This document shows positions 1 through 64,000 of a stretch of 64,000 nt of DNA, piece by piece. Source of the DNA: a virus (lineage: Duplodnaviria; Heunggongvirae; Uroviricota; Caudoviricetes); IMG/VR virus record IMGVR_UViG_3300032007_000002. The stretch is one strand, 5' to 3'. The notes beneath the pieces were generated by a model that was not told the origin of the DNA, searched no databases, and saw only the letters and a list, made by a program, of their open reading frames with translations. Made by a program: the position numbers and the translations under genes. How positions within the stretch are numbered: the first letter of the stretch is position 1; every line of letters begins with the position of its first letter.

Positions 1-192
1 CGGTGCAGTCATCGTACCCGTCGCGGCTTGTTACGTGCCAAATCTTAGACTTTTCCATAGTATCTCCTTGGTTGGTGCTCTCCCTATGTGATCGGCAGGA
101 ATGAAAAATATTTCCGGCCCGTGATTCCGGCGTCCCACGGCGCAAAAACGGGGAGGGGAACCACCCCTCCCCCAACCGGGAGATAATAAATT

Positions 193-708
193 TTATTTCC
201 TCTGCGCTTCAATGTAGGCCGCGAAAAGCTCCTTGAAGCGCTCACAGAACGCCTTTTCGTCTTCTTTGTCAACTTGGACGGGTTCAGTGCAGAACTTGTT
301 AAGGCGGGCGTCCATTTTCATGATGACCACCCCGAAAATCTTGCCATTGGTGCGGTCAAGGACGACCATGCAGAACTCCTCGCCACGTTCAAGCACGGGG
401 GCGGCGTTCCTGTCAAGCGTCTCCATCACGTCATGGTAGGTCACGTCCTTATGGAGGCACGTGGTCTCTCCGCTGATGGTGAGGGATGCGGGATGGCGTT
501 CGTTGCCCTGGTAGTAGGTCATTCTCGCCCCGTCAAAGGCCGTCTTGCCGTCATGTTCCCACTTGTAGGCCACCTTCACGCCGCCCACGGAGTGGTAGAA
601 CGGGTCGCGGGGGAGGCCAATGTCGAACATCACCACGGGCATCTTGCGATAGTTGCAGATTTGGGCGAATTTTGATCTGTCTTTGTTTGCAATGTCAAGT
701 TCAACCAT
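193..708 (-). CDS. Hypothetical early cassette protein (171 aa)
   Basis: ORF with start reset to the ATG after the cassette RBS (AAGGAGAT); followed by a hairpin. Confidence 0.8.
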   Translation of the reverse strand: MVELDIANKDRSKFAQICNYRKMPVVMFDIGLPRDPFYHSVGGVKVAYKWEHDGKTAFDGARMTYYQGNERHPASLTISGETTCLHKDVTYHDVMETLDRNAAPVLERGEEFCMVVLDRTNGKIFGVVIMKMDARLNKFCTEPVQVDKEDEKAFCERFKELFAAYIEAQRK

Positions 709-827
709 TTTCAATCTCCTTGTTGGTACTCCCCCTATGTTACGGGGCAAAAGCAAAAATTAAAGTTTCCCGTGATTCCGCCATCGGTAGTGAACAGAAA
801 AGCAAGTGCTCTCTCGAGCACCGCCCT

Positions 828-1307
828 TTACTTGTGGTTACGTCTGTTAAACATGTCCGCCACGTTATCGGCAATTTCGTTCATGAACACGCCAATGTCC
901 GTATCGTAGTGGTAGGGGCGTTTCGGCTCCACCAATTCCCAACGGCGGCAGCGGTAGCCGCGGCGGTGGCCGTTGGTCCATACGTTGCCCGTGAACTGCT
1001 GGCTGTCGGGAGGGAGGCCCTGCTCCTTACGTTCACGGGATGAGCACTCGAGGTCATCATGGATGACCACAGTGATGAGGGTCATGTTGTCATAGCTTAT
1101 GCCATCGGGGGACTTTCCCGCGGGAATATTCACGTGGATGCGGATATACGTCCCTGGGACTGCAAAGAAGTCATTGCTGTGGGTGAAAGAGAAGCCGTCC
1201 TTAATTCCGCGGGCATTGAGCAGGCGGGGGAGTTCAACGAGCACCTTACCGAGCGTTTCGTCATTGAGGACGCGGTGTTCATAACAGATGTTTTGTCCGA
1301 GTTTCAT
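828..1307 (-). CDS. Hypothetical early cassette protein (159 aa)
   Basis: ATG directly after cassette box and AAGGAGAT. Confidence 0.8.
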   Translation of the reverse strand: MKLGQNICYEHRVLNDETLGKVLVELPRLLNARGIKDGFSFTHSNDFFAVPGTYIRIHVNIPAGKSPDGISYDNMTLITVVIHDDLECSSRERKEQGLPPDSQQFTGNVWTNGHRRGYRCRRWELVEPKRPYHYDTDIGVFMNEIADNVADMFNRRNHK

Positions 1308-1445
1308 GTCGTATCTCCTTGGTTGGTATGCCTCCTATGTTACGGGGTACGCGATCCGGTCGGGACGTCCCGTGATTCCGGCGCCCGTGGAAATCCAAAA
1401 AATCGGGAGGGGAGTTACCCCCTCCCCCAACATGGGAGTGAAAAA

Positions 1446-2153
1446 TTACTTATTATTTGCTGTCATCATTGCGGCCTTCTGTTCGGGGCTGAGCATTGCC
1501 CACCATGCGTTCGGGTCCCTCTTTTCGGTCAAAGAAGAATTTTTCTGCAACATGGCGATATATTCGTTGCCCTTTACGAACTTTGCGTCAATTTCGGCTT
1601 GGTGCTTGGTAAGTTCGGCATCCAAAGACAAAATTTTCTTTTCGCAAATTTCCATGCAGTGGACGGCCGCGTCATGGGCATTGTGGAACACGATATATTG
1701 ATTATACCTGCTGCCCTTGTTGATGACTTCGCCATTCTGTGCATAGGCGGAAACGCGGTAGTGTCCCTTTTCGGAAGTGTAGGCATACCAATATACCCCG
1801 CTTTCGTCAATGTTGAGGACACGGACATCATTGTAGTAGTTGCCCACCCCGAAGACATGCGGCTTTCCATCGTTCGCATGGTCGGTAAGCCACTTTTCAA
1901 TGGTCTCCACGCTGACATCAAGGTTAAAGCTCTTGTGGCTGTTTGGCCAAAGGCCAGGGATTTCCCAATGGCGGGAAGCACCTAGATAGAACTCGGCCGA
2001 GGTAACTACATCGGCCCCGTCCTTGTCAAAATGGCACAACGCCATGGGGATGAGGGCGAGCTCCTTCGCGTCATTGCCGTAAGATTGCAGTGCGTCCTTC
2101 TTGGTTTCGTTAAGGCCGAGGGTGAAGTTCTTATAGACGTAAGTGGGTTTCAT
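1446..2153 (-). CDS. Hypothetical early cassette protein (235 aa)
   Basis: Start MKPTY after cassette RBS; the longer ORF call only reads through the repeat. Confidence 0.8.
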   Translation of the reverse strand: MKPTYVYKNFTLGLNETKKDALQSYGNDAKELALIPMALCHFDKDGADVVTSAEFYLGASRHWEIPGLWPNSHKSFNLDVSVETIEKWLTDHANDGKPHVFGVGNYYNDVRVLNIDESGVYWYAYTSEKGHYRVSAYAQNGEVINKGSRYNQYIVFHNAHDAAVHCMEICEKKILSLDAELTKHQAEIDAKFVKGNEYIAMLQKNSSLTEKRDPNAWWAMLSPEQKAAMMTANNK

Positions 2154-2308
2154 ATCGTATCTCCTTGTTGGTATGCCCCCTATGTTACGGGGGCGCTCCC
2201 TAGTCTTGCTTGTCCCGTGATTCCGTGTCATCCCCCCACTTGTTGCGGGGGTTGGTCACTATCAGCGCGGTGCCGAGGACTACGCACCCTAGACCTACCC
2301 AAAGCATG

Positions 2309-2554
2309 TCACGCCCCCCTTTCGGCCATGCGGACGGCCTTCTCAGTGAGCTTCCTGCGCTTGCTCTGTACCTGCCGAGTGCGGAGCTTTCGGCCGTTCT
2401 GCGTTTCGGCAATGCGGAGGGCACGCTGCTTCTTGGTTTCCTTTCCGGTCTTGGGGTCGATGAGGATGGTCTCCATCTTGATTTTCGGGCACTGGAATTT
2501 CGCGCGGGACTTGCCGAAGGAAAGGTGGAGGATTGTAACGTTAATCATAAGCAT
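2309..2554 (-). CDS. Small basic hypothetical protein
   Basis: Follows cassette box at 2577; K/R-rich C-terminus. Confidence 0.65.
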   Translation of the reverse strand: MLMINVTILHLSFGKSRAKFQCPKIKMETILIDPKTGKETKKQRALRIAETQNGRKLRTRQVQSKRRKLTEKAVRMAERGA

Positions 2555-2625
2555 ATCTCCTTGGTTGGTATGCCCCCTATGTTACCATCGGGGGCCATGC
2601 TGATCGGTTCGCCCGTGATTCCGCG

Positions 2626-2838
2626 TCACGGGATTTCGTAGCCGTATTGGGCCTTGACGCCCTTGCCTGCCAATGCTTCAACCGCCTTTTGCCCGTCCGC
2701 CAAGTCCATGAAGGGCGGTTCGTCACTTTGGGGCGCCTGCTCGCCATTCTTGTTGAAGAACACCCATTGGTATTCATCGGGCTTTGCGTTCGGGTTCTTT
2801 GCATATACGCAAACTTGCATTTCGGAATAGCTCTTCAT
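2626..2838 (-). CDS. Hypothetical early cassette protein (70 aa)
   Basis: ATG after cassette RBS. Confidence 0.75.
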   Translation of the reverse strand: MKSYSEMQVCVYAKNPNAKPDEYQWVFFNKNGEQAPQSDEPPFMDLADGQKAVEALAGKGVKAQYGYEIP

Positions 2839-2925
2839 AAAAATCTCCTTGTTGGTGCTCCCCCTATGTTACGGTGCAAAATCAAAAATTAAATTTTCCC
2901 GTGATTCCGGCCCGCCACGGCACGG

Positions 2926-2944
2926 AAAAGGGGCTTGCGCCCCC
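2926..2944 (-). terminator. Recurrent intrinsic terminator GGGGC-GCAA-GCCCC-TTTT closing cassettes (representative copy)
   Basis: GC stem, GNRA loop and U-tract directly after the stop codon. Near-identical copies at 4789-4807, 5317-5335, 10624-10642; variants at about 5806-5823, 8767-8785, 10172-10198, 10932-10953. Confidence 0.85.
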
Positions 2945-2947
2945 TTG

Positions 2948-3892
2948 CTATGCTTCCTCCTTCTTAAAGTTCGCCTTGCCCTGCCCCATGTGGAGCACGA
3001 GCAGGTCATCGTCAAGCGCTCGGGTCGCGGCGAGAAGTTCCGTGGTGTCCACGCCACCGCCCTGCCCGTTGAACTCAATGTTGTCGGGGATGGCGGTGAG
3101 CTTGAAGTCGCCCGTGGTGTCAATGCAGAGCTGCATGTTGAGCTCTTTGAGCTTTCGGGCGAACGGGTAGAAGAGGCTTTTCAGTATGGAAATGTTGGCC
3201 GAGTAGTCTTCCCCGAGCATATTTTCCACGCGGAGGTCCGACTGACACTTTTCAACGGCTTCAATGAGGCCGATGGCGGATTCGCGGGCATATCCCGTTG
3301 CGCAATCGGTGAAGAAGCGTCCGGTGTCCGAAGAGAAGTTCTCGTCAGACCCGCAACGGACGAGGATGTTCTTTGCGGCAACGAGGGTGCGGAGTTCTTC
3401 AACGGAAAGTTCTTTCATTCGGTTCATTTTGCTATCTCCTTTTGTTGGTGCTCCCCCTATGTGATCGGGGGCGGGTGCGGCCTGCTCGGTGGCCGTGATT
3501 CCGTGGCCGTCCTTCGGCTTGTCGCTATACTTGTGGATGAGGGCGATGAGTTCCTCGGGCGTGTCGTGGGACGTGTAAATCGGCTCCCATTCGTCCGTGC
3601 GGTAGAGCTCATAGACCGACAAGCCCGTGGCCACTTCCATTTTCCCGTCATCCACCGCGTGGCGGTAGTGCCACATTGCACAGAGCTTGTGGCCGTTGCG
3701 GGTGAAGTCTATGTAAATGTCTATTTGGTCGCTCGCTAGGCAATGGCGGGCGTCCACTTCCGTAATGTCGGGGAACGCCCCCTTGACGAGGTTCTTGTTT
3801 GCGACAAGCTGCTTGTCCACCGCGTCAATGTAGGGGTGCGCCTTGATGATGGCGTCAACCACTTCCAAATCAATCACGTTCATGTTGACCAT
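2948..3892 (-). CDS. Two cassette genes fused in frame through an internal cassette box (314 aa; internal start near 3427)
   Basis: Open frame crosses the full box at 3457-3502 (encodes GIT...PDHIGGAPTKGD); RBS and ATG at both 3892 and about 3427. Confidence 0.75.
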   Translation of the reverse strand: MVNMNVIDLEVVDAIIKAHPYIDAVDKQLVANKNLVKGAFPDITEVDARHCLASDQIDIYIDFTRNGHKLCAMWHYRHAVDDGKMEVATGLSVYELYRTDEWEPIYTSHDTPEELIALIHKYSDKPKDGHGITATEQAAPAPDHIGGAPTKGDSKMNRMKELSVEELRTLVAAKNILVRCGSDENFSSDTGRFFTDCATGYARESAIGLIEAVEKCQSDLRVENMLGEDYSANISILKSLFYPFARKLKELNMQLCIDTTGDFKLTAIPDNIEFNGQGGGVDTTELLAATRALDDDLLVLHMGQGKANFKKEEA

Positions 3893-3962
3893 GTTGTCTC
3901 CTTTGGTTGGTGCTCTCCCTATGTGATCGGGGGAAGGGAGGGAGCTGCCTCCCCCGTGATTC

Positions 3963-4205
3963 CTACGAGTTGCTCCGTCCGCGGAAGCGGTCTAGGTCGG
4001 TCTCGGCCGCATAGTCGGCCACGTAGTCAATGGCCTCCTTGTCCTCGCCAGTGAGCACGATTTCGGTCGCGTTGGGCTTTTCAAACTTCACCCTGTCAAT
4101 GTCCCCGTTGTGCTCGGGGTGCAAATTCTGAATTTTGAAATTTTCAAGGGCTTTGAGGGCGTCAAAGCAGGCGTCCTCGTCCGCGAAATGCAATGTAACT
4201 TTCAT
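3963..4205 (-). CDS. Hypothetical acidic protein (80 aa)
   Basis: ATG after cassette RBS. Confidence 0.75.
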   Translation of the reverse strand: MKVTLHFADEDACFDALKALENFKIQNLHPEHNGDIDRVKFEKPNATEIVLTGEDKEAIDYVADYAAETDLDRFRGRSNS

Positions 4206-4327
4206 TTTTCAATCTCCTTTCGGTGTCCACCCTATGTTACGGCCGGACCCGCACGCGCACGAGCGGCCCGTGATTCCCTCCCGTCACGGGTGCACAAAAG
4301 GGCACCCCATGGGGGCGCCTTCCGGTA

Positions 4328-4687
4328 TCATAGGTATGGTCTCTGCATGTCGTCTATGCGGCCATACGGGAGGAACGAGACACTTCGTCGGCGGGTCTGG
4401 TCAATCCTTACGGCCACTTCCTGTTCGCCACGGCTCAGGCGTTCCACGTATGCGTCCACCGTCACCCCGTCCTCTATTCGGAGTATGTGGTGCGAGGTCT
4501 TGGACACGGCCACGTAGCCGCCACCCTCTTCGTGGCATACCCACGAGCCGTCCTGGATGGCGTCAAACGTCTTCGGCATGATTACCACGCCCGAGCTGTC
4601 CGCCATTCGGAGTACGTCATCGCACGGGATTTCGGCCGCGAATGCGAGCATCGCGAAGATGGAAATTAAAAATAAGATTTTTTTCAA
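4328..4687 (-). CDS. Putative exported protein with signal peptide (about 119 aa, TTG start)
   Basis: MKKILFLISIFAMLAFA signal-like N-terminus after AAAGGAGA. Confidence 0.65.
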   Translation of the reverse strand: MKKILFLISIFAMLAFAAEIPCDDVLRMADSSGVVIMPKTFDAIQDGSWVCHEEGGGYVAVSKTSHHILRIEDGVTVDAYVERLSRGEQEVAVRIDQTRRRSVSFLPYGRIDDMQRPYL

Positions 4688-4812
4688 TCTGTCTCCTTTG
4701 TTGTTTGTTTCGTTTTCGGTATGCCCTCTATGTGATCGGGGAGGGCGGCGTAGACCCGCTTCCCGTGATTCCGGCGCCGGACGGCAAGAAAAAGGGGCTT
4801 GCGCCCCTTCCC

Positions 4813-5229
4813 CTAGCTGAGGGAGTCCAGCTCGTTTTTCCAGTCCTTCCACACGCGCCAGGCCTCGTCATTGAGGCGCTTGACTTCGTCTTCGGTTGCC
4901 GCGACTTCGGTGGACGTGTCGTCGACGTCGCCCGTCTTCGGGTTGTACGGCATGTTCCAGTCCACGTCAAAGTCGCATTGCATGGCGTTATTGCTATGCT
5001 GGTATGCGATTTTGGAGTTGATACGCCACGTGCCGTCCGCGTTTGGGGTGCCTGCAGGCGCCTTGTCGTACCCGTCCGACCAGCCCAGCACGATGAAGAG
5101 GCCCGTGCCCCCGTCCGTTTCGGCCACCTTCTTGTAGCAGCAGCCGCACTTCTGTTCGTTGAGCCACTTGATGGAGGAAACCAAAAATTCCAAATCAATC
5201 TTTTCAAAATCTTTTTTTGTTGTAGCCAT
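4813..5229 (-). CDS. Hypothetical acidic protein (138 aa)
   Basis: Cassette RBS upstream and terminator downstream. Confidence 0.8.
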   Translation of the reverse strand: MATTKKDFEKIDLEFLVSSIKWLNEQKCGCCYKKVAETDGGTGLFIVLGWSDGYDKAPAGTPNADGTWRINSKIAYQHSNNAMQCDFDVDWNMPYNPKTGDVDDTSTEVAATEDEVKRLNDEAWRVWKDWKNELDSLS

Positions 5230-5339
5230 GAGCTATCTCCTTGTTGGTATGCTCCCTATGTTATCGGCGGGAGCTGCATGATCTGTAAACCCGTGATTCC
5301 GTCTCCCCACGGGCCGAAAAAGGGGCTTGCGCCCCTCGG

Positions 5340-5717
5340 CTAGATTTCAGCCGGATCGAGTTCCACGATACGGAGTATGTAGGACGGGCTCGTGGCGTGG
5401 CGCCTAATGAAGGTCTTGTTCGGGGCGCTCATTTCCACCCATCCCTCGTGTTTGAGCTTTACGAGGTATTTCTTGAAGAGCGGGGCGAAGTTGAAGGCCC
5501 ACCCCATGAGCTTGTAAATCCCGTGGCGGTATGTTTCGCGGTGCCAAAGTTCGCTGAAGTAGGTGTCTTCCCACTTCTGTTCCTCTTCGGTGAGCTTGCG
5601 CTTTTCCGAATAGGCCTGCATGAGCTTGCAGAGGTTATTGTCCTTGTAATCCTCGCGCTTGGTGCTGAGGTCGTGGGAAACGAACTTGAAAACGAGTGAA
5701 AGCGGTTCAAAAGCCAT
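5340..5717 (-). CDS. Hypothetical early cassette protein (125 aa)
   Basis: Cassette RBS upstream and terminator downstream. Confidence 0.8.
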   Translation of the reverse strand: MAFEPLSLVFKFVSHDLSTKREDYKDNNLCKLMQAYSEKRKLTEEEQKWEDTYFSELWHRETYRHGIYKLMGWAFNFAPLFKKYLVKLKHEGWVEMSAPNKTFIRRHATSPSYILRIVELDPAEI

Positions 5718-5821
5718 GTTGTATCTCCTTGTTGGTACGCTCCCTATGTGACGGGCGGGAGCGATCCCGTGCAATGCCCCGTGATTCCTGCACGGGGAGG
5801 GGCGAAAAAGGGGCCACGCCC

Positions 5822-6154
5822 CTAGTCCACCTTCCTGATCGTCTCGTCGAAGCCGAGCGAGAGGGCTTCCCCCTCTTCAAGCACATGCAGAGAATACACG
5901 TGCATGGAGCCGTCAGTGTGCTGCGCGTTGAAGCTCTCCAAAGCAAGGCGATTATAGCCACGCTTGAAGCGTCCCCAGCCCTTATAGTTCGCAAAACGGA
6001 TATACCAGCCTTCATTTTCGTACTTTTCGAGGAAGCTGGCCATGCGCTTGGCCCCATTCAATCGCCCTACCACGGGCATCACTTCGCGGGTGTCGTCAGT
6101 GCCGGGCTTCGAACGCTTGATAATGATTTGACAGACTATTTTCGCTTTTGCCAT
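5822..6154 (-). CDS. Hypothetical early cassette protein (110 aa)
   Basis: Start MAKAK after cassette RBS. Confidence 0.75.
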   Translation of the reverse strand: MAKAKIVCQIIIKRSKPGTDDTREVMPVVGRLNGAKRMASFLEKYENEGWYIRFANYKGWGRFKRGYNRLALESFNAQHTDGSMHVYSLHVLEEGEALSLGFDETIRKVD

Positions 6155-6290
6155 ATCGGCCTCCCTTGTTGGTAGGCTCCCTATGTGACGGGGGGACGCC
6201 CTGCCAGGACGCCCCCCGTGATTCCGACACTCCAACCAGGGGATCGGGTCACGGCCCCGTGTCGGGAAGGCCGCCCCGTCAAAGTTCGTT

Positions 6291-6872
6291 CTACGGGTCC
6301 CCCATCTTGTAGATGAGGCCCATTCTTGCCCGCTGCTTGACGCGGGTCGCAAATTTCGGGTTGTTCTCCAATGTGTTGAGGTTGTACCATGCGCGGACCT
6401 GGGGCACGTTGGCGAAGTCGCCCGGGCCGAACCCCTCGCCGAAGTCCAGGGCCTCCATCCAGGCGCCCACGGAAGTCGCCACGATGACATCGGGACACGA
6501 CCTGGCCATGAACCGGAACACGTAGCCGTTATGGCTGCCCCAGCCGTAGGCGCACACCCAGCGGGCCGAGCGGCCCTTCTTGGCGTATGGCTGCCACATG
6601 GTGAGGAACGAGAAGCCCAGGTCGGGGCAACGCTCCCCGAACTCCACGCCCATCTCTTCGGCCGTGTAGTTGAAATACTTCCCGCTTTTCAGTCTGTATT
6701 CACAGACTGCGGTCCCCGAGACCTCGATTGCGGTGCCGCCCTTGATTTCGTAGGCGAACGGCTCCCCGTGCGAGGAATACGTATAGTCGTATCGGGGGTT
6801 GGTCGGTGTCCTGTACTCCTGCGATGCGGCAATGACCACCGACAGCAATGCCAAAATAAAACTTTTTTTCAT
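6291..6872 (-). CDS. Putative exported protein with signal peptide (193 aa)
   Basis: MKKSFILALLSVVIAA N-terminus; preceded by a degenerate box and a TTTTGCTATATTTC promoter at 6952-6965. Confidence 0.7.
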   Translation of the reverse strand: MKKSFILALLSVVIAASQEYRTPTNPRYDYTYSSHGEPFAYEIKGGTAIEVSGTAVCEYRLKSGKYFNYTAEEMGVEFGERCPDLGFSFLTMWQPYAKKGRSARWVCAYGWGSHNGYVFRFMARSCPDVIVATSVGAWMEALDFGEGFGPGDFANVPQVRAWYNLNTLENNPKFATRVKQRARMGLIYKMGDP

Positions 6873-7068
6873 GATTGAGACCATTGTCCCTGCTCCTGCT
6901 GGTATGTTCTTGCGTTGGGCGGCCTTCTAGCGGCTACCGTGATTCCAGCAGGAAATATAGCAAAATTTCGATTAGCCCGTGATGCGGATCATTTTGTCTT
7001 CCTTGTCGATGTCTCGTTATCGGGACGGGTATCGGGACACATTGTCCCGAGCCTCCCGAGGTGCCGCC

Positions 7069-7239
7069 CTATCGGGACAGCGCCTGCCTCCAATACCACA
7101 CCACGAACCCGCTGCCGTGTGGCGTCACCACCGCGCGGTGGTTCTTCCATGACGGGTGGGCCTTGTTGTAACCGTCCGCGAAGGCGTTCGCCCCCGCTTC
7201 CGTGTCCTTGAAGACGAACGTCTTCACCAGCTTGCTCAT
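7069..7239 (-). CDS. Small hypothetical protein (56 aa)
   Basis: Start overlaps the stop of the upstream gene. Confidence 0.55.
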   Translation of the reverse strand: MSKLVKTFVFKDTEAGANAFADGYNKAHPSWKNHRAVVTPHGSGFVVWYWRQALSR

Positions 7240-7433
7240 GTCAGCATCCCCCACGCCCCGTTGAACACTTTTGTCATGCCGTAGCAGGTCGCCTTCACGA
7301 TGGAGCAGGCGAAGCTGGCCGTGGAGCTTACGGCGTTGGAGAGGTTGCCGGAGCAGTTGTAGTTTCCGCTAAACGCGCCCACCGAGAAGAAGATGGCGAG
7401 AGCGATGATGAGGACTTTAACCCAAGTTTTCAT
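7236..7433 (-). CDS. Small membrane/exported protein (65 aa)
   Basis: Hydrophobic N-terminus after cassette RBS. Confidence 0.7.
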   Translation of the reverse strand: MKTWVKVLIIALAIFFSVGAFSGNYNCSGNLSNAVSSTASFACSIVKATCYGMTKVFNGAWGMLT

Positions 7434-7503
7434 TTCAATCTCCTTGTTGGTACTCCTCCTATGTTACGGGGGAGAGTGAAGGGCCCCGAAAGGCCCGTGA
7501 TTC

Positions 7504-7887
7504 CTATGCGGCGGAGGCCCTCTTCGCGACGTAGGCGTTCCATTCCTCGGCATACTTCTGACGGCTCTCCATGCAGGTGAGAAGCGTGCCCTTGCCGTTA
7601 AACCAGTTCTCGTTTACCATGCCCGCATAGTCCGTGAGTGTCTTCTTGTCTTTCGGCTTGTTCATGACAGCAGCGAGTTCGTTCGTGCCGAAGCAGAGCG
7701 TTTTGCCGTGGGCTTCCGCATTGACGAACGGCCCCCATCCATCATTGATTTCATAGGCTTTTTCTTCCGCTTCCTTTTCCGAAGCCATTTCCACCTCGTA
7801 GTGACGGACGAGGTTGAGGGGCTTCTCTGCATCTTCCCTCATGGTATTTAAAATCTTGTTTGCCTGTTCCTGTTCTGCGATACTCAT
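7504..7887 (-). CDS. Hypothetical early cassette protein (127 aa)
   Basis: ATG after cassette RBS. Confidence 0.8.
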   Translation of the reverse strand: MSIAEQEQANKILNTMREDAEKPLNLVRHYEVEMASEKEAEEKAYEINDGWGPFVNAEAHGKTLCFGTNELAAVMNKPKDKKTLTDYAGMVNENWFNGKGTLLTCMESRQKYAEEWNAYVAKRASAA

Positions 7888-7989
7888 GGTTTAATCTCCC
7901 TTGTTGGTACGCTCCCTATGTTACAGGGAGGAAGGGCCGCCCTTTAAAGCCCGTGATTCCGGTGCAGGGAAGGACAAAAAGGGATGGCC

Positions 7990-8679
7990 CTATGGGCCGA
8001 TCACCTTTGCCTTTGCTACATAGTCTATGTTCGTTGCGGGCGGCATGAACGACTTTACAATTTCCCGCTTGCCAGGGCCTTCGTTCAGCAATTTTAAATA
8101 ATTTTCCGCCTCGGGTTTTGACGCGAACGGGGGCGAAACAATATAATCTTTCCCGCTATATTCTTCTTCTCCCGTTTCGTTGGTAACTACTTCGGCCTGC
8201 ACGAAAAACATGTCTTTGATGGGGCGGCACTTATGTTCGTGGATTTCCCCGAAGGTCATGCGGATAAGGTCGCGGCTGTTGTGGGTTACGGGGTTCTCGT
8301 GTTCGTCAAAGTGGAGACCGCTGATATTATCCCCCGCATAGATACTGAGACTCCAGCCGTCCTTCTTGTAGTATTCGAGGAACACGCGGGCCTCTTCAAA
8401 TCGGGACGCGAGCGAGGCGAGGGAGGCGAGCGGTTCGGGAATGGGCGGGCGCTGGTTGAGCCACCCGAGTTTTCTGTTTTCCACCATGCGGTCGGCTTCC
8501 CGCTTGAAGCTGTCGAGCACGTTGAAATACTTGTCGCCACCGTAGCGGGCATGCAGGTAGTCAACGAACTTCTTGACGTCTTCCTTGAAGGCGGTGTTTC
8601 GGGCGGGGTTGAAATGCTGGGTAAAGTCTTCTTTCGGGTTGTTCGGGTCGGTCGGGCCGAGGTTCAAGGTCGCTATCAT
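7990..8679 (-). CDS. Hypothetical early cassette protein (229 aa)
   Basis: ATG after cassette RBS. Confidence 0.8.
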   Translation of the reverse strand: MIATLNLGPTDPNNPKEDFTQHFNPARNTAFKEDVKKFVDYLHARYGGDKYFNVLDSFKREADRMVENRKLGWLNQRPPIPEPLASLASLASRFEEARVFLEYYKKDGWSLSIYAGDNISGLHFDEHENPVTHNSRDLIRMTFGEIHEHKCRPIKDMFFVQAEVVTNETGEEEYSGKDYIVSPPFASKPEAENYLKLLNEGPGKREIVKSFMPPATNIDYVAKAKVIGP

Positions 8680-8784
8680 GTTCAATCTCCTTGTTGGTAT
8701 GCTCCCTATGTGATCGGGGAGGGAGGACCCCGAGGAACCCCCGTGATTCCGTCACGGGAGGGGAGGAAAAAGGGGTCTCCGCCC

Positions 8785-9009
8785 CTAGCACCTGATACAT
8801 TCGTCAAAGTGCAGGCGGAGGCCGTTCACGACCACGTAGGGGCGGCCCGCTTTGGTGGAGCGGACGCGGACGCGGTGGACGCTCTTTTTGGAGCACCACG
8901 CACCCGACACGCACACACAGATTTCGTCATTCAGTTCCTTGACTTCGCAACCGCCCAATGCGGACCAATAGCCAACGGACTTTTTAGCAAGGATTTCGGC
9001 ACGAGACAT
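8785..9009 (-). CDS. Small hypothetical phage protein (74 aa)
   Basis: ORF followed by terminator; about 110 nt from box at 9122. Confidence 0.65.
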   Translation of the reverse strand: MSRAEILAKKSVGYWSALGGCEVKELNDEICVCVSGAWCSKKSVHRVRVRSTKAGRPYVVVNGLRLHFDECIRC

Positions 9010-9239
9010 AAGCACCCCGATTTTAAAAATTTTTGCACGTCCGGCCGAGGGGGTAGTCTCCCGATTAAGTTCGGGACTGACATTTAGCCCCTCGGCCTTC
9101 CGTGTCGTTTCGACAAGCTCCCTATGTGATCGGCAGGAAAATAAAATTTATTTTCCCCGTGATTCCGCCAGCCCAGAGGAAAAGAAAAAACACGGGGCTT
9201 TCGCCCCGTGGGGATTGCGTTGTTCTCCTTTTTGGCGGT

Positions 9240-9683
9240 TTAGGCCGCTTTTGCGGCCTCGTTGCGTACCTGTCTCATTACGTAGCTCTTAATCTTGGAG
9301 ACGGCCTTAAAGAGGGCGTTCGCTTCGATTTCACGGGAGTGCGAGCGGTTGCGCTTACGCTGAGAGGGCGGGCAGCAACGCTCAAGGATCTCCTCATCGT
9401 AGATGATGAAGTTGCCGCCCATGCTCGCCTCGCTGCAGAGGGACTTGACTTTCGGGAGGGCGTCCTTCCCCCAAATCTTGTTAAGGGTGTAGTTGTTGCC
9501 GTCCACATGGTTGAGGAGGTGTCCCAAATTTAGGGCGGTAATTTCGCTGTCGCCGTTCACGTCGGAGTAGTCGCCCGAAATGATCGGGTCAAGCATGTCG
9601 ATGGCGTAGGCGATAACGCCACGGCCGAACTGGCTCTTTGCGGTTTCGTTCTTGATTTCGTTGTAAAGGTCTTTAATGTTCAT
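9240..9683 (-). CDS. Hypothetical early cassette protein (147 aa)
   Basis: ATG after cassette RBS; terminator at about 9180-9212. Confidence 0.8.
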   Translation of the reverse strand: MNIKDLYNEIKNETAKSQFGRGVIAYAIDMLDPIISGDYSDVNGDSEITALNLGHLLNHVDGNNYTLNKIWGKDALPKVKSLCSEASMGGNFIIYDEEILERCCPPSQRKRNRSHSREIEANALFKAVSKIKSYVMRQVRNEAAKAA

Positions 9684-9757
9684 GGTTAATCTCCCTTGTT
9701 GGTAATCACTCTATGTTACGGGCATTGAACCCCCTTCGGGGTTCCCCCGTGATTCCG

Positions 9758-10009
9758 TCAATACTCGAACTCTATGTCCCCGTCCTTGAAGATGTCCTGC
9801 GGGATGGGTTCCCCGTCCGTGGTGGTCTCGTTTTCGAGGCACGCCTGCGGTATGTAGGTGTTGCCCCCGAATTGTACCATCCCATGAGCTAGGGCGTCTT
9901 TAAGCGGTTCCGTGTCGCCCGCTTTGAGCCTGCGGAGCTCGTCAATACTCAGGTTCACGCTCGCCCCGAGACGGAACCAAACAGCTACCCTCTTATTTCC
10001 ATCGGCCAT
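9758..10009 (-). CDS. Hypothetical protein (83 aa)
   Basis: GGGGGCG RBS-like sequence and coding-like composition. Confidence 0.65.
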   Translation of the reverse strand: MADGNKRVAVWFRLGASVNLSIDELRRLKAGDTEPLKDALAHGMVQFGGNTYIPQACLENETTTDGEPIPQDIFKDGDIEFEY

Positions 10010-10197
10010 AATCGCCCCCTATCTTAGGTTATTGGCCACTAGCGTGGCGAGTACCATGAATGATAATAAAAACGCCCACATAGTGACCTCCATCGGTTGA
10101 CAGGCTCCCTATGTGATCGGGGAGGGAGATCCCCAGCACCACGCCCGTGATTCCGCCCGCCCACGGGAGCGAAAAGAGGGGGCTTGCGCCCGCCCTC

Positions 10198-10533
10198 TTA
10201 CATGGTCTTATAGACAATTTGGCCGCCCTCAACGTCAATCACGACACTATCGGGGCGGAACCCTAATATTTCGTCTAGGCTCTTAAATCCGCCCTCTTCG
10301 TCGGGGCGGCTCGCCTTATAGACCTCTTCGGCCGTCATCTTCTTTTCGCACTCCCGCCAATCATTGCGGAACGTCAGGCCGTGGATGGGGGCAAAGTCTT
10401 TGCCATCTTCGGACATGGCTTCGACTTCGCCCACGGCATTATCCCAAATTGCGGGGTGGCTCATGCCCGTATCTTCGCACTTGTAAATGGCGTTGGGCAT
10501 GGGGGAACGTGTATCTACTGCAACGAGAAACAT
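10198..10533 (-). CDS. Hypothetical early cassette protein (111 aa)
   Basis: Start MFLVA after cassette RBS. Confidence 0.75.
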   Translation of the reverse strand: MFLVAVDTRSPMPNAIYKCEDTGMSHPAIWDNAVGEVEAMSEDGKDFAPIHGLTFRNDWRECEKKMTAEEVYKASRPDEEGGFKSLDEILGFRPDSVVIDVEGGQIVYKTM

Positions 10534-10646
10534 TGTCAATCTCCTATCGGTTGGTGCTCTCCCTATGTGATCGGGGAGGGAGATCCCCCGCGTGCGCCCG
10601 TGATTCCGACGGCCCACGGCGCGAAAAAGGGGCTTGCGCCCCTCGT

Positions 10647-10841
10647 TTACGGCCTCAGATAGCGGTTCAATGCAACAATGTTCTTGAACGGGAAACAGAT
10701 TTTGCTTTTCGGGTCAAGGACGGCCGTTATGGAGCCATCCGCGCAAAACGTTAAATCCCCGTTTGGATAGTTTTTCAGAAATTTCTTGCGGATGAACTTT
10801 TTCATGTTGGTGGAATAGGCTTCAATAGTCTTGTTGGGCAT
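10647..10841 (-). CDS. Small basic hypothetical protein (64 aa)
   Basis: Cassette RBS upstream and terminator downstream. Confidence 0.7.
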   Translation of the reverse strand: MPNKTIEAYSTNMKKFIRKKFLKNYPNGDLTFCADGSITAVLDPKSKICFPFKNIVALNRYLRP

Positions 10842-10999
10842 AAGCAATCTCCTTTCGGTTGGTAGTCTCCCTATGTGATCGGGGAGGGAGCTTCCCCGTA
10901 TACGCCCGTGATTCCGCCATCACACGGGCGGAAAAGAGGGCTTTCGCCCTCTTCCCCGTGCTGGTTGATGTTCCCCCTATGTGACGAGTAAAAAGGCGG

Positions 11000-11260
11000 T
11001 TAAGCCTCTTTAATGAGTTGCCACTCAAACCGCATTAAACGCACGTTTAACTCTCGGCTGATTTTCCAGCCCACGAGCATAACGCGGGCGAGCATGCACT
11101 CATAATAGACCTGTCCTGTCCGCATATCTACATATATGCGGTTCAAAAACGCCCCGCCGGCGTGTTTGGCACGCTCCCATGCGGCTCGGGCGAGCTGCTT
11201 CATGTAGAGCATGTTGGCTTTAATGCACTGCATCATGGTGTTAATCGGCTTCAAGATCAT
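11000..11260 (-). CDS. Hypothetical early cassette protein (86 aa)
   Basis: ATG after cassette RBS. Confidence 0.7.
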   Translation of the reverse strand: MILKPINTMMQCIKANMLYMKQLARAAWERAKHAGGAFLNRIYVDMRTGQVYYECMLARVMLVGWKISRELNVRLMRFEWQLIKEA

Positions 11261-11398
11261 AAGTATCTCCCTTGTTGGTGCTCTCCCTATGTTACGCGTA
11301 TGCGTGCGGGAGATCCCTGTCCCGTGATTCCGGCAATGTTTCATGTGAAACAATGGCCGACCGTGGGTTCGGAGTAGCACCCACGGGCGACCGCTCTG

Positions 11399-11533
11399 TT
11401 AGTCTTCGCTGTCGCCGAACAATGCCGTAAACGCGTCATCTAATTCGCGTTCAAGCGAGTTCTGATAGACGATAAAGCCCTCATCTTCAAGTTCAGCGGT
11501 GACTTCTTTGCGAGCGTCTTCTTTTTGTGCCAT
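11399..11533 (-). CDS. Acidic 44-aa peptide, first coding cassette of the array
   Basis: Hand translation MAQKEDARKEVTAELEDEGFIVYQNSLERELDDAFTALFGDSED after AAGGAGAT; below the ORF-track length cut-off. Confidence 0.7.
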   Translation of the reverse strand: MAQKEDARKEVTAELEDEGFIVYQNSLERELDDAFTALFGDSED

Positions 11534-11577
11534 GGTAGCATCTCCTTGTTGGTGCTCTCCCTATGTGAAGGGCGGAT

Positions 11578-11912
11578 TTGCCGTTAGGGTCTTCCCCCGT
11601 GATTCCGTGCAGGGGAGTTAAAAGGGAAGCCCCTAGCATTGGACCTGGCAAGCTATCTAGTTCGCGACCTAGTCAGCTAATGCGTGTCCCTCAGCTAGGG
11701 GCTTTTGCGGATGGCAGGCGAGGGGATTTCAGCGACAACAAGAGGACGTTTATGTCCTGCCGTCAGTGGCTTGTCGTGTTCCTCGGCTTAACGCTGCCAT
11801 CCATTGGCTCCGCAGGTTCCTATCCTGCTGCCGAACGTAACCACCCTATGTGATCGGCCTGTCCGTTTGCCGTTAGGACGCCGTGATTCCCCCAGGTCGA
11901 TTTGCCGTTAGG
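11578..11912. repeat. TTTGCCGTTAGG direct repeat x3
   Basis: Copies at about 11578, 11866 and 11901; two sit inside or next to cassette boxes. Confidence 0.7.
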
Positions 11913-12240
11913 GGGTATCCTATATGTAATCGCACCACTGGTTAGCGCCTGCCCCCGCACCCCCTCCCACAACACGTTCCTAGAATATCAGCGCTCCGCG
12001 CCACCTCCCCAGGGCGTCTCTGTAAACTTCCGGTTACAAAAGTTAAAAGAAAAAACGTGGGTACGGAAAAATAGAAAAAGCAAAACGTACCCCCACCCCC
12101 TCCGGCGCAGCGCGAGTCGGTAGGGGGGTCTGGGAGTATTTTGTAACATTTTTGTAAGGAACCACCTCCCCGCCTTGTTTTGAAAGCGTACAGGGGGTGT
12201 TTCCGAAAAATTTCTGGGGGTGGGGGGTATCTGGCCGCCC

Positions 12241-12507
12241 CTAGCGGGTCTTTCCAAGGAGTTCGTTCATCCTGGCGACTATGCTGTCCATCGTATCGAG
12301 GCCGTCGAACGATCCGTCGGGGACGGTTATGTTGAAGTCGTTCTCGACGTCGTATTCGAGGAAGAGGCGGTCCGTGTCGTCGAACATGGTGACGTCGGCG
12401 AGACTCTGGCCGGGCTGTTCCAGGCACTCCCTGGTTGTGCCGAAGCGGTCTTCCAGCCAATCCAGGAGCCATTCCCTGGGGTCTTCTATTCCGCAGTGTT
12501 CTGACAT
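12241..12507 (-). CDS. Acyl-carrier-protein-like protein lacking the phosphopantetheine Ser (88 aa)
   Basis: DDTDRLFLEYDVENDFNITVPD aligns by eye to ACP [22 protein letters not shown] with S replaced by D; GGAGG RBS. Confidence 0.65.
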   Translation of the reverse strand: MSEHCGIEDPREWLLDWLEDRFGTTRECLEQPGQSLADVTMFDDTDRLFLEYDVENDFNITVPDGSFDGLDTMDSIVARMNELLGKTR

Positions 12508-12668
12508 GTGTCCTCCGTTTGGCCTATGGCGTTTTTCAGCGTGTCGGCGAGGTTCGTTGCTGCGAGGCCCTCTAACGAGAAGGATTTGTTCTCGTCTTTC
12601 ATGTGCCGGTCGAAGGCGTCCTTGTCCCGGCCGAAGTCCGCCTTGCAGAAGGGGCATCTGAAACCCAT
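12486..12668 (-). CDS. Small zinc-finger-like protein (60 aa)
   Basis: CPFC-x12-H motif; GGAGG RBS; first gene downstream of the array. Confidence 0.65.
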   Translation of the reverse strand: MGFRCPFCKADFGRDKDAFDRHMKDENKSFSLEGLAATNLADTLKNAIGQTEDTCQNTAE

Positions 12669-12760
12669 GGTATAGATCCTCCATAATGTTAATGAATGTT
12701 TACATGCCGTCGATGTACTTGCTGGCGGCCATGTATTGTAACTCGGTTCGAGCCCTCGTA

Positions 12761-13700
12761 GCTGTCAACGGCCTTCAAACCGTGGCCGTTTCGAGCGTGA
12801 GCATAAGATGCGGTGCTGTCAACGGCCTTCACGTCATGACCGTTTCGAGCGACGGTGAGTTCGGTGGGACGAACTTGGAAGCTGTCAGCGGCCTACGTTT
12901 CGCGACCGTATCGAGCAAAATGTGGTCGAAATATTTATATGTTCGCTGTCAACGGCCGTCAAAACATGGCCGTTTCGAGCCTTTCGTCGCATACGTCGCA
13001 ACACATCGGTGCTGTCAACGGCCTTTAAACCGTGACCGTTTCGAGCGGGCTTTAATTGCGTGCTACGAAGCATGCTGCTGTCGGCGGCCTTCAACCCGTG
13101 ACCGTTTCGAGCACTGAACCTTAAAAAAGGACTTCACTAGCTGTCAACGGCCTCATATTTCGACCGTTTCGAGCCTTCGAGATAACACTACCAGCATCCT
13201 CCTTGCTGTCAACGGCCTTTAAATCCCAACCGTTTCGAGCCTGCATCCTTGACACACCATCATCTGCTGCTGTCAACGGCCTGCAAGTTCCAACCGTTTC
13301 GAGCGGTGATTGTGACACCATCCGTGACCACCGAGCTGTCAACGGCCCCAAAATTCCGACCGTTTCGAGCGCCATTAGCTCTTCCTCTTTCCTCTCTTTC
13401 GCTGTCAACGGTCTACATATTCCGACCGTTTCGAGCATCCATTCCTCATCGACAGAGGCAATGGCGGCTGTCAACGGCCTACATATTCCGACCGTTTCGA
13501 GCCCTGCTATATAACAACAACAGCTTATAGCCGCTGTCAACAGCCTACATATTCCGGCCGTTTCGAGCATACTCCTATATCACACAAACCCTGGGGGTGC
13601 TGTCAACGGCCTCCAAATTCCGACCGTTTCGAGCCAAAAATTTTGTTAATTTCGCAATATGGCTGCTGTCAACGGCCTCCAAATTCCGACCGTTTCGAGC
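12761..13700 (-). CRISPR. CRISPR array, 15 repeats of 36 bp (one 35 bp) and 14 spacers (mostly 30 bp; range 18-30)
   Basis: Plus-strand repeat starts: 12761, 12815, 12881, 12945, 13011, 13077, 13140, 13205, 13269, 13335, 13401, 13467, 13533, 13599, 13665. Minus-strand leader-proximal repeat GCTCGAAACGGTCGGAATTTGGAGGCCGTTGACAGC with stem AACGGTC/GGCCGTT. Unique spacers; divergence increases away from the effector. Confidence 0.97.
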
Positions 13701-13763
13701 TGGCCTGCCGTAACGCGGTGTCCATCAAGGACTTGCGTCCCGGCAGGGTTAAGAAATCCGTCA
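13701..13763 (-). promoter_or_regulatory. Short structured leader between effector stop codon and first repeat
   Basis: CCTGCCG/CGGCAGG closing stem (13704-13747) enclosing a GGAC-GCAA-GTCC hairpin. Confidence 0.5.
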
Positions 13764-16448
13764 TCATTTCGGGAGGTACTTGAAAATTTTGCGTTTCCCG
13801 ATGACCCGTGCGGCGTTCTGGTCTGCGTTCTGCTTCACCCCGTACACCGGGGAGCTGCTGTCGGCGAAAGAGATGAACAGGCGCCTGCAGCGGTAGTTCC
13901 ACCCGTTCTTCCTGCACCCTTCCACGCCTGCCGCCTCCGCCATCGCGTTGGTGACCTTCTTGGGCCTGGGCAGTCCGGTGGCCGCGCACGTGGTGGACGT
14001 CCCCTCCTTCCTGACGGTGGCGACGGCGATGCCGCGCTTGTCGGCCATGCGGGCCATGTCGCCGGATTCCGTCCCGATCCGCATGATGCGGTTGATTTCG
14101 GACATGACGCGGGCGAGGACGGTGCGTTCGATGCACTCCTGGGATGCGACGGCCATGGCGATCATGTTGCCGTCGGGAGTGACCGTGAGGTTCACCGGTT
14201 CGTAGAGGGAGGCCATCCAGTTCTTCCTGCGGTTCGCCTCGACAAGCGCGGAGACGGTTTCCGTGGTCTGTCCCGGCGGGAGCTGGAGGGTGACGGAGGC
14301 CACGGCCTTGCCGTGCACGAACTTGCAGTTGGGCCAGCGTTCCCCGAGCGGGAGGGTGTCGAGCCATCCTGCGGCGATGCACTTTGCCGCGCCGGGCACG
14401 CCCTTGAGGTCGGGTTCCCCGTCGAAGTCGAGGGAGTCCTCCATCTTGATGACGCGGAGGGAGCCCTTCCCGTATTCCGTATCGAGGAAGGCGATTGCGC
14501 GGAGGCGGTCCTTCGTGGTGGAGAGCTTTTCCGCGAGGGCTGCGCGTTCTTCGAGGAGCTTTGCCGCGTCCGGGGTATTGATGAACGGTTCCGCGATGCG
14601 GTCGTGGGTTTCCTCCCACAGGGCCGTCGCGTGGAAGTAGCGTTCGTAGTTGGCGACGAGGGAGCGGAGGTGCTTCCTGAGAAGGAACGTGTAGCGGATG
14701 ATGTTGTCCTTGCGGGATCCCTTTACGTATTTCGGGGTGCCGTCCGGGTTCTTCTCGGACATGAGGAAGCGCAGGAAGCCCTGCAGCGGGTCCGGTCCCG
14801 GGAAGCTGCCGCCCCTGGAAACGAAGCCGAAGCGGGCGCCGAGGAGTAGGCCGACCGCGGCGGTGTGCTCCGGGTCCGCGGCGGTGAGGGAGTTGAGCTC
14901 GAGGTCCTCCATGACGGAACGGATTTCGCGTTCCACCAGGCCGGCCCCGGAGAGCTGGCCCTCGATCTTCTTTCCGTATTTTTTGTACCAGGCGTCGAGC
15001 TCGGCGACGAAGTCCACCGTGTCGGGCACGAGGGACTGGGGGACGGAGGTGTAGAGCCAGAATACGGCGGAGTTCACGTCGATGCCGGCAACTGCACGTT
15101 CGGGCACCTTTTCCGGGTCGGAGACCTTGATTTCGGTGCGTTCGCGGGTACCGGGGACGGCGATGAAGAATTTCCTCCGGGCCTTCGCGAGGGAGTTCCC
15201 TTCGGGCACGGTGTCCTTCGGGTCCACGTCCGGGGCGACCGATATGGTTACTGTCGGCTTCTGGGCAATCTTGTCGGCGGTCAGGTCGGCGAAGTAGGGG
15301 AACTTGCCGGTGCGGGACCTCGAAGCGGACTTGAAGCGGAGCGTGATGCGCGGGTTCTCGCCTTCGAGGCACGGGAAGCAGCCCCTGACTGAAATGGACG
15401 ACTGGTACTGGCTTCCCGGCTGGTCGCCGATGGTTATGCTCGCGTGAGTGAACTGGATTCCCGCTGCCGGCGTAATCTGCGGGGCGGTTGCGGCCGCGCG
15501 TTCGACGAACAGCTTCATCGCGGCGTTGTAAGTTTCCATGAAGGCGCCGTCGAGCTGCGGTTCGTCAATCTGGACGTTCCTGCCGTCGATCCGGTAGTAG
15601 GGTCTGTTGTCGGTCTTTGCGGACTTCTTGCCCCACGGCCATCTTGCCTTGTCCGGGGTGCGCCCGTTCAGGTAGGAATGCGTGTCGGGGCCGATGAGGT
15701 CTGCCTGGGCGAATACGATCTTGGTCTGCTTCGGCATGGACTTCCAGTTGTCCTCCTTGCGGGAGGCGTCGTCGCCGTTCCATCCGAGGGCGAGCTTGAT
15801 GCAGCGGGAGAAGAGCTTGTCCGGCTTGGCGCTTGCCAGCTCGCGGTGCATCTTCTTGGTGACGTAGCCGAGCAGCTTGGAGTTGATAAACGGGGGGAGA
15901 ATATTCTGGGAAAGTTCCGAAATGTGGCACTTGGCAAAGTCGCCTGCGGAAACCCCGCGGTAGTCCGCTACGAGGTTCTTGAAGACATTTTCGAGCGTGT
16001 TAAAGTTGTACCCGATGATATTTGCAAACTCCGGCGTTCTTAGCAAGGAGTCCGTCTGTCTGGTTCCTCCCAGGATGCGGTTGGCCTGGATGGACACGGC
16101 GTTTCCGCCGATGTTCAGGTAGATGAACTTGCCATCGCCGTTGTCCAGCGTGAGGAGGTGCTTGGAGACGATTTCCCTGAGCGCGACGTTCTTGTCGTCG
16201 AAAAAGTCCCAGATGTAGAACTTCTCGACGGACTTGTCTTCGAGCACGACGCCGACTGTATCGAACATGTGCGACATGATTGCCTTGATGGCGCGGTTTG
16301 CTGTCTCGATGCCTGCGCGTACCGATGCGGTAACTCGTTCGGCGTCGGAAACCGACGTCGCGGCCAGTTCCATCTTGTAAGCGCGGTCATCCGTGGTGGG
16401 AGTGTAGTCGATCCCGTCAACTGTCTTTGTAAGGGTATTGTCTTTCAT
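13764..16448 (-). CDS. cas12: Type V CRISPR effector-like RuvC protein, Cas-lambda/Cas12L-like (894 aa)
   Basis: RuvC-I AGIDVN (D457), RuvC-II IKMED (E670), RuvC-III NADQNAARVI (D876); ends 63 bp before the array; helical segment with EPFINT resembles Cas-lambda HPFSNT (from memory). Confidence 0.88.
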   Translation of the reverse strand: MKDNTLTKTVDGIDYTPTTDDRAYKMELAATSVSDAERVTASVRAGIETANRAIKAIMSHMFDTVGVVLEDKSVEKFYIWDFFDDKNVALREIVSKHLLTLDNGDGKFIYLNIGGNAVSIQANRILGGTRQTDSLLRTPEFANIIGYNFNTLENVFKNLVADYRGVSAGDFAKCHISELSQNILPPFINSKLLGYVTKKMHRELASAKPDKLFSRCIKLALGWNGDDASRKEDNWKSMPKQTKIVFAQADLIGPDTHSYLNGRTPDKARWPWGKKSAKTDNRPYYRIDGRNVQIDEPQLDGAFMETYNAAMKLFVERAAATAPQITPAAGIQFTHASITIGDQPGSQYQSSISVRGCFPCLEGENPRITLRFKSASRSRTGKFPYFADLTADKIAQKPTVTISVAPDVDPKDTVPEGNSLAKARRKFFIAVPGTRERTEIKVSDPEKVPERAVAGIDVNSAVFWLYTSVPQSLVPDTVDFVAELDAWYKKYGKKIEGQLSGAGLVEREIRSVMEDLELNSLTAADPEHTAAVGLLLGARFGFVSRGGSFPGPDPLQGFLRFLMSEKNPDGTPKYVKGSRKDNIIRYTFLLRKHLRSLVANYERYFHATALWEETHDRIAEPFINTPDAAKLLEERAALAEKLSTTKDRLRAIAFLDTEYGKGSLRVIKMEDSLDFDGEPDLKGVPGAAKCIAAGWLDTLPLGERWPNCKFVHGKAVASVTLQLPPGQTTETVSALVEANRRKNWMASLYEPVNLTVTPDGNMIAMAVASQECIERTVLARVMSEINRIMRIGTESGDMARMADKRGIAVATVRKEGTSTTCAATGLPRPKKVTNAMAEAAGVEGCRKNGWNYRCRRLFISFADSSSPVYGVKQNADQNAARVIGKRKIFKYLPK

Positions 16449-16452
16449 GCCT

Positions 16453-16467
16453 GAAATATAGCAAAAA
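16453..16467 (-). promoter_or_regulatory. TTTTGCTATATTTC promoter motif (representative of about 15 copies)
   Basis: Copies near 6952, 16453, 19350, 24106, 26005 (TAAATT variant), 30313, 32625, 35612, 40274, 44900, 49197, 53676, 56282, 59632, 60638; resembles the FCB-type TAnnTTTG -7 element. Confidence 0.8.
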
Positions 16468-16506
16468 CATGTCCGCCGCTTAGCGCGGTTCGGAAGAAAG
16501 CCGTAA

Positions 16507-16908
16507 TCAGCAGGCCGGAGACATGATCCACATGAGGCCCCTGATGGCCATTATGGCGGAGTCGGCCAGAAACGCGGCCGATATGGCGAGGAACGCCACC
16601 AGGGAGCACAGTCCAGGCCAGGGCGACCTGTTCCCCAGTTCCCGTATGATGTAGTATTCCCCCAGGAAGCCCCACAGGTACGGCGGGTTCATCCGCCTGG
16701 ACCACTTGGGGCCGAGGTCGAGTATGAATTCGTCATGGATGTTGTCCCCGTAGCCCCTGATGACACGGATGAGATGTCGGTTCAGCTGTATGGCCGACAT
16801 GACGGCCAGTGCGGCCAGTACGGGCCACCACCATCCGTCGAGTTCGGTCAACAGGTAGCATATCAGTTTTTCGAGGCCCGTAAGCAGGCGGCAGATGAGG
16901 TTTTCCAT
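16507..16908 (-). CDS. Membrane protein (133 aa)
   Basis: Two hydrophobic segments. Confidence 0.65.
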   Translation of the reverse strand: MENLICRLLTGLEKLICYLLTELDGWWWPVLAALAVMSAIQLNRHLIRVIRGYGDNIHDEFILDLGPKWSRRMNPPYLWGFLGEYYIIRELGNRSPWPGLCSLVAFLAISAAFLADSAIMAIRGLMWIMSPAC

Positions 16909-16912
16909 ATAG

Positions 16913-17164
16913 TTATCCCGATACTGAAGGCCATCCGTCCCGGACCTTCTCGCGGCCTTCTTTCAGCTGCGGCCGGTTGGCTTCCAGCTTTTCCAGTATT
17001 CGTTGGTTTATCTTGGCAAACACATTCGGCTTTATATTCTTTTTATGGACGAGGAATATTTCACGCAGTTCATTCCATTCGGCCGGGGTGAACGTGACGG
17101 TGACATCCTGGAAATCGGATGCCATCGCGATGCGCTCGTTGCCGTTCTTGTCACGGACAATCAT
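16913..17164 (-). CDS. Hypothetical protein (83 aa)
   Basis: Tightly packed in a minus-strand operon; GGAGG RBS. Confidence 0.65.
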   Translation of the reverse strand: MIVRDKNGNERIAMASDFQDVTVTFTPAEWNELREIFLVHKKNIKPNVFAKINQRILEKLEANRPQLKEGREKVRDGWPSVSG

Positions 17165-17504
17165 TGAACCGCCTCCTTATTGCGGCATCGTCCTCGTCCT
17201 GCAGGAGCCTTATGGCACAGCGCCTGATGTCGAACATGGAGTTCATGTCATAGGCGGAGTAGCGTTCCGGGTGTTTCTGGCTGTCCAGCTTGGCGAGAAT
17301 ACCTACTGCGCACCGGGAGGCATTCTTTTTGTCCTGGGGGAAGTTGTTGGCGCAGTATGCCACGAAGTCGTTCGCGTCGTTGGCGATGGAGCTTACCTTT
17401 TCCGGCGGGGTTTCGGACAGGCGGCGGAAGAGGGCGTCGCGGACGGCGAGCTTGTAGGCGAGGGGCGCGATCTGACTGTGTGGAAGGAGTCCGTCATTTG
17501 TCAT
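17151..17504 (-). CDS. Hypothetical protein (117 aa)
   Basis: Operon packing, RBS. Confidence 0.65.
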   Translation of the reverse strand: MTNDGLLPHSQIAPLAYKLAVRDALFRRLSETPPEKVSSIANDANDFVAYCANNFPQDKKNASRCAVGILAKLDSQKHPERYSAYDMNSMFDIRRCAIRLLQDEDDAAIRRRFNDCP

Positions 17505-17726
17505 CGGTCTTCTCCTTTAAGCGAAATCGTTCAGGCCGTTAAGATAATGTTCTTTCATCACCTGGAAGAACTTTTTGTCTTCGTCGGTTGACCACTCGTA
17601 TATGGCGGAAGAGGCATCAAAGATAAGCCACAGGATGGTATATATCGGCAGCCAGATTACATAATAGGATAAATCACCGAGTTTTTTAATGATTTTTTTG
17701 ATTTGCTTCATGTATTTTACCTCGTT

Positions 17727-18107
17727 TCACGTATTTGGTTCAAATAGGGTGACTGCAAGGGAGCAGTCTGCGGGCCGGACGTCGAAGCCGAGTGCCTGGT
17801 ATGCCTTCATCGTGAGGTAGAGGACGTCGATTTCGGCGAGCCTGCACCTGTGCTCGCTGCAGAACAGGTCGATGGCCATGTTCCACCAGTTGCGGTTGAT
17901 GAGGACCTTACGGTCGTCCGTGATGATGATTTTCCAGAAGAGGATGTTACCGGAGAGGTCGGCGTAGCTGTACTTGCCGGGATAAAAGCGGACGAAGTCG
18001 TTGGAGATCCATTTGCCTGCATCGGCGAGGCGTTCCTGGGTGAACTTCACGCGCTGTTCCTCGGTGGCCTTCTGGTTGGCGGGAAGATAGAAGAAGTCGC
18101 TTGTCAT
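17727..18107 (-). CDS. Hypothetical protein (126 aa)
   Basis: Operon packing, AAGGA RBS. Confidence 0.65.
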   Translation of the reverse strand: MTSDFFYLPANQKATEEQRVKFTQERLADAGKWISNDFVRFYPGKYSYADLSGNILFWKIIITDDRKVLINRNWWNMAIDLFCSEHRCRLAEIDVLYLTMKAYQALGFDVRPADCSLAVTLFEPNT

Positions 18108-18116
18108 ATCGGTTCC

Positions 18117-18377
18117 TTATTTGGCGTCCATGTACGCGAGGAAATCGGCCATCGCCCGTTCGACGTTCCCGCTCGGTGGCTCGGGCGGCTGCGGGTTGTC
18201 CAGGCTCTCGTCGATCCGTTTCTGTTCGCGGAGGTGCTGCTCGCGGAGGGTTTCGCCGCACCCGTTGTCGTACTTGGTGATCATGTATTCCCTGCCGCGG
18301 TATTCGTAGAACAGGAGGGTCGCGTAGGCGTTGCCCTTCTCCGGCGTGCTGCATAGGAATTTTGCCTTTTCGCTCAT
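18117..18377 (-). CDS. Hypothetical phage protein (86 aa)
   Basis: Operon packing. Confidence 0.65.
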   Translation of the reverse strand: MSEKAKFLCSTPEKGNAYATLLFYEYRGREYMITKYDNGCGETLREQHLREQKRIDESLDNPQPPEPPSGNVERAMADFLAYMDAK

Positions 18378-18555
18378 GTCGTTGCCTGTTATCGGTAGAG
18401 GTAGAATAGTGGTTTCATCTCGGGAGGGTGTTCCCGTGCGTATTCCTCGTTGTGCCTGCGCATCTGCATGTAGAGCAGCTTGAGGCAGTCCTGGAACGCA
18501 TCGCCGTCGTCTGGCCGGGCGGGTCCCGTCGGACCGGATGTGCCGAGCAGGTACC

Positions 18556-18861
18556 TCATGCCTTCCCCGGCGTGGCGGTGATTGTCTTGTCGTCGGAGAT
18601 GGAGAGGGAGTATGTCTTCCCCGTCCTGATGGCTTCGTAGGCGCCCGGTGCGGTCCTGAACCTGCATTCGCCGAGGTCGGGCGTCAGCTTGGTGATGCGG
18701 CCGACGAGGTTCAGCACGTTCCTGTTGGTGTTGCCGATCCATACGTACTTGACGAGGCTGCTCAGTCTCATCCCGCCGTCGGTGCGTTCCTGGGGGACGG
18801 TATTGCCTTCGGGGTCCTGCCATGCGCCTCGGGAGGCGTTCTGTTCGGTCTTCTTGGTCAT
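18556..18861 (-). CDS. Hypothetical protein (101 aa)
   Basis: Operon packing. Confidence 0.6.
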   Translation of the reverse strand: MTKKTEQNASRGAWQDPEGNTVPQERTDGGMRLSSLVKYVWIGNTNRNVLNLVGRITKLTPDLGECRFRTAPGAYEAIRTGKTYSLSISDDKTITATPGKA

Positions 18862-19095
18862 GTTGCTATCCGAAAGATACTGTGGTGGTGATGGTTACTT
18901 TCATCGCGGTGAGACGGTCGTCGCCGAAGTCATTCTTCAGGCGGTCCGCCGTGCGCTGCGCGGCCTCCATGTCGGGATGCCCCATTGCCCATTCCGGGTC
19001 GGTGCAGAAGACGATGTGCCTCCTGTCCGCGTAGGACCAGTTCTGGACTGCCTTTCCCGTCCTGGTGTTGACGACGATGAACTTGGTGCGGGTGC

Positions 19096-19344
19096 TCATA
19101 CTTTCTCGAACGAGAGGTTGACGATTTTTTCGGCGAATTTCGCGATGGGGTTCTTGATGTCCTCGCCCTTCTTCGCCTTCGGTGCGAGCGGGCACTCGTA
19201 GAGGACGGTGGTGACGACGGCGAAGGCGTATGCGACATAGACGAGGGCGAATGCGGCGAGGAAGCAGACGCCGGAGGCGATCACGAACGGGAGGGAGACG
19301 ATTGATACGGCGAGGCCGTGGATGTATTTCAGGACGTGTTTCAT
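19096..19344 (-). CDS. Small membrane protein (82 aa)
   Basis: ATG 7 nt after TATATT; long hydrophobic stretch. Confidence 0.65.
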   Translation of the reverse strand: MKHVLKYIHGLAVSIVSLPFVIASGVCFLAAFALVYVAYAFAVVTTVLYECPLAPKAKKGEDIKNPIAKFAEKIVNLSFEKV

Positions 19345-19366
19345 GCAGGGAAATATAGCAAAAAGG

Positions 19367-19810
19367 TCACCCCGTGAGTGACTGGGCGACCTTGCGTATT
19401 GACGAGAACGAGATGCCGAGGGCACGGGAAGTCCCCCTGATGCCGAGTTCCGGGAGCATCTGGACTATGCGGTCCATGTTCCGGGCGACAAGTTCCTTCT
19501 GCGGGACCTTCTCCTTTCGGGCCCGGTTGAAGTGGATGCCGAGCCGGTGGGCCTTCCCGTAGGCGGCTTTCAGCGTCCTGCCTCCGGGTATGGTCCGGTC
19601 ATGGAGGGCGCGGATGTCGTCCGGTTCCCATGACGAGACCTTCGGCGAGACTTCGGGGGGTTCGGAAGGCTTCGCGTCCGGGTCGAACGGCCGGAACGGG
19701 ATGCCCAGCTCGGATGCCTTGACGCGGGCCGCGTTAAGGGAACGTCCGGGCGGGACCTCGTGCCTTGCCAGTGCGGCGATTTCCTCGCCTGTCCAAGTCT
19801 TCTTGAACAT
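19367..19810 (-). CDS. Putative DNA-binding protein with two Myb/SANT-like repeats and a C-terminal HTH (147 aa)
   Basis: Repeats WTGEEIAAL..GRSLNAARVKASELGI and WEPDDIRAL..GRTLKAAYGKAHRLGI; C-terminal GIRGTSRALGISFSSIRK. Confidence 0.6.
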   Translation of the reverse strand: MFKKTWTGEEIAALARHEVPPGRSLNAARVKASELGIPFRPFDPDAKPSEPPEVSPKVSSWEPDDIRALHDRTIPGGRTLKAAYGKAHRLGIHFNRARKEKVPQKELVARNMDRIVQMLPELGIRGTSRALGISFSSIRKVAQSLTG

Positions 19811-21105
19811 CAGCCCTTCGGGTCCTTGAGCTCGGTGGAGTTCCAGGTGGTGAAGAAATTTGCACTGGGGTGTTTCTTCACGAGGTTCGCTGCGGTGCGG
19901 TCGATTGCCTCGTCGATGCTCTTTGCGTTGGAACAGTCTTCGAGGCCGTGGTCCTTCTGCAGCTGCCACAGTATCATGCCGGCGCATGTCTGGTACATGT
20001 CGCGGCCTTTACCGTTGATGACTTTCTCGAAGCCGAAACCGCAGGTCTTGATTGCCATGTGATCGCCCTCCGACAGCATGCCGTGCAACGTCCTGTTCCA
20101 CGGCGTGACTATCGGTGCCCCGTGCAGGACTCCGTTTATGTCCATGTCACCCGCGCAGACGACGGTAAGTTTGCCTTCGATCTTGCCGGCCAGCTCATGG
20201 TCCAGGTAGTTCGTCATCCTGAGCATTTCGGACGGGGACAGATTCACCGCGATAATCAGGTAGGCGTGGCCGATAGTGAGGCGACTGCGGGTATAGTCGT
20301 TTCTCACGTCCCACAGGATGTTGAAGCGCGGGAGGCCGTCGGTGTACCTGGCGTTTATGCGTTTTTCCAGGATCTCTGGCATGTTCGGCCAAGGTTCCGG
20401 TTCTCTGACGTCGGGATTTTGTTTGGCGGGGTCGCGCTTCATGGTCACTTCGGGCTTGCTGTCCAGGGCCTTAATCCTTTCCGGTTCCGTTTCGACCGTG
20501 GTAAATCCTTCCTGCTTCGGCTGTTCGCGGGGGCACACGATGGTGGGCGGTTCCTTCTTTTCAGGCGCCACTACGGGTTCAGCGTCTACGCGCGGGCAGG
20601 TGATTGTGGGCGGTTCCGCGGGGGCGGGCATGGACGGAATATCTGCTTCCTGCGGACGCTTGACTTCGGACTTCTTGCGTTCGCTTTCTTCCTTCTTGCG
20701 TTCGCGCTCGTAATGGGCTTTGGACGAGGTCCACTTGTCCAGAATCATCGGGAAATGCTCGATGAGTTCCTTCACCTCGTTCTCGAAGTGGAACGGGCTG
20801 TCCACCGGTTCCATCTGGTGCGCGAAGATGCCGGTCTTCGGGGGCAGTATGACGGGGATGCCGGGGTCGATCCTGGAGAGGAGCAGACCGCTACCGGGGC
20901 CGAGGTTGGTCAAGTGGACCATGCCTACGCAGCCGCATACGGGGGAGAAAAGGCGGATGCCGGTGTCGGCATATATCTTGTGCGCTTTCCTGTCGTGGTA
21001 AACCCAGGTATCGAGGGAGTAGTTGAGATTGAGGCGCTGGACAACGCCGAGGATGCCCTTCTGTTCGAGGACGCCTTCCAGGTCCGGTGTAGAGATTGAT
21101 GCCAT
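19810..21105 (-). CDS. Hypothetical protein with Pro/Glu-rich linker (431 aa)
   Basis: AAGGAG RBS; TGATG overlap with the next gene. Confidence 0.75.
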   Translation of the reverse strand: MASISTPDLEGVLEQKGILGVVQRLNLNYSLDTWVYHDRKAHKIYADTGIRLFSPVCGCVGMVHLTNLGPGSGLLLSRIDPGIPVILPPKTGIFAHQMEPVDSPFHFENEVKELIEHFPMILDKWTSSKAHYERERKKEESERKKSEVKRPQEADIPSMPAPAEPPTITCPRVDAEPVVAPEKKEPPTIVCPREQPKQEGFTTVETEPERIKALDSKPEVTMKRDPAKQNPDVREPEPWPNMPEILEKRINARYTDGLPRFNILWDVRNDYTRSRLTIGHAYLIIAVNLSPSEMLRMTNYLDHELAGKIEGKLTVVCAGDMDINGVLHGAPIVTPWNRTLHGMLSEGDHMAIKTCGFGFEKVINGKGRDMYQTCAGMILWQLQKDHGLEDCSNAKSIDEAIDRTAANLVKKHPSANFFTTWNSTELKDPKG

Positions 21106-21107
21106 GG

Positions 21108-21983
21108 TTACTCCTTTACGTTGACGAATTCCAGCCAGTCGGTTTCCTGCGGCTTGCCTTCGATGAAATTGGTGATCCATTCGATGTTCTTTTCTTCGAT
21201 CCTGATGCTTTCGCGGGAACGCTCGATGGAGTCGGCGAGGTCTTCCATGTCCCAGCCGTCAAAGGAGTTGTCGAACAGGGTCTCGATGAACTTGTCGATT
21301 GCCTCGTAGTCGAACTCTTCGAGAGACTGGCTGTACAGCGAGAGGATGCACTGGCATCCGGCGAACTTGCCTTCAGGTCCGCGGAACCTGACGTTGACGG
21401 TGTAGTGGAACTTCTTGTCAAAATCGCAGAACAACAGGAAGTTGGTAATTTCCGCACAGGCGAATGCTTCCTTGGCGAAACGTCCGATGCCCGGGACGGT
21501 TTCCGGGATTTCGGTAAACGGTTCCCTGATGCGGTCGTCCGCGTTCCAGGCCCGTTCGGATTCCTTCACTTTGAACGGTATGGAGAGGAAATACTTCCCG
21601 CCGATGCGGCGCCTGTAGTTGTTTGCCTGGGAACGCAGAGCGTCGCCTTCGTAGTCCGGCTCCGGTTCCGGTGCAGCTTCCGGCTCAGGTTCAGTTTCCG
21701 GTTCCGGCTGGGTTTCGGGAATGTGCCTGCGCGGGTAGGAGATGTAGGCCAGTGTGGCCGCGCACGCGCAGAGAACCATGTCAAGGATGGCCGCGCCGGC
21801 GTTTCCGTCCAATACGTCGCAGCAGAATATGTAGAACATTTCCACGATGCCGAGCAAGGCGAACTTGTAGCCGAGGATGTTCTTGCGGCAGTATGCCACG
21901 GCGACTGTCACGAAGCAGAAATAGAGGATGATTGCGGTGATGTAGAGGCCGTCAACGATACCTTGAATTTCGATGTGTCCCAT
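21108..21983 (-). CDS. Membrane-anchored protein, tandem paralog A (291 aa)
   Basis: Three N-terminal TM segments, PE-repeat linker, soluble domain alignable to 21983-22849. Confidence 0.75.
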   Translation of the reverse strand: MGHIEIQGIVDGLYITAIILYFCFVTVAVAYCRKNILGYKFALLGIVEMFYIFCCDVLDGNAGAAILDMVLCACAATLAYISYPRRHIPETQPEPETEPEPEAAPEPEPDYEGDALRSQANNYRRRIGGKYFLSIPFKVKESERAWNADDRIREPFTEIPETVPGIGRFAKEAFACAEITNFLLFCDFDKKFHYTVNVRFRGPEGKFAGCQCILSLYSQSLEEFDYEAIDKFIETLFDNSFDGWDMEDLADSIERSRESIRIEEKNIEWITNFIEGKPQETDWLEFVNVKE

Positions 21984-22849
21984 TAGTTTGCCCCGTTAAA
22001 GTTGGTGAACGTTTCCCAGTCCTGCACAGGATAGTTGCCGGAGAGGAGGATGCGGTTCCACTCGATGCACTTCTGCGCGGCGACGATGCTCTTTTCGTCG
22101 CGGGCGATTTCCTTTTCGAGGAGTTCCGTGTCGAAACCGCCGAACGCGTTGTCGAAGAACGCGGAGATGAAGAAGTCGATGCCCACCGTGTCGAACTCCC
22201 CGAGGTTGGTTTCGCACAGGCGGAGGATCGGGCGGTTTTCGAGGTATTTGCCGTTCTTGCCGAAGTAGGTGGCGGACACGGTAATGAAGAACTTGCGCAG
22301 GTATTCCTGGTAGAAGACGGTAACGCCGATTATTGCGCTCTCGAACGGGCGGGTCGCGAACATGCCGATGTTGGGTGCGCCCTGGAAGTTATTCACGTAT
22401 GGATGGGTAAGGTGTTCCGTGGCGTTTTCGTAGCGGGCCCCGTCGAGGACCTTGAACGGGGTGTCCAGGTAATATCGCTCGCACACCAGACGGCGGTGCT
22501 GGCCGAAAGCGAAACTTGCCGCGGATTCGATCTTGCGCTTGAGGACTTCAGGCGGTTCTGCGTTCTTCTCGGCGCGGGCGGTTTCGCGGTTGGCCCTGTA
22601 CATGGCGAACGGGATGCGGCAGAACGCGATGGACACGATAATCAGGATAATGTCCGGCATGAACGCGTTGCGGTTGCCGACGACGAGGTCATAGACCAGT
22701 ACGCCTGCTGCAGCAAGGACGGCGATGTACGCTGACCAGAAGCATGCCGCGCTGCGGTTGTGGTTCACTGCGGACACCAGCATGGCGAGGAGGATGATTG
22801 CAAAGCAGGATGTCTGGATGATTTGCGGGAATTGGAGTGCGTTTTCCAT
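21983..22849 (-). CDS. Membrane-anchored protein, tandem paralog B (288 aa)
   Basis: Shares motifs such as PFKV, IGxFA and EFD..IDxFI..xFDNxFxG with the neighbour. Confidence 0.75.
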   Translation of the reverse strand: MENALQFPQIIQTSCFAIILLAMLVSAVNHNRSAACFWSAYIAVLAAAGVLVYDLVVGNRNAFMPDIILIIVSIAFCRIPFAMYRANRETARAEKNAEPPEVLKRKIESAASFAFGQHRRLVCERYYLDTPFKVLDGARYENATEHLTHPYVNNFQGAPNIGMFATRPFESAIIGVTVFYQEYLRKFFITVSATYFGKNGKYLENRPILRLCETNLGEFDTVGIDFFISAFFDNAFGGFDTELLEKEIARDEKSIVAAQKCIEWNRILLSGNYPVQDWETFTNFNGAN

Positions 22850-23104
22850 TGTACGTTACCTTACTTGTTGGTGATGATTGCCTGCGGGTCGCAGTTGATG
22901 AGGAGCTTGATGGTCATGGCCCGCTTGCCCCAGTATTTGCGGGAGCGGTTCCAGAACTGTTCCCTGCGGATATACTTTCCTGCGTGCTGGCAGTCTACGC
23001 GGTCGGCGCGGAGCTTGTTGAGCTCTGCGCGGTCCTTGGCGAAAAGCTGGCGGAGCCGGGCGGTGGAGTATTCATGGTGGAGGTCTGCTGTCATGCTCAT
23101 GGTG

Positions 23105-23608
23105 TCATTCCTTGTCTAGGGTTTCGTCGATGACAATGCGTGTCATTTCCTTGTGTGTCATTTCCTTGTCCGCATCTTCATTGACAATGAGGCGCACTAT
23201 ACGGAACCAGATCCAGCCGGCAATCTTGAATATGTATGTCAGCAAGGACCCCACCATCACGATTGCTGCCATGATGACGATTGAACCGTTTAGCGAGCTC
23301 GCCATGAAATATAGCAAAGTATTTGCACAGAGGACCGTCTCCGGGTACTCGCGGTCGTATTCTTCGAACGGATCGCCGTTCCAGATAAAATAGAGCAGCA
23401 TCGAGACGAACTCGAGAATGAGAGCGACCCAGATGTAAGTGTTCGCGAAGGACACGTCGGCGAGCTTGAAATATACGCCGAACGCGGTAGCCGCGATTAG
23501 GCTGACACTTACCGGGAGTCCAATCCAGGTCCCCGACTTGCAGCGGTACGGCGTGGCAGCCTGGGAATTTTCAAGGTATTTGATTAGCGGTTCGAGAACT
23601 CGTCTCAT
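23105..23608 (-). CDS. Multi-pass membrane protein (167 aa)
   Basis: Four hydrophobic segments. Confidence 0.65.
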   Translation of the reverse strand: MRRVLEPLIKYLENSQAATPYRCKSGTWIGLPVSVSLIAATAFGVYFKLADVSFANTYIWVALILEFVSMLLYFIWNGDPFEEYDREYPETVLCANTLLYFMASSLNGSIVIMAAIVMVGSLLTYIFKIAGWIWFRIVRLIVNEDADKEMTHKEMTRIVIDETLDKE

Positions 23609-24120
23609 TTTGCGTCCTTTGGTTTTCCCGCGATGTAGCTGTCCACGAGCTTCTTGAACGCGGCGTCGTTGCCGGTGTCGCTGAGCCACATCGTGCGGTA
23701 GTTGAACTGGTGGAGCCACTGGTGGGAGCGGTCCGTGTAGAAGGTCATGTTATGGAGGTCCATAGTCCCGAACTCCGTGCCGTCATAGTGGACATGCACG
23801 GTGGAGAACGTAATCGCCCCGGGGTTGTCGTATGTGAACGTGCACCCCTTCTCTTTCAGGTAGTCGAACGCCTCGGAGAATGTCATTCTTCGTCGTCCTC
23901 CAGGTAGCCGAAACCGCCGCGCCTGTTCCTGTCGTCGACGAACGCGGCGTAGGACTTGAAGCCCTGCTTGCGGGCCCACTCGTCCCTGGCATTGTCTGAT
24001 GCCGGTATCTGCTGTTGTTGTGACTCCCTGTACCTGCGGCGCATCTCCGCGCGGAGCACTCTTCTAGTTCTTGACATGTTTCGCCTCCTGTGGTGAACCA
24101 TGCCTGAAATATAGCAAAAG

Positions 24121-26001
24121 TCACTTATGCGATACGAAATTGACGGAAGGCGCCAGGACGCGTTCGTCCTTCAGCGGCTTCCCGTCAAGGAGGTCGGCGA
24201 AGCGCTTCTTGTAGTTGCTGACGAACGCAGGAAAATCGCGCGTTACCCGTTCCATCGTCCGGGTCGCACAGTCCAATACCGACTTGGCCTTGACGACGAC
24301 GATTTCGTTGGCCTTGACGATGCTTTCGGCGGTGACGCCCTTCGCCTGGTCGCGGAATATGCACACCTTGATGGTCGCAGCCGGCAGGACCGTGGTTTTC
24401 CACGCGTCGGACATGATTGCGTGACCCGAGATGATGATGCACGGCGTGTAGTATGCCTTGCGCTTGATCGAGTCCATCATGATGCCGCACAGGTCGAGGG
24501 TGTCGTGGTCGCAATACATGACGCGGTCAACCTTCATGACATAGTCGTGGTCCTTGCACTGGATGGCCTTGCCGCCAATCATGCCGTAAAGGTCGGACGC
24601 AATCTTTGCGAGGTCTGCCTCGGTAAGCACGGATGCCGGCGTTTCACGGAACTGGAAACGGAGCGACTTCATCGCGCGTGCATACCGCGGGTCGTCTGAC
24701 ATGCGTTCTCCCCCGTATTCGCGCTGGATGCGGTCGTATTCCTTCGCGTAGCGTATGTCGCGGTCGTCCTTCGCCCACTTGTCCGCCCAGAACTCGTCGT
24801 CCGGGCGGTAGTTGTCTCTCGTGTGGCCCGGATGTGCAGGCATCGCGCCCATGCGGTTCCACTTTTCGAACGCGTCGGTAAAGCTCTTGAAAGCCTTCCC
24901 GATCAGCGGGAGCGGCTTCCATGCGGAAACCTGCTTGAGGATGGCCTTGTAGCACTTCATGGGCGCCGCGGCGAACTCCCCGTCGAAATCGTACAGGTCG
25001 TTCACGCATGTGCGTTCCGGGCTGTCGTAGGGGATCCAGAGGTCCAGGGGGATGTACTCGGTCGTGTTGCGGACTTCGTAGGACATGCACATGCCGGTGC
25101 CGCTCAGGACCGTCTTGGACACCTTGACGACCTTCATGCTGTCCGGCGGTGCCTCGCGGGTCGTCATCCTCGGCTGGATGCCGAACATGTTGTATGCGCG
25201 GTCATGTCGCTTGCGGAACCACCATACAGCCGGATCGCCAATCTTGTCCTTGCACTCGCCTACGGTGGTGAGCTCGACGTTCTCGATGCGCGTGAGGTTT
25301 ATGAAGAAATCGGGGAACGTGGTCCAGAAGCGCTCGATGACGATGCGCCCGGCCTGCCGTTTGAGAATGTCCTTCAGCTGTTCCTTCGGCTTCTTTGCGT
25401 CGCGGAGCTTCTTGTATTGCTTATATTCTTCCGGGAGCATGTACCAGGGCTGGTCATCGGCAAGCTCTTCCGGGAGATTGTGATAGCCGTGATGCAGCTG
25501 GACGTCCTCTTCCCCCTGCACCGGATATGGCCACTCCAGGTGGTGCGTGTCCATCGTGTCAGTCTTGGGGACGCTCTTGAACTTGGCGTCATGGACCATG
25601 CCGATGAACTGCTTGACCGTCTTCCCGGCGAACGATTCTGTCTTTTCGCCGATGAGGACGGAGTGTTTCCAGTCGATTGCGAAATACGAACAGAGCGTAT
25701 TCCAGAAGTTGGACTTGTAGACGATGCCCGTGTGCAGGTTGCTTGCGAGGATTTTCTTGTCCGTGTTCTTCGGGATATACTGGACCAGCCCGTAAAACTC
25801 GTTATAGACGTTGTTGTAGTGCCACACCTTGGCGCACAGCGCCTGGATCAGCATCGCGATGGGGAGTTCCTCCACGCGGCGCTTGAGCAGCTGCGCCTCG
25901 AACTCCTTCTGCTGGAAGTCGTTCACGTAGTTGAGACACTGAGAAAGCCCGTGCGGGACGGGCTTGCGTTCTAGGACTGTCGTGTAGTATTTATTCTTCA
26001 T
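24121..26001 (-). CDS. Large hypothetical protein (626 aa)
   Basis: Long ORF; ATG 6 nt after a TAAATT promoter variant. Confidence 0.8.
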   Translation of the reverse strand: MKNKYYTTVLERKPVPHGLSQCLNYVNDFQQKEFEAQLLKRRVEELPIAMLIQALCAKVWHYNNVYNEFYGLVQYIPKNTDKKILASNLHTGIVYKSNFWNTLCSYFAIDWKHSVLIGEKTESFAGKTVKQFIGMVHDAKFKSVPKTDTMDTHHLEWPYPVQGEEDVQLHHGYHNLPEELADDQPWYMLPEEYKQYKKLRDAKKPKEQLKDILKRQAGRIVIERFWTTFPDFFINLTRIENVELTTVGECKDKIGDPAVWWFRKRHDRAYNMFGIQPRMTTREAPPDSMKVVKVSKTVLSGTGMCMSYEVRNTTEYIPLDLWIPYDSPERTCVNDLYDFDGEFAAAPMKCYKAILKQVSAWKPLPLIGKAFKSFTDAFEKWNRMGAMPAHPGHTRDNYRPDDEFWADKWAKDDRDIRYAKEYDRIQREYGGERMSDDPRYARAMKSLRFQFRETPASVLTEADLAKIASDLYGMIGGKAIQCKDHDYVMKVDRVMYCDHDTLDLCGIMMDSIKRKAYYTPCIIISGHAIMSDAWKTTVLPAATIKVCIFRDQAKGVTAESIVKANEIVVVKAKSVLDCATRTMERVTRDFPAFVSNYKKRFADLLDGKPLKDERVLAPSVNFVSHK

Positions 26002-26019
26002 GACTGAAATTTAGCAAAT

Positions 26020-26529
26020 TTATGGAGTGGAGAACCTGAACGTTTCCACGACGTCGCGCTCGATGATGCGGAAGTTCTCCGCGGGGACCTTGCGCTCGGC
26101 GTAGCGTTCGACATACCGATCGCGGAGTTCGTCCGCGTCCTTGCGGTCCTTGAACCAGCGCTGCGCCTCCCCGGCGTAGCATCCGCCGAAGTGCGGGAGG
26201 ACCTTCTTGGTCACCATGTCGAACACGGCGTATTCGTGGCGGCTCGTGTCGGGCATCGGGCGTTCCGTACTCTCGGTATTGATCCATCCCGCCGCGTCCT
26301 TAATCGGGGAGACATACGGGATGAAACTGACGCCGGAAACCGGGAGGTCCCTGTCGGCGATTTCGATGAGGTAGAAGTGCTCGTCGTAGCTTCCGCCAAT
26401 CCATGCGGGAAGCGGGACTGCGAAGCGCTCGCCCTTCTTGATGTCGTTTTTCTGGTAAATCTTGAGGCCGACGATCTTGTCCGCCCCGACCATGCGCTGT
26501 CTGATTTTGACTATTTCTTCGCTTGGCAT
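26020..26529 (-). CDS. Hypothetical protein (169 aa)
   Basis: Operon packing, AAGGAG RBS. Confidence 0.7.
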   Translation of the reverse strand: MPSEEIVKIRQRMVGADKIVGLKIYQKNDIKKGERFAVPLPAWIGGSYDEHFYLIEIADRDLPVSGVSFIPYVSPIKDAAGWINTESTERPMPDTSRHEYAVFDMVTKKVLPHFGGCYAGEAQRWFKDRKDADELRDRYVERYAERKVPAENFRIIERDVVETFRFSTP

Positions 26530-26897
26530 GTGCCGTTCTCCTTTACAAAGGTTTCCATCGTGGTCTTTTCCTGCTTGATGTCAACGTGGATGAAGTGTTC
26601 TCCGGGCTGGACATGGTTCAGTGCCGCGCGGATTGCCGTCCTGAGATCGCCGACGGTGAGATGGCCGGCGGGCATGCCGTTAGTTTTCGTATCCACTATA
26701 AGGCGGTCTTCCCTGTACATCGCTTCAAACATGATGTATATTTCGAATAGTTCCCCGTCATCCAGCTTGATGAACATTTCGCTCTTTCCGCGGCCCCACC
26801 CGATAGGCGGTTCCAGCGGTGCGCTGGGGAAAAATTCCGCAATCACGCCAAGCGCGATGGTCAGGGACAATCTTTCATTGTCGGGATAAAAAGCCAT
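26511..26897 (-). CDS. Hypothetical protein (128 aa)
   Basis: GGAGG RBS. Confidence 0.65.
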   Translation of the reverse strand: MAFYPDNERLSLTIALGVIAEFFPSAPLEPPIGWGRGKSEMFIKLDDGELFEIYIMFEAMYREDRLIVDTKTNGMPAGHLTVGDLRTAIRAALNHVQPGEHFIHVDIKQEKTTMETFVKENGTCQAKK

Positions 26898-26908
26898 GAT
26901 TCCTCCAA

Positions 26909-27778
26909 TTATATACTGTAACCGAGACCGTCACGCAGCTTTGCGCGGCCTTCCTCGTCGGCTTCCGTCCAGAGTTTCAGGAACTGTTCGACTGTTTTGT
27001 TTCTCGGGTTGCCTGCAAAATCGTCGGGAACCTTCCCCATGTAGAGGAAATCCCTGTGGTCCGGCCCGTCTCCGAGATTGGAAGTGAGGTAATAGCCGCA
27101 GTAGTACCTGTCGTTTATGCCAAACTTCGGTTCGAGCCAGGTCCGGTCATCCAGGATGATCCGTTCAATGTGTGCCCATGTAATAGTTCTGCCCCACGAA
27201 TTTCCCTGGCTTTCGCCTTTGTAGTGCGGAAGGCCGTTTTCCCTGAACTCGCTAATCTTGGCGAAACCGTCCGGGCGAGGGAACATGTCCTTGTGCCTGA
27301 TGTATTCCGTCGGCTTCTCCGGCAACAGCATTGCGAACGTGTTCGCGTTCTTGACATAGACGCCAAATTCCGGGTAGAAATCGTCATACCAGTGCCCGGC
27401 CCAGATGCTGAACAGGCCCACGTTGTCGAACCACCGGTCTTCCCACACCTTTCCGTCCTTGATTATGCCGAAGGCGCCGGCATCGTTGATGACGAGGTCG
27501 AGATACAGGTTGCGCTGGTGGTAAAAACTCACGCTCATCGTGTGGGTGTGTTCATCGGTAAACCGTTCCCGGATTGTCCGGCTGTGTGTCCACAGGCGCC
27601 GGACCTTGACCACGCCAGGCAGGGCCTTGTACTTCGTGAACAGCTCGAAATCCTTACGGAGTTCCTTGTGGACAAAATCCAGGAACGACTTGGGGTTGTT
27701 CCCGTCGGCAAGGAACCTGGTCATTTCGGGACGCAGGTCCGGCCGGAAACTTTCGATGAATTCTTCGTATTCGCTCAT
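26909..27778 (-). CDS. Hypothetical protein (289 aa)
   Basis: Start MSEYEE overlaps the upstream stop. Confidence 0.7.
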   Translation of the reverse strand: MSEYEEFIESFRPDLRPEMTRFLADGNNPKSFLDFVHKELRKDFELFTKYKALPGVVKVRRLWTHSRTIRERFTDEHTHTMSVSFYHQRNLYLDLVINDAGAFGIIKDGKVWEDRWFDNVGLFSIWAGHWYDDFYPEFGVYVKNANTFAMLLPEKPTEYIRHKDMFPRPDGFAKISEFRENGLPHYKGESQGNSWGRTITWAHIERIILDDRTWLEPKFGINDRYYCGYYLTSNLGDGPDHRDFLYMGKVPDDFAGNPRNKTVEQFLKLWTEADEEGRAKLRDGLGYSI

Positions 27779-28305
27779 TCTGCAAGTTCCTTGCGGGTGC
27801 TGATGTTGATGCCGAGCGTGCTCGTCTCGAAGCCTTCCTCCGCGAGTTCCACGAGCTTCGGGCAAGTGGCGACGAGGCGCAGCAGGGCGACAAGATAGCG
27901 GCCGACCAGGTTCCGGTTGGCGAACGCGCACGCGTTTTCCATGTCAACGTCGAGATGTTCCAGTTTCCACCATTCCGAAGCCGCGGCGAGGATGCCCTTG
28001 TCGAGGTCGAAGGCCTTCTCTACGCGCTCGTTCGTGTAGCCTGCCTTGTTGACGGTCTCGACCAGCGAGGGGATGCTGGCGATGCTCCGTCTCCAGATGC
28101 GCTCCTCCACTTCCTCCTGGGTCTCGGAGGCGACACGGACATGGGCGCCGCACTTGCTGCACTGCAGGATGTTTTCGAGCTGGTGGGCGGCCGCGGCCAT
28201 CGGGACGAAGATGTCCTTCTTCTTTACGATGACCGGCTGGTCCTTTTCCCCGCACACCGGGCAATCCTGGTGAGCGGGAAGCAACGAGAAATTCTTTGTA
28301 GGCAT
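27775..28305 (-). CDS. MqsA-like Zn-ribbon plus HTH protein (orphan antitoxin-like, 176 aa)
   Basis: CPVC...CSKC zinc ribbon, helical domain and C-terminal LLRLVATCPKLV like MqsA LLRVLDKHPELL; no toxin adjacent. Confidence 0.55.
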   Translation of the reverse strand: MPTKNFSLLPAHQDCPVCGEKDQPVIVKKKDIFVPMAAAAHQLENILQCSKCGAHVRVASETQEEVEERIWRRSIASIPSLVETVNKAGYTNERVEKAFDLDKGILAAASEWWKLEHLDVDMENACAFANRNLVGRYLVALLRLVATCPKLVELAEEGFETSTLGINISTRKELAE

Positions 28306-28314
28306 CGGGCTACC

Positions 28315-28887
28315 TCACTTGTTGGGTTGTCCTGCCCGGAAGTCCATGGCCCATTCGCGGTACTTTTTCCAGCTGCGGGCGGTCAGGTCCCCGTTGGCCA
28401 GGTATTCGTCCATGAAGTCCACCGGGACGACTACGGTCGTTTCCACGCTCGCCTTGGAGGGCGTATTGAAGTGCATCGTCGTGGTGAGCCTTACGAGGTC
28501 ACCGTCCACGTTGAACTCGTGCGGGACGTCGATGTAGCTTCCGCGGACCAGGGAGTTGCACCCGAACTCGTGGCCGGCCTTGCAGATCTGTTCTGTGGCG
28601 AGTTTGAGCAGGGCCTGCGCATCGTCGGACATGTCGCCGTCAATGACGCGCTTTCTGCGGGATAGGTATTCGCTTACTGTCTTGATCATCTTTCGTGTTC
28701 CGAGAATGTAGCCGGCATAGCCGGAGGCGGTTGCCGCGACGAAGAGTGCGACAATCAGCGCCAGCTTGGCCGTCGGGATTTGGGCGAGCGATCCGAAACG
28801 GATGCAGGAGGCAATGAGGCAGGTGACGCAGATGAACAGCGCCCATCTTGCGGCTGTGGCCAGTGCCTTGATGTGTCTGCGTGTCAT
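28315..28887 (-). CDS. Membrane protein (190 aa)
   Basis: Two N-terminal TM segments. Confidence 0.7.
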   Translation of the reverse strand: MTRRHIKALATAARWALFICVTCLIASCIRFGSLAQIPTAKLALIVALFVAATASGYAGYILGTRKMIKTVSEYLSRRKRVIDGDMSDDAQALLKLATEQICKAGHEFGCNSLVRGSYIDVPHEFNVDGDLVRLTTTMHFNTPSKASVETTVVVPVDFMDEYLANGDLTARSWKKYREWAMDFRAGQPNK

Positions 28888-28889
28888 GT

Positions 28890-29294
28890 TTACCTCGTTT
28901 GGGGAATTACGGAAACGAGGGAGCCGTCGGAGAGTCGGCTCCACCCATGTTTCCTGGAATGGCCGTTGAAGCCGTTCCAGTCAATCTTGTAGTTCACGGG
29001 GTTCCTGAGAATTTCACCGAGGGAGTCCAGGACGATGAAGGGGGATCTTGGACGCTGTGCCGGCGGGACCAGCAGCTTCTGCGGGGCGCCCGCAAAGGGA
29101 CTGGCATCGCCGTCGGTGTCAATCCAGAATAGGTCGTAGCCGCGATGCAGCAGCATCGCCTTGAACGTGTGGAAAGAATTGTATGCGAGCGACAAGCATG
29201 CTTGGTGGTCGGGTTTGAACGCACCACGCCTTGCCGGGGAGGTCAGGTTGCTCGTTTCGAGGATCTGGTTCCATTTGTGTTGTAGGCTATTCAT
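28890..29294 (-). CDS. Hypothetical protein (134 aa)
   Basis: GGAGG RBS; overlaps the upstream stop. Confidence 0.6.
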   Translation of the reverse strand: MNSLQHKWNQILETSNLTSPARRGAFKPDHQACLSLAYNSFHTFKAMLLHRGYDLFWIDTDGDASPFAGAPQKLLVPPAQRPRSPFIVLDSLGEILRNPVNYKIDWNGFNGHSRKHGWSRLSDGSLVSVIPQTR

Positions 29295-29593
29295 TTCAGC
29301 CACCTCCAGTCAATCTTGCCGTCCTGCTGCATGTCTTCGACGATGTTGAGGACGATGATGGGCAGTCCAAGATATACTGCGCCGTAGGCCATCGCTGCAT
29401 AGGCGAGGGTGTTTTCCCACGGGAGCGCATATTTCCACGGCTTCTCCTGGGCGAGGATTGCGATGTAGAGGAATGTGCCGGTTATGGCCATCCCAAGAAG
29501 GAGGTAGCCGACTGTACCGAAGCCGAAGATGAGGCCGATAATCACGAACAGCATGATGTAGATGCCGAGTACGATGAACGGAAGCGGTTTCAT
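29291..29593 (-). CDS. Small multi-pass membrane protein (100 aa)
   Basis: Three hydrophobic segments. Confidence 0.7.
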   Translation of the reverse strand: MKPLPFIVLGIYIMLFVIIGLIFGFGTVGYLLLGMAITGTFLYIAILAQEKPWKYALPWENTLAYAAMAYGAVYLGLPIIVLNIVEDMQQDGKIDWRWLK

Positions 29594-30291
29594 TTCTTTA
29601 CCGCCTTTGCTTTTCGCTTGGGAAGGGCGAACGCGTCGATGCTGCCGAGATACGTTGCGTCTGCGATGCCGCCCGCTGGGACCGGGAGGTAGAAGTCCGT
29701 CTTCATGAAGTCGAAGTCGTACTTCGCGGAGGTGTCCATGCTCTTGACCTGGACCTTCGACGGGATGACGTAGAACTTGTCCCCCTTGCGGACGAGCTTC
29801 ATGCTGGTCTTCTTGAGGGTGTCCTGCAGGTTCTTGATCGCGAGGGCTACCTCGTTGTGCTTGTCCGCATCAACCTTGAAGCGCTTCTCGCTGATCGGGG
29901 GGAGCTTCTTCGCGAGTGCGAACAGGACGTCCTTCACGCAGAGGGACTTGACATCGGTCGAAGTCACGCTGTACTTGCCCTTGACGCAGTCGATGCCTTC
30001 CACGGTCTCGGCGAAGATGGTCGCCTCGTCGTAGCTGAGCGTGACGGTGACTTCGCATGCGCGTCCGTCGACGACGCCTTCGAACGTCCATGCGAACTTC
30101 CTGCCGTTGTCGTTGAACGTCGAGCGCGGGCTGCTTTCGATCTTGATGCTGTGGCCGTCGCGGTCCTGGAAGGCGAGTTCCCCGTCGCGGATTGCCTGCG
30201 ATACGAGGCTCGTGTAGTGGTGCATCTGTTCCGGCTTCACCGCGCGGAGCAGTTCCAGTGTTTCTTTGAGAGTGATAGGCGCTTCTGCCAT
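29590..30291 (-). CDS. Hypothetical protein (233 aa)
   Basis: Promoter motif at 30313 and GGAGG RBS. Confidence 0.75.
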   Translation of the reverse strand: MAEAPITLKETLELLRAVKPEQMHHYTSLVSQAIRDGELAFQDRDGHSIKIESSPRSTFNDNGRKFAWTFEGVVDGRACEVTVTLSYDEATIFAETVEGIDCVKGKYSVTSTDVKSLCVKDVLFALAKKLPPISEKRFKVDADKHNEVALAIKNLQDTLKKTSMKLVRKGDKFYVIPSKVQVKSMDTSAKYDFDFMKTDFYLPVPAGGIADATYLGSIDAFALPKRKAKAVKK

Positions 30292-30335
30292 GGTTCCTCC
30301 ATTCAGTTGCTTGAAATATAGCAAAAATCGTAGAA

Positions 30336-30373
30336 GGCCCCGCCGCGAAAAGGTCAATAACCGCGGCGGGGCC
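30336..30373. terminator. GC-rich hairpin, probable terminator
   Basis: GGCCCCGCCGCG...CGCGGCGGGGCC inverted repeat between operons. Confidence 0.55.
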
Positions 30374-30393
30374 TGTTTTGGCTGGTGAAATCC

Positions 30394-30684
30394 TTACTTC
30401 TTGGTTACGGTCCGGTTTGTGGTCTTCGGAGCGGACGCGTTGATGACGCGGAGGCGGTCTTCCAGCATTTTCTGCGTCAGGAATGCGTAGAGGTCTGTTC
30501 CGTGCGGGACCGGCTGGCCGTCAACTTCGATTTCGTTGATTATTTGCTGGGTAAACTGGAACCCGGCGACATACACGATGGCATAGCCACCACTTCGGCT
30601 CACTGCAGTGAGCTCACCGGTCATGTCGGAAACTCCGCCGACGTTGAACGACTGTGCATTGATTTTAAGCGATACTAAGGGCAT
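30394..30684 (-). CDS. Hypothetical protein (96 aa)
   Basis: AGGAGG RBS. Confidence 0.65.
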   Translation of the reverse strand: MPLVSLKINAQSFNVGGVSDMTGELTAVSRSGGYAIVYVAGFQFTQQIINEIEVDGQPVPHGTDLYAFLTQKMLEDRLRVINASAPKTTNRTVTKK

Positions 30685-31349
30685 TGCTGCTCCTCCTTTG
30701 GTTGGTCTTGTTTCATATTGTCCGCGACGCGGTAAAGCGATGCGCTTTTGATGACCGCGATCGCCGATTCAGAGTGCTTGTCCGCGATGCGATAAAGCGA
30801 TGCGATGCGGATGGCCGCGAGCCCCGGCACCGAGTGCACCGCCCGGACGAGGTGCCAGGTGCGGCTGTCCATCGGGAAGCCGTGCCCGTCGCACAGGTTG
30901 GCGATACGGCATGCGGCGACGGACAGGATGGCGGTCCGTTCGAAGCGCTTCAACGCAATCTTGATTCGCTTGGCGAGCTTGGCCACATCGTAGCAGGCCG
31001 CGTCGTTGTTACCCAGCAGCATGCCAATCTGGTAGTCGGAAAGGCAGAGTATCTCCTCGCGGACAATCTGCGGGACCCGGTTTCCTTTCTGGAACACCAG
31101 GCGGGCGCGGTACAGGCGCTGCGGGATTGCGGTGAGCTTGTTGCCGCAACGGTAGAACTCCGCGAGGATGTAGCTACGCTTCGAGTTGCACGGCGGGCGG
31201 GCGCCTGTGCCGATAAATGTGTCCGGCCCGACGAGCGGTTTGATGCCCGCGCGGCTGAGCAGGTCCTCGATGTCGCGGTTGAGCATGCGGACCGAGCTCA
31301 TGTGCATGTACTTGCGTTCCTCGGCTGACGGCTTGTGACTGTGTGGCAT
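30675..31349 (-). CDS. Hypothetical protein (224 aa)
   Basis: GAGG RBS; operon packing. Confidence 0.65.
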   Translation of the reverse strand: MPHSHKPSAEERKYMHMSSVRMLNRDIEDLLSRAGIKPLVGPDTFIGTGARPPCNSKRSYILAEFYRCGNKLTAIPQRLYRARLVFQKGNRVPQIVREEILCLSDYQIGMLLGNNDAACYDVAKLAKRIKIALKRFERTAILSVAACRIANLCDGHGFPMDSRTWHLVRAVHSVPGLAAIRIASLYRIADKHSESAIAVIKSASLYRVADNMKQDQPKEEQQCP

Positions 31350-31351
31350 TG

Positions 31352-32620
31352 TTATCCTCTCTTGGACACCGATGAAAGTGTATATACGATCCTGGAATTT
31401 CCGCGTTCCTCGACCTTCTCGAACGGGATGCTTGTAGCCATCTGCACGTATGCGAGCTCGGTGAAGGACTTGACCATGTCGCCGAACTCCTTGCCCTGCG
31501 GGATGCCCATTGCCTTCACCCTCTGGGAGAGCATGGACAGGTCGGGCGGGTTCTGCGCGATGAACAGCGCACGGGGGAAGTGCTCGACATACCACACGAC
31601 CTTGGAGTTTTCCGCGTCGTTGAGGTCGAACACTGTCTTGTAGTCGCCGGAAGCGAGTTCCACCAGGTTCGTCCACATGTGGCCGCGGGTAATCACGTCG
31701 GAACCGAACAGGTTTTCGTACTTTTTCAGCCAGCGGTAGAGGGCCTTCTCCTCGCGGGTCGGCACGAACTGCATGAGGTTCTCCTCGGTGCCCGCGTAGG
31801 CGAGGACCGGGAACAGGTTTTCCCTGGTGAGCAGCTCCACCCGCTCAACCATCATCAGCACGGTGCCGTAGGAGAGCCTGTTCACGGCGAACGCCGGGAT
31901 GCGCGGGAACGCCCTGGCCTTGTTCAGGTAGTACAGGAAGTCCGGGAGGCACTCGTTGTAGTCGCGGAGCTTGAGGAACTCCCCGCGGAAGCGCTCGTTG
32001 GAGACGCTTTCCAGGGCCTTCGCGAACACCTGCATGCTCGCCATCGTGGCGAACTCGATGTCGTAGCCGAAGTTCGCGGCGAAACGGCATCCGCGGACGA
32101 TGCGGAGTGCGTCCTCGGAGAAGCGCAGGCAGGGGTCGCCCACTGCGCAGATTACCTTCTGCTGGATGTGTTCCACGCCCTTGTAGTAGTCCAGGACTTC
32201 GCCGTCCCAGGTGAGGCCCATCGCGTTGATCGTGAAGTCCCTGCGCATGGCGTCCTCGCGGAAGGTCTCCACGAGTTCCACGCTGTCCGGGTGACGGCCG
32301 TCGGAATAGGCGCCGTCCGTGCGGAAGTGCGTGACCTCGAACATGGTGTCGCCCTGCTTGACGAGGATGGTCCCGTGGGCCTCCCCGTTGTTGCTCGCCG
32401 TGTGGAAGTGTTCCTTGAGCACGGAAAGCGGCGCGGCAGTGGCGATGTCGATGTCGTGGAGGTCAATCGTGTCGGTCTGGCCGGTGACGAACCTTACGAT
32501 GTCACGGACGCAGCCGCCCGCCATGCAGGTCTCGTAGCCGAGGTCGGCGATGGCCTTGACCAGCTCGATGCCCTGCTGGAACGACTTGATTTCTGCGAGA
32601 ATACTGAGATCGATTTTCAT
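31352..32620 (-). CDS. cca: CCA-adding tRNA nucleotidyltransferase, class II NTase (422 aa)
   Basis: AGGCVRD, DIDIAT, EVTHFRTDGAYSDGRHPD loop, RRDFTINAM, EDALRIVRGCRFAA motifs. Confidence 0.88.
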   Translation of the reverse strand: MKIDLSILAEIKSFQQGIELVKAIADLGYETCMAGGCVRDIVRFVTGQTDTIDLHDIDIATAAPLSVLKEHFHTASNNGEAHGTILVKQGDTMFEVTHFRTDGAYSDGRHPDSVELVETFREDAMRRDFTINAMGLTWDGEVLDYYKGVEHIQQKVICAVGDPCLRFSEDALRIVRGCRFAANFGYDIEFATMASMQVFAKALESVSNERFRGEFLKLRDYNECLPDFLYYLNKARAFPRIPAFAVNRLSYGTVLMMVERVELLTRENLFPVLAYAGTEENLMQFVPTREEKALYRWLKKYENLFGSDVITRGHMWTNLVELASGDYKTVFDLNDAENSKVVWYVEHFPRALFIAQNPPDLSMLSQRVKAMGIPQGKEFGDMVKSFTELAYVQMATSIPFEKVEERGNSRIVYTLSSVSKRG

Positions 32621-32640
32621 GACCGAAATATAGCAAAAAG

Positions 32641-33513
32641 TTAGGCGGGGAGGAAGAACTCGTCGCGGTACGGCCAGGGTTTCTCCTCGCGGGTCGTGAC
32701 GCCGAACAGTTTCGATATTTCGTCCGGCGGGAGGTCCTTCCATCGCACCGCGTTCAGGACAATCTTGTATGGCGGTACGTCGGTGGCGATGCCGTCCTCC
32801 GTATCGGTGACATCCTCGGCCACCTTGCACAGCTCCTCGAAGCTGCTGTCGCGTTCACCGCCCTCGGAGGACATGATAATCCTGAACTTGCTCGGGTCTC
32901 CCGAGAAGAAGCACGGGAAATAACCGGCTATGAAGTTCCTGAAAGTGGCGTCCGACATGCGGGAAATGCCGTGCAGCACTACGAAGTTGAGGCTAGTACC
33001 GTGGATCGCCCCTCCGCCTTCGACTGTCCTTGCTATGTCCGTTGCGATGATGCGGCTGCCGTTCTCGAACTTCACGTAGTCGTTCTCGAACGTCGCGGGT
33101 ATGAGCCTCCGCAACCACTCGGGCAGCGCCATGTAGAGGGCATGGACGATGACGACGGTCATCTGCACGTCCTTCCTGGCGCACTTCTCGCCGGAGAACA
33201 TGCACGACGTGATGAACGGCTTGGGCTCGATGAAAGCCACCCTGACGTTGTTGTGGAACATCGCATACCAGAGCATGAGGACGCACTCGAAACCGCGCTT
33301 GCCGGAATGGTTGCACCACAGGTTGATCATCCTTCCGTGGTGCAGGAACGTCCTGGTGGCCTTCCGCTGGTAGCCCCGGTCGAACGCGAACCCTTCGATT
33401 TTCGTGTTCCCGGTGTAAACCGAGACACTCCTGAGCGCTAGGGAGAAATATTCCGGGTCCTTCGCGAACTTCGTGATTTCGGCGAGCTGGTTATTTGTGA
33501 GATTATCGGCCAT
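32641..33513 (-). CDS. Degenerate T4 gp17-like terminase ATPase-domain paralog (290 aa)
   Basis: YQR, LPEWL, ENGSRI, G.SL, KFRIIMSS match gp17 from memory. Walker A reads NHSGKR, Walker B DE is replaced by HG, and there is no nuclease domain. Confidence 0.7.
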   Translation of the reverse strand: MADNLTNNQLAEITKFAKDPEYFSLALRSVSVYTGNTKIEGFAFDRGYQRKATRTFLHHGRMINLWCNHSGKRGFECVLMLWYAMFHNNVRVAFIEPKPFITSCMFSGEKCARKDVQMTVVIVHALYMALPEWLRRLIPATFENDYVKFENGSRIIATDIARTVEGGGAIHGTSLNFVVLHGISRMSDATFRNFIAGYFPCFFSGDPSKFRIIMSSEGGERDSSFEELCKVAEDVTDTEDGIATDVPPYKIVLNAVRWKDLPPDEISKLFGVTTREEKPWPYRDEFFLPA

Positions 33514-34474
33514 CTTCCTTGTCCTCCCACATCGGGCAGTCCACCGGCGCCCACTTGATTACATCGGGGTCCTTCACGCTCCAGCGGTACTGGAACCAGC
33601 CCTTGCCTACGCGGTATTCGGCCTCCGCCCAACCCTTCGGCGTCCTGATGAGGTATGAGCCGTCCTTGGTAGGAGGGTCGGAAGCGTCGCGCCAGTAACC
33701 GGTAAGCGGCATGTCCTCGAGGAAGCTGGCCATGCCGACTTTCGGGTTCTTTTCGAGGCTTTCCTTGAACTTTTCGACCTCTTCGTCGGTAAGCGGGCGT
33801 TCCATGGTCTTTGCAATGTCGATGATGGTCCGGCGGTCCATCTCGGCGGAAATCTCCTCGGCATGCAGCTGGACGATTTCGTCCTCGAAGTCCGGGGTGC
33901 GGTCAACCCAGTCGATGCGGTAGTCGTAGGGGATTCCGCCGCACACGTTCTTCACCGGTTCGTCCGGGTCGTAGGATTCGATTTCCGCGCGTTGGAGCAT
34001 GCCCTTGACTGCGCGGACCGCGTTGGCATGCTCCGGCTTGCCGTCGAGATACGGGTGGGTGGAATAGTAATAGACATATCCGTCGCAGACACGGCTGACG
34101 AGGATGGACGCATATCCGCGGATCGGGTACTTGACCTTGTAGGAACCCGGCTGCCCGGGTATTCCGATGCGGTCGACGGCGAATATGCCCGGGACGACTT
34201 CATTGAACACAATCCTGCCCGGCTGGGGCAAGGTGTCCACCATCTTTGCCAGCGCGTCGGAAAGCGCCGGCTGCTTGAGCCATTCCGCGAGGATGTAGCC
34301 GAGGAACATCCACATGAGCGCGGCGATGGGGACAAGCCACGCGGGACCGTCCCAGAAACCGCCGGTGATGCCCATGAAGGCGACGAGATATGCGAGGGTG
34401 AGAAGAGGGCGCCTGCGGAAGAACGCGGACACCTTCCCGATCTTGTTGTCGAGGATTTTGAGGATTTTTTCCAT
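33503..34474 (-). CDS. Membrane-anchored hypothetical protein (323 aa)
   Basis: Two TM segments; C-terminal Trp-rich phage domain (DPPTKDGSYL...W). Confidence 0.7.
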   Translation of the reverse strand: MEKILKILDNKIGKVSAFFRRRPLLTLAYLVAFMGITGGFWDGPAWLVPIAALMWMFLGYILAEWLKQPALSDALAKMVDTLPQPGRIVFNEVVPGIFAVDRIGIPGQPGSYKVKYPIRGYASILVSRVCDGYVYYYSTHPYLDGKPEHANAVRAVKGMLQRAEIESYDPDEPVKNVCGGIPYDYRIDWVDRTPDFEDEIVQLHAEEISAEMDRRTIIDIAKTMERPLTDEEVEKFKESLEKNPKVGMASFLEDMPLTGYWRDASDPPTKDGSYLIRTPKGWAEAEYRVGKGWFQYRWSVKDPDVIKWAPVDCPMWEDKEDGR

Positions 34475-34475
34475 G

Positions 34476-35039
34476 TTAGCCTGCGTCGTATAAGGTGACG
34501 TCTTCGAGTGTTGCGTTCGTTTTCTTCGCCTTCGGTTCAGGGAGGGGCGGGATTACCTTGTCTACCGGGATGGTGCTCACGTAGAAGCTGAACTTCGGGC
34601 GGAAGTCACCGTCGCCGTCCGCGTAGAAGGCGACATTGCCGGAGTGGCCGGCATTGCCGAAGGACTGCATCGTCTTGAGCATTTCGATGAAGTGCGGGAG
34701 CCATCTGCGGGCCATGCGGTATGTGATGTAGCCGCTGACGTCCTTGTCGTTCTTCGGCTGGGTAGCTGCCGTCGCCAGGACAATGCGCGGGGTTTCCGGC
34801 CGATCGTTCGGCGCGGCTTCCTCGGCGGTGTCCCAGGTCTTCGGCGGCTTGCCCCTTCCGGCGATGCGTTCGTCGATTTCGTCGAGCGCGTTCTGTGCGT
34901 CGACTCGCTCGATGAGGCCGATGCCGGCCACTACGCCGGCGATAAAGGCGTCCTTCTCTGCCTGGGTGTGGGAATTGATGCGGAAATGTTCTTCCGCCAT
35001 GCTGCTTGCGATTGCCTGTCGTTCTGGATAGGTGAACAT
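34476..35039 (-). CDS. Hypothetical phage protein (187 aa)
   Basis: Operon packing; GHS..YADGDGDFRPKF motif. Confidence 0.7.
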   Translation of the reverse strand: MFTYPERQAIASSMAEEHFRINSHTQAEKDAFIAGVVAGIGLIERVDAQNALDEIDERIAGRGKPPKTWDTAEEAAPNDRPETPRIVLATAATQPKNDKDVSGYITYRMARRWLPHFIEMLKTMQSFGNAGHSGNVAFYADGDGDFRPKFSFYVSTIPVDKVIPPLPEPKAKKTNATLEDVTLYDAG

Positions 35040-35253
35040 TTATACTACTCCTTTGTAAACAGTCTTGTTTTCGTCAGCCGTGACCCGCACGAGCTTTTTC
35101 AGGCACTTCTCGCGCCAATCCGCGGAGGCCACGAGCCACTCGGCGAAACCTTTCGGCTCGGAGTGACCGAGTATGCGCTTGAACTGGCGGTTCATTGTGG
35201 CGACGCTTGCCCGCTGTTCGTCGGGCATCACTTCGATAATTGTCTGGATCATT

Positions 35254-35595
35254 TCATTCCTCGTCCGTGTCGGTGACTACCGCGTTCCGCTCCTCCGGCG
35301 ACATGGCGTCGAACGGGCTTCCCGTGGCGGTGCAATCGCTTGCGAGTGTGGCGGTGTATTTCTGCACCTTGCCGTAATACCAGCAGTCGCGGTCCTCGTT
35401 GAGCTCCTTGCAGTCGCGGTCGGCCTCTTCCCTGGTCGTGTAGTGGCGGGCCTTGCCGATGCGTTTCAGGGATTCCCCCATGAGCGGGATATACCAGTAG
35501 CCGACGAAACGGTCGGCCTTGTCGCCCTCGTAGGGCCGGTCCTTCTTGCCGTAGCAGGCGATTACGTAAAATTCGAAATTCGGCGTTTCTTTCAT
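35254..35595 (-). CDS. Hypothetical protein (113 aa)
   Basis: Downstream of promoter motif at 35612. Confidence 0.65.
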   Translation of the reverse strand: MKETPNFEFYVIACYGKKDRPYEGDKADRFVGYWYIPLMGESLKRIGKARHYTTREEADRDCKELNEDRDCWYYGKVQKYTATLASDCTATGSPFDAMSPEERNAVVTDTDEE

Positions 35596-35652
35596 ATTTT
35601 CACCTTTGTGTGAAATATAGCAAAAAACTCCGCCAAGATGGCGGAGTTTCAG

Positions 35653-35725
35653 TGGACCAGGTGGGACTTGAACCCACACTCCCCGGGTTATGAGTCCGAC
35701 GCTTTTACCATTAAGCTACCGGTCC
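35653..35725 (-). tRNA. tRNA with CAU anticodon, probably Ile2 (lysidine-modified) rather than Met; no encoded CCA
   Basis: GGACCGG/CTGGTCC acceptor stem, D-loop GG, CT-CAT-AA loop, GGTTCAAGTCC T-arm, discriminator A then CTG. C4-G69/C5-G68 are TilS-type determinants; A31:C39 mismatch. Confidence 0.88.
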
Positions 35726-35740
35726 GGCGCAAATATACAT

Positions 35741-36730
35741 TTATTTGAGGGAACTGCCAACCTCGGAAACGAAATAGCACGGGTGGCAGCTGTTCAAGTT
35801 TATACGCTCCTTCATGTATGCCTTGACGGTTTCATACGGGGCGGGCTGGTGCATGTTGACGTTCTGCTTCAGGTCCCTGATTATGTATTCGCCCGGGACT
35901 CTACCGCCGCGCGGGTAAATCGCGAACTCCGCGTTCCTGATGGCATACACGGTGTTCCCCTTTCCGTCATACAGCTCGCAGCCGGGCTGCAGGTATTTCA
36001 TCCCGAGCCAGTCGAGGTAGCCCTTGACTGCCACGGACGCCTCGTAGAGGCTGAAGAAGCTGATGCCGACGAACTTCGCCCACGTCGTGAACTCGCCGGG
36101 CAGCTTGTGCCCAGCCTTCCACGACATGTCCTGGACATAACAGTCATTGCCGCCTTTCAGGTCGTTGTACCGCTCGACATTGTAGACGGTCCGGGCGGGC
36201 GTCCTGCCGTACTGCGGGACGATCCTGATGCGTTCGCGCTCGGCACACACGCCGCGGTAATTCCTGGGACTGGTGTAGGTGCTATACTCCGTATGGGTGA
36301 TGACATGCCTGATGAGCGGGTTCTTCCCCCACACGGACAGTTCGTGGATGATTTCTTCTTCTCTATCGAAGAAGTCCTGCTTGAGCGGTGTGTCCACCCC
36401 GTCGCCGTGGTAGCAGAACTTCGTGTTGTCCCCGTGGAGTGCACGGAAAATCGCGTCGTTGAGCGTCACGCGGAAACCGTCGGTAATCCTGATCGCGGTA
36501 AACGGGTCAATCTTGTGCCTGCGCATGTTCCTGGCGCAGGTCGTGAGGAGATGCTCCAGCAGGGTGATGCTGACCGACTTGGTGCCGTCGGGTACCATGA
36601 TTGCGACGCGCTTGGCGCAGTTCAGCTCCTTGCCGTACAGCATCTGCAGCAGGTTGCCGTTCTGTGAGGATTTCGTGCCGGTAAGCTCCGGCGCCCGGGA
36701 AAGATCTACTACGGTTTCGACGGCAGCCAT
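35741..36730 (-). CDS. Hypothetical protein (329 aa)
   Basis: Long ORF in operon. Confidence 0.75.
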   Translation of the reverse strand: MAAVETVVDLSRAPELTGTKSSQNGNLLQMLYGKELNCAKRVAIMVPDGTKSVSITLLEHLLTTCARNMRRHKIDPFTAIRITDGFRVTLNDAIFRALHGDNTKFCYHGDGVDTPLKQDFFDREEEIIHELSVWGKNPLIRHVITHTEYSTYTSPRNYRGVCAERERIRIVPQYGRTPARTVYNVERYNDLKGGNDCYVQDMSWKAGHKLPGEFTTWAKFVGISFFSLYEASVAVKGYLDWLGMKYLQPGCELYDGKGNTVYAIRNAEFAIYPRGGRVPGEYIIRDLKQNVNMHQPAPYETVKAYMKERINLNSCHPCYFVSEVGSSLK

Positions 36731-37788
36731 TGGGAACGCTCCTTCGGGAAAGATTTCGGTGTGACATTGAACGAGAACGGCTTGCGGTACAATGCGGCCA
36801 GCCGGGCCTTGTCCTTGCGGGTGCCATTCTCGATACGCTGCGCGATTTTCTCGCGATTCTTGTTGACGCCGGGTTCCGACTCGACGAGGCGCCTGTAGAA
36901 CTCTTCGGAAGTCACTTCGACATCGTCGCCTTCCTTCTGCTCCACGTAGAACCGGTTAAGCGGAATTTTCTCGCCCTTCGGGGTGAGGATGTACTGGTGC
37001 CAGTACATGTCGTAGCTGCCCGGTTCCCCGTCTTCCGTGTTGTAGGTCTTGCGGTAAACCTTGTAGGGCGGGACGGTTGCCGTGTAGGGGAACTTGACGA
37101 GGTTCCCGATGACATCCTCGACCGCCTTGGTCGCATTGAAGCTGGAACAGGGGCAGATGTGGCCGTCATCGGATACGTCCATCGCCACCACCGCGTCGAA
37201 GTCGCGGTATTTCACCGTTCCGTCCGGGTAGACATACTTGCGGAGACCGTAATGCCGTCCGCAATCGTAGCTGACATATTCGCGCTTCCTGCCAATGTCG
37301 GGGGACTTGTACCAGCTGGGTTCGTCTTCCAGGATCGGGGTGAGCGGGAGGCACCTGGCCAGCTTCTTGAACACGTCACGGATGAATACGAAGTCGTGAT
37401 CGGTGAGCTTGCGCTCTTCCTCCGACATGGTGTCGTCGCCGAGACGGGCGTCGCAGAGCATGCGGTATGTGGAAAGCGCGGAACGCCAGCAGAAGTCGGC
37501 AAGCGACTCCCATTCGAACTCTGTGCCATTCTTGCAGGCATCCGCGAACTTTTTATCGTTCGGCCCGAACACTTTCTTGCACCGGCTCACCGCAAGGTCG
37601 AGACGGTCCTTGTGCATGGCGAAATCCAGGAACAGGTTGCTGGTGAAGCCCCAGGAACCTCCGCTGTGGCCGTCGTCCAGCATGTGCTGGTGGAGGTCAC
37701 ATGCGATGTCGCAGCACAGCGCGTCGCGCTTGCCTACGCGGGACTTGAGGATTTCGATTTCGTACTTGTTTTTTTCGGAAACGCTCAT
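36709..37788 (-). CDS. Hypothetical phage protein with GHSGGS motif (359 aa)
   Basis: Long ORF in operon. Confidence 0.75.
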   Translation of the reverse strand: MSVSEKNKYEIEILKSRVGKRDALCCDIACDLHQHMLDDGHSGGSWGFTSNLFLDFAMHKDRLDLAVSRCKKVFGPNDKKFADACKNGTEFEWESLADFCWRSALSTYRMLCDARLGDDTMSEEERKLTDHDFVFIRDVFKKLARCLPLTPILEDEPSWYKSPDIGRKREYVSYDCGRHYGLRKYVYPDGTVKYRDFDAVVAMDVSDDGHICPCSSFNATKAVEDVIGNLVKFPYTATVPPYKVYRKTYNTEDGEPGSYDMYWHQYILTPKGEKIPLNRFYVEQKEGDDVEVTSEEFYRRLVESEPGVNKNREKIAQRIENGTRKDKARLAALYRKPFSFNVTPKSFPKERSQWLPSKP

Positions 37789-38231
37789 CTTGACTCATCC
37801 TGTATAATGGTCTGCATCTTCATCACCATGTCCGTATAGTTGTTCACGGACTGGTTGAGCGCACGCATCGCGGTAGCGCTGTCGGAAATGCCGAACCTGT
37901 TTGAATAGAAAGTGACTGTGGAGAAACGCGGGTCGTCCCACCGGGCACGGAAGCTGATTTTGCCTGTCAAAATGAACAGGTCCTTGATAGGGATCTGCTT
38001 CATCTGCAAGTCGGACGGGGACAGCGTCAGCACGACACGGGCCTTTACCGTAATACGGTCGATGCCGTCGGCCACCGGGGCCGCGCTGATGATGTCGTCG
38101 ATGAGGACGATACACCTGTCGCAGAACGCCTCCTCGCCTTCCACCGGGCTGTCCCACGGGCGGGTGCTGTAATCGACCCACTTCCCGGCGAGGTGGGCAT
38201 ACTTTTCGCTGACGTCTTTAACTTCGGACAT
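37785..38231 (-). CDS. Hypothetical protein (148 aa)
   Basis: Overlapping start and stop codons. Confidence 0.7.
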   Translation of the reverse strand: MSEVKDVSEKYAHLAGKWVDYSTRPWDSPVEGEEAFCDRCIVLIDDIISAAPVADGIDRITVKARVVLTLSPSDLQMKQIPIKDLFILTGKISFRARWDDPRFSTVTFYSNRFGISDSATAMRALNQSVNNYTDMVMKMQTIIQDESR

Positions 38232-38689
38232 TAGATACGCTCCTCGGTAAAGTTTTCCGATGCTCTTTCGAGCGCGGCCTTCTTCGCATCCGTATCGATC
38301 TCGTTATCGTACATCTTGCGGGCTACTCCGATAAGTTCGGTGGCCTGGATTGCCGTATTGTAGTCGCCCATCGAGATAAAGTGGTCGAATATCATGTAGG
38401 CATACCAGATTGCCGAATAGCCCACTATGCCGAATCCAATGTCGTCGGAAAAGATAGAAAACTCGGGAAGCGGGGCGAGGCGGCCGTCATTCATTCCCTT
38501 GGCGGCAAGTTCGAAAATGCCGTCGCTCATGAAAATCCCGATATAGCTGTCATCGGGTTCACTGCCGGACAGGAACTCGTCGATAAAGGCCTCGTTTACG
38601 TGCGGCAGTCCGTACTCGGCATACAGCTCCTTCATGTTCCCGTATTCGCTGGATGTCCTGAACGGGCACAGTTCTTGATTATCTTGCAT
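38231..38689 (-). CDS. Acidic hypothetical protein (152 aa)
   Basis: GAGGAG RBS. Confidence 0.7.
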   Translation of the reverse strand: MQDNQELCPFRTSSEYGNMKELYAEYGLPHVNEAFIDEFLSGSEPDDSYIGIFMSDGIFELAAKGMNDGRLAPLPEFSIFSDDIGFGIVGYSAIWYAYMIFDHFISMGDYNTAIQATELIGVARKMYDNEIDTDAKKAALERASENFTEERI

Positions 38690-38806
38690 AGCTCCTCGCT
38701 ACTGTTTGTTACTGGTTGGGACCGTTCTGAATGGACGGAGACGAAACCGTCCGCCGTCCTCTGGAATGTGGCGACCGCGAACCGGTCACCGCCCTTGGCG
38801 CCCAGG

Positions 38807-39529
38807 TCAAGGGATCTTATCGAGGGACTTGCTGATTTCATCGAGAACCCCCTGGCACTCGGCATCCAGTTTCTGCTGCGACTGGTTGCGATCCCGTTGG
38901 GCCTTGTATTCGTCAATCCACACTTCCGGCGACACTACGCTCACATAAGGGAAATTGTACCTTGCCGGAGCGTGGGAACGCTTCACCGTCTTGGCGAACT
39001 CGTCGATGCAGTATTGGCGGTATTCGGCGAAGTCCGTATCGTTCGGGATTTCGCTTTTCGCGATGGCCAGGAACGTGTCGAGGAGGGCCGGGGCGAACTC
39101 GAACGACTCGAAGCGCTCTTCCCCCGCAAAGATGGCGAAGCTCACGTTGAACTTCTTCGCCGGAATGGCAATCTGGCGGAAATACATGTTGGAGTGCGAC
39201 GCGAAACGGTCGAATGCCTTGGCGTGACGGATCATGTGCCCAGTCACGCTCTTCATGATGGCATTGAACTCGGCGTTTTTCTTGCAGCACTGCCCGACCC
39301 CGACGTGATACGGTTCGGTCAGGCCATTCAGCTTGTAAGGGATGAGGCGGAGAAGATTCTGGTCGACGATGTCGTCAAGCTGGTTCTTGCCGGAATATAC
39401 GAACCGGATGTCGATTCCGGTGCCGCTCTCGACGATTTCTGCAACCTTTGCATTGGGGACCATTACTTCCGCCAGAGCTTCGCTGATGTTTTCCATCGCG
39501 CGTTTCGTCTTTGACTTGAAGAGACTCAT
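38807..39529 (-). CDS. Hypothetical protein (240 aa)
   Basis: Overlaps the upstream stop. Confidence 0.7.
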   Translation of the reverse strand: MSLFKSKTKRAMENISEALAEVMVPNAKVAEIVESGTGIDIRFVYSGKNQLDDIVDQNLLRLIPYKLNGLTEPYHVGVGQCCKKNAEFNAIMKSVTGHMIRHAKAFDRFASHSNMYFRQIAIPAKKFNVSFAIFAGEERFESFEFAPALLDTFLAIAKSEIPNDTDFAEYRQYCIDEFAKTVKRSHAPARYNFPYVSVVSPEVWIDEYKAQRDRNQSQQKLDAECQGVLDEISKSLDKIP

Positions 39530-40269
39530 TTTTTGTCTTCCTGTGTTTTGGGGTTCGTTCCGTTTCCGACGAACGCGTCCTGCGGTCCGATGTCGGTAAT
39601 GAAGAAAGTCGTTGTGTAGAAGTCTTCGATGCCGAGTATCGGCATGCCGGCAGCTTCAAACGTCTTGCGCTTCTGCGGCAGGTTGCCGTCATGGGCCACT
39701 TCGACATTGTTCGGGATGAACGTGAGATACTGGTGCTGTGCACGGGCGACAAACAGGCCGTGCTTATGGAGTATTGCGCTCAGGTGGTTGAGGGCTTCGT
39801 TGATTTCATTCCTGGCCTGCGGCGACACAGCATAGGTGATTTTGTTTACCGGGATGGCCACGGCAGCATTTTTGAACATTTCAAGGATGTCCGGCATCTT
39901 TTCTTCGCACTTGAACTCGGTCTTGAAATACTTCACGTTCTTCGAACCGTCGATCGTGACGACGGTGATGCTTGCAGTGCGGGCATATACTGCCACTTCT
40001 TTAAAGAAGGACTTGATGGATACGGTCATCTCGATCCAGAACGCGCCGACGCGCAGGCCAGATTTCCATTCAGTCACGTCGCAGGACGGCTTCGTGGAGT
40101 CGCTGACGAACAGGCTTGCGGACATGCCCTTGAGCTTTTCCATCCGCTCGACCTTCGTCCGTGCATCGTTGAGAAGCGATGTAATGGATGTCTTGATGAG
40201 GCTTGTATAGACGCAAGGATTGTCCTCGACGTCGGAAGTAACGATCTTGATTGCTTTTTCTAAGTTCAT
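39526..40269 (-). CDS. Hypothetical protein (247 aa), apparently leaderless
   Basis: ATG 6 nt after TATATT. Confidence 0.75.
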   Translation of the reverse strand: MNLEKAIKIVTSDVEDNPCVYTSLIKTSITSLLNDARTKVERMEKLKGMSASLFVSDSTKPSCDVTEWKSGLRVGAFWIEMTVSIKSFFKEVAVYARTASITVVTIDGSKNVKYFKTEFKCEEKMPDILEMFKNAAVAIPVNKITYAVSPQARNEINEALNHLSAILHKHGLFVARAQHQYLTFIPNNVEVAHDGNLPQKRKTFEAAGMPILGIEDFYTTTFFITDIGPQDAFVGNGTNPKTQEDKK

Positions 40270-40377
40270 GTCAAAAATATAGCAAAAAGCTCCGCCGGAT
40301 TGTCAAAAATACCGATAATTCATTTTTGACAATGGTACCATTTTTGTCAAATTTCGGCAAAATTTGACAAAAATGGT
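40270..40377. promoter_or_regulatory. AT-rich divergent control region with TGTCAAAAAT/TGACAAAAAT repeats and an 18-bp perfect inverted repeat
   Basis: ACCATTTTTGTCAAATTT-cggca-AAATTTGACAAAAATGGT at 40337-40377; a second pair at 40300-40310/40322-40332; another copy at about 40270. Confidence 0.75.
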
Positions 40378-40463
40378 GAAATATAGTAAATATTTGAAAA
40401 CATTGTGTTACAAACCGGCATAAAAACCTATATTTGTCTTACAGAACTTTTCAAGGAGATACA

Positions 40464-42455
40464 ATGTGCAACGATGAATTTTCCGACCTGATCAAGGAAC
40501 TTGCCGACAACGGCATCGACAACGTAGCAGTCGAAGTCCAGTATGTGAAGACAGACGACGGTGGCCAGTGCCCCATGCTGACATTTACCCGGGGCCCGCT
40601 TACGTTCACCATGGGCGGCGAAGCGGCAAATATGCTCGGGAGGTCAACGATCGTGTCGGAACTTTGCGACCAGCTTTCCGACGACCACGTAAAGGAAGCC
40701 GAAATCACCAAGTGGCTCGCCGACGAGAAAATCTGTGCAGCCGCCCAATGCACGGTTCATGGGAACGAGACATACATTTCCTACGGCAATCAGCACGTAT
40801 GCCACCCGACGTCCATTTTCGGGCCGGATTGCCAGGAAGCCGACCGGCGCATGCTCCTTCTCGAATTCAAAGATGTCAACGAGCAGTTGGAGCCTGGATA
40901 TGCCCGGTTCATGCCGGCATGGGGTTCGGACAAGAGTCAGGAACTGTATGACCGTTTCGGTGTCCCTCACGGCAAGAACTACGTAATCTACTACAAGCGC
41001 CTGGACCGTCCCGAGCCGACGCTAGTCCTGACCTTCTCGCACAACCTGACAACGAATATATTGTCGGACGGCAAGCTGGTCACCGACCCCGCGATTTCCA
41101 AGAAAGTCCATGACTCCGTCGGCCCGCTGCCGGGAGGAGAGCTCGTGCTGACCGGCATCTACGTTCCGAACCACCCCGGCGAAGAGGACAACATTCTCCG
41201 GGAGTTCGTGTTCCTCGGCAACGTCCTGGCGAGCTACGGCGTATTGTGCATCGCCAATCCAGATACATATACGATTTCCTGCTCGAGCTGGGAACTGACC
41301 GGTCTGCTCAATGCGCTCGTCATCGCACGCTGGAACTGCAACACGGCGATCCGCGGATGGCTCCGGTGCATCAAGGAAGGCGCGGAATCCGCCCGCGGGT
41401 TCTATACCAGCGATCCGGGATGCTCCGCGGCGCCCATCATCGCAACCCCGTACAGGACATTCTGCGACGACCTGTTCGAGATGTTCCCGTTCCGCAATTT
41501 TGTCGTCCCCGCAACCCGCGAAAGTGCCAACACGCTGTGCCCGCACTACCTGGACCACCCGCAAAACATGCAGGAAATGCAGGAAGAGTGCGGCCGCCTG
41601 CGCCAGCTGTGCGAGGAACCACGCGCATATTGCAGGATTTCCCTCGCCAACCTCCCGAACGGCTCGCAGGAGGAAGTCCTTACCGTCGCCGTGGTAACGA
41701 TGCTCTACTCATGCAACAAGGTAGATAGGCTGGCCGGGGTCGGGCCGGACAAGGTATCTGCCACATACATGGTTTCGCCAGCGGAAGGAAAGCTCGAAAA
41801 GATAGTCGTCGATTACAACATGGTAGACACGCGCCTGATGTTCAGCTGCGAAACTGCCGCGAAGCTCGCCGAGCGGGAGTTCAAGGACAGGTTACTGCTG
41901 GACATCCTCAGCCTGGGCGAAATCCCGAAGCAGACGGAAAACACCGGCCGCAAGACAGTCACGGTGTCGCTCCCGCCAGCGATGCACGACTATGTCAAGA
42001 CGCAGGGTTCGACCGCGGGAAGCGTTTCCGCATATATCCAGTGCCTGGTCGAGCACGACATGTCCACCGGCACGGAATACCGTGAGATGGACGAGATGAC
42101 AAAGACGGTTATCCAGAAGTTCATGGACCTCGCCGAAAAGGAACATAGTGTTTATTGGAGCGCGTTCAAGGTACGCAATGACTGGATCCAGCTCCTGTTT
42201 GACAACAGGAGCAATTTCCCCAAGCTGCTTGTCGCGTTCCAGGACCTGTCGGTAAGCGATACCGGAATCCCGGTAGAGGTCACCTGGTCGTTAGATATGT
42301 CCCCGAACGACAACGTGTCGCGGAAAATCCTGTACAGGCCGGAGGACGGCAAGTGGATGCAGGAACAGGCGAAACGGCTGATCGATAAATACAAAGCGTG
42401 GTCAGCAAAGATGCTGGCCAATACGATGACCGACTACCGGAACATGAAGAAATGA
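40464..42455 (+). CDS. Large protein with an internal ribbon-helix-helix DNA-binding domain (663 aa)
   Basis: KTVTVSLPPAMHDYVK...SVSAYIQCLV RHH pattern; AAGGAG RBS; lone plus-strand gene in its region. Confidence 0.7.
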   Translation: MCNDEFSDLIKELADNGIDNVAVEVQYVKTDDGGQCPMLTFTRGPLTFTMGGEAANMLGRSTIVSELCDQLSDDHVKEAEITKWLADEKICAAAQCTVHGNETYISYGNQHVCHPTSIFGPDCQEADRRMLLLEFKDVNEQLEPGYARFMPAWGSDKSQELYDRFGVPHGKNYVIYYKRLDRPEPTLVLTFSHNLTTNILSDGKLVTDPAISKKVHDSVGPLPGGELVLTGIYVPNHPGEEDNILREFVFLGNVLASYGVLCIANPDTYTISCSSWELTGLLNALVIARWNCNTAIRGWLRCIKEGAESARGFYTSDPGCSAAPIIATPYRTFCDDLFEMFPFRNFVVPATRESANTLCPHYLDHPQNMQEMQEECGRLRQLCEEPRAYCRISLANLPNGSQEEVLTVAVVTMLYSCNKVDRLAGVGPDKVSATYMVSPAEGKLEKIVVDYNMVDTRLMFSCETAAKLAEREFKDRLLLDILSLGEIPKQTENTGRKTVTVSLPPAMHDYVKTQGSTAGSVSAYIQCLVEHDMSTGTEYREMDEMTKTVIQKFMDLAEKEHSVYWSAFKVRNDWIQLLFDNRSNFPKLLVAFQDLSVSDTGIPVEVTWSLDMSPNDNVSRKILYRPEDGKWMQEQAKRLIDKYKAWSAKMLANTMTDYRNMKK

Positions 42456-42485
42456 AGAAAGGCTGCCGAACGGCAGCCCTTCTTT

Positions 42486-42644
42486 TTAGTGTCCGCACCA
42501 CCAGGCCGACTGGCAGCCTTCGGGTGTTTCCGGCGGATCCCAGTACGGATTTCCTTCTTCGGAACCGGAACCTGCGAGCAGGCTCCCGTGCAGTTCCGCG
42601 TCAACGACTTCCATAGTGGGCTTCACGTATGCTTTCTTAGTCAT
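42486..42644 (-). CDS. RiPP-precursor-like peptide (52 aa)
   Basis: KKAYVKPTMEVV...LLAGS leader followed by a Trp/Cys/Pro-rich core. Confidence 0.6.
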   Translation of the reverse strand: MTKKAYVKPTMEVVDAELHGSLLAGSGSEEGNPYWDPPETPEGCQSAWWCGH

Positions 42645-42801
42645 CTTCAGCCATCCTTGACATGTGTTGGTTAAAAGCGGTTTCACCGTCGTCATCGTCC
42701 ATGGAACACATCATGCTGCTGAACTCGCTGTTCATGCCGCAATCTTCCATGTCCTCATAGCCGATGTCGTCTTCTTCGTCGATATTGTATCTTGCAGCCA
42801 T
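42637..42801 (-). CDS. Very acidic 54-aa peptide
   Basis: Hand translation gives 18 D/E in 54 aa; GAGGT RBS; stop overlaps the next start. Confidence 0.6.
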   Translation of the reverse strand: MAARYNIDEEDDIGYEDMEDCGMNSEFSSMMCSMDDDDGETAFNQHMSRMAEDD

Positions 42802-42823
42802 AGTTTACACCTCGCTAGACATT

Positions 42824-43063
42824 TCACCAACCCCCGTAATCGTCGAGCTTGCCGTCCGCGTCGAGGGACATCGAGAACAGCTTCAGCCAGCTGCGTTTTT
42901 CTTCCTTGTTGTGGAACGCCCAGATGCGGGTCGCGCGGAGCGCGTTGAGCACGTAACATTCGATGAAGGCAAGGACGAAAGTGGCTGCGCCGAGTATTGC
43001 GCACGGGATGAAGAACACCGCATAGAGAAGGGCGGAAATGAGCTTCCGCAACAGCCCTAGCAT
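42824..43063 (-). CDS. Small membrane protein (79 aa)
   Basis: Long N-terminal hydrophobic segment. Confidence 0.6.
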   Translation of the reverse strand: MLGLLRKLISALLYAVFFIPCAILGAATFVLAFIECYVLNALRATRIWAFHNKEEKRSWLKLFSMSLDADGKLDDYGGW

Positions 43064-44895
43064 GCCGTCCCCTCGGTGCCCTGCGGATTCGGGTCATTGG
43101 ACTTGCGCGGCTTGCAGTAAAACACGATGATGTCGCCGTCTTCCTTGCCTACCGTGCACTTGATGCCCTGGTGCTGGAGCGCGTGGAGCACGTCATAGAG
43201 CGCATACGGGGCGACCGGGACGCTTTCACGGTGCTTGATGAAGTATTCCTCGTCGGAGACATACTTCGTTTCCGGGAAGTCCTTGATTTTGGGACGGTCC
43301 GCAATCTTTGGCTTGTCCTGTTCAGCCTTGCGTTCCTTTTCCTCGACTATCCGGTTGAGGAGGCAGCAGGCGAACACCATGTTGCAGTTTGCCGCAAGGA
43401 GCATGCCCTGCTTGGCAGGGATCCGGTTCCCCTTGAACAGGTGGACTTCGTAAGCGGAGCTATTTTCGTCATATTGAAGACTGATGCCGGTCAGGGCGTC
43501 ATCGCTGATGCACTTTCGATCAATCCTGAAACTGGCATGGGTATAATACCAATCTACCTGGCCAGTGGTACGGACGGGCATGTTGCCCACGTCGGCGATT
43601 ACCAGTTCCGGCTGGCGGATGAAACGGATTGCGAGGTCGTCGAGCACGTCGGCCACCTGGTCAACGAAATCCGGTTCGGGATTGTCCGTCTTCTTTGCCG
43701 ATTCGGGATTGTCCGTCTTCTTTGCCGGATGCTTAAGGTTGAAAATCTTTTCACGGAGCTTGCAGGCATACTGGACTTGGGGATCGTCTTCGCGGACAAA
43801 GACCGGGACGGTCTCCTTTCCGTTTACGGAGAATGTCACGGAATAGGTCTTGTCGTTATGATACTTGAACATGACGACTTCCATTGTTCGGTCATCGCGC
43901 TTGTTCCTGAGATAGAAGTCGCCACCGGTATAACGGGTGCCTGTCAGCACGGGCGGCTTGACCGCGATTTCGGACACCTGTTCCGGGTTATTTTCCATTG
44001 CGATTGCCATGATGCCGAAGAACTCGTTCAGCTTGTTTTCGCACACCCCGCCGGCCGTCCCGGCAGGGGTCGGCTCAAGCGGCATTGCGGGCTGGTCGAC
44101 GGGAACGAGTTTGAAGGGGGCGTATTTCTTGAATGCCGCTTCGATACGGGCGACATGCGGATCGCTGGCGCGAAGATAGCCTTCGACATGCACTGCGCCC
44201 GTTCTGGTCGCGATGAGAATTTTCTTCGCATAGGGACTATCCTTGTCCTGCCCCTTCACATCCCAGCAAAGCAGGGCGGACATATTGCCGCTGTCACTTT
44301 CGTCTAGGCGAGATATTTGCTTGGTAGTGAAATTGACTTGGGTGGTGGTGGCGAAAGTGTCCGGGTTGTGTTCCGATGCGACCCAGTCCGCAATCGGTTT
44401 GTTCACGTCCGCGTCCGCGAGGTCGAGGAATTGGTCGATTGCTTCACAAATTTTGGCTTCGTTGGCGTCTACGGAAATCGGTTCCTGTTCCATTTTTGGC
44501 TCCTTTTCAGTCACTTTAAGAAGGTATTTCGGAAGTTTTTGCACCAGTTCAATGAAGTTCTTGACTGTGTGGTATTCTGCGGAGAAAAATCCCCATACGG
44601 ACCTGCCGTCGCAGGTATACTGGGTCAGCTTGTAATGGTAGCCTTCCCAGTCAAGCGACATTTTCTTTATGCCGATAACCCGGTGTTCGGAATTGATGCG
44701 CTCGACCATGACATGCTGCGGGCGGTGCGTGCGCGTCAGTTCTTCATAGTCGGGGTTGTTGATTTCGAACCTGATGTTCTGGGCATTGCCGTTAAGATCT
44801 TGCTTGACGGCGTCGATAAATGCGGATGCGGCGAAATTGAGGTTGTGGATTTCCTTTTCGCCGGTAATGTGGTATGTTGCTGTGTTTTCGCTCAT
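43057..44895 (-). CDS. Large hypothetical protein (612 aa), apparently leaderless
   Basis: ATG 6 nt after TATATT; contains a 27-bp tandem duplication (AKKTDNPE x2). Confidence 0.8.
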   Translation of the reverse strand: MSENTATYHITGEKEIHNLNFAASAFIDAVKQDLNGNAQNIRFEINNPDYEELTRTHRPQHVMVERINSEHRVIGIKKMSLDWEGYHYKLTQYTCDGRSVWGFFSAEYHTVKNFIELVQKLPKYLLKVTEKEPKMEQEPISVDANEAKICEAIDQFLDLADADVNKPIADWVASEHNPDTFATTTQVNFTTKQISRLDESDSGNMSALLCWDVKGQDKDSPYAKKILIATRTGAVHVEGYLRASDPHVARIEAAFKKYAPFKLVPVDQPAMPLEPTPAGTAGGVCENKLNEFFGIMAIAMENNPEQVSEIAVKPPVLTGTRYTGGDFYLRNKRDDRTMEVVMFKYHNDKTYSVTFSVNGKETVPVFVREDDPQVQYACKLREKIFNLKHPAKKTDNPESAKKTDNPEPDFVDQVADVLDDLAIRFIRQPELVIADVGNMPVRTTGQVDWYYTHASFRIDRKCISDDALTGISLQYDENSSAYEVHLFKGNRIPAKQGMLLAANCNMVFACCLLNRIVEEKERKAEQDKPKIADRPKIKDFPETKYVSDEEYFIKHRESVPVAPYALYDVLHALQHQGIKCTVGKEDGDIIVFYCKPRKSNDPNPQGTEGTAC

Positions 44896-44913
44896 GCTTG
44901 AAATATAGCAAAA

Positions 44914-45342
44914 TCAGCAATGTCTGATGTCGCCGGATAAGGTAGAAACGTTTCCCAACACGCTACCGCCGATGTCGACGTCGCCGGAGCCCGACTTTAC
45001 CGAACCGTCCACGCGCTGCCCGATCTTGATGCTGCCGGAACCGCTTTCGACATCCCCGCCGACGTTCCCGTGTACGGTAACGCTACCGGAGCCGCTATGG
45101 ATGGACTTCGAGTTCCCGGTCACTTCGACAGTGCCGGAACCGTTCTCGATGTCGCCCACGTCCCCGGTAATCTGGATTACGACCTTGCGGTCGGTTATCC
45201 CGACGTCCTTGCCGTCCACGAGGACTGTATTTCCGTTTACCACCACGTTCCGGCCGACGTAGGTCTGGCCGTTGATCGTGACGGTGGAAGAGTTGCCGAT
45301 GCCCTTAATTGCGGCATGGATGATGTTTCCGATGATGCCCAT
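44914..45342 (-). CDS. Gly/Ser/Val-rich beta-solenoid-like protein (142 aa)
   Basis: Repeated GSGxVxVxGxV units. Confidence 0.65.
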   Translation of the reverse strand: MGIIGNIIHAAIKGIGNSSTVTINGQTYVGRNVVVNGNTVLVDGKDVGITDRKVVIQITGDVGDIENGSGTVEVTGNSKSIHSGSGSVTVHGNVGGDVESGSGSIKIGQRVDGSVKSGSGDVDIGGSVLGNVSTLSGDIRHC

Positions 45343-45345
45343 AAA

Positions 45346-46278
45346 TTACCAGTAACTCGGGGTGTTTTTCTTAACATAGTTCATATAGTCGTCTTCCGAA
45401 ATCAGCGGCCAAGTCTGTGCGCACACGCTGATGAACTCAGTCAGTGGAAGGTTGTAATCCGACGAACGGAACACGAACTTGCTCTGATCGGCTTCGTTGA
45501 ATGTACGCAAGATTTCCAGCTCGACATGCGCCTCGCCCTTTGTGGGAATGATTTTAAGCCGGGCGGAATCGCGGTAGGGCAACTTGCGGTATAGGCAAAT
45601 TGTTCCGTCCTTGCCGTTGACCGCAAACGAATTGGCATCGCTAATTTTCGTCCCGACTTCCAGCGTCCCATGTAAAAGATACTTTGCAATAAGGCACGAG
45701 GCATAGTCCGTCGGGTAATTATGGCTGTCAAGCAGCTTCAACGCAGCATCGCGCAATGCCGAGTTCGATATGTCGCGGAACTGGTCAATGAATACATCGG
45801 TATCAAAGCCAAGCTCCTTTATTGTCTTATAGCAAATCGGGAAATGCTCCGGGAAATGTTCGCCCGGCCCGACATCCTCGCTGGCCGAGGAACTTCCTGC
45901 GGCATCGCTTGGAATTGGGGCCGGGGTCACATTGTTATCGGGTCCGCCGTCAGCGGGAAGTTCCGGCTGGGAGACATCCGCGGTTGCCTCCGTTGTTGCC
46001 GGCTCCGCCATTGCGTCAGGCACGGCTTCAGACACTCTCTTGCAAAGGTTCAGCTCGACCGTATCGCCTGGACCGAGGGGACGTCCCGGCGTGAGGATAA
46101 TGTCTCTCGGGTCCGGCATGGGTATCTGGCATCCGTAGACAGGGACAATATGGGGGCCTCCGAGTTCCTCCTTCGACTTGTGGGGGATGACCGAAGGGTC
46201 GATAATGCCGCGGGCATACAGTTCCTCGAACTCGTCCACGGTACATTCGATGTCGCAGTTTTTCCACTTGAATTTCAT
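45346..46278 (-). CDS. Hypothetical protein (310 aa)
   Basis: Start MKFKW 2 nt after the upstream stop. Confidence 0.7.
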   Translation of the reverse strand: MKFKWKNCDIECTVDEFEELYARGIIDPSVIPHKSKEELGGPHIVPVYGCQIPMPDPRDIILTPGRPLGPGDTVELNLCKRVSEAVPDAMAEPATTEATADVSQPELPADGGPDNNVTPAPIPSDAAGSSSASEDVGPGEHFPEHFPICYKTIKELGFDTDVFIDQFRDISNSALRDAALKLLDSHNYPTDYASCLIAKYLLHGTLEVGTKISDANSFAVNGKDGTICLYRKLPYRDSARLKIIPTKGEAHVELEILRTFNEADQSKFVFRSSDYNLPLTEFISVCAQTWPLISEDDYMNYVKKNTPSYW

Positions 46279-46280
46279 GA

Positions 46281-46646
46281 TTACCCCGCCTGCGGTGTAG
46301 GAGTGAGGACCATCTTCTGCATGTCCTTGTCCACGGTGATATGGAACTTGGTGTTGGCGTCCGCCCGCATGTCGATCTTGACGCTGTGGATGACATTGTT
46401 TTGGCGCATCCCGGTGAAGCTGTCCCAGCCGAGGGAGATAGTGAGGGTCGGGAACGCACGGCCAGTCTCGTAATTGACATGGCCCATCATGCAAAGGCCG
46501 CAGTCCATGCACCCGGACTGGTGCCAGTCGAGTTCATTGACGTAGAAACCGCCGTTGAAATACTTGTAGGTGAGTTCGGTCAGCGTGAAATCCAGGTTGA
46601 TTTCCTTCGCGGCCTCTTCGAAGCCCATTCGTTCAAAATCAGTCAT
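46281..46646 (-). CDS. Hypothetical protein (121 aa)
   Basis: AAGGAG RBS. Confidence 0.65.
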   Translation of the reverse strand: MTDFERMGFEEAAKEINLDFTLTELTYKYFNGGFYVNELDWHQSGCMDCGLCMMGHVNYETGRAFPTLTISLGWDSFTGMRQNNVIHSVKIDMRADANTKFHITVDKDMQKMVLTPTPQAG

Positions 46647-46648
46647 GG

Positions 46649-47002
46649 TTACTCCTTGCCTGTCTGCACAGGCTTAATATCAGCGCATTTTGCCTCCGGC
46701 ATCTGGCCGAACGGCGTAGGTCCCGTTACGAGGGTGCTGGAGAATCCCAGGATGGACGGGAAGAACTCATGGTCGTCATCGTCCTCGATGATGTTCCTGC
46801 ACGCCCTGATGGCCTGGCCCATCGACGAGTAGTGTTTCGCCGTTGCCGGGTTGTCGCTGCATTCGCAGAAGCGCTCATTCTGGAGCCATCCGCGGTTGAG
46901 CATCTTGCCCCGGCACTTCCACTGGATGAACACGAGAAAGCAGTCGAAGGTCATGCCCGGTTCCGGGAACTTGCGTTCCTCGTATGGGAGTGCCTTAGCC
47001 AT
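46649..47002 (-). CDS. Hypothetical protein (117 aa)
   Basis: Operon packing. Confidence 0.6.
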   Translation of the reverse strand: MAKALPYEERKFPEPGMTFDCFLVFIQWKCRGKMLNRGWLQNERFCECSDNPATAKHYSSMGQAIRACRNIIEDDDDHEFFPSILGFSSTLVTGPTPFGQMPEAKCADIKPVQTGKE

Positions 47003-48128
47003 TCTTGAGCTCCCTCAGCGCGGCTTCCACCGGCTGGATGTAGTAGAGCTCCTTGTTCGGGACGGCCACGTTGGTGTGTTCCTTGAAGTCGCACACCAGG
47101 CCGTCAATCGGGGCGACAATCTTTTCCTGGGTCCCGTCGACGCAGTAGATGGTGCCGAGCTCGGTGCCGGCCTTCACCGGTCTGGAAGCGATGTCGGTGG
47201 CGTCGGAAGTATATTCGATGAACCCGTACTTGCCGTAGTGGTAGATTTCCTGGCACATGGCGTTGGTGGTGAACGGGGTGGACTGCTTGAAGAAGTCCTC
47301 GTATTCCCAGAAATATTCCCCGCCACAGGTTTTTCTTTCGCCGTTGTAGTAGTTCGGGGTGATTGCACAGTTCTTTCGAATATGGCTAATCGCGTCAAGC
47401 AGCTTGTGGAGGAACTCGGTCTGCTTGCGGAGCAGGTCTGCCTGGCCCGGGCAGTCGCCCATGCCGCCGAGCTCGATGGTGAAGCCCACGCGGCCCTGCT
47501 CGATGGCATAGCGCTTGATCGTGTCGGTTGGACCGTTGCGGACCATGAAGTCAAGGCCCTGCTCGTGGCAGAACTTCACGTATGTCTTGGCATACGGGCC
47601 GTTGTCGATGAGGACGCAGTTGTGGCACAGCGGGGAGTTGTGGATGTCGATGACGATGTCCGCGCTGGAAATATGGCGCTTGACCGAGTCGATTGTACCC
47701 GTGAGTGTGCAGCGGACAGAGCCGGGCTCCGAGCGGAAGGCGCGGTTGAGGTTGCCCTTGGGGTCGCCGTGGATGCGTTCCGGCTTCTTCGGCGCTCCCG
47801 GTGCCGGAGGGACGAGGCCGTAGTCGTTGCGGTCCGGCTCTTCCGTGAACTCCCTGGTGCCGTGGATGAGGCCGTAGGGGTTCACGCCCGCCAGGATCTG
47901 CATGCGGCCGTGCATGTTCCCGCTTTCGTGGCGGTCCTTGAAAGTCCTGAACATGTCGAGCGATGCGAGGACGGCAAGCTGTTCCGGCCCGTGGACGCCG
48001 CTCACGACGAGCGTGGACGGGTAGTATTCGCCGGTCGGGGAATGGTAGTCGGGTTTGCCGAAAGAGTCGGAAATGTATGCGGGATAGGCGCCTGCCGGCA
48101 AAACCTTGATTTCGGGGGTCTGGATCAT
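46995..48128 (-). CDS. M14-like Zn hydrolase, succinylglutamate desuccinylase/aspartoacylase family (377 aa)
   Basis: GVHGPE (HxxE), NP.G...R, NLNRAF, IDIH motifs; C-terminal hybrid-barrel-like domain. Confidence 0.75.
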   Translation of the reverse strand: MIQTPEIKVLPAGAYPAYISDSFGKPDYHSPTGEYYPSTLVVSGVHGPEQLAVLASLDMFRTFKDRHESGNMHGRMQILAGVNPYGLIHGTREFTEEPDRNDYGLVPPAPGAPKKPERIHGDPKGNLNRAFRSEPGSVRCTLTGTIDSVKRHISSADIVIDIHNSPLCHNCVLIDNGPYAKTYVKFCHEQGLDFMVRNGPTDTIKRYAIEQGRVGFTIELGGMGDCPGQADLLRKQTEFLHKLLDAISHIRKNCAITPNYYNGERKTCGGEYFWEYEDFFKQSTPFTTNAMCQEIYHYGKYGFIEYTSDATDIASRPVKAGTELGTIYCVDGTQEKIVAPIDGLVCDFKEHTNVAVPNKELYYIQPVEAALRELKNG

Positions 48129-48397
48129 TCGTGGGCCTCCTTGAGCAGCTCCGATGCGTTTTCTTCCATGAATTTAGAGATTTGTTGGTAGCCGAGCGTC
48201 ATGGCTTCAGCGGGAAACCCGCGGTACTTGACGCGGGCGGGATAAGCGGTGGTCGTCCCGTCGTCTTCCACCTGGAGGACGAGGGCGATGCCGAAGATGT
48301 GCAGGAACAGGTTCACGAAGCGGAGGAACCCGTATTTGCGGAATTCGTCCCAGGAAATCCTGCGCACGGTGTCGTTGGACTGTTCGCCGGTTGCCAT
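48125..48397 (-). CDS. Hypothetical phage protein (90 aa)
   Basis: Operon packing. Confidence 0.7.
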   Translation of the reverse strand: MATGEQSNDTVRRISWDEFRKYGFLRFVNLFLHIFGIALVLQVEDDGTTTAYPARVKYRGFPAEAMTLGYQQISKFMEENASELLKEAHE

Positions 48398-48398
48398 A

Positions 48399-48854
48399 TT
48401 ATTTGCCCCATGCCCTTTTGAGAAGACGCCAGTAGGTCAGGTCGTCCGGGTTTCTAAATGCCCATTTCCATGCGGCCGCAATCGGGATGAAGATGCCGAA
48501 AATAAACCCAAATATCGCCAAAATCACTCCCAAGACGAGGCCGGCAAAAACGGTAATGACAAATATTATCGATCGGGCAGGATGCAGGTCAACCCATTCC
48601 ACCTTGCCGACACGGGTCGCCACCTCGTTGCCGCATGTTCCCTTGACCACCGACGCGGATTTCGTCTTCGGGTTGAAAACGACGGCCCTCGGCCCGTCGC
48701 ACTGCGGATCTTCCACGACTGTCTGGAAGCACTGGACGCTTGCCGGAAAGGTTCTTTTGTCGTTGGTCTTGACGATGTAGGCATTGTGTGACAGCAACGC
48801 CACGATGACGATTGTAGGGATGAGCACGATTGCCATGCGCAAGATTTGTTTCAT
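48399..48854 (-). CDS. Membrane protein (151 aa)
   Basis: N- and C-terminal hydrophobic segments; GAGG RBS. Confidence 0.7.
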   Translation of the reverse strand: MKQILRMAIVLIPTIVIVALLSHNAYIVKTNDKRTFPASVQCFQTVVEDPQCDGPRAVVFNPKTKSASVVKGTCGNEVATRVGKVEWVDLHPARSIIFVITVFAGLVLGVILAIFGFIFGIFIPIAAAWKWAFRNPDDLTYWRLLKRAWGK

Positions 48855-48872
48855 ATTTATCCTCATTGAAAA

Positions 48873-49190
48873 TGCCGGTAATTCGACACGCCAAGCCGCC
48901 AGGATACGATCGCTCTCCAGGCCATTTTCGACTTCCCGTCACCTACTCCCTACCCGCTGGGCTGGATCCCTTTCGTCACACGCCCCCCGCTTGTCGGGAC
49001 ATTTCAGCAAGACTACACCTCGGGCCGTTGTCAGCCGCAGGACAGGTTCACCCCACTTAGTCACCCCGACCGCAACAGGCGCTCCCGTCAGGGCAGCTTT
49101 CGCAGTTCCGGTATCGGATCGGTTCGGTCTTTTGTCGGCATCCGCCGGGCGTCCCCGGGCGGTGCGGATTGGCATGCCGGATTACCGGCA
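48873..49190 (-). ncRNA. Putative ~318-nt structured non-coding RNA of unknown class
   Basis: Begins right after a TTGCTATATTTT promoter; ends pair perfectly (TGCCGGTAAT/ATTACCGGCA) followed by TTTT; internal GC hairpins; no convincing ORF. Confidence 0.6.
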
Positions 49191-49210
49191 CAGCTAAAAT
49201 ATAGCAATTT

Positions 49211-52200
49211 TTATCTTGTCCGAGTCGCCTTCCTCGACTTTTTTCTTCTCACCATGTACGGGGTGAAGTAGGAGACCCTGCTGTTGCTTCGTATGTCCAG
49301 GCAATATCCGTTCTCCTCCGGCTGCACGGTGACCGCGATTACGTCCTCGTTGATGCGGTCCGAGTGCACGCGGAAGTCTATGCCGTTCGCCACGGAGGAC
49401 GAGCCGTACCGGAGGCCGAGCATCTCCGCGCGGCGGTTCACCACGCCGGCCATCGCCAGCGGATAGTCGATGACATCCCTGACCGTCTGGGCATGCGGCG
49501 TCCGGGTTTGCAGTTCGAGCAGGGAACGGACACCCGGTACATTCGCCGGCCAGGACGACGGTTTCGCACCGTGACGCTCCTGGGTCTTCGAGCTGCAGAG
49601 GTCGAGCATGTCGATTTCGTCCTTGGTCTCGTCCCCGACGCATACCGCGTCGATGCCGATTGCCGGGAGCAGACGCCCGATAGACTCCCTCTGCGGTATC
49701 TTCATGCCCCCGCCCACGCGTTTCGACTTCGGTGTCGGTTTCGGTGTCGGTATATTTTCGCCGATTTCCTGCATTACGGCGTCAGCGACCTCCTGGCCCT
49801 GCATCTGGGCCAAATCATCGTGCGCCTGGATGACGAAGTTGTCCGCGTCGAACCGGTTCTGCTGCTTCGGGATCTCCCGGAACCCGAACGCGGCGAACGC
49901 CGCATACACGTCGCTCGCTGCCGGCAAGCGGAGTTCCTCGGTCTCCAGGGCGCCCTTCGCGGTGTCCGGGTAGAGGATTGTACCGTCGTCGAACCGGATG
50001 ACCGTCCTGTCGGAATAGCCGAGCTCGGTCAGCCGCTTCTCCCCCTCGGTAGCCGGATGTTCGGACAGTGCGACATACGGGGCGTGGGTGTAGCCGGAAA
50101 CGGGGCCGTCCTTGGCCGGGCAGATGAACGGGCACCCGTAGTGCAGGGTGCACCACTTGAATTCCGCCACCTGCATTTCGTCCTTGTTCATGTAGAAGGA
50201 CGAAATCGTGTCGAGGTCGCTATAGACGAGCTCCGTGCCGCGGTCAAGATCGATCGTCCCCTCGTCCGCGCCGTAGTAGATGGCGCGTCCTCGCCAGGTG
50301 CCACGGCACATGGAGTGCTTTATCTCGTGCCTGAGCGTGTCAAGCGCGATGTCCACTGCATCTTCCGCATTGCCGTCAGAATGGAGGAACGCCACGTCCC
50401 GTATCGCGGCGTCGTTCAGGCTGAAACTCTTCACCGACTGGCATTCGAACATGCAGGTAATCTGTTTAAGCGTTTCCATCATCGTCTCGGGACTGCTTTC
50501 CGGCACCGCCTTCTTCAGTTCGTCCATCAGCATATCCCGGAGAGCCGGGTTGCTGTATGTCTCTACGGCATCGACCAGGCACTTGGTCTCGCACGGCGCC
50601 GGGAGGTCCTGTTCGGGATCCGCCTGCATGTCCACGCGGAGCAGGGTGTCCTTCTGCGCCGGCTGTATGGAGACGATGCGGTAGCCGCTGTCCGGGCAAT
50701 CCGGCACCTCGACACCGTTAGTGCAGCGCCTTGCAGTCTCGTTGTAGGACGGGTGCAGCGCGATGAGCTTCCCGTTGACGAGCAGCATCGGGATGAACAG
50801 GTCCATCCCGGCGCGAAGGGCCGTGAACTGACCGGTGACGCGGTTCTTTATGACCGCCCGGTTGAACCCGCGCGGCAGGTACATCGCGTGATAGGTGTAT
50901 TCCGGGGTATCAGGCTGGTGGTCCGGGTTGGCCCGGCCGTTGTCCTGCCTCTGGATATGCGCGGTGGAGCGCAGGTCGAATCTCGCCGACGAAATCCTGC
51001 GGATGGCATCGTCCTTGTATGCCTCGAACCCGGCGTCGTAATGCGGTTTCCAGAGCAGCTTGCCGGCGCTGTCGAGCGCGAGGACGTTGAACCGGAACTT
51101 CAGTTCCTCCTGCACGCACTCCGACATGATGTCATTCGGGAGGCTGACCGTGTCGAACCCTTCCGGGATGTAGTCCAGCGGGCTGGTCGTCCAGGAACTG
51201 TCCCCGATGCGGACGGTCCCGTATGTCCTGCCGGTCCTCGGGTCGGCGATGGACACGCCGCCCCTGCCCACCTTCGCGCCCTTCTCGAACACGCGGGAGC
51301 ATACGGCGGCTTCCCGCTTGACCATGCGGTTGTGCAGGTTGATTTCGTCCACGATGGTGCGGAGGCGCTCGCGCTCGTCATGGACGGTGTAGGGAGGACA
51401 CAGCTCGAAGAACGGGCCGCCGAGGAGCATGGAAAGTTCGACCTCGGAATACTTGTTGTCGCCCTTGCGCTCGTCCACGTTGTCGTGATGGTGGTTCCAG
51501 CGGTTGTTGACATGGACCAGGCGCCCGCCCGGGCCGATGTCTATGCCGAGCATGGATTCGCCGTAGAGCTCGTCCTCCTCGGTCATCGTTTCGAAACCCG
51601 GCAGGACTGCCAGGTATAGGCGGACGAAGTTGGTCACCCCGGTCATCTTCCCGTCGACCTTGGAAAGCGCCTGCGTCTTGTGGTAGCCGTTGAAGGTGCC
51701 CTCGTAACCGAGGTGGCACCAGTCGTGCGGCTTGGTATACTCGAAATACTTGTTGGCGGTCTCGAAGCAGTCCAGCTCGATAATCCTGTACCTGCGCGGG
51801 CCGTACTTCATGCGTCTCAGCCTGCGCTTCATCTTGCACCAGTCCGCGGTCACCTTGGTCCCGTAGACGGCTTCCAGGGAACGGTAGGTGGCCAGTTGGC
51901 CGTCCCTGTCGGCGAGGTGGCGGGTGTAGTCCTTGCAGTGCGCGATGGAGATGATGCGCAGGATGTCGTGGAACTGGGAAACGTCGTAGAGCTGCTCGTC
52001 GCCGGTGCCGAGCTCGAGTTCCCCGAAGGCGATGCGGGCCGCGCCAGGCGCGAAGCGGATCTTGCACTGGCCGTCGCGGAAGAACGTCGCGCGGAGGTCC
52101 ATGTAGGCCGCGCGTGTCCATGACGAGATGCCGCGGTTTCGGGCGACCTCGGCATAGATTTCCTGGAGCCTCCCGGCGTTCGGGAGGCCCATGAGTACCT

Positions 52201-52261
52201 TCTTGGTGTAGCGGTAGGCGTCGCCCTCGCTACCGTATGTGTCCTGGGAACGGTTGTCCAT
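49211..52261 (-). CDS. Very large hypothetical protein (1016 aa)
   Basis: Longest ORF in the window; phage-like codon usage; no recognised catalytic motif. Confidence 0.8.
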   Translation of the reverse strand: MDNRSQDTYGSEGDAYRYTKKVLMGLPNAGRLQEIYAEVARNRGISSWTRAAYMDLRATFFRDGQCKIRFAPGAARIAFGELELGTGDEQLYDVSQFHDILRIISIAHCKDYTRHLADRDGQLATYRSLEAVYGTKVTADWCKMKRRLRRMKYGPRRYRIIELDCFETANKYFEYTKPHDWCHLGYEGTFNGYHKTQALSKVDGKMTGVTNFVRLYLAVLPGFETMTEEDELYGESMLGIDIGPGGRLVHVNNRWNHHHDNVDERKGDNKYSEVELSMLLGGPFFELCPPYTVHDERERLRTIVDEINLHNRMVKREAAVCSRVFEKGAKVGRGGVSIADPRTGRTYGTVRIGDSSWTTSPLDYIPEGFDTVSLPNDIMSECVQEELKFRFNVLALDSAGKLLWKPHYDAGFEAYKDDAIRRISSARFDLRSTAHIQRQDNGRANPDHQPDTPEYTYHAMYLPRGFNRAVIKNRVTGQFTALRAGMDLFIPMLLVNGKLIALHPSYNETARRCTNGVEVPDCPDSGYRIVSIQPAQKDTLLRVDMQADPEQDLPAPCETKCLVDAVETYSNPALRDMLMDELKKAVPESSPETMMETLKQITCMFECQSVKSFSLNDAAIRDVAFLHSDGNAEDAVDIALDTLRHEIKHSMCRGTWRGRAIYYGADEGTIDLDRGTELVYSDLDTISSFYMNKDEMQVAEFKWCTLHYGCPFICPAKDGPVSGYTHAPYVALSEHPATEGEKRLTELGYSDRTVIRFDDGTILYPDTAKGALETEELRLPAASDVYAAFAAFGFREIPKQQNRFDADNFVIQAHDDLAQMQGQEVADAVMQEIGENIPTPKPTPKSKRVGGGMKIPQRESIGRLLPAIGIDAVCVGDETKDEIDMLDLCSSKTQERHGAKPSSWPANVPGVRSLLELQTRTPHAQTVRDVIDYPLAMAGVVNRRAEMLGLRYGSSSVANGIDFRVHSDRINEDVIAVTVQPEENGYCLDIRSNSRVSYFTPYMVRRKKSRKATRTR

Positions 52262-52939
52262 TTACTTGCGGTCCGCGAATAAGATTGTCCAGATAATCGG
52301 GTGCTTGCGAATTGCGTCGTAGAAATGCGCACAGTGCTCGTAGTTCGAATACTTGTCGCCCGGGCGGTCCGGGCAGGTGGCAATCGTGACGAGACGGTGC
52401 AGGCTGACGTCATGCGTGCCATTCCCGGTAGTCATGGCATGGCCAAGCATGTTCATCATGCGCTTGGACATCGGGCGTATATGTAACACGAACCACGAAA
52501 ATACGGCGGTAAAGATGCCGATAAAGGTAATGAAACCAATCAGAATATAGTACGGCTCCACAGTGGGTTCTCCTTTGCTATTTTGTTTCGGCGTTCCCTG
52601 GCACGATCCATGAGGAACTTGTCGGGCGGGTAGTCCGGGTCCAGGAAGTATGCCCTGCCCCGGCAGAACATGCAGCGTTCCCAGAGGTCGGGGCGGACCA
52701 GCCGCAATTTCTCGTAGGTTTCCTCGAGCATGGGGAAATCCTGGTGAGGCCTGCGCTTGATGAGCTCGTCCAGGTCCGGGATGATCGGCTGCGGCATGAA
52801 ATCGCGGACGAACTCGTTCTCCGGCATACCCTCCTCGATGTGGAAGGTGTAGCTGCCGTCGCACGCGTCGATTACCTCGCCGTATGCGTGGCGCCGGAGG
52901 CGGAAGAATATCCTCCCGCCGACGCTCGTCGCAGCGAAG

Positions 52940-53359
52940 CTACCGGTTTTCGGTGAACTTGATTTCGTCGCCATATTCATCCTTGAGCAGGGCGAAAAGT
53001 CCGATTTTCGGATCGACGATGGAGTGGAACGAATACTCCGCCCGCTTGGACATCCCCGTGTCGAAGATGGCCAGGTGGTAGCGCGGCTTGTCCCCGTCGA
53101 AATACGCGGCGAGCTCGAGCGTCTCCATCCCGCCGATCTTGGACGGGGCGAGCGCGACCAGGTCGATGTGCCGCGCAAACTGCCTTGCCATCCCGAAACG
53201 GATGCGGGTGTCGTGCAGCGGCATGTTGACCTCGTTCTGGAAGTCCCCGAGCCAGTGCGGCTCGATTGTGACGTTCTTGCCCTCGTCCCTGGCCTTGCGC
53301 AGGCGGATGTAGCGGACAAGTCTGAGGTCCGCCGGGTGCAAAAGATCTTCGGAATCCAT
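52940..53359 (-). CDS. Hypothetical protein (139 aa)
   Basis: AAGGAGG RBS. Confidence 0.65.
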   Translation of the reverse strand: MDSEDLLHPADLRLVRYIRLRKARDEGKNVTIEPHWLGDFQNEVNMPLHDTRIRFGMARQFARHIDLVALAPSKIGGMETLELAAYFDGDKPRYHLAIFDTGMSKRAEYSFHSIVDPKIGLFALLKDEYGDEIKFTENR

Positions 53360-53368
53360 ATTTCCTCC

Positions 53369-53656
53369 TTACCACCATTTCCCGGGAACTACCCCGGCCG
53401 TATCGACGAGGGACTTCATTTCTTCAGTCGTATCGGTGACCACGACGATGCTGCCGAACCCGTTCTGGAAGAACACCATGGCGGTTTCCTTGGACGGGTC
53501 CTTGTATTCCGGGTATTGGAGCTTGCCGTCCCCGACCCTGCCCTTCCAGCATTCGCTCGCGACGGCCTCTCCGGCAGTCTTGCACTTGGTTCGGCAGTAG
53601 GCGGAATCGTCAGAAACGTCTACGAACGTCGGGAAATATCTGCTTATCGTAATCAT
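53369..53656 (-). CDS. Hypothetical protein (95 aa)
   Basis: Promoter motif at 53676 and GAGG RBS. Confidence 0.65.
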   Translation of the reverse strand: MITISRYFPTFVDVSDDSAYCRTKCKTAGEAVASECWKGRVGDGKLQYPEYKDPSKETAMVFFQNGFGSIVVVTDTTEEMKSLVDTAGVVPGKWW

Positions 53657-53692
53657 GTCAACCTCACGGATGCGCGAAATATAGCAATTTCC

Positions 53693-54037
53693 CTAGTTGT
53701 GGAACAGCAGGGCGAAGATGAACGGGTGCTTCCTTACCTGCCTGACGAACTTCGTCATCACCGGGTAATTGGCGTTGGCGTAGTTGCCGGTGTCGATTAC
53801 CCAGTCGCCCTTCTTGATGTATAGCCGTTGGAACATGTCGCAGAACTCGCCACCGTCGATGGCGTTATCGACGATGCCTGCCTCCTCGCCCGCCTTGATG
53901 CGTTCCATGACTTCCTTTGCACCGCGCCACACGTCGATGCCGGTGGAAATCCACTGGACAAGGAAGCCGACCGTGACGAGTGCCGCGAGAACCCCGATGC
54001 CGCACAGCAGGGCGAATGTGATGGTATCGTCTGCCAT
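53693..54037 (-). CDS. Membrane-anchored protein (114 aa)
   Basis: N-terminal TM segment; GGAGGAG RBS. Confidence 0.65.
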   Translation of the reverse strand: MADDTITFALLCGIGVLAALVTVGFLVQWISTGIDVWRGAKEVMERIKAGEEAGIVDNAIDGGEFCDMFQRLYIKKGDWVIDTGNYANANYPVMTKFVRQVRKHPFIFALLFHN

Positions 54038-54038
54038 G

Positions 54039-55241
54039 CTAGTTCTCCTCCGTCACCGGCTCGAATACGTGCGGGTCGGCGAGCTTTTCCGGGTTGAAAT
54101 TCTTCCAGGCGTCGGAATTGTCGATCTTGTGTTCCGGGTTGCTGGCGAAGTCGCCCTTGTGGGTCTGTTCGGTAATGATTTTCACCCCGTCGGCAGATAC
54201 CTGGGCTGCGATTGTCTTGGATTCGCCGGGTTCGGGGATGCCTGCTGACCTCTGGCGGGACATGAACCGGGCGCGGGACATGAACAGGGCGTCCACAATC
54301 GTGCCGAGGAGCGGGGTGGACTGGTATGCCTTGCGGACGTCGTCAAGGTCCTCGTAACGGATTCCCTTCTCGTCGAAGAGCGAGTTGATCGACGGGATGT
54401 AGGTGAGCGTCATCGCGCTATCTCCAGGAACCTTGAACGTGAAGTAGTCGTCGTTTGACGCAATGCCCGCGTCTGCGCCGATGTATGCGTTTCCGGCGAT
54501 GCGGACGGTGGGCCCCACGATGGCACGGCCGCCAATTACGGCGCTGTTGCATACGTGCGCATCTGCCACATTGGCACAGTCGGTAACGACGCAGTTATGC
54601 TGCAAGAACGACCTGCCGCTGACGGTGCACTTTCCGCGGGCGCATGAATGGCCGTACATGCGGGCCTGGCCGCAGACAGTGGCGCGTTCGGTGACGTTGG
54701 CGAAGTCGGCCAGCCTTGCGAAACCGCCGATTTTCGCCTGGCCGGATGCCCTGGAGTAGCCGCACATGATTGAGTTGTTGGATACCCTGCAGGAACCGCC
54801 GGCGACCGCGTGGTCGTTAAGTGAAGCGGAGTCCTTCACCGTGGCGTATTCGTTGACAATCGCGTTGCCGCATACGCCGGCGTGGTCAGTGACGACGGCG
54901 AAACCGCATACGGTAGCATGGTCCGTGACAAATGCCTGCAAGTTGACGACTGCGAACCTGAACACCTGCGCATGGTCGGCAACAAGGGCGTCGTCCTTGA
55001 CCACGGCATGGCCATAGACGCATGCGTCGTCGGCGACAAAGCACCTGCCTTCCTGGGAAAGGTTGTCCTCGCGTTCGATCCATCCGCCGACCGTGCCGGC
55101 CTTGATCTTGGGACGGTTGGACATTTCTTCGTGTTCGATGTCAACGAGGAGACGGATGCGGCGGACGGTGATGTCCCCGACCTTCTTGGTCTCGCCAGTA
55201 AATTCGTATTTCTTGGTCTGTGTAGTAGTTTCTTCTGCCAT
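54039..55241 (-). CDS. Hexapeptide-repeat (left-handed beta-helix) protein (400 aa)
   Basis: KKYEFTGE...GGWIE..NLSQEG N-terminus followed by many [VI]xxxAx hexapeptides. Confidence 0.8.
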   Translation of the reverse strand: MAEETTTQTKKYEFTGETKKVGDITVRRIRLLVDIEHEEMSNRPKIKAGTVGGWIEREDNLSQEGRCFVADDACVYGHAVVKDDALVADHAQVFRFAVVNLQAFVTDHATVCGFAVVTDHAGVCGNAIVNEYATVKDSASLNDHAVAGGSCRVSNNSIMCGYSRASGQAKIGGFARLADFANVTERATVCGQARMYGHSCARGKCTVSGRSFLQHNCVVTDCANVADAHVCNSAVIGGRAIVGPTVRIAGNAYIGADAGIASNDDYFTFKVPGDSAMTLTYIPSINSLFDEKGIRYEDLDDVRKAYQSTPLLGTIVDALFMSRARFMSRQRSAGIPEPGESKTIAAQVSADGVKIITEQTHKGDFASNPEHKIDNSDAWKNFNPEKLADPHVFEPVTEEN

Positions 55242-55255
55242 AATGTTTCCTTTGG

Positions 55256-55762
55256 TTAAAGATTGGGACGGACCTCTTCGGGCAGGTTATTCGCGACCGT
55301 CTTCACGTGGGCCAGCTTTTCCTGGATGAACGCGGCGACCGTGCTTGCCGGGAGGGGTTCCTGCGACCACCAGCGGTTGATGTCATCGAGCATGACAATC
55401 TCGGTGTTCGGGTCGTTCAGGACGCGGAATACGTGCTCGTGGGGATGGTACGTGCTGAAATACACCTTGCTCTCGAAACGCATGAGGAGCTGGGTATCGT
55501 TCGCGAAACGGACATCCTTCACCTTGACATACCACTCGACACCCGGGACTATCGTCTGGAGGGTGTCCACGTTCTCGTAGGTGTGCTCGTGGATGCGGAA
55601 CCACTTGCCCTCGAAGCGTTCCTTCATTTCGTCAAGGTGTTCGCTGCAGCGCTCCTCGACGAGCGTGCTGCGCTTGTTGGAAAGGGTCTCGATGGTCTTC
55701 CCGAGCCACGCGATTTGTCCGTCGCGGTCGAGGCCTTCCGGCATCTGGATGGGAGTTTCCAT
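55256..55762 (-). CDS. Hypothetical protein (168 aa)
   Basis: GAAGGAG RBS. Confidence 0.65.
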   Translation of the reverse strand: METPIQMPEGLDRDGQIAWLGKTIETLSNKRSTLVEERCSEHLDEMKERFEGKWFRIHEHTYENVDTLQTIVPGVEWYVKVKDVRFANDTQLLMRFESKVYFSTYHPHEHVFRVLNDPNTEIVMLDDINRWWSQEPLPASTVAAFIQEKLAHVKTVANNLPEEVRPNL

Positions 55763-56277
55763 TACGTCGTCTCCTTCTTCCTGGGCGTTCCCCAGCGTGT
55801 AATCACGTGGAGCATGTACATGCTGTCCGAGTTGGCACAGAAGAGGGCCACCGGGGAACTGATTGGGCTCTCGACATAGATATCGCACTTGCGGACCATC
55901 TTGATATACGGTGCGCGGATGGGTTCGCCGTGAGGGAACTTGGGAGGCATCTTGTAGGGGCAGTAGCCCGCGTCGGTGAGGACGCAGGGGATGAGCTCGT
56001 CGTCGCAGGGAATGGTATGGACGGTGGCGTCCGTGCCCTCGACTTCGGAGACGTGGTGCCAGTCGTAGGCCAGGATTGCTGGGGCTACGTGCTCCGCGAA
56101 ATACTGGCGGCCCCACTGGCTGCTCTCGTAGTCGATTACGTGGCCGAGCTTGTTGTGCTTTACGAATTCAAGCGCCTGCGCGATTTCGTCCTCGGTAAGC
56201 GGCGTCTCGGGGACGGGGAAGTCCGCGAAGAAGGTTGCCGGTGCGGGAGGAAGTGTATTGTCTGGTGGTCTGTGCAT
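55762..56277 (-). CDS. Hypothetical protein (171 aa), apparently leaderless
   Basis: ATG 6 nt after TATATT. Confidence 0.7.
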   Translation of the reverse strand: MHRPPDNTLPPAPATFFADFPVPETPLTEDEIAQALEFVKHNKLGHVIDYESSQWGRQYFAEHVAPAILAYDWHHVSEVEGTDATVHTIPCDDELIPCVLTDAGYCPYKMPPKFPHGEPIRAPYIKMVRKCDIYVESPISSPVALFCANSDSMYMLHVITRWGTPRKKETT

Positions 56278-56295
56278 GCCTGAAATATAGCAAAA

Positions 56296-56829
56296 CTAGA
56301 AGCTGGTCTGCTGCGTCGCGGGGCGCAGGCCGTACCGGGTCGGGAAGGACAGCTTCTCCAGCCCGCCGGCATCGCGGATGTTCTCGCCGGCGGACGCGTC
56401 GATTACGTCCTGGGCGATCTTCTCCACGACGGAGGCCCCATTGAGACCGAGTTCGGTAAACCAGTCGACACGGCTAATGAGAATCGAGACCGCCATGCGG
56501 TAGTGCCATGTGTCCATGGTCTGCTTCATGCAGGCGACTGTCCCGGCGTCCACCCTGAACGCGTAGAACACGCGCCTGGAATTCTTGACGCGGTGGGAGG
56601 CCACGCCGGTACGGACGAACTCGTCGTAGGCGAACTTGATGCGCTTGCACTTCGTGAGGCTGATGCGGTAGTCCACCGCGCCCACGGTCTCCCCGTACAG
56701 TTCGGCCTCCCGCGCGTTATCCGCCCGGCAGGTCTTTACCAGGTTGATCGTGAACATGTTGCCGAGGTTGTCGCAGAGCACGGCCCGGTATTCAGTGTCT
56801 TGTAGTTCTTTTTCTTTCAACTGTTCCAT
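56296..56829 (-). CDS. Hypothetical protein (177 aa)
   Basis: Operon packing. Confidence 0.7.
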   Translation of the reverse strand: MEQLKEKELQDTEYRAVLCDNLGNMFTINLVKTCRADNAREAELYGETVGAVDYRISLTKCKRIKFAYDEFVRTGVASHRVKNSRRVFYAFRVDAGTVACMKQTMDTWHYRMAVSILISRVDWFTELGLNGASVVEKIAQDVIDASAGENIRDAGGLEKLSFPTRYGLRPATQQTSF

Positions 56830-57516
56830 GTTCAGCCTTCCCTCGGATCTTCCTTTTCCGCGGCATCGAGCGCTTCCACCGTAGCGGGAAGCGGTCGCGT
56901 ATGGAAATACTTTATTTCCTGGGTTTCATACCGCTCGGTTTTGCGCTTGGTTTCCACGACGCAGCCGGCGCAGACCGTATATCTCAGCTTACCCAGGTCA
57001 GGATAGACCATGGCGGCAAGCTCGGAAATCCGCTGCCGGCACCTTTCATAGCTCCAGTCCGTCACGGAAACTTCCGTATTTTGATACGGGCCCCGGTTCG
57101 CGTAATGCAAATCGCACACGGTGATGGTGAATACCCTGCGCTTGTCGCCTACCATGACTAGCCTCCTACGAACCCGTCCATCGAGACGGGGATGTGGCCG
57201 CGGTAGCGCCGGAACTTGGCCAGGTACTTTTCCAGGTGGGCCTTCATCGGGCCGGTTGCTTCCCGGATGCGGCGTTCGATGTCCCGGCACTCCTCGCGGA
57301 ATGCCTTGCGTTCGAGCTTGTGGTCGTTCATTTTGCGTCCTTCACGTCGATTGCGGTATAGCCCCATTGCTCCTGCATGAACTTCGCCATGGCCGGGCCG
57401 ACGATGGGGCGGAACGGGACCTGACGGCGGGTGGCCTCCCGGATGCGGCGGGAGACCTCGACGAGTGTGTTCACGATGTTGGAAAAACGTTCATTCTTGA
57501 AAGCCATAGCAACTCC

Positions 57517-57975
57517 TTATTTTCCCGTTGGCATGTCGGGGGTTTCCCAGGCCGACCGCTGCCGGTCGATGATCCCGATGCCGTAAAGCGAAAAGTCCGA
57601 TATTTCGTTCACGCCGTCGATTGGCTTCGCGTTGCCGGTGCCGAACGGGGCCGGCACGAGAGTTTTGTCATCCAGTCCTTTGCAGATGAATTTGCCGATA
57701 TCCGTGGCTTTCTGGATACGCAGTTCCGACACCAGGCAATGGTCCTTGATGGACAGGTAGGCGAACCCCTGGATGTCATCCAGGTGAATTTCAGGCGCTT
57801 CCTCGGGTCGGCGCTCCCGTGGCATGCCGAGCCGGACGGGAACCGGCTGGCCGTTCAGCCCGTTCAAGGCTGTCTGGACTACTTCCTCGCTGTACTTGCG
57901 GTTGTTGCGGTTCACGACGTCAAGCGGCATTACGCACCGTGTATATACATTCACTTCTTCATTTTCGGAAGCCAT
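57517..57975 (-). CDS. Degenerate T4 gp21-like prohead protease paralog (152 aa)
   Basis: VVNRNNRKYSEEVV matches gp21 VVNRNKRLYPKRIL (from memory); catalytic His/Ser/Asp positions read LGMP, PAPFGTG, GIGII. Confidence 0.65.
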   Translation of the reverse strand: MASENEEVNVYTRCVMPLDVVNRNNRKYSEEVVQTALNGLNGQPVPVRLGMPRERRPEEAPEIHLDDIQGFAYLSIKDHCLVSELRIQKATDIGKFICKGLDDKTLVPAPFGTGNAKPIDGVNEISDFSLYGIGIIDRQRSAWETPDMPTGK

Positions 57976-58597
57976 CGTAACTCCTTTTCTCGTAAGGCAT
58001 TAGCGGTTGTACCAGTGGACATACTTGTAGTCCCGGTTGATGATACCCTCCGTGATTTGGGAGGGCTGGACACGAAGCTCATCACGGTCTTCATGTTCTG
58101 TCTGGGAATTGCTGTAATAGCCGAAGCCATCGTAGTCCATGAAGCCACCGCTATTGCAGTCTTTGATGAATTCGTCGAGTTCTATCACCATGTCAATACC
58201 CTCGTTTCACCGGCGGGTAATCTTGTATTCGATGTGGACGAAACCATTCGCGTCCACTCGATAAAGTGTCAAGGTCTGGTCATCTTCCAGGTTTTCCATA
58301 GCCCCATGAAGTTTGGCCATAGCCTCCTCGCGGGTATCTATACGTTCCATATTTATGGTACTGGGCGGGAGATCGGCCGTAATTTGCCAATATGGTTTTG
58401 CCATGATAGTTTCCTTTATAGTGTCATAGCAAACTACAGGAGGTTGATGTAGTCGATGCAGAGGGTCTCGTTGCCGGTCGGGCGATCGAAACGCGTCTCG
58501 CCCGGTCGCGGTGGCTGTCTGGCCGTGATTACGGTAATCTTGCGCTTGATGGCCAGTTCGCGAAGTTTTTCAAACTGTGTGTTCGGCATGTTCCCTC

Positions 58598-59278
58598 CTA
58601 GCTGTTGTGGATATATTCGAGCTCGTCCGCGACGTCGCGCATGCTGTTCGCGGCCATCCAGACCTTGCGGTTGTCGATGAAGTCCCTGACCTTCTGGTAA
58701 GAATTGTAGGCCTTCCTGGAGAAATGAAGGTCGCCGTCGGCGCACTTCAGGTACATCGTGTCGCTGTCCGGCTTCTCGCCCGTAAGATTCTTGACCACGT
58801 CGTAGCGCTCCTTGACGGCGAGGCGGGGCCTTTCCGCCGTCGCGACCGTGTCATAGACCTCGCGCATCATGGGGATGCTCGCCAAGTCATGCACACAGAA
58901 CGGGAACACGTCGACGTCGTAGGCGTAGATGTTGTCGTTCTTGGCGCGGAGGGTCTCCCACATCATCTCCGCGTATTTGCGGTAGGGATGTTCCACGCCG
59001 GAGATGACGCCGGAAATCGTCTGGTCGAACGCCCCGAGCGGCATGCGGTTGAGCGCATGGACCATTGCGAGGCAGATTGTGAAGAAGTCGAGGACGGCAT
59101 GGGCCTTCACCCTGTCGTCCGGCGCCTGGACGTCGCCGAAACGGTCGTCGATGCGGGCGTGGGCGTTCTTGACGTTGCTCTCGTCATTGAGACGGGCGAG
59201 ACTGTCGATGAAGACGCCAATCTTGGTGAAGTCTTCGAGCGTCTCGGGGATCTGGATAGTCTTGGTTACGGATTTCAT
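58598..59278 (-). CDS. Hypothetical protein (226 aa)
   Basis: AAGGAG RBS. Confidence 0.7.
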   Translation of the reverse strand: MKSVTKTIQIPETLEDFTKIGVFIDSLARLNDESNVKNAHARIDDRFGDVQAPDDRVKAHAVLDFFTICLAMVHALNRMPLGAFDQTISGVISGVEHPYRKYAEMMWETLRAKNDNIYAYDVDVFPFCVHDLASIPMMREVYDTVATAERPRLAVKERYDVVKNLTGEKPDSDTMYLKCADGDLHFSRKAYNSYQKVRDFIDNRKVWMAANSMRDVADELEYIHNS

Positions 59279-59287
59279 GGGGGCTCC

Positions 59288-59614
59288 TTACGACTTACCA
59301 ACCGCCTGCTCGGCTTCCTTGACAGCCTTGTCGAACACGTCGCAGACCATGCGGTATTCGTCGCCTTTCATCTCTTGGGTCAGGCATTGGTGCTCGCCAA
59401 TATCGCAGGCGCAGCGGTTGGTGACGAGGACGAGAACGCTCCCATGCAAGTCGAGGGAGTAGCCCATGCCGTTCTTGAACGGCATGCAGCGTTGGTTGTT
59501 GAGATACTTGAGGACGGCCGCGGCATGCGCCTTGGAACGCAGGTTCTTGATGATGCGGTAGTTGTACCGGTCATACTTCTTGTTGAGTTCGAGTTTCGTT
59601 ACACTATCTGGCAT
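59288..59614 (-). CDS. Hypothetical protein (108 aa)
   Basis: Promoter motif at 59632 and GAGGT RBS. Confidence 0.7.
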   Translation of the reverse strand: MPDSVTKLELNKKYDRYNYRIIKNLRSKAHAAAVLKYLNNQRCMPFKNGMGYSLDLHGSVLVLVTNRCACDIGEHQCLTQEMKGDEYRMVCDVFDKAVKEAEQAVGKS

Positions 59615-59668
59615 GATGGTTACCTCTGCATGAAATATAGCAATATAGGGTTGCGTCAGTAGCTTGGT

Positions 59669-60166
59669 TCACTTGGGGAACTTTAAGACTTTTGTAATCT
59701 TCTTGTTGATCGCCACGAACCTGTGCGGATAATACCAGCTCACGGCGTCTATGGGCTGGATGCCGAACACGACATACGGCTTTTCCTTGGCAAGTTTCTC
59801 ACGTCGTTCCTCGTCATGTTCGCATGAAAATACACGGGACGTGATGTCGTCAAGCATACGCCACGGGTCGCTGCCCTGCAAGGCATAGCCGACGGTGTAC
59901 TCAAACTTGACAATGTCGTGCTTCTTCGTGACTTCGTTGTAGTAGAGGACATTCTTCTTGCGATACTCGACCACGGCGTATTCGGCCTTGGCGAGCACGC
60001 CGATACGGGCTTTCCCGTCCTTGCCCTTGACGAGGACATAGACGGAATCAAGTCGGGCTTTCGCCGCGAGCGCCGCGAACTCTTCCATTTCGTGCAGGGT
60101 GCCCTTTAAGATTTTGCAAAGGGCGGTCCACTGCTTTTCAGTAATTGCTTTGGTCCAAATACGCAT
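59669..60166 (-). CDS. Hypothetical protein (165 aa)
   Basis: GGAGG RBS; downstream of hicB. Confidence 0.65.
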   Translation of the reverse strand: MRIWTKAITEKQWTALCKILKGTLHEMEEFAALAAKARLDSVYVLVKGKDGKARIGVLAKAEYAVVEYRKKNVLYYNEVTKKHDIVKFEYTVGYALQGSDPWRMLDDITSRVFSCEHDEERREKLAKEKPYVVFGIQPIDAVSWYYPHRFVAINKKITKVLKFPK

Positions 60167-60183
60167 AAATCCTCCGTCAAACC

Positions 60184-60600
60184 TTACACGAACTGAATTT
60201 CCAGACGCTTGCCCATACATTCTGCGATGCGCTTTAGCATCTTAACGCTTAAATTTGCCTTGCGACTTTCAAGCCGCTGATACGCCTGTTTTGTCATGCC
60301 CATTTTATGGGCTATAGTTGCTTGGGGGACTTTTCCGCGGGCAACTGCCACCTGCAATGCCACAGCAAGTACGGGATCTACTTCTATACGGTATAAACCC
60401 TTGCGTTCGTTTGCTTTCGTCTTGCTGACGGGCAGCGGTTTGCCGTCAAAGACGTATTCAAGGGTAAGCTCCATAGCCTCCCGGGCTTCCTTAAGCGCCT
60501 CTTCGAGAGTGTCTCCCTGCGTAAAGCACCCGTCAATATCAGGGAACGATACTGAATAGCCGCCGTCCTTTTCCTTGGTTAGTTTCGCAGTATAGTTCAT
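60184..60600 (-). CDS. hicB: HicB-family antitoxin with C-terminal XRE HTH (138 aa), no hicA adjacent
   Basis: GGYSVSFPDIDGCFTQGDTLEEALKEAREA signature; HTH QATIAHKMGMTKQAYQRLE. Confidence 0.88.
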   Translation of the reverse strand: MNYTAKLTKEKDGGYSVSFPDIDGCFTQGDTLEEALKEAREAMELTLEYVFDGKPLPVSKTKANERKGLYRIEVDPVLAVALQVAVARGKVPQATIAHKMGMTKQAYQRLESRKANLSVKMLKRIAECMGKRLEIQFV

Positions 60601-60704
60601 GCCGCCTCCGTTGGGTTGGCTGATTGGTTTGCTCAAAGAAATATAGCAAAAACTGTCCACGGCCATGCCGGAAACTATAAACTACAACCATAAAGGAGAA
60701 CGCC

Positions 60705-61720
60705 ATGTCCCAGCCCATCTATGCAGCATTTACCGGCAACACGCTGAAAATCCTCCCCCTGTCTCCCTACCGCGACATAATCCCGGAAGGGACCGTAATC
60801 AACGGGTTCCCGGACGGCATCCGCGGCAGCGTCGGGGTGAAGCTCGTGAAGATCGAGGACGGCGTGTTCGAGCGGGTATTCTTTGACCTGGACGGGACGA
60901 AGAACACGGAATACTACCCGGTCAAGGTGACTACCGCCGATATAGGCGACGGGCACCCCCTGATCATCAGGGAGCACCTCACCAACGACGAGAGCTGCCT
61001 CTGGCTCAACGACCTGCTGGACGGCCCGGAGAAATATCTCCGCGGCGAGTTCGAGAAGACCAGGCGGAACGAGCCGTCCAGGTTCGTGTTCATGCGCAAG
61101 TACGAATACCCGGACGACATGTACGAAATCCACAACCCGGAAACGAAGAAGTGCAACGTGATCGACGTGTCCTCCGGGCAGCTCATGTTCCCGGAATGGT
61201 GCGACTCGGTCGAGTTCAGGGACGGGAAGTGGTCCTGGTCGAATACGCCCAGGCTCGAGGGCATCGACGCGCTCGCGCAGGCCTTCACCGAAGCCGCCCA
61301 GACACGCTTCGTCACCGAGGACGACCTCAAAAAGTATGTCAGCGATGAGGACATCGACAAGTATGCAAACGAAGTCGAGATGAAAAAGTTGCACGAGAAG
61401 GCGCCCGAGAAGAAGTCCGGCCTGGTCCTCGTCCCGGCGGACCTGGTGGCGATTGTCGCAAGGCGCATGCAGGCGGCCGCAGAATACGACGGTCTCAACT
61501 ACGTCATCGACCCGGACGGCCTCGAGCTCCACCTCGACAACGGCTACATGACCGGGAAGCTCTCCTACGACACCCACAGGGAGGCGCTTGTCTCCCCGAC
61601 CACAGGCGGGACCTACCCGCTCGACGACAACACCGACCTCGACTGGATTACCAAGAAAATCCTCGACGACATAGACCCGGAACGCTTCGAGGAGAAGATC
61701 GTCGGGAAGTACGACGAGGG
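60705..61720 (+). CDS. 5' part of a 409-aa acidic protein interrupted by the TnpB element
   Basis: ORF stops at the first codon inside the element; joins in frame to 63344-63557. Confidence 0.8.
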
Positions 61721-63343
61721 TTGACTACTGTTAAATAAATTTTACACGCTTTTTAACAATTTTCCACACTTTTGCATAAAACTGTTGTGTTTGCAATCGT
61801 GTGAAAAATAATGTATATTATAAACTGAAAATAGCAAGCGAGTTCTTGGCCGTCCTTGGTTGCATATTGGGATTTTAAATGCTCGATGGATGCTGACGGC
61901 CAAAATAAGCGTTCATCGGGCATTTGCTATATAGATTATGGAACAGCAGTGCGGAAGGAAGATATGCTTGAAGCCAAGCAAGGCACAGGTACGGACGATG
62001 TACCGTATGTGTGCTGTTTCCCGCCGTGCATACAACTGGAAACTTGCGGAACAGAACAAGGCTTACGAGGAAGCTAAGGCCAATACACCGGAAGGCGAGA
62101 AGGTCAAGTGTACCCTCGGTACACCGAGGGACTGGCACAAGGAATGGTGCGTTTACAAGAAGCTGCCTGACAACAAGTGGATGACCGAAGTCTCCAAGTT
62201 CTGCGGTCAGGAAGCACTTATCGACCTCGGTTCCGCATGGAAGCGGTTCTTCAAGGGACTGGCAAAGCACCCACGCTTCCACCTCTATAACCAGGACAAT
62301 TCGTTCCGCTGCTCCGGTGGTGTATTCATCGGTCGTGATTTTGTCCAGATACCTACCCTCGGTAGAATCAAGCTCCGTGAGAAGGACTACATCAAGATAC
62401 CGAAGGACTCCGAGAAGATACCGCTCGCTATGGCGACCGTATCGGTGGATGCCGCTGGCAAGTGGTATGTTTCCTTCGCCTATGTAGCTGACATCGTTCC
62501 AGTCCACGAATCCATCTCCTCGTTCGAGGAACAGGACATCGTAGGCGTCGATTTCGGCGTCAAGGACCTGGCAATCACAAGCGACGGCATCGTCTATGCC
62601 AACCCGAAAGCCTACCGTCACGCAAAGGCTAGACTCCGTAGATTCCAGCGAGCATTATCACGCAAGAAGAAACACTCCAAGAACCGTGAGCGGTGTCGCA
62701 AATTGTTGGCTAGAATCCACCGCAGGATAACCAACATCCGTGTAAATGCTGCTCATCAGTTCACTGCCGACATTACAAAGCATACGAAGCCGAAGGCCAT
62801 CGTCATCGAAGACCTGAAACCGAAGAACATGTCCAAGAACCACAAGCTGGCTTCCGCTATATTGGATGCCAACTTCGGACGGATGAGACAGTTCCTGGAA
62901 TACAAGTGTGCATGGCTAGGCATACTGTTGTTCTTCGCACCGCAGTTCTACGCTTCTAGCCGTTATTGCTCTCATTGCGGGCAATACTACAACAAGGATT
63001 TGACCCTGGATGACAGGGAATGGGTATGCCCGGTATGCGGGCATCACCACGACAGAGATTACAATGCAGCCAGGAACTTGCAGTTCTATGGCCTGTGGCT
63101 ACTAAACCTAGTAGTCCCAACTGAAACCAATGCGGTGAGATACACCGTAAGTGGAGAAACTCCCACGAATGCTTGCCCCCACGGCGACATACAATGTGTC
63201 ACCTATCGGGAAGGTATGGTTTACACCAGCCCCAAAGACATGAGGTTGCAGTTCTTTGAAACACAGGAACAGTGCATGGCGATGAAGCAAGAAATCACTA
63301 ATACATATTTAATTGGTAAAAATGTGTAGAAATGATTTATCGG
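61721..63343 (+). mobile_element. IS607-like non-autonomous TnpB element (1623 bp, no tnpA)
   Basis: AGGG immediately 5'; element ends in GG; related AT-rich subterminal motifs (TTTTACACGCTTTTTAACAATT vs reverse-complement TTCTACACATTTTTACCAATT); removal restores the host ORF. Confidence 0.8.
61938..63329 (+). CDS. tnpB: TnpB RNA-guided endonuclease (463 aa)
   Basis: N-terminal HTH (LKPSKAQ), RuvC GVDFG / IEDL / DRDYNAA, CSHC...CPVC zinc ribbon; long C-terminal tail overlapping the likely omega-RNA. Confidence 0.95.
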   Translation: MEQQCGRKICLKPSKAQVRTMYRMCAVSRRAYNWKLAEQNKAYEEAKANTPEGEKVKCTLGTPRDWHKEWCVYKKLPDNKWMTEVSKFCGQEALIDLGSAWKRFFKGLAKHPRFHLYNQDNSFRCSGGVFIGRDFVQIPTLGRIKLREKDYIKIPKDSEKIPLAMATVSVDAAGKWYVSFAYVADIVPVHESISSFEEQDIVGVDFGVKDLAITSDGIVYANPKAYRHAKARLRRFQRALSRKKKHSKNRERCRKLLARIHRRITNIRVNAAHQFTADITKHTKPKAIVIEDLKPKNMSKNHKLASAILDANFGRMRQFLEYKCAWLGILLFFAPQFYASSRYCSHCGQYYNKDLTLDDREWVCPVCGHHHDRDYNAARNLQFYGLWLLNLVVPTETNAVRYTVSGETPTNACPHGDIQCVTYREGMVYTSPKDMRLQFFETQEQCMAMKQEITNTYLIGKNV

Positions 63344-63557
63344 AAGGAAGTTCTCCTTCCGCGAGGACGGATATAAACTATCAGTCGAAAACAAGGAAAC
63401 CGGCGACAACTACTCATCGACAGTCCTGGAATACGACCCGGAGGCCAAGGAGCTGAAAGGGAAGGACGGGGGCGCATCGTTCAGGCTGGACGACGGCACC
63501 AACATCAGGAAGCTGGCGAGCGAGATTTTCAACCGGACGGAGACGATGGACCTATGA
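63344..63557 (+). pseudogene. Start-less 3' fragment (70 aa) of the interrupted gene
   Basis: Open frame RKFSFREDG...ETMDL* preceded by an in-frame TGA inside the element; repeats the domain at the end of 60705-61720. Confidence 0.8.
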
Positions 63558-63952
63558 GCAAACAGCTCGACAAGATTTACGAGAACTTCCTCGAAGGCAC
63601 CTGCAAGAAGTACGGCGTGCCCGCCGAGGCAGAGAGCCTCCTGAAGGAAGGCTTCGCCAGGTATTCCGCCATGTGCGAGGCCGAGGAGGCAGAAGTCGAG
63701 AAGTACCGCAAGAAGCCGGTGCCCGTCGACGCGATCGAGTGGACCGGCGACAACTTCGACGACATCAAGGACTTCGCCGGCGACAAGGTGAAGATGAAAA
63801 ACGGCGAGCTCATCGTCGTCACCCCGGAAGACGGGAAGAAGACCAAGGCCGAGCACGTCGCGACCAAGGGCGACTACGTCATAAGGGGCGTCAAGGGCGA
63901 GTTCTACTTCTGCAAGCCCGACATCTTCAAGAAGACATACACCCCCGCATAA
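63554..63952 (+). CDS. Conserved small phage protein (KKPV..DAIEW...GDY family, 132 aa)
   Basis: KYRKKPVPVDAIEWTG and KGDYVIRGVKGEFYFCKPDIFKKTY motifs. Confidence 0.75.
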   Translation: MSKQLDKIYENFLEGTCKKYGVPAEAESLLKEGFARYSAMCEAEEAEVEKYRKKPVPVDAIEWTGDNFDDIKDFAGDKVKMKNGELIVVTPEDGKKTKAEHVATKGDYVIRGVKGEFYFCKPDIFKKTYTPA

Positions 63953-64000
63953 GGAGAGACAATGAACTTACTGACCGGGAAATACCAGGTATTCGTCGAG

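Follow-up and report, generated by a model that had tools for sequence, protein, structure and literature searches.

A bipartite unit, most likely a promoter, precedes nearly every gene in a ~64-kb arm of an uncultivated rumen phage

One end of a 64,000-nt stretch of phage DNA (here called the window; IMG/VR record IMGVR_UViG_3300032007_000002) carries a long series of small genes preceded by the same pair of short conserved boxes, which raises the question of what this pair does. The DNA belongs to a giant, uncultivated rumen phage. As judged from the sequence, almost all genes along a ~64-kb arm of its genome are headed by the same two-part signal, which is most likely a promoter.

A bipartite unit with fixed spacing

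Each unit consists of GGAATCACGG (box 1), 29 to 30 free bases, T(A/C)ACATAGGG(A/G)G (box 2), and a common leader that contains a ribosome site and runs to the ATG. Searching the window for GGAATCACGG followed by ACATA 28 to 31 nt further on retrieved 25 units between 85 and 11890, all on the minus (coding) strand, versus 0.00 in shuffled sequence. Counted from the first base of box 1, ACATA begins 39 nt further on in 18 of the 25 units and 40 nt further on in the other 7; in 22 units it lay 23 to 46 nt (mostly 31 to 35 nt) 5' of the start codon. Between ACATA and the start codon, the units share the leader (T/C)A(C/T)CAAC(C)AAGGAGAT.

In rumen metagenome contigs, 406 distinct units were found at 56 loci. 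When 342 units were anchored on box 2 alone, box 1 was exact in 321 (94%) and had one mismatch in 13 more, with offsets between the boxes of 39 (252 units), 40 (57 units), and 38 (24 units); the same anchoring gave only 5 matches on the opposite strand. The spacing of 39 ± 1 holds in 95% of units and does not depend on the spacer sequence. At orthologous junctions the boxes are invariant, whereas the spacer (~80% identical) is not conserved better than the genes (~77%). The count of 25 against none expected, the 406 units, the near-exact box 1, the fixed offset, and the invariant boxes together rule out chance and indicate strong selection. A unit always lies on the coding strand between the end of the previous gene and the next ribosome site, which follows ACATA by ≤40 nt in 97% of units, and 77% of cassettes hold a single gene. 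The array described in the initial annotation is real and larger than claimed: its roughly 26 copies correspond to 25 full copies and 1 partial copy, its boxes 28 to 30 bp apart to 29 to 30 variable bases, and its rule of one box per small gene mostly applies. To our knowledge, no characterized phage or bacterial promoter has two invariant elements with 29 to 30 free bases between them, which counts against a promoter role.

Units of the window and the arm beyond it

The portion of the arm inside the window (1 to 11912, minus strand) comprises the 25 units with their genes and continues past position 1. It begins with an operator-like copy of the 11-mer CCTAACGGCAA (11902 to 11912) just upstream of the first box 1; the spacers of the first two units also contain this 11-mer, here and in several lineages, so that the copy ahead of box 1 is the third. 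Unit 1 (11847 to 11890) is followed by neither a ribosome site nor an ORF. Behind it lies an ORF-less stretch of 236 nt (11611 to 11846) that ends in a hairpin and T-run and is a candidate structured RNA, with a folding z of -4.0 and no match to an Rfam family. The whole stretch is 97 to 99% identical in the related loci L060 and L033, and its 3' 85 nt are 77 to 78% identical in distant loci. Unit 2 (11562 to 11606) precedes a gene of 44 aa (11533 to 11399).

A single gene likewise follows unit 3 (11288 to 11331; gene 11260 to 11000, 86 aa), unit 4 (10872 to 10915; 10841 to 10647, 64 aa), unit 5 (10564 to 10607; 10533 to 10198, 111 aa), unit 7 (9712 to 9756; 9683 to 9240, 147 aa), unit 10 (7917 to 7960; 7887 to 7504, 127 aa), unit 14 (5745 to 5788; 5717 to 5340, 125 aa), unit 15 (5257 to 5300; 5229 to 4813, 138 aa), unit 17 (4233 to 4277; 4205 to 3963, 80 aa), unit 21 (2578 to 2622; 2554 to 2309, 81 aa), unit 23 (1336 to 1379; 1307 to 828, 159 aa), unit 24 (736 to 779; 708 to 193, 171 aa), and unit 25 (85 to 128), whose gene begins at 57 and is cut off by the end of the window. 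Between units 3 and 4, an orphan partial copy (about 10961 to 10988) retains box 2 and a leader remnant without box 1 or a gene. The leader is variant in unit 6 (10110 to 10154), where a short hydrophobic ORF precedes the gene (10009 to 9758, 83 aa), and in unit 8 (9123 to 9166), whose gene starts at either 9083 or 9009 and ends at 8785; it is long in unit 16 (4729 to 4772; gene from 4687 or 4651 to 4328). Unit 11 (7460 to 7504) heads two genes (7433 to 7236, 65 aa; 7239 to 7069, 56 aa). The ORF behind unit 18 (3920 to 3963) starts at 3892 and runs without a stop through unit 19 (3458 to 3502) to 2948 (314 aa), and unit 19, in frame within it, has its own start at 3427 (159 aa).

The initial annotation had placed the array at 61 to 11890; it is present there but is not confined to that interval. 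According to a near-identical metagenome record, which has 79 exact copies at 5001 to 62441 and none reversed, the arm is ~64 to 65 kb long, runs in one direction, and contains at least 86 copies of the unit. The window covers only its first ~12 kb (about one-fifth), and ~52 kb more lies past the window's left end. At the far end of the arm, three tandem ORF-less units stand in front of iterons. The units that lack an ORF (unit 1 and the three terminal ones) and the 11-mer within spacers fit a transcription signal at the DNA level better than an mRNA leader element.

Two motif classes and the putative reader

Sigma-70-type hexamer pairs occur at chance level at 1 to 12500 (6 found versus 6.0 expected). 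As stated earlier, the boxes do not have sigma-70 geometry. The box was also said to differ from the motif used elsewhere in the window, and the two are indeed separated: the box motif is absent from the other 52 kb, where a class-2 motif, TTGCTATATTTC, has ~17 minus-strand copies (12 to 64 kb), with 1 inside the array (6952 to 6963). The latter belongs to unit 12 (6903 to 6963; gene 6884 to 6291, 197 aa), in which only 5 nt separate it from a downstream box 1 that is exact and is followed by a decayed box 2. Since box 1 is exact there despite the decayed box 2 and the abutting class-2 motif, it may have a separate role, for example, that of an operator or of the 5' end of an RNA.

Early genes of phage P23-45 carry conserved motifs for the phage's own polymerases, and its later genes are transcribed by host polymerase modified by early phage proteins (PMC10770324). 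The division between box arm and class-2 region follows the same logic and was counted in favor of the promoter reading. In contrast to T7 and P23-45, however, the ~130 kb examined yielded neither an RNA polymerase nor a sigma factor nor any obvious DNA-binding activator, which counts against that reading; the search included 50 window ORFs, with a DxDxD scan of 19 larger ones, and Pfam lists and a DxDxD scan over the ~65-kb arm and ~8 kb beyond.

The T7 early promoters are used by the host polymerase, and initiation at T7 promoters takes place at TATAGGGAGA, which is G-rich after an ATA tract. Like the phage polymerase promoters of T7 and P23-45, the units are present in many near-identical copies limited to one gene set, with a second promoter type serving other genes of the same genome, and box 2 resembles T7 in its putative G-rich initiation region after the ATA tract. 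However, the T7 and P23-45 promoters are single contiguous blocks of ~15 to 25 bp, whereas here a second invariant block lies four helical turns upstream. The middle and late promoters of P23-45 are used by the host polymerase (PMC10770324).

Terminators, spacer hairpins, and the proposed module

A strict scan over all loci detected a hairpin with a T-run before box 1 in 36% of 379 units versus 2% inside ORFs, and by eye a GC hairpin with a T-run was seen upstream of ~15 of the 25 window units; terminators often accompany units, as first described. The T-run ends 13 to 16 nt before box 1. Upstream terminators and spacer hairpins are complementary, with spacer hairpins of -13.3 kcal/mol in units without an upstream terminator versus -9.3 kcal/mol in units with one (p = 7e-11). 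Genes behind such terminators require a promoter of their own, and nothing else in that interval is conserved besides the boxes. On the other side, with a canonical terminator at only 36% of units, many genes could be cotranscribed.

The N4 early promoters are DNA hairpin promoters of the virion polymerase, with a defined stem of 5 to 7 bp and a 3-nt loop in a fixed place. In the present units, too, conserved sequence surrounds a segment that can form a hairpin shortly before the presumed start, but these hairpins have no constant size or register, and AT-rich spacers form weak ones or none.

The upstream terminator or spacer hairpin and the lack of a sigma-70 excess point to a composite terminator/promoter/leader module that is PeSL-like but bipartite and not of the sigma-70 type. 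We consider it reasonably probable that such modules, at least 86 in number, split the ~64-kb arm into small transcription units, are read by dedicated machinery, and serve as homology patches for shuffling. The first part of the module would be an insulator, either the intrinsic terminator 13 to 16 nt upstream of box 1 or the GC hairpin in the spacer. The second would be a bipartite promoter, with the starts of box 1 and box 2 held 39 ± 1 bp apart, and the third a common leader with a strong ribosome site. Transcription would start in or just after the ATA/GGG of box 2, with box 1, about four helical turns upstream, acting as a second recognition element. The genes would presumably be expressed early, and the reader may be a phage-encoded, possibly virion-delivered, RNA polymerase or, alternatively, the host polymerase redirected by a phage factor at box 1. 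RNA-library contigs of two studies both end at 7462, inside the ACATA/GGG of unit 11, and another spans 153 to 738, from a terminator to the ACATA of unit 24; as these are assembled contigs that may include DNA and in which breaks are favored at repeats, their ends are a weak hint of a transcription start at box 2.

Alternatively, box 2 alone (~20 conserved bases ending in ATAGGG) may be the promoter, with box 1 and the hairpin forming a separate signal for the preceding transcript or for regulation, for example, a sequence-specific terminator or pause site recognized by the same polymerase or an operator for a phage regulator. Box 2 is similar to CACTATAGGGAGA, the region of initiation in T7-group promoters, the hairpins are stronger where a canonical terminator is missing, box 1 of unit 12 is exact beside its class-2 promoter, and the arm ends with the three gene-less units, at a place where strong termination is plausible. 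In addition, termination sites of the P23-45 virion polymerase carry a conserved 26-nt motif (PMC10770324). We regard this division of function as unlikely, since a separate signal would not need a spacing kept in 95% of units, unit 1 has a complete box 1 although no box-class gene lies upstream of it, no U-tract follows the spacer hairpin, and the hairpins show no sense-strand G-U preference.

It is also rather improbable that the unit acts at the RNA level, as a 5'-untranslated module of long RNAs that is cleaved or bound by a protein or nuclease to yield stable and efficiently translated messages for single genes, in the way that RNase III sites are cleaved in the early RNA of T7. In favor of an RNA element, the spacers fold at -11.8 kcal/mol versus -8.2 for shuffles and -10.0 to -10.5 for two-unit chimeras, the end of box 1 pairs with the flank of box 2 (a CGGG/CCCG clamp), 64% of units lack a canonical terminator, RNA-library contigs cross several units, and the class-2 promoter of unit 12 would start transcription right at box 1. 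However, no column-wise compensatory covariation was found, the antisense strand folds equally well or better and there is no excess of sense-strand G-U pairs, the Rfam families, including ribozymes, give no match at E values up to 1, a terminator stands just before 36% of units, and some units have no ribosome site or ORF.

Cassette exchange among relatives

Related loci that are 85 to 95% identical differ in cassette order, with whole cassettes inserted, deleted, replaced, or moved. The cassettes of unit 9 (8707 to 8750; gene 8679 to 7990, 229 aa) and unit 20 (2865 to 2908; 2838 to 2626, 70 aa) are missing in L060, and other cassettes occupy the places of unit 13 (6182 to 6225; 6154 to 5822, 110 aa) in L060 and L064 and of unit 22 (2181 to 2224; 2153 to 1446, 235 aa) in L064. 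Two indels resolve to crossovers in the leader, each at a different point. Two well-supported joints in RNA-library contigs, 1300/2147 (which skips the cassette of unit 22) and 10536/10845, omit exactly one cassette each at the leader/start-codon junction. Similarity blocks begin (59% of 5' ends) and stop (71% of 3' ends) mostly at -10 to +85 of a box 1, an interval estimated at about one-fifth of the array (~95 nt per ~500-nt unit). Cassette crossovers fall in box 2 and the leader, and the invariant stretch of ~45 nt from box 2 through the leader would be the homology patch for single-gene exchange. Shuffling had been proposed at the outset, with identical order in relatives set beforehand as evidence against it; the order is not identical, and the junctions lie inside the conserved unit.

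The suggested analogy with PeSLs holds for architecture and shuffling. PeSLs of the T4-type phages RB49/phi1, PST/T4, and nt-1/KVP40 are composites of ~100 bp containing a promoter, a GGGG...CCCC stem-loop, a ribosome site, and an ATG; they flank single ORFan genes in hyperplastic regions, where close relatives have gained, lost, or exchanged cassettes through crossovers that lie between the downstream box and the ATG (PMC2839356, PMC4122927). The stem-loop either precedes the promoter or separates its two boxes (PMC2839356). The rumen phage units share the composite motif, the insulator upstream of or inside the promoter, the single-gene cassettes, and the crossovers before the ATG. They differ in that the promoter is not sigma-70-like and has two near-invariant elements with 29 to 30 free bases between them, that the sequence is much more strongly conserved (94% of units have an exact copy of the 10-nt box 1), that the array is larger (at least 86 units, uninterrupted and all on one strand of the 64-kb arm), and that it is found in a lineage of uncultivated huge rumen phages.

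Cassette-wise mosaicism, a long one-directional array of small, uncharacterized genes, and a recurring site whose ends are conserved and whose center varies and can fold also recall integron arrays (attC), but it is very improbable that the boxes are site-specific recombinase targets for cassette capture or movement, with expression driven from elsewhere, since the boxes have the same orientation and are not inverted as attC core sites are, the unit lies 5' of each gene with a ribosome site, the two leader crossovers and two contig joints fit homologous exchange, box 1 has only 10 nt and is not the main point of similarity breaks, and no integrase or recombinase was found beside the array, either within the window or farther along the arm.

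Cargo genes

The early regions of SPO1 and T7/T3 use host sigma-A or sigma-70 promoters. Like the SPO1 host-takeover module and the T7/T3 early regions, the arm groups small, mostly uncharacterized genes in one direction, with terminators and putative promoters recurring along it; those regions have tens of genes, whereas the arm has more than a hundred. The cargo had been proposed to be a pool of host-takeover or antidefense genes. Almost all of it is uncharacterized, in support of that proposal (Pfam gave no match for ~94% of the 115 cargo families), but counter-defense-like genes are few. These lie further along the arm and include a NADAR protein and an S-AdoMet lyase, the latter as in T3 (gene 0.3 type).

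Anatomy and conservation of the bipartite units

The small genes in the first part of the window (1-11.9 kb) are all on the minus strand, and each has the 10-mer GGAATCACGG (box 1) upstream. On that strand, box 1 is followed by a spacer of 29 to 30 copy-specific bases, a C-rich run, a second conserved block with the consensus T(A/C)ACATAGGG(A/G)G (box 2), a common leader, (T/C)A(C/T)CAAC(C)AAGGAGAT, and, 4 to 7 bases further on, the start codon. The boxes with their spacer and leader are called a unit here, and a unit with its gene or genes is called a cassette; the units are numbered from 11890 downward. The combination of box 1, 28 to 31 nt, and ACATA occurs 25 times in the window, between 85 and 11890 and on the minus strand only, and was absent from shuffled sequence. 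The start-to-start distance is 39 nt in 18 of the 25 copies and 40 nt in the other 7. A 26th, partial copy on the minus strand (about 10961-10988) consists of box 2 and a leader remnant, has neither box 1 nor a gene, and sits between the stop codon of gene 11260-11000 and the terminator of that gene; it is probably the scar of a past exchange. The initial annotation, which had described about 26 bipartite boxes with a spacing of 28 to 30 bp, is confirmed with 25 full copies and this partial one. The two boxes share a direct core, (A)TCAC, and are not complementary. One ORF, starting at 3892 on the minus strand, has no stop before the next gene and continues in frame through the complete unit at 3502-3458 into that gene (2948-3892, 314 amino acids [aa]); related contigs also call a single gene there.

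In total, 406 distinct units were collected from all loci. For an unbiased test of box 1, units were anchored on box 2 alone, which gave 342 distinct anchors. Exact GGAATCACGG was found 38 to 40 nt upstream in 321 of them and with one mismatch in 13 more, and only 5 box 2 anchors were on the opposite strand. The conserved block of box 2 is about 20 nt long and ends in ATAGGG(A/G)G, with conservation running from the C-tract through the G at +9 (97%) and then at A13 and C15 up to the ribosome site. At orthologous junctions the boxes are unchanged, whereas the spacers, about 80% identical, are not better preserved than the genes (about 77%). GGCGCC is present in a third of the spacers, mostly 23 to 25 nt from the box 1 start; some 13% of the spacers are AT-rich. 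Ten invariant bases at a distance fixed to within 1 bp, in phages whose genes are only 70 to 95% identical, point to a highly specific reader, i.e., a polymerase or factor that would recognize the units. The architecture of the units and their conservation were observed directly, as was the mosaicism described below.

Extent of the arm and its relatives

A near-identical metagenome record, Ga0256407_10000819 (70 kb), was found by exact-protein look-up and walked stepwise. Its merged sequence carries 79 exact copies of box 1 on one strand (5001-62441 in that record) and none on the opposite strand; 76 of the 79 are in full bipartite form, with a median spacing of 650 nt. Four further upstream units are present in the window only, and three tandem units lie just past the set (positions 8680, 8758, and 8833 of locus L211, from the same phage lineage). 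The arm is therefore about 64 kb long, runs in one direction, and counts at least 86 units; its first fifth is what the window contains.

A motif scan of metagenome contigs revealed many rumen contigs with multiple copies. In the 473-kb contig JAEEGK010000007.1 the motif is confined to 109.6-149.7 kb, where the fetched loci contain 54 exact box 1 copies. A second contig, of 48.9 kb, is made up of units over nearly its whole length, and units occupy the first 21.6 kb of an 80-kb contig. In one variant contig (L200:17560-20516), the units stop after about 17 kb and are followed by an AT-rich block encoding a 649-aa unknown protein and, on the opposite strand, an IS1595-family transposase. The GenBank phage collection gave no match to DNA 1-12000 or to a 1,016-aa protein; in IMG/VR, the pattern scan gave one chance match and the search with the 1,016-aa protein none. 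Single chance matches, with no clue to the host, were the only ones among the matches listed for GTDB genomes. A literature search for the 10-mer of box 1 returned only unrelated primer sequences, and CRISPR spacers of a neighboring array had no match to the boxes.

The class-2 motif and gene-less units

The genes of the window are divided between the box class and a second class marked by TTGCTATATTTC. This class-2 motif dominates the other 52 kb, with about 17 minus-strand copies, and occurs once in the array (6952-6963), in keeping with the earlier statement that the box motif differs from the promoter of the remaining window. It is also found, together with an uncalled cysteine-rich ORF, in an AT-rich insertion in the arm (about 53.6-54.9 kb of Ga0256407_10000819; L210:11300-12550), which lies between tRNA-Met and tRNA-Glu genes and is soon followed by a tRNA-Arg gene.

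The single class-2 copy in the array (minus strand) belongs to unit 12, where an exact box 1 (6937-6946) follows it after 5 nt. The gene of this unit encodes a 197-aa protein with a signal-peptide-like N-terminus, and its box 2 and leader are degenerate. The juxtaposition is kept in relatives that are only 69% identical, where the gap is 7 nt.

The 11-mer CCTAACGGCAA occurs in three exact minus-strand copies (11578-11588, 11867-11877, and 11902-11912), with 0.9 expected in the window. The first two units each have a copy in their spacer, and the third copy is just upstream of the first box 1; the 11-mer recurs in unit spacers of four related loci (L033, L060, L037, and L039), including the first units of other lineages. 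Such placement within spacers is as expected of an operator set in a promoter, and CCTAACGGCAA resembles an operator that controls entry into the arm.

Behind unit 1 (11890-11847) lie 236 nt (11611-11846, minus strand) that have neither a ribosome site nor an ORF and end in a hairpin and T-run. The predicted fold of this stretch has an energy of -97 kcal/mol (z = -4.0) and pairs its 5' end with its 3' end, and the 3' 85 nt are conserved at 77 to 78% in distant relatives; the stretch matched no Rfam family and is a candidate noncoding RNA. At the far end of the arm, about 53 kb to the left of the window start, the three tandem units are 75 to 78 nt apart and have no ORF (L211:8680-9520). Next come three 20-nt iterons that end in TATCAACAC, additional pairs of repeats, and some 600 nt of noncoding DNA, after which a class-2 promoter opens the following block of genes. 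This region may serve as a replication origin activated by transcription or as the terminator zone of the arm.

Proposed promoter function of the units

The unit is always on the coding strand, between the end of the previous gene and the next ribosome site, which follows ACATA by no more than 40 nt in 375 of 386 units. Among 400 complete cassettes, 77% hold a single gene (median, 146 aa). Of 379 units, 36% have a hairpin with a T-run in the 70 nt before box 1, compared with 2% inside ORFs, and the T-run of this putative terminator ends 13 to 16 nt before box 1. A gene whose unit is preceded by a terminator needs a promoter of its own, and between terminator and ribosome site the boxes are the only conserved sequence. 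The reading as a promoter module also draws on the stronger spacer hairpins of units that have no such terminator, on the units that lack a coding leader, on the operator-like 11-mer, and on the division of the window's genes between two motif classes. We infer that terminator, promoter, and leader together form a PeSL-like composite module, the promoter being of a type with no known matching geometry. The scale on which this lineage of huge rumen phages uses the module is exceptional.

A sigma-70-family promoter, including the ECF and sigma-28 types, has elements 15 to 19 bp apart and was rejected, since the blocks are 29 to 30 bp apart and nothing is conserved at the -35/-10 distance. Sigma-70-type hexamer pairs in the array stretch are at the chance level (6 found versus 6.0 expected), and the initial annotation was right to set the boxes apart from sigma-70 geometry. 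GGAAT is similar to an ECF -35 element and CCGAT(A/C)A to a sigma-28 -10 element, and no conservation is seen at the corresponding distance.

The two boxes could also have split functions, box 1 with the hairpin being a separate terminator, pause site, or operator and box 2 alone the promoter. In unit 12 and in relatives 69% identical to it, an exact box 1 stands beside the class-2 promoter despite the decay of box 2, a gene-less triple unit closes the arm, and spacer hairpins are stronger where an upstream terminator is absent (-13.3 versus -9.3 kcal/mol, p = 7e-11), all of which would suit such a division. However, the spacing of the boxes is held to ±1 bp, and box 1 is already complete at the very first unit, which argues against it. 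Alternatively, the unit could act at the RNA level as a processing or stability element, as suggested by the spacers, which fold better than shuffles, and by a CGGG/CCCG clamp in the units. Against this, the spacer hairpins show no column covariation, the sense-strand (G-U) preference expected of an RNA hairpin was not found, terminators stand ahead of a third of the units, and Rfam, ribozymes included, gave no match at E values up to 1.

Two other hairpins were considered and rejected. A CCGTG hairpin ahead of box 1 is common among the window units, but across all 406 units it is present in only 45, and some control 5-mers are at least as common. The other hairpin, which would enclose T(A/C)ACATA and run from the C-tract to GGGAG, has a small complementarity excess (4.66 versus 4.21 bp) and no column covariation.

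Comparison with known phage promoters

In T4-type PeSLs the GGGG...CCCC stem-loop precedes the promoter or is placed between the two promoter boxes (PMC2839356), the same arrangement as the compensation between terminator and spacer hairpins seen here. In PeSLs this stem-loop, often GGGG...CCCC, serves as a terminator or attenuator, and the hairpins here, upstream or in the spacer, may have that role. In both systems the motif closes with a ribosome site and start codon, both flank ORFan genes in a hyperplastic region, and both show cassette indels and replacements in close relatives with crossovers inside the motif. The PeSL analogy drawn earlier holds in the last three respects; the units differ in promoter type, since PeSLs carry a sigma-70-consensus promoter (-35/-10 boxes 16 to 18 bp apart with an AT-rich upstream region), which the units do not match. 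T7-group promoters are one contiguous block of about 23 bp (-17 to +6) with the start at GGG; box 2, about 20 nt long and ending in ATAGGG(A/G)G, is similar to such a block, and a second invariant block is located 29 to 30 nt upstream of it. The promoter hairpin of N4 type has a fixed size and position (5- to 7-bp stem and 3-nt loop) and conserved bases, in contrast to the spacer stems here, which lack column covariation and vary in register and length, and to the sometimes AT-rich spacers.

Proposed transcription start and candidate reader

Transcription would start at the GGG following ATA at the end of box 2, an end that resembles the T7-group initiation region and the YRTA cores of other phage-type polymerases. 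With this start, box 1 would cover about -44 to -34, which fits no sigma-70, ECF, sigma-28, or sigma-54 promoter geometry. Candidates for the reader are a large phage polymerase that recognizes two elements and the host polymerase with a factor bound near -40. Four metatranscriptome runs contained contigs 90 to 99% identical to the arm, in which uncovered bins carry no meaning. RNA-library contigs from two studies both end at 7462, inside ACATA/GGG, and another extends from 153 (a terminator) to 738, again within ACATA; these ends are only a hint, because assembled contigs break at repeats, may contain DNA, and show neither strand nor ends.

Pfam and PHROGs searches of 50 window ORFs, almost all Pfam-less, revealed no polymerase, sigma factor, or clear activator, and a scan of the 19 larger window ORFs for the DxDxD motif was negative. 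The walk past the window, about 73 kb in all, covered the arm (about 65 kb) and the called genes of the 8 kb beyond and gave no polymerase, sigma factor, or clear activator by Pfam or DxDxD. T7-like polymerase (PF00940) was found neither in the 50 window ORFs nor in the called genes of that walk. In phage P23-45, conserved motifs mark the genes of a virion-borne and a second phage polymerase, and later genes are transcribed by the host enzyme modified by early phage proteins (PMC10770324). By analogy, it is plausible that the reader is encoded elsewhere, among virion genes.

We infer promoter activity, its timing, and a reader. A fuller picture, possible and on balance rather doubtful, is the following. 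The boxes would be the promoter of an undescribed phage transcription system, with a noncanonical, probably virion-delivered polymerase or a polymerase plus specificity factor recognizing a pair of invariant elements separated by four helical turns, perhaps with an extruded hairpin between them. This system would drive a 64-kb early arm that has over 85 promoters and over 120 orphan genes, and the same module would be a gene-exchange seam and fire into a putative replication origin at the arm end. If the boxes are promoters for dedicated machinery, this huge rumen phage lineage has a transcription specificity unlike any characterized one. The 406 natural variants already tell which bases are important, so that a search for the reader is directly testable.

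Cassette exchange

The 400 cassette proteins fall into 118 families, with almost no paralogues within a contig. Loci 85 to 95% identical to the window have a collinear backbone and differ by single cassettes. Genes 2838-2626 and 8679-7990 are absent from locus L060, gene 6154-5822 is replaced in L060 and in locus L064, and gene 2153-1446 is replaced in L064 (all minus strand); in more distant loci, several cassette families are at different places. RNA-library contigs of other animals omit exactly one cassette each (joints 1300/2147 and 10536/10845), and in one contig a cassette between 5796 and 6144 is replaced by 301 other letters. Cassette order is thus not identical among relatives, single cassettes being inserted, deleted, replaced, and moved, as expected of the shuffling proposed in the initial annotation.

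The interval from -10 to +85 of box 1, estimated at about a fifth of the array (about 95 nt per unit of about 500 nt), contains 59% of the 5' ends and 71% of the 3' ends of similarity blocks. In the two indels that were resolved, the crossovers are in the leader between box 2 and ATG, the zone of PeSL mini-circle crossovers, between the -10 box and ATG (PMC2839356). The principle of PeSLs, a regulatory module that is also a recombination seam, is extended to a distant phage group and a different promoter type. The unit could instead be an integron-like recombination site; however, integron attC sites have inverted core sites and lie 3' of the cassette ORF, whereas the units have a direct core with both boxes in the same orientation, lie 5' of the gene, and carry the ribosome site of the next gene. 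In addition, integrons have an adjacent integrase and recombine at a single fixed base; here the two crossovers, the only junctions resolved, are at different points, there is no recombinase nearby, and no integrase was found in the window or arm.

Cargo genes

No Pfam family was assigned to any of the 20 window cassette proteins tested, and only 7 families were matched among 115 family representatives, including SpoVG, an EcoRI-type methylase, FGase, a GmrSD N-domain, HNH, and a weak match to the DnaJ zinc finger. PHROGs added little, and Atlas look-ups of two cargo proteins gave no usable result. In gene 708-193, the listed differences between window and contig are spaced at multiples of three, which fits a real coding sequence under selection. 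Farther along the arm are genes for an S-AdoMet lyase, RadC, an FtsK-like ATPase, and a NADAR protein, as well as three tRNAs.

As a whole, the arm amounts to a very large library of single-gene cassettes with clean limits, comprising at least 118 families, about 94% of which have no Pfam match, and the earlier description of the cargo as largely unknown genes stands. That the cargo consists of host-takeover or anti-defense genes is a guess from two or three recognizable genes. The few recognizable members that look counterdefense-like, the S-AdoMet lyase and NADAR, and the exchange of cassettes among phages make the arm a ready source of candidate host-takeover or anti-defense genes.

In the rest of the window (12-64 kb), nearly all tested ORFs likewise lack a Pfam family, apart from a tRNA nucleotidyltransferase-like gene (31352-32830), an AstE/AspA-like gene (46995-48128), a HicB-HTH gene (60184-60666), a TnpB/IS605 OrfB gene (61938-63329), and a weak Tad3-like match (36709-37788).

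What the first reader, a model, noticed from the sequence alone, without database searches (positions are those of the whole stretch)
48873..49190. Unclassified ~318-nt structured RNA with its own promoter
Seen: the only long gene-free stretch in this operon block. It starts a few nt after TTGCTATATTTT, its 5' and 3' ends form a perfect 10-bp helix followed by a U-tract, and it has internal hairpins (CCGCC-GGG/GACG/CCC-GGCGG, GAAA loops). I could not see RNase P, tmRNA or SRP signatures. Inference: a novel phage ncRNA (ribozyme, protein sponge or RNA anti-defence), or a large cis-regulatory leader for the downstream membrane gene.
Basis: partly seen in the sequence, partly recalled or inferred. 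Interest (0 to 1): 0.7.

Follow-up and report, generated by a model that had tools for sequence, protein, structure and literature searches.

The report
Uncatalogued structured RNA of rumen megaphage
A giant rumen phage and its close relatives carry a conserved, non-coding, tightly folded RNA of about 320 bases behind one of the phage's own promoters. It matches no catalogued RNA family, and its job is still unknown.

Summary
Window 48868-49191, minus strand, is the only long gene-free gap in a tightly packed gene block. It starts 6 nt after a copy of TTGCTATATTT. That motif occurs 17 times in the window, always on the coding strand. The two ends of the stretch pair in a 24-bp helix followed by UUUU.

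- **Fold:** the sense strand folds far better than shuffles (z -3.3 to -4.7 in five lineages). The antisense strand does not.
- **Distribution:** fifteen related metagenome contigs carry it at the same place.
- **Conservation:** it is 93-100% identical across them, while four-fold degenerate sites in the flanking genes are 81-92% identical. Indels of 1, 1 and 5 nt break every reading frame.
- **Known families:** Rfam 15 and ARAGORN give no match.
- **Limits:** covariation is too thin to prove the fold. More distant phage relatives lack the element. Expression could not be tested.

It is most likely a stand-alone RNA whose ends pair in a stem, with transcription reading through it to feed the downstream operon. 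A purely cis-acting leader remains a serious rival.

This scan has not found this RNA on other DNA. Earlier notes do report other uncatalogued RNAs in the same phage genome. Interest is moderate.

The parts
49197..49207 (-). Promoter-like motif TTGCTATATTT, preceded by an A/T-rich stretch
   Evidence: One of 17 copies in the window, all on the minus strand and none on the plus strand. In eight copies the ATG of the next gene begins 5-6 nt after the motif, which implies leaderless mRNAs. The motif is invariant in all relatives.
49191..49191 (-). Predicted transcription start, G in most copies and A in L009, L017 and L031
   Evidence: It holds the same position after the motif as the A of ATG in the leaderless genes. 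It is also the first base of the closing helix, as G-U or A-U with U48872. This is an inference; no transcript data were available.
48868..49191 (-). The RNA element as a whole, 324 nt including the U-tract
   Evidence: Sense-strand fold z -3.39, and -3.3 to -4.7 in four other lineages. It is present in 15 related contigs at 93-100% identity. No frame is conserved.
49166..49191 (-). P1 closing helix, 5' strand. Its first 18 nt (49174-49191) can instead form a local 7-bp hairpin
   Evidence: 24 pairs, of which 22 never vary and 2 vary only between G-C/G-U or G-U/A-U. The local hairpin has -12.7 kcal/mol.
48872..48897 (-). P1 closing helix, 3' strand
   Evidence: Three G-U pairs in P1 would be A-C mismatches on the other strand.
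49138..49165 (-). P2 hairpin, GCACCGCCCGGG-GACG-CCCGGCGGAUGC
   Evidence: -18.9 kcal/mol on its own. Its changes are G-C to G-U and C-G to U-G, with one broken cell.
49094..49137 (-). Variable 5' arm with 4-5 tandem C(C/U)GA(A/U) units and a GAAA hairpin
   Evidence: This is the most variable part. The indels of 1, 1 and 5 nt lie here or at its 5' border, in the 3' strand of P2.
48968..49093 (-). Long central arm, the core domain, holding a 46-nt stretch that is invariant in 11 of the 12 aligned sequences
   Evidence: Same fold in every lineage. It contains the single two-sided change, A-U to G-C at A4 columns 119/217. Model R1 was built from it.
48949..48965 (-). Small hairpin P10
   Evidence: Predicted by RNAalifold. 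96% of cells are paired, with G-U/G-C variation.
48898..48922 (-). 3' hairpin P11 with a palindromic CGAUCG apex
   Evidence: Invariant in all copies. Predicted in every lineage.
48869..48872 (-). U-tract directly after P1. U48872 is also the last pair of P1
   Evidence: Invariant; UUUUU in L001. A role in termination is inferred, not shown.
48860..48864 (-). GAGGA ribosome-binding site of the downstream gene, 8 nt after P1
   Evidence: Read from the sequence. Conserved in relatives.
48399..48854 (-). Downstream 151-aa membrane protein gene, first of seven genes with no other copy of the promoter motif before 44911
   Evidence: Translation shows hydrophobic segments at the N and C termini. Relatives' gene calls give 151 aa.
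49211..52261 (-). Upstream 1016-aa gene of unknown function. Its stop codon lies 4 nt before the promoter motif
   Evidence: No Pfam, PHROG, NCBIfam or PDB match. Homologues with 77-98% identity over the searched C-terminal part (residues 600-1016; 84-97% over the full length) are always followed by the RNA. Homologues of 49-59% identity are not.

Best explanation
This is the gene of a roughly 320-nt non-coding RNA that is specific to one narrow clade of rumen megaphages.

The proposed steps are these.
1. The RNA is transcribed from a copy of the phage's own TTGCTATATTT promoter class, starting at G49191.
2. It folds into a multi-branched structure: P2, a variable arm with short repeats, a long invariant central arm, P10 and P11.
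3. The whole fold is closed by a 24-bp helix between its first and last bases.
4. That closing helix and the following U-tract act as a leaky terminator, a double-strand processing stem, or both. A stable, end-protected RNA is released.
5. Transcripts that read through carry the message for the seven genes downstream, which have no promoter copy of their own.
6. The released RNA most likely works in trans as a folded scaffold or binding partner for a phage or host component.

Shown: non-coding status, purifying selection, a strand-specific stable fold, the promoter-motif context, and the absence from known families. Inferred: the start point, the 3' end, the release of a free RNA, and action in trans.
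For: - **Promoter context.** There are 17 motif copies, all on the coding strand. Every other copy whose downstream start codon could be read lies 36 nt or less before it. This copy lies 337 nt before the next one.
- **Ends match the helix.** The predicted first base opens the closing helix, and the helix ends exactly at the U-tract.
- **Strand-specific stability.** Sense z is -3.39 and -3.3 to -4.7 in four further lineages. Antisense z is -0.25 to -1.9. Sixteen of the 99 predicted pairs are G-U.
- **Local outlier.** GC-adjusted folding energy is the second most extreme of 394 windows.
- **Selection.** Identity to the window is 92.9-98.1%, against 80.6-91.8% at four-fold degenerate sites of the four flanking genes. 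That matches codon positions 1+2.
- **Pattern of variation.** 26% of unpaired columns vary against 10.6% of paired columns, Fisher p = 3e-4. Ten of 18 variable pairs keep pairing in every sequence.
- **Not coding.** Indels of 1, 1 and 5 nt change the frame after codon 16, and all frames contain stops.
- **Synteny.** All 15 close relatives keep it between the same two genes. This includes L007 and L008, where recombination replaced the distal half of the downstream gene and the genes after it.
- **An RNA-gene slot.** In the distant relatives L013-L015 the position after the homologous gene holds tRNA arrays.
Against:
- Covariation is not significant. There is one two-sided change, and 140 of 500 shuffles do as well. 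An all-pairs scan shows that lineage structure alone produces many apparent covariations.
- The U-tract is only four U's, and the terminator stem is a long-range helix, which is unusual for intrinsic termination.
- The downstream operon has no other promoter copy. At least some transcripts must therefore carry the element as a 5' leader, so a purely cis role explains the same data.
- The element is confined to a clade with 7% or less divergence. It is absent from relatives whose upstream protein is 49-59% identical.
Confidence: 0.5

Rival explanations
1. It is a purely cis-acting 5' leader, an attenuator, of the downstream seven-gene operon. The fold closes into a giant terminator hairpin just before the ribosome-binding site. 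The share of polymerases that read through would be set by folding kinetics or by a phage or host factor. The competing fold is the 5' local hairpin against P1. The short terminated RNA would be a by-product, as with the 6S transcript made from pR' ahead of the lysis genes in phage lambda (recalled knowledge).
For: The next promoter-motif copy downstream is at 44911, so the genes from 48854 to 44914 depend on transcription through the element. P1 ends 8 nt before GAGGA, and that spacing is conserved. The first 18 nt can form a -12.7 kcal/mol hairpin that excludes P1, which gives a possible switch.
Against: A leader has no need to start exactly at the first base of a helix that pairs with its last base. 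About 270 nt of conserved internal structure is far more than an attenuator needs. P1 (24 bp) is so much more stable than the alternative that an equilibrium switch is unlikely. The ribosome-binding site is not sequestered in any predicted fold. No antiterminator or ligand is identified, and the downstream genes have no assigned function.
Confidence: 0.3
2. It is a DNA-level or selfish element rather than an RNA. Candidates are a miniature inverted-repeat element that landed between two genes, or a recombination or packaging site whose inverted ends only look like a closing helix.
For: The ends form an imperfect 26-bp inverted repeat. The element has higher GC (62.7%) than the window (56.9%). 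Its distribution is patchy, since distant relatives lack it.
Against: There is a single copy in the window. The core 21-mer has no copy in 185,579 species genomes. The 11 hits of the 5' 20-mer are unrelated sequence, mostly inside coding DNA (6 of them encode ..VPVIRHA..); two are short GC-rich palindromes. The fold is strongly strand-asymmetric and rich in G-U pairs. The interior is conserved as strongly as codon positions 1+2. The left end coincides with the promoter's predicted start.
Confidence: 0.07
3. It encodes a small leaderless protein that starts at the GTG/ATG at 49191.
For: The first codon is GTG, or ATG in L009, L017 and L031. It sits exactly where the leaderless genes of this phage have their ATG. 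The window has a 44-codon open frame.
Against: One-base indels after codon 16 give unrelated tails of 34-44 residues in different lineages. No frame on either strand is kept. The G/A change at base 1 is also explained by G-U to A-U pairing in P1.
Confidence: 0.03

Closest known systems
GOLLD and ROOL: large ornate RNAs of phages and prophages, function unknown
   Same: Both are phage-borne, elaborately folded, non-coding and of unknown function. GOLLD and ROOL are often encoded near tRNA islands (bioRxiv 10.1101/2024.12.08.627333). Here the matching position in distant relatives holds tRNA arrays. ROOL was also first found in rumen samples.
   Different: There is no match to either covariance model, even at E up to 10. 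It is about 320 nt, against roughly 580 nt (recalled figure) and more than 800 nt. It occurs in one narrow clade rather than many lineages. No covariation-supported pseudoknots or multimer contacts can be shown.
Stem-closed stable-RNA transcription units: rRNA operon processing stems, and the tRNA/tmRNA operon reported for this same phage in earlier scan notes
   Same: The first and last bases of the unit pair in a long, nearly perfect duplex of about 24 bp with two 1x1 mismatches. That is the kind of duplex RNase III cuts (recalled knowledge).
   Different: Here the helix starts at the predicted transcription start, so no 5' trimming would be needed. No cleavage has been shown. The enclosed RNA is of no known type.
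Phage lambda pR'-tR' unit: the 194-nt '6S' transcript ahead of the late and lysis genes (recalled knowledge)
   Same: A promoter is followed by a short terminated RNA, which is followed at once by an operon that can only be expressed by read-through.
   Different: The lambda transcript has no large conserved fold. No Q-like antiterminator or binding site is identified here. Nothing shows that the downstream genes are lysis genes. The only hint is a weak AstE/AspA-type match in the 377-aa protein two genes further down (Pfam PF24827).
Bacterial Y RNAs and 6S RNA, whose 5' and 3' ends pair in a long stem
   Same: The closing stem formed by both ends protects the RNA and is typical of stable protein-binding RNAs.
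   Different: There is no match to these Rfam models. The interior is multi-branched, not a central bubble or a tRNA-like module. ARAGORN finds nothing here.

Membership tests
Any Rfam 15 family, including RNase P, tmRNA, SRP, 6S, Y RNA, GOLLD, ROOL, OLE, HEARO, raiA, riboswitches and self-cleaving ribozymes | A score against the family covariance model at or near the gathering threshold | tested here: not met
   The whole window at gathering thresholds gives only tRNA-Met. The 701 nt around the element at E up to 10 with lax filters give only a chance snoRNA match outside the element.
tRNA / tmRNA | Cloverleaf or tRNA-like domain with a tag reading frame | tested here: not met
   ARAGORN on the window finds only tRNA-Met at 35652-35725.
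GOLLD/ROOL-type ornate large phage RNAs (as a kind, not a family) | Encoded in phages or prophages, often beside tRNA islands | tested here: inconclusive
   It is phage-borne. No tRNA lies beside it in the window. The matching position in the distant relatives L013-L015 does hold tRNA arrays.
GOLLD/ROOL-type ornate large phage RNAs (as a kind, not a family) | Extensive secondary structure supported by covariation across many lineages | tested here: inconclusive
   Only one two-sided change occurs among 99 pairs. Shuffle controls are not exceeded. The sequences differ by 7% or less.
Stand-alone ncRNA gene | Own promoter directly upstream | tested here: met
   A copy of the 17-fold repeated, strand-specific motif ends 6 nt before the first base of P1. 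It is invariant in relatives. Promoter activity itself is inferred.
Stand-alone ncRNA gene | Own terminator and a discrete transcript | not testable with these tools
   P1 plus UUUU is terminator-like, but the helix is long-range. The consensus scan lists no terminator here.
Riboswitch or attenuator leader | Mutually exclusive structures that couple a sensor to a terminator or ribosome-binding site | tested here: inconclusive
   A 5' hairpin of -12.7 kcal/mol competes with P1. P1 is far more stable, and the ribosome-binding site is free in all folds. No ligand class can be inferred.
Protein-coding gene | A reading frame kept among relatives | tested here: not met
   Frame-shifting indels and stops in all frames.
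Miniature inverted-repeat or other mobile element | Several copies, terminal inverted repeats and target-site duplication | tested here: not met
   Inverted ends exist. There is only a single copy in the window. No true copies occur in species genomes or IMG/VR by four exact patterns and one degenerate pattern. No duplication flanks it.

The most novel reading that the evidence does not exclude
The element founds a new class of phage-encoded, trans-acting structured RNA. It could be one of a set of private RNAs that this megaphage lineage uses to assemble a particle or to capture a host or defence component. The invariant 46-nt core and the palindromic apical loop would be the functional contacts, and the copy-variable C(C/U)GA(A/U) repeats would be binding sites.
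Probability: 0.3. Interest if true: 0.7.

Novelty: new variant of a known kind. Interest (0 to 1): 0.45.

Why it matters
Large folded RNAs of phages such as GOLLD and ROOL are among the least understood RNA classes, and few are known. This element adds an uncatalogued, selection-constrained RNA with clearly readable start and end signals, from a rumen megaphage. Earlier notes of this scan say the same phage carries several other unassigned RNAs. If it is a free RNA, it is a compact candidate of about 320 nt for structure determination and partner pull-downs. If it is a leader, it would be an unusually large transcription-control element in a phage that otherwise uses leaderless messages. Either result says something about how giant phages organise late expression.

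Tried and rejected
- **Sequence searches with no result.**
  - blastn of the RNA against 50,697 GenBank phage records gave no match.
  - tblastn of the upstream and downstream proteins against the same records gave no useful match.
  - IMG/VR was scanned with three exact patterns and one structure-aware degenerate pattern. None matched.
  - The core 21-mer has no hit in one genome per 185,579 species.
  - The 5' 20-mer has 11 hits there, but they are unrelated sequence, mostly inside coding DNA (6 of them encode ..VPVIRHA..); two are short GC-rich palindromes. I rejected them.
- **Distant relatives.**
  - nhmmer and a covariance model of the 130-nt core were run on five jumbo phages whose upstream-gene homologue is 49-59% identical, including their whole records. 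The RNA is absent.
  - Their gaps at the matching position are a small conserved ORF with its own promoter-like motif and terminator, followed by tRNA arrays. They are not a homologue.
- **Models and covariation.**
  - A full-length covariance model failed to build.
  - An all-pairs covariation scan showed only lineage confounding.
- **Motifs and coding.**
  - I examined by eye a fit of the ACUAAG / (U/A)AUGU internal loop to the 11-nt GAAA tetraloop receptor. It requires a helix register that breaks neighbouring pairs, so I make no claim.
  - A small leaderless protein was rejected on frame breaks.
- **Neighbouring proteins.** The function of the 1016-aa neighbour was sought in Pfam, PHROGs, NCBIfam, PDB sequences and the ESM Atlas, with nothing found.
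- **Requests that could not run.**
  - No whole genome is held for this window.
  - ENA and Logan contigs cannot be searched whole.

Full report
**What is there.**
Genes in this part of the window run on the minus strand. The 1016-aa gene ends at 49211. The next gene most likely starts at ATG 48854, behind GAGGA at 48860-48864. The relatives' 151-aa gene calls agree with that start. The 356 nt in between are the only gap longer than 37 nt in the gene calls of a relative covering 9 kb.

On the minus strand the gap reads as follows: A/T-rich stretch, TTGCTATATTT, TAGCT, then GUGCCGGUAAUCC..., then ...GAAUUACCGGCA, UUUU, CAAU, GAGGA.

**The promoter motif.**
TTGCTATATTT, with at most one mismatch, occurs 17 times on the minus strand and never on the plus strand. 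I calculate about 0.5 copies expected per strand by chance.
- In eight copies the ATG of the next gene begins 5-6 nt after the motif. The motif therefore behaves as an extended -10-type promoter that makes leaderless messages.
- Most of the others lie 36 nt or less before a start codon preceded by a Shine-Dalgarno sequence.
- The copy at 49197-49207 is the exception, because the next start codon is 337 nt away.
- By register with the leaderless genes, transcription should start at G49191. This is an inference.
- That base is exactly the first base of the closing helix. It is G in most copies and A in three relatives, and it pairs with U48872 as G-U or A-U.

**The fold.**
- The 318-nt sense strand has an MFE of -147.8 kcal/mol, z -3.39, and no shuffle of 100 does as well. 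The antisense strand has z -0.71.
- Four other lineages give sense z -3.3 to -4.7 and antisense z -0.25 to -1.9, with the same architecture.
- Sixteen of the 99 consensus pairs are G-U, which cannot form on the other strand.
- After correcting for GC content, the region is the second most stable of 394 equal-sized windows on the minus strand.
- The consensus has these parts:
  - a 24-bp closing helix, P1, with two 1x1 mismatches;
  - a GC-rich hairpin, P2;
  - a variable arm with tandem C(C/U)GA(A/U) units and a GAAA hairpin;
  - a long central arm;
  - two small hairpins, P10 and P11.
- The first 18 nt can also form a local hairpin of -12.7 kcal/mol that excludes P1.

**Relatives.**
- The upstream protein has eight cluster representatives with 77-98% identity over the searched C-terminal part, residues 600-1016; over the full length identity is 84-97%.
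- Their contigs (L001-L010), two JGI contigs (L016, L017) and four contigs reached through the downstream protein (L029-L032) all carry the element in the same place. That makes 15 distinct related contigs beside the window, with L029 and L030 carrying the same sequence.
- In L007 and L008 a recombination replaced the distal half of the 151-aa gene and the genes behind it, while the RNA stayed.
- Five IMG/VR jumbo phages have an upstream-gene homologue of only 49-59% identity, and they lack the element. This holds for nhmmer and for a covariance model of the core run over their whole records.
- In three of them the matching position holds a small ORF followed by arrays of 4-13 tRNA genes.

**Selection and coding.**
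- Identity of the element to the window copy is 92.9-98.1%.
- Four-fold degenerate sites of the four flanking genes are 80.6-91.8% identical, and codon positions 1+2 are 90.8-98.1% identical.
- The non-coding stretch therefore evolves like constrained coding positions.
- Variable columns make up 26% of unpaired positions and 10.6% of paired positions, Fisher p = 3e-4. Ten of 18 variable pairs stay paired in all sequences.
- Indels of 1, 1 and 5 nt shift the only open frame after codon 16, and every frame has stops. It is not a protein gene.

**What is not shown.**
- Covariation does not exceed shuffle controls. There is one two-sided change, A-U to G-C.
- With only three or four lineages, many unrelated column pairs appear to covary. 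The fold therefore rests on thermodynamics, strand asymmetry and the pattern of conservation.
- No transcript evidence could be obtained.

**Known families.**
Rfam 15 gives nothing, even at E up to 10, and ARAGORN gives nothing here. Pattern scans of IMG/VR and of one genome per prokaryote species found no copy. The 11 hits of the 5' 20-mer are unrelated sequence, mostly inside coding DNA, with six of them encoding the peptide ..VPVIRHA..; two are short GC-rich palindromes.

**Mechanism.**
Two readings fit.

(a) A stand-alone RNA with stem-closed ends.
- The transcript would begin with P1 and end at P1 plus the U-tract. This is the end-protected design of many stable RNAs.
- About 270 nt of conserved interior is more than a terminator needs.

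(b) A leader.
- The next motif copy downstream is at 44911. The seven genes from 48854 to 44914 must therefore be transcribed through the element.
- The 5' hairpin could delay P1 formation and set the amount of read-through.

I favour a combined picture, with confidence 0.5. Leaky termination or double-strand processing at P1 releases a stable RNA that acts in trans, and read-through feeds the operon. A purely cis attenuator stands at 0.3. A DNA-level or mobile element is at 0.07 and a small protein at 0.03; both are disfavoured by the tests above.

**Comparison.**
- As a kind, it is closest to the orphan ornate phage RNAs GOLLD and ROOL. These are phage-borne, often lie near tRNA islands, and have unknown function (bioRxiv 10.1101/2024.12.08.627333). 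It is not a member of either family, and it is smaller and far narrower in distribution.
- Its closing stem resembles the processing stems of stable-RNA operons.
- Its position resembles the lambda pR'-6S unit. Both comparisons are from recalled knowledge.

**Earlier notes of this scan (unchecked here).**
- The same phage genome is reported to hold a ~290-nt abundant RNA behind a small helical-protein gene.
- It is also reported to hold a stem-closed tRNA/tmRNA operon and a further ~150-nt candidate.
- Fibrobacter is named there as the likely host.
- No look-alike of the present RNA has been noted on other DNA.

**Verdict.**
This is a real, conserved, uncatalogued structured RNA element with well-defined signals. 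Its function and its transcript form are still open. Interest is moderate (0.45).

Noticed in passing
window, minus strand: 60649, 59643, 56293, 53687, 49207, 44911, 40389, 40285, 35623, 32636, 30324, 26017, 24117, 23317, 19361, 16464, 6963 (first base of each motif): There are 17 copies of TTGCTATATTT, all on the coding strand. Eight lie 5-6 nt before an ATG, which implies leaderless mRNAs. Several follow directly on a hairpin plus T-run, for example at 35623. Distant relatives use a similar TTGCTATAAACA.
   Followed up: partly
window 12735-13700: An array with a 66-bp period, made of a repeat of about 36 nt and unique spacers of about 30 nt. It looks like a CRISPR array. Earlier notes of this scan assign it to a Cas-lambda-like system.
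   Followed up: no
window 1-11600: About 17 copies of an intergenic unit of about 70 nt head small minus-strand genes. On the minus strand the unit reads CGGAATCACGGG ... TAACATAGGG ... AAGGAGAT. It has already been reported in this scan as a promoter cassette array.
   Followed up: no
L013:7385-9062, L014:6945-9000, L015:6445-9200: In distant jumbo-phage relatives, the gene homologous to the 1016-aa gene is followed by three things: a promoter-like motif, a conserved small ORF of about 35 codons with a strong terminator, and arrays of 4-13 tRNA genes.
   Followed up: partly
L007:6397-8147 and L008:4124-5874: A recombination breakpoint lies inside the 151-aa membrane-protein gene, after about residue 80. 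The C-terminal half and the next genes (90 aa, 376 aa) are replaced by unrelated genes of 303 and 142 aa. The RNA and the gene's first half are kept.
   Followed up: partly
L018-L028 (genome contigs): The RNA's first 20 nt, TGCCGGTAATCCGGCATGCC, recur exactly in 11 unrelated bacterial genomes. Most hits lie inside coding DNA, and six encode the peptide ..VPVIRHA.., which I recall as a motif of 2-oxoacid dehydrogenase E2 acyltransferases. Two are short GC-rich palindromes. They are not homologues and are a trap for pattern searches.
   Followed up: yes
window, minus-strand windows starting at 11188 and 61084: Apart from the element itself, these are the two most stable GC-adjusted 324-nt windows (residual z -3.26 and -2.67). 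The first lies in the early cassette repeats. The second lies inside the TnpB-type insertion reported elsewhere in this scan, and may be its guide RNA region.
   Followed up: no
window 46995-48128 (-): A 377-aa protein two genes after the RNA has an AstE/AspA-type zinc hydrolase catalytic domain (Pfam PF24827, E 4e-12). It has no PHROG or PDB sequence match. Whether it is a cell-wall peptidase is open.
   Followed up: partly
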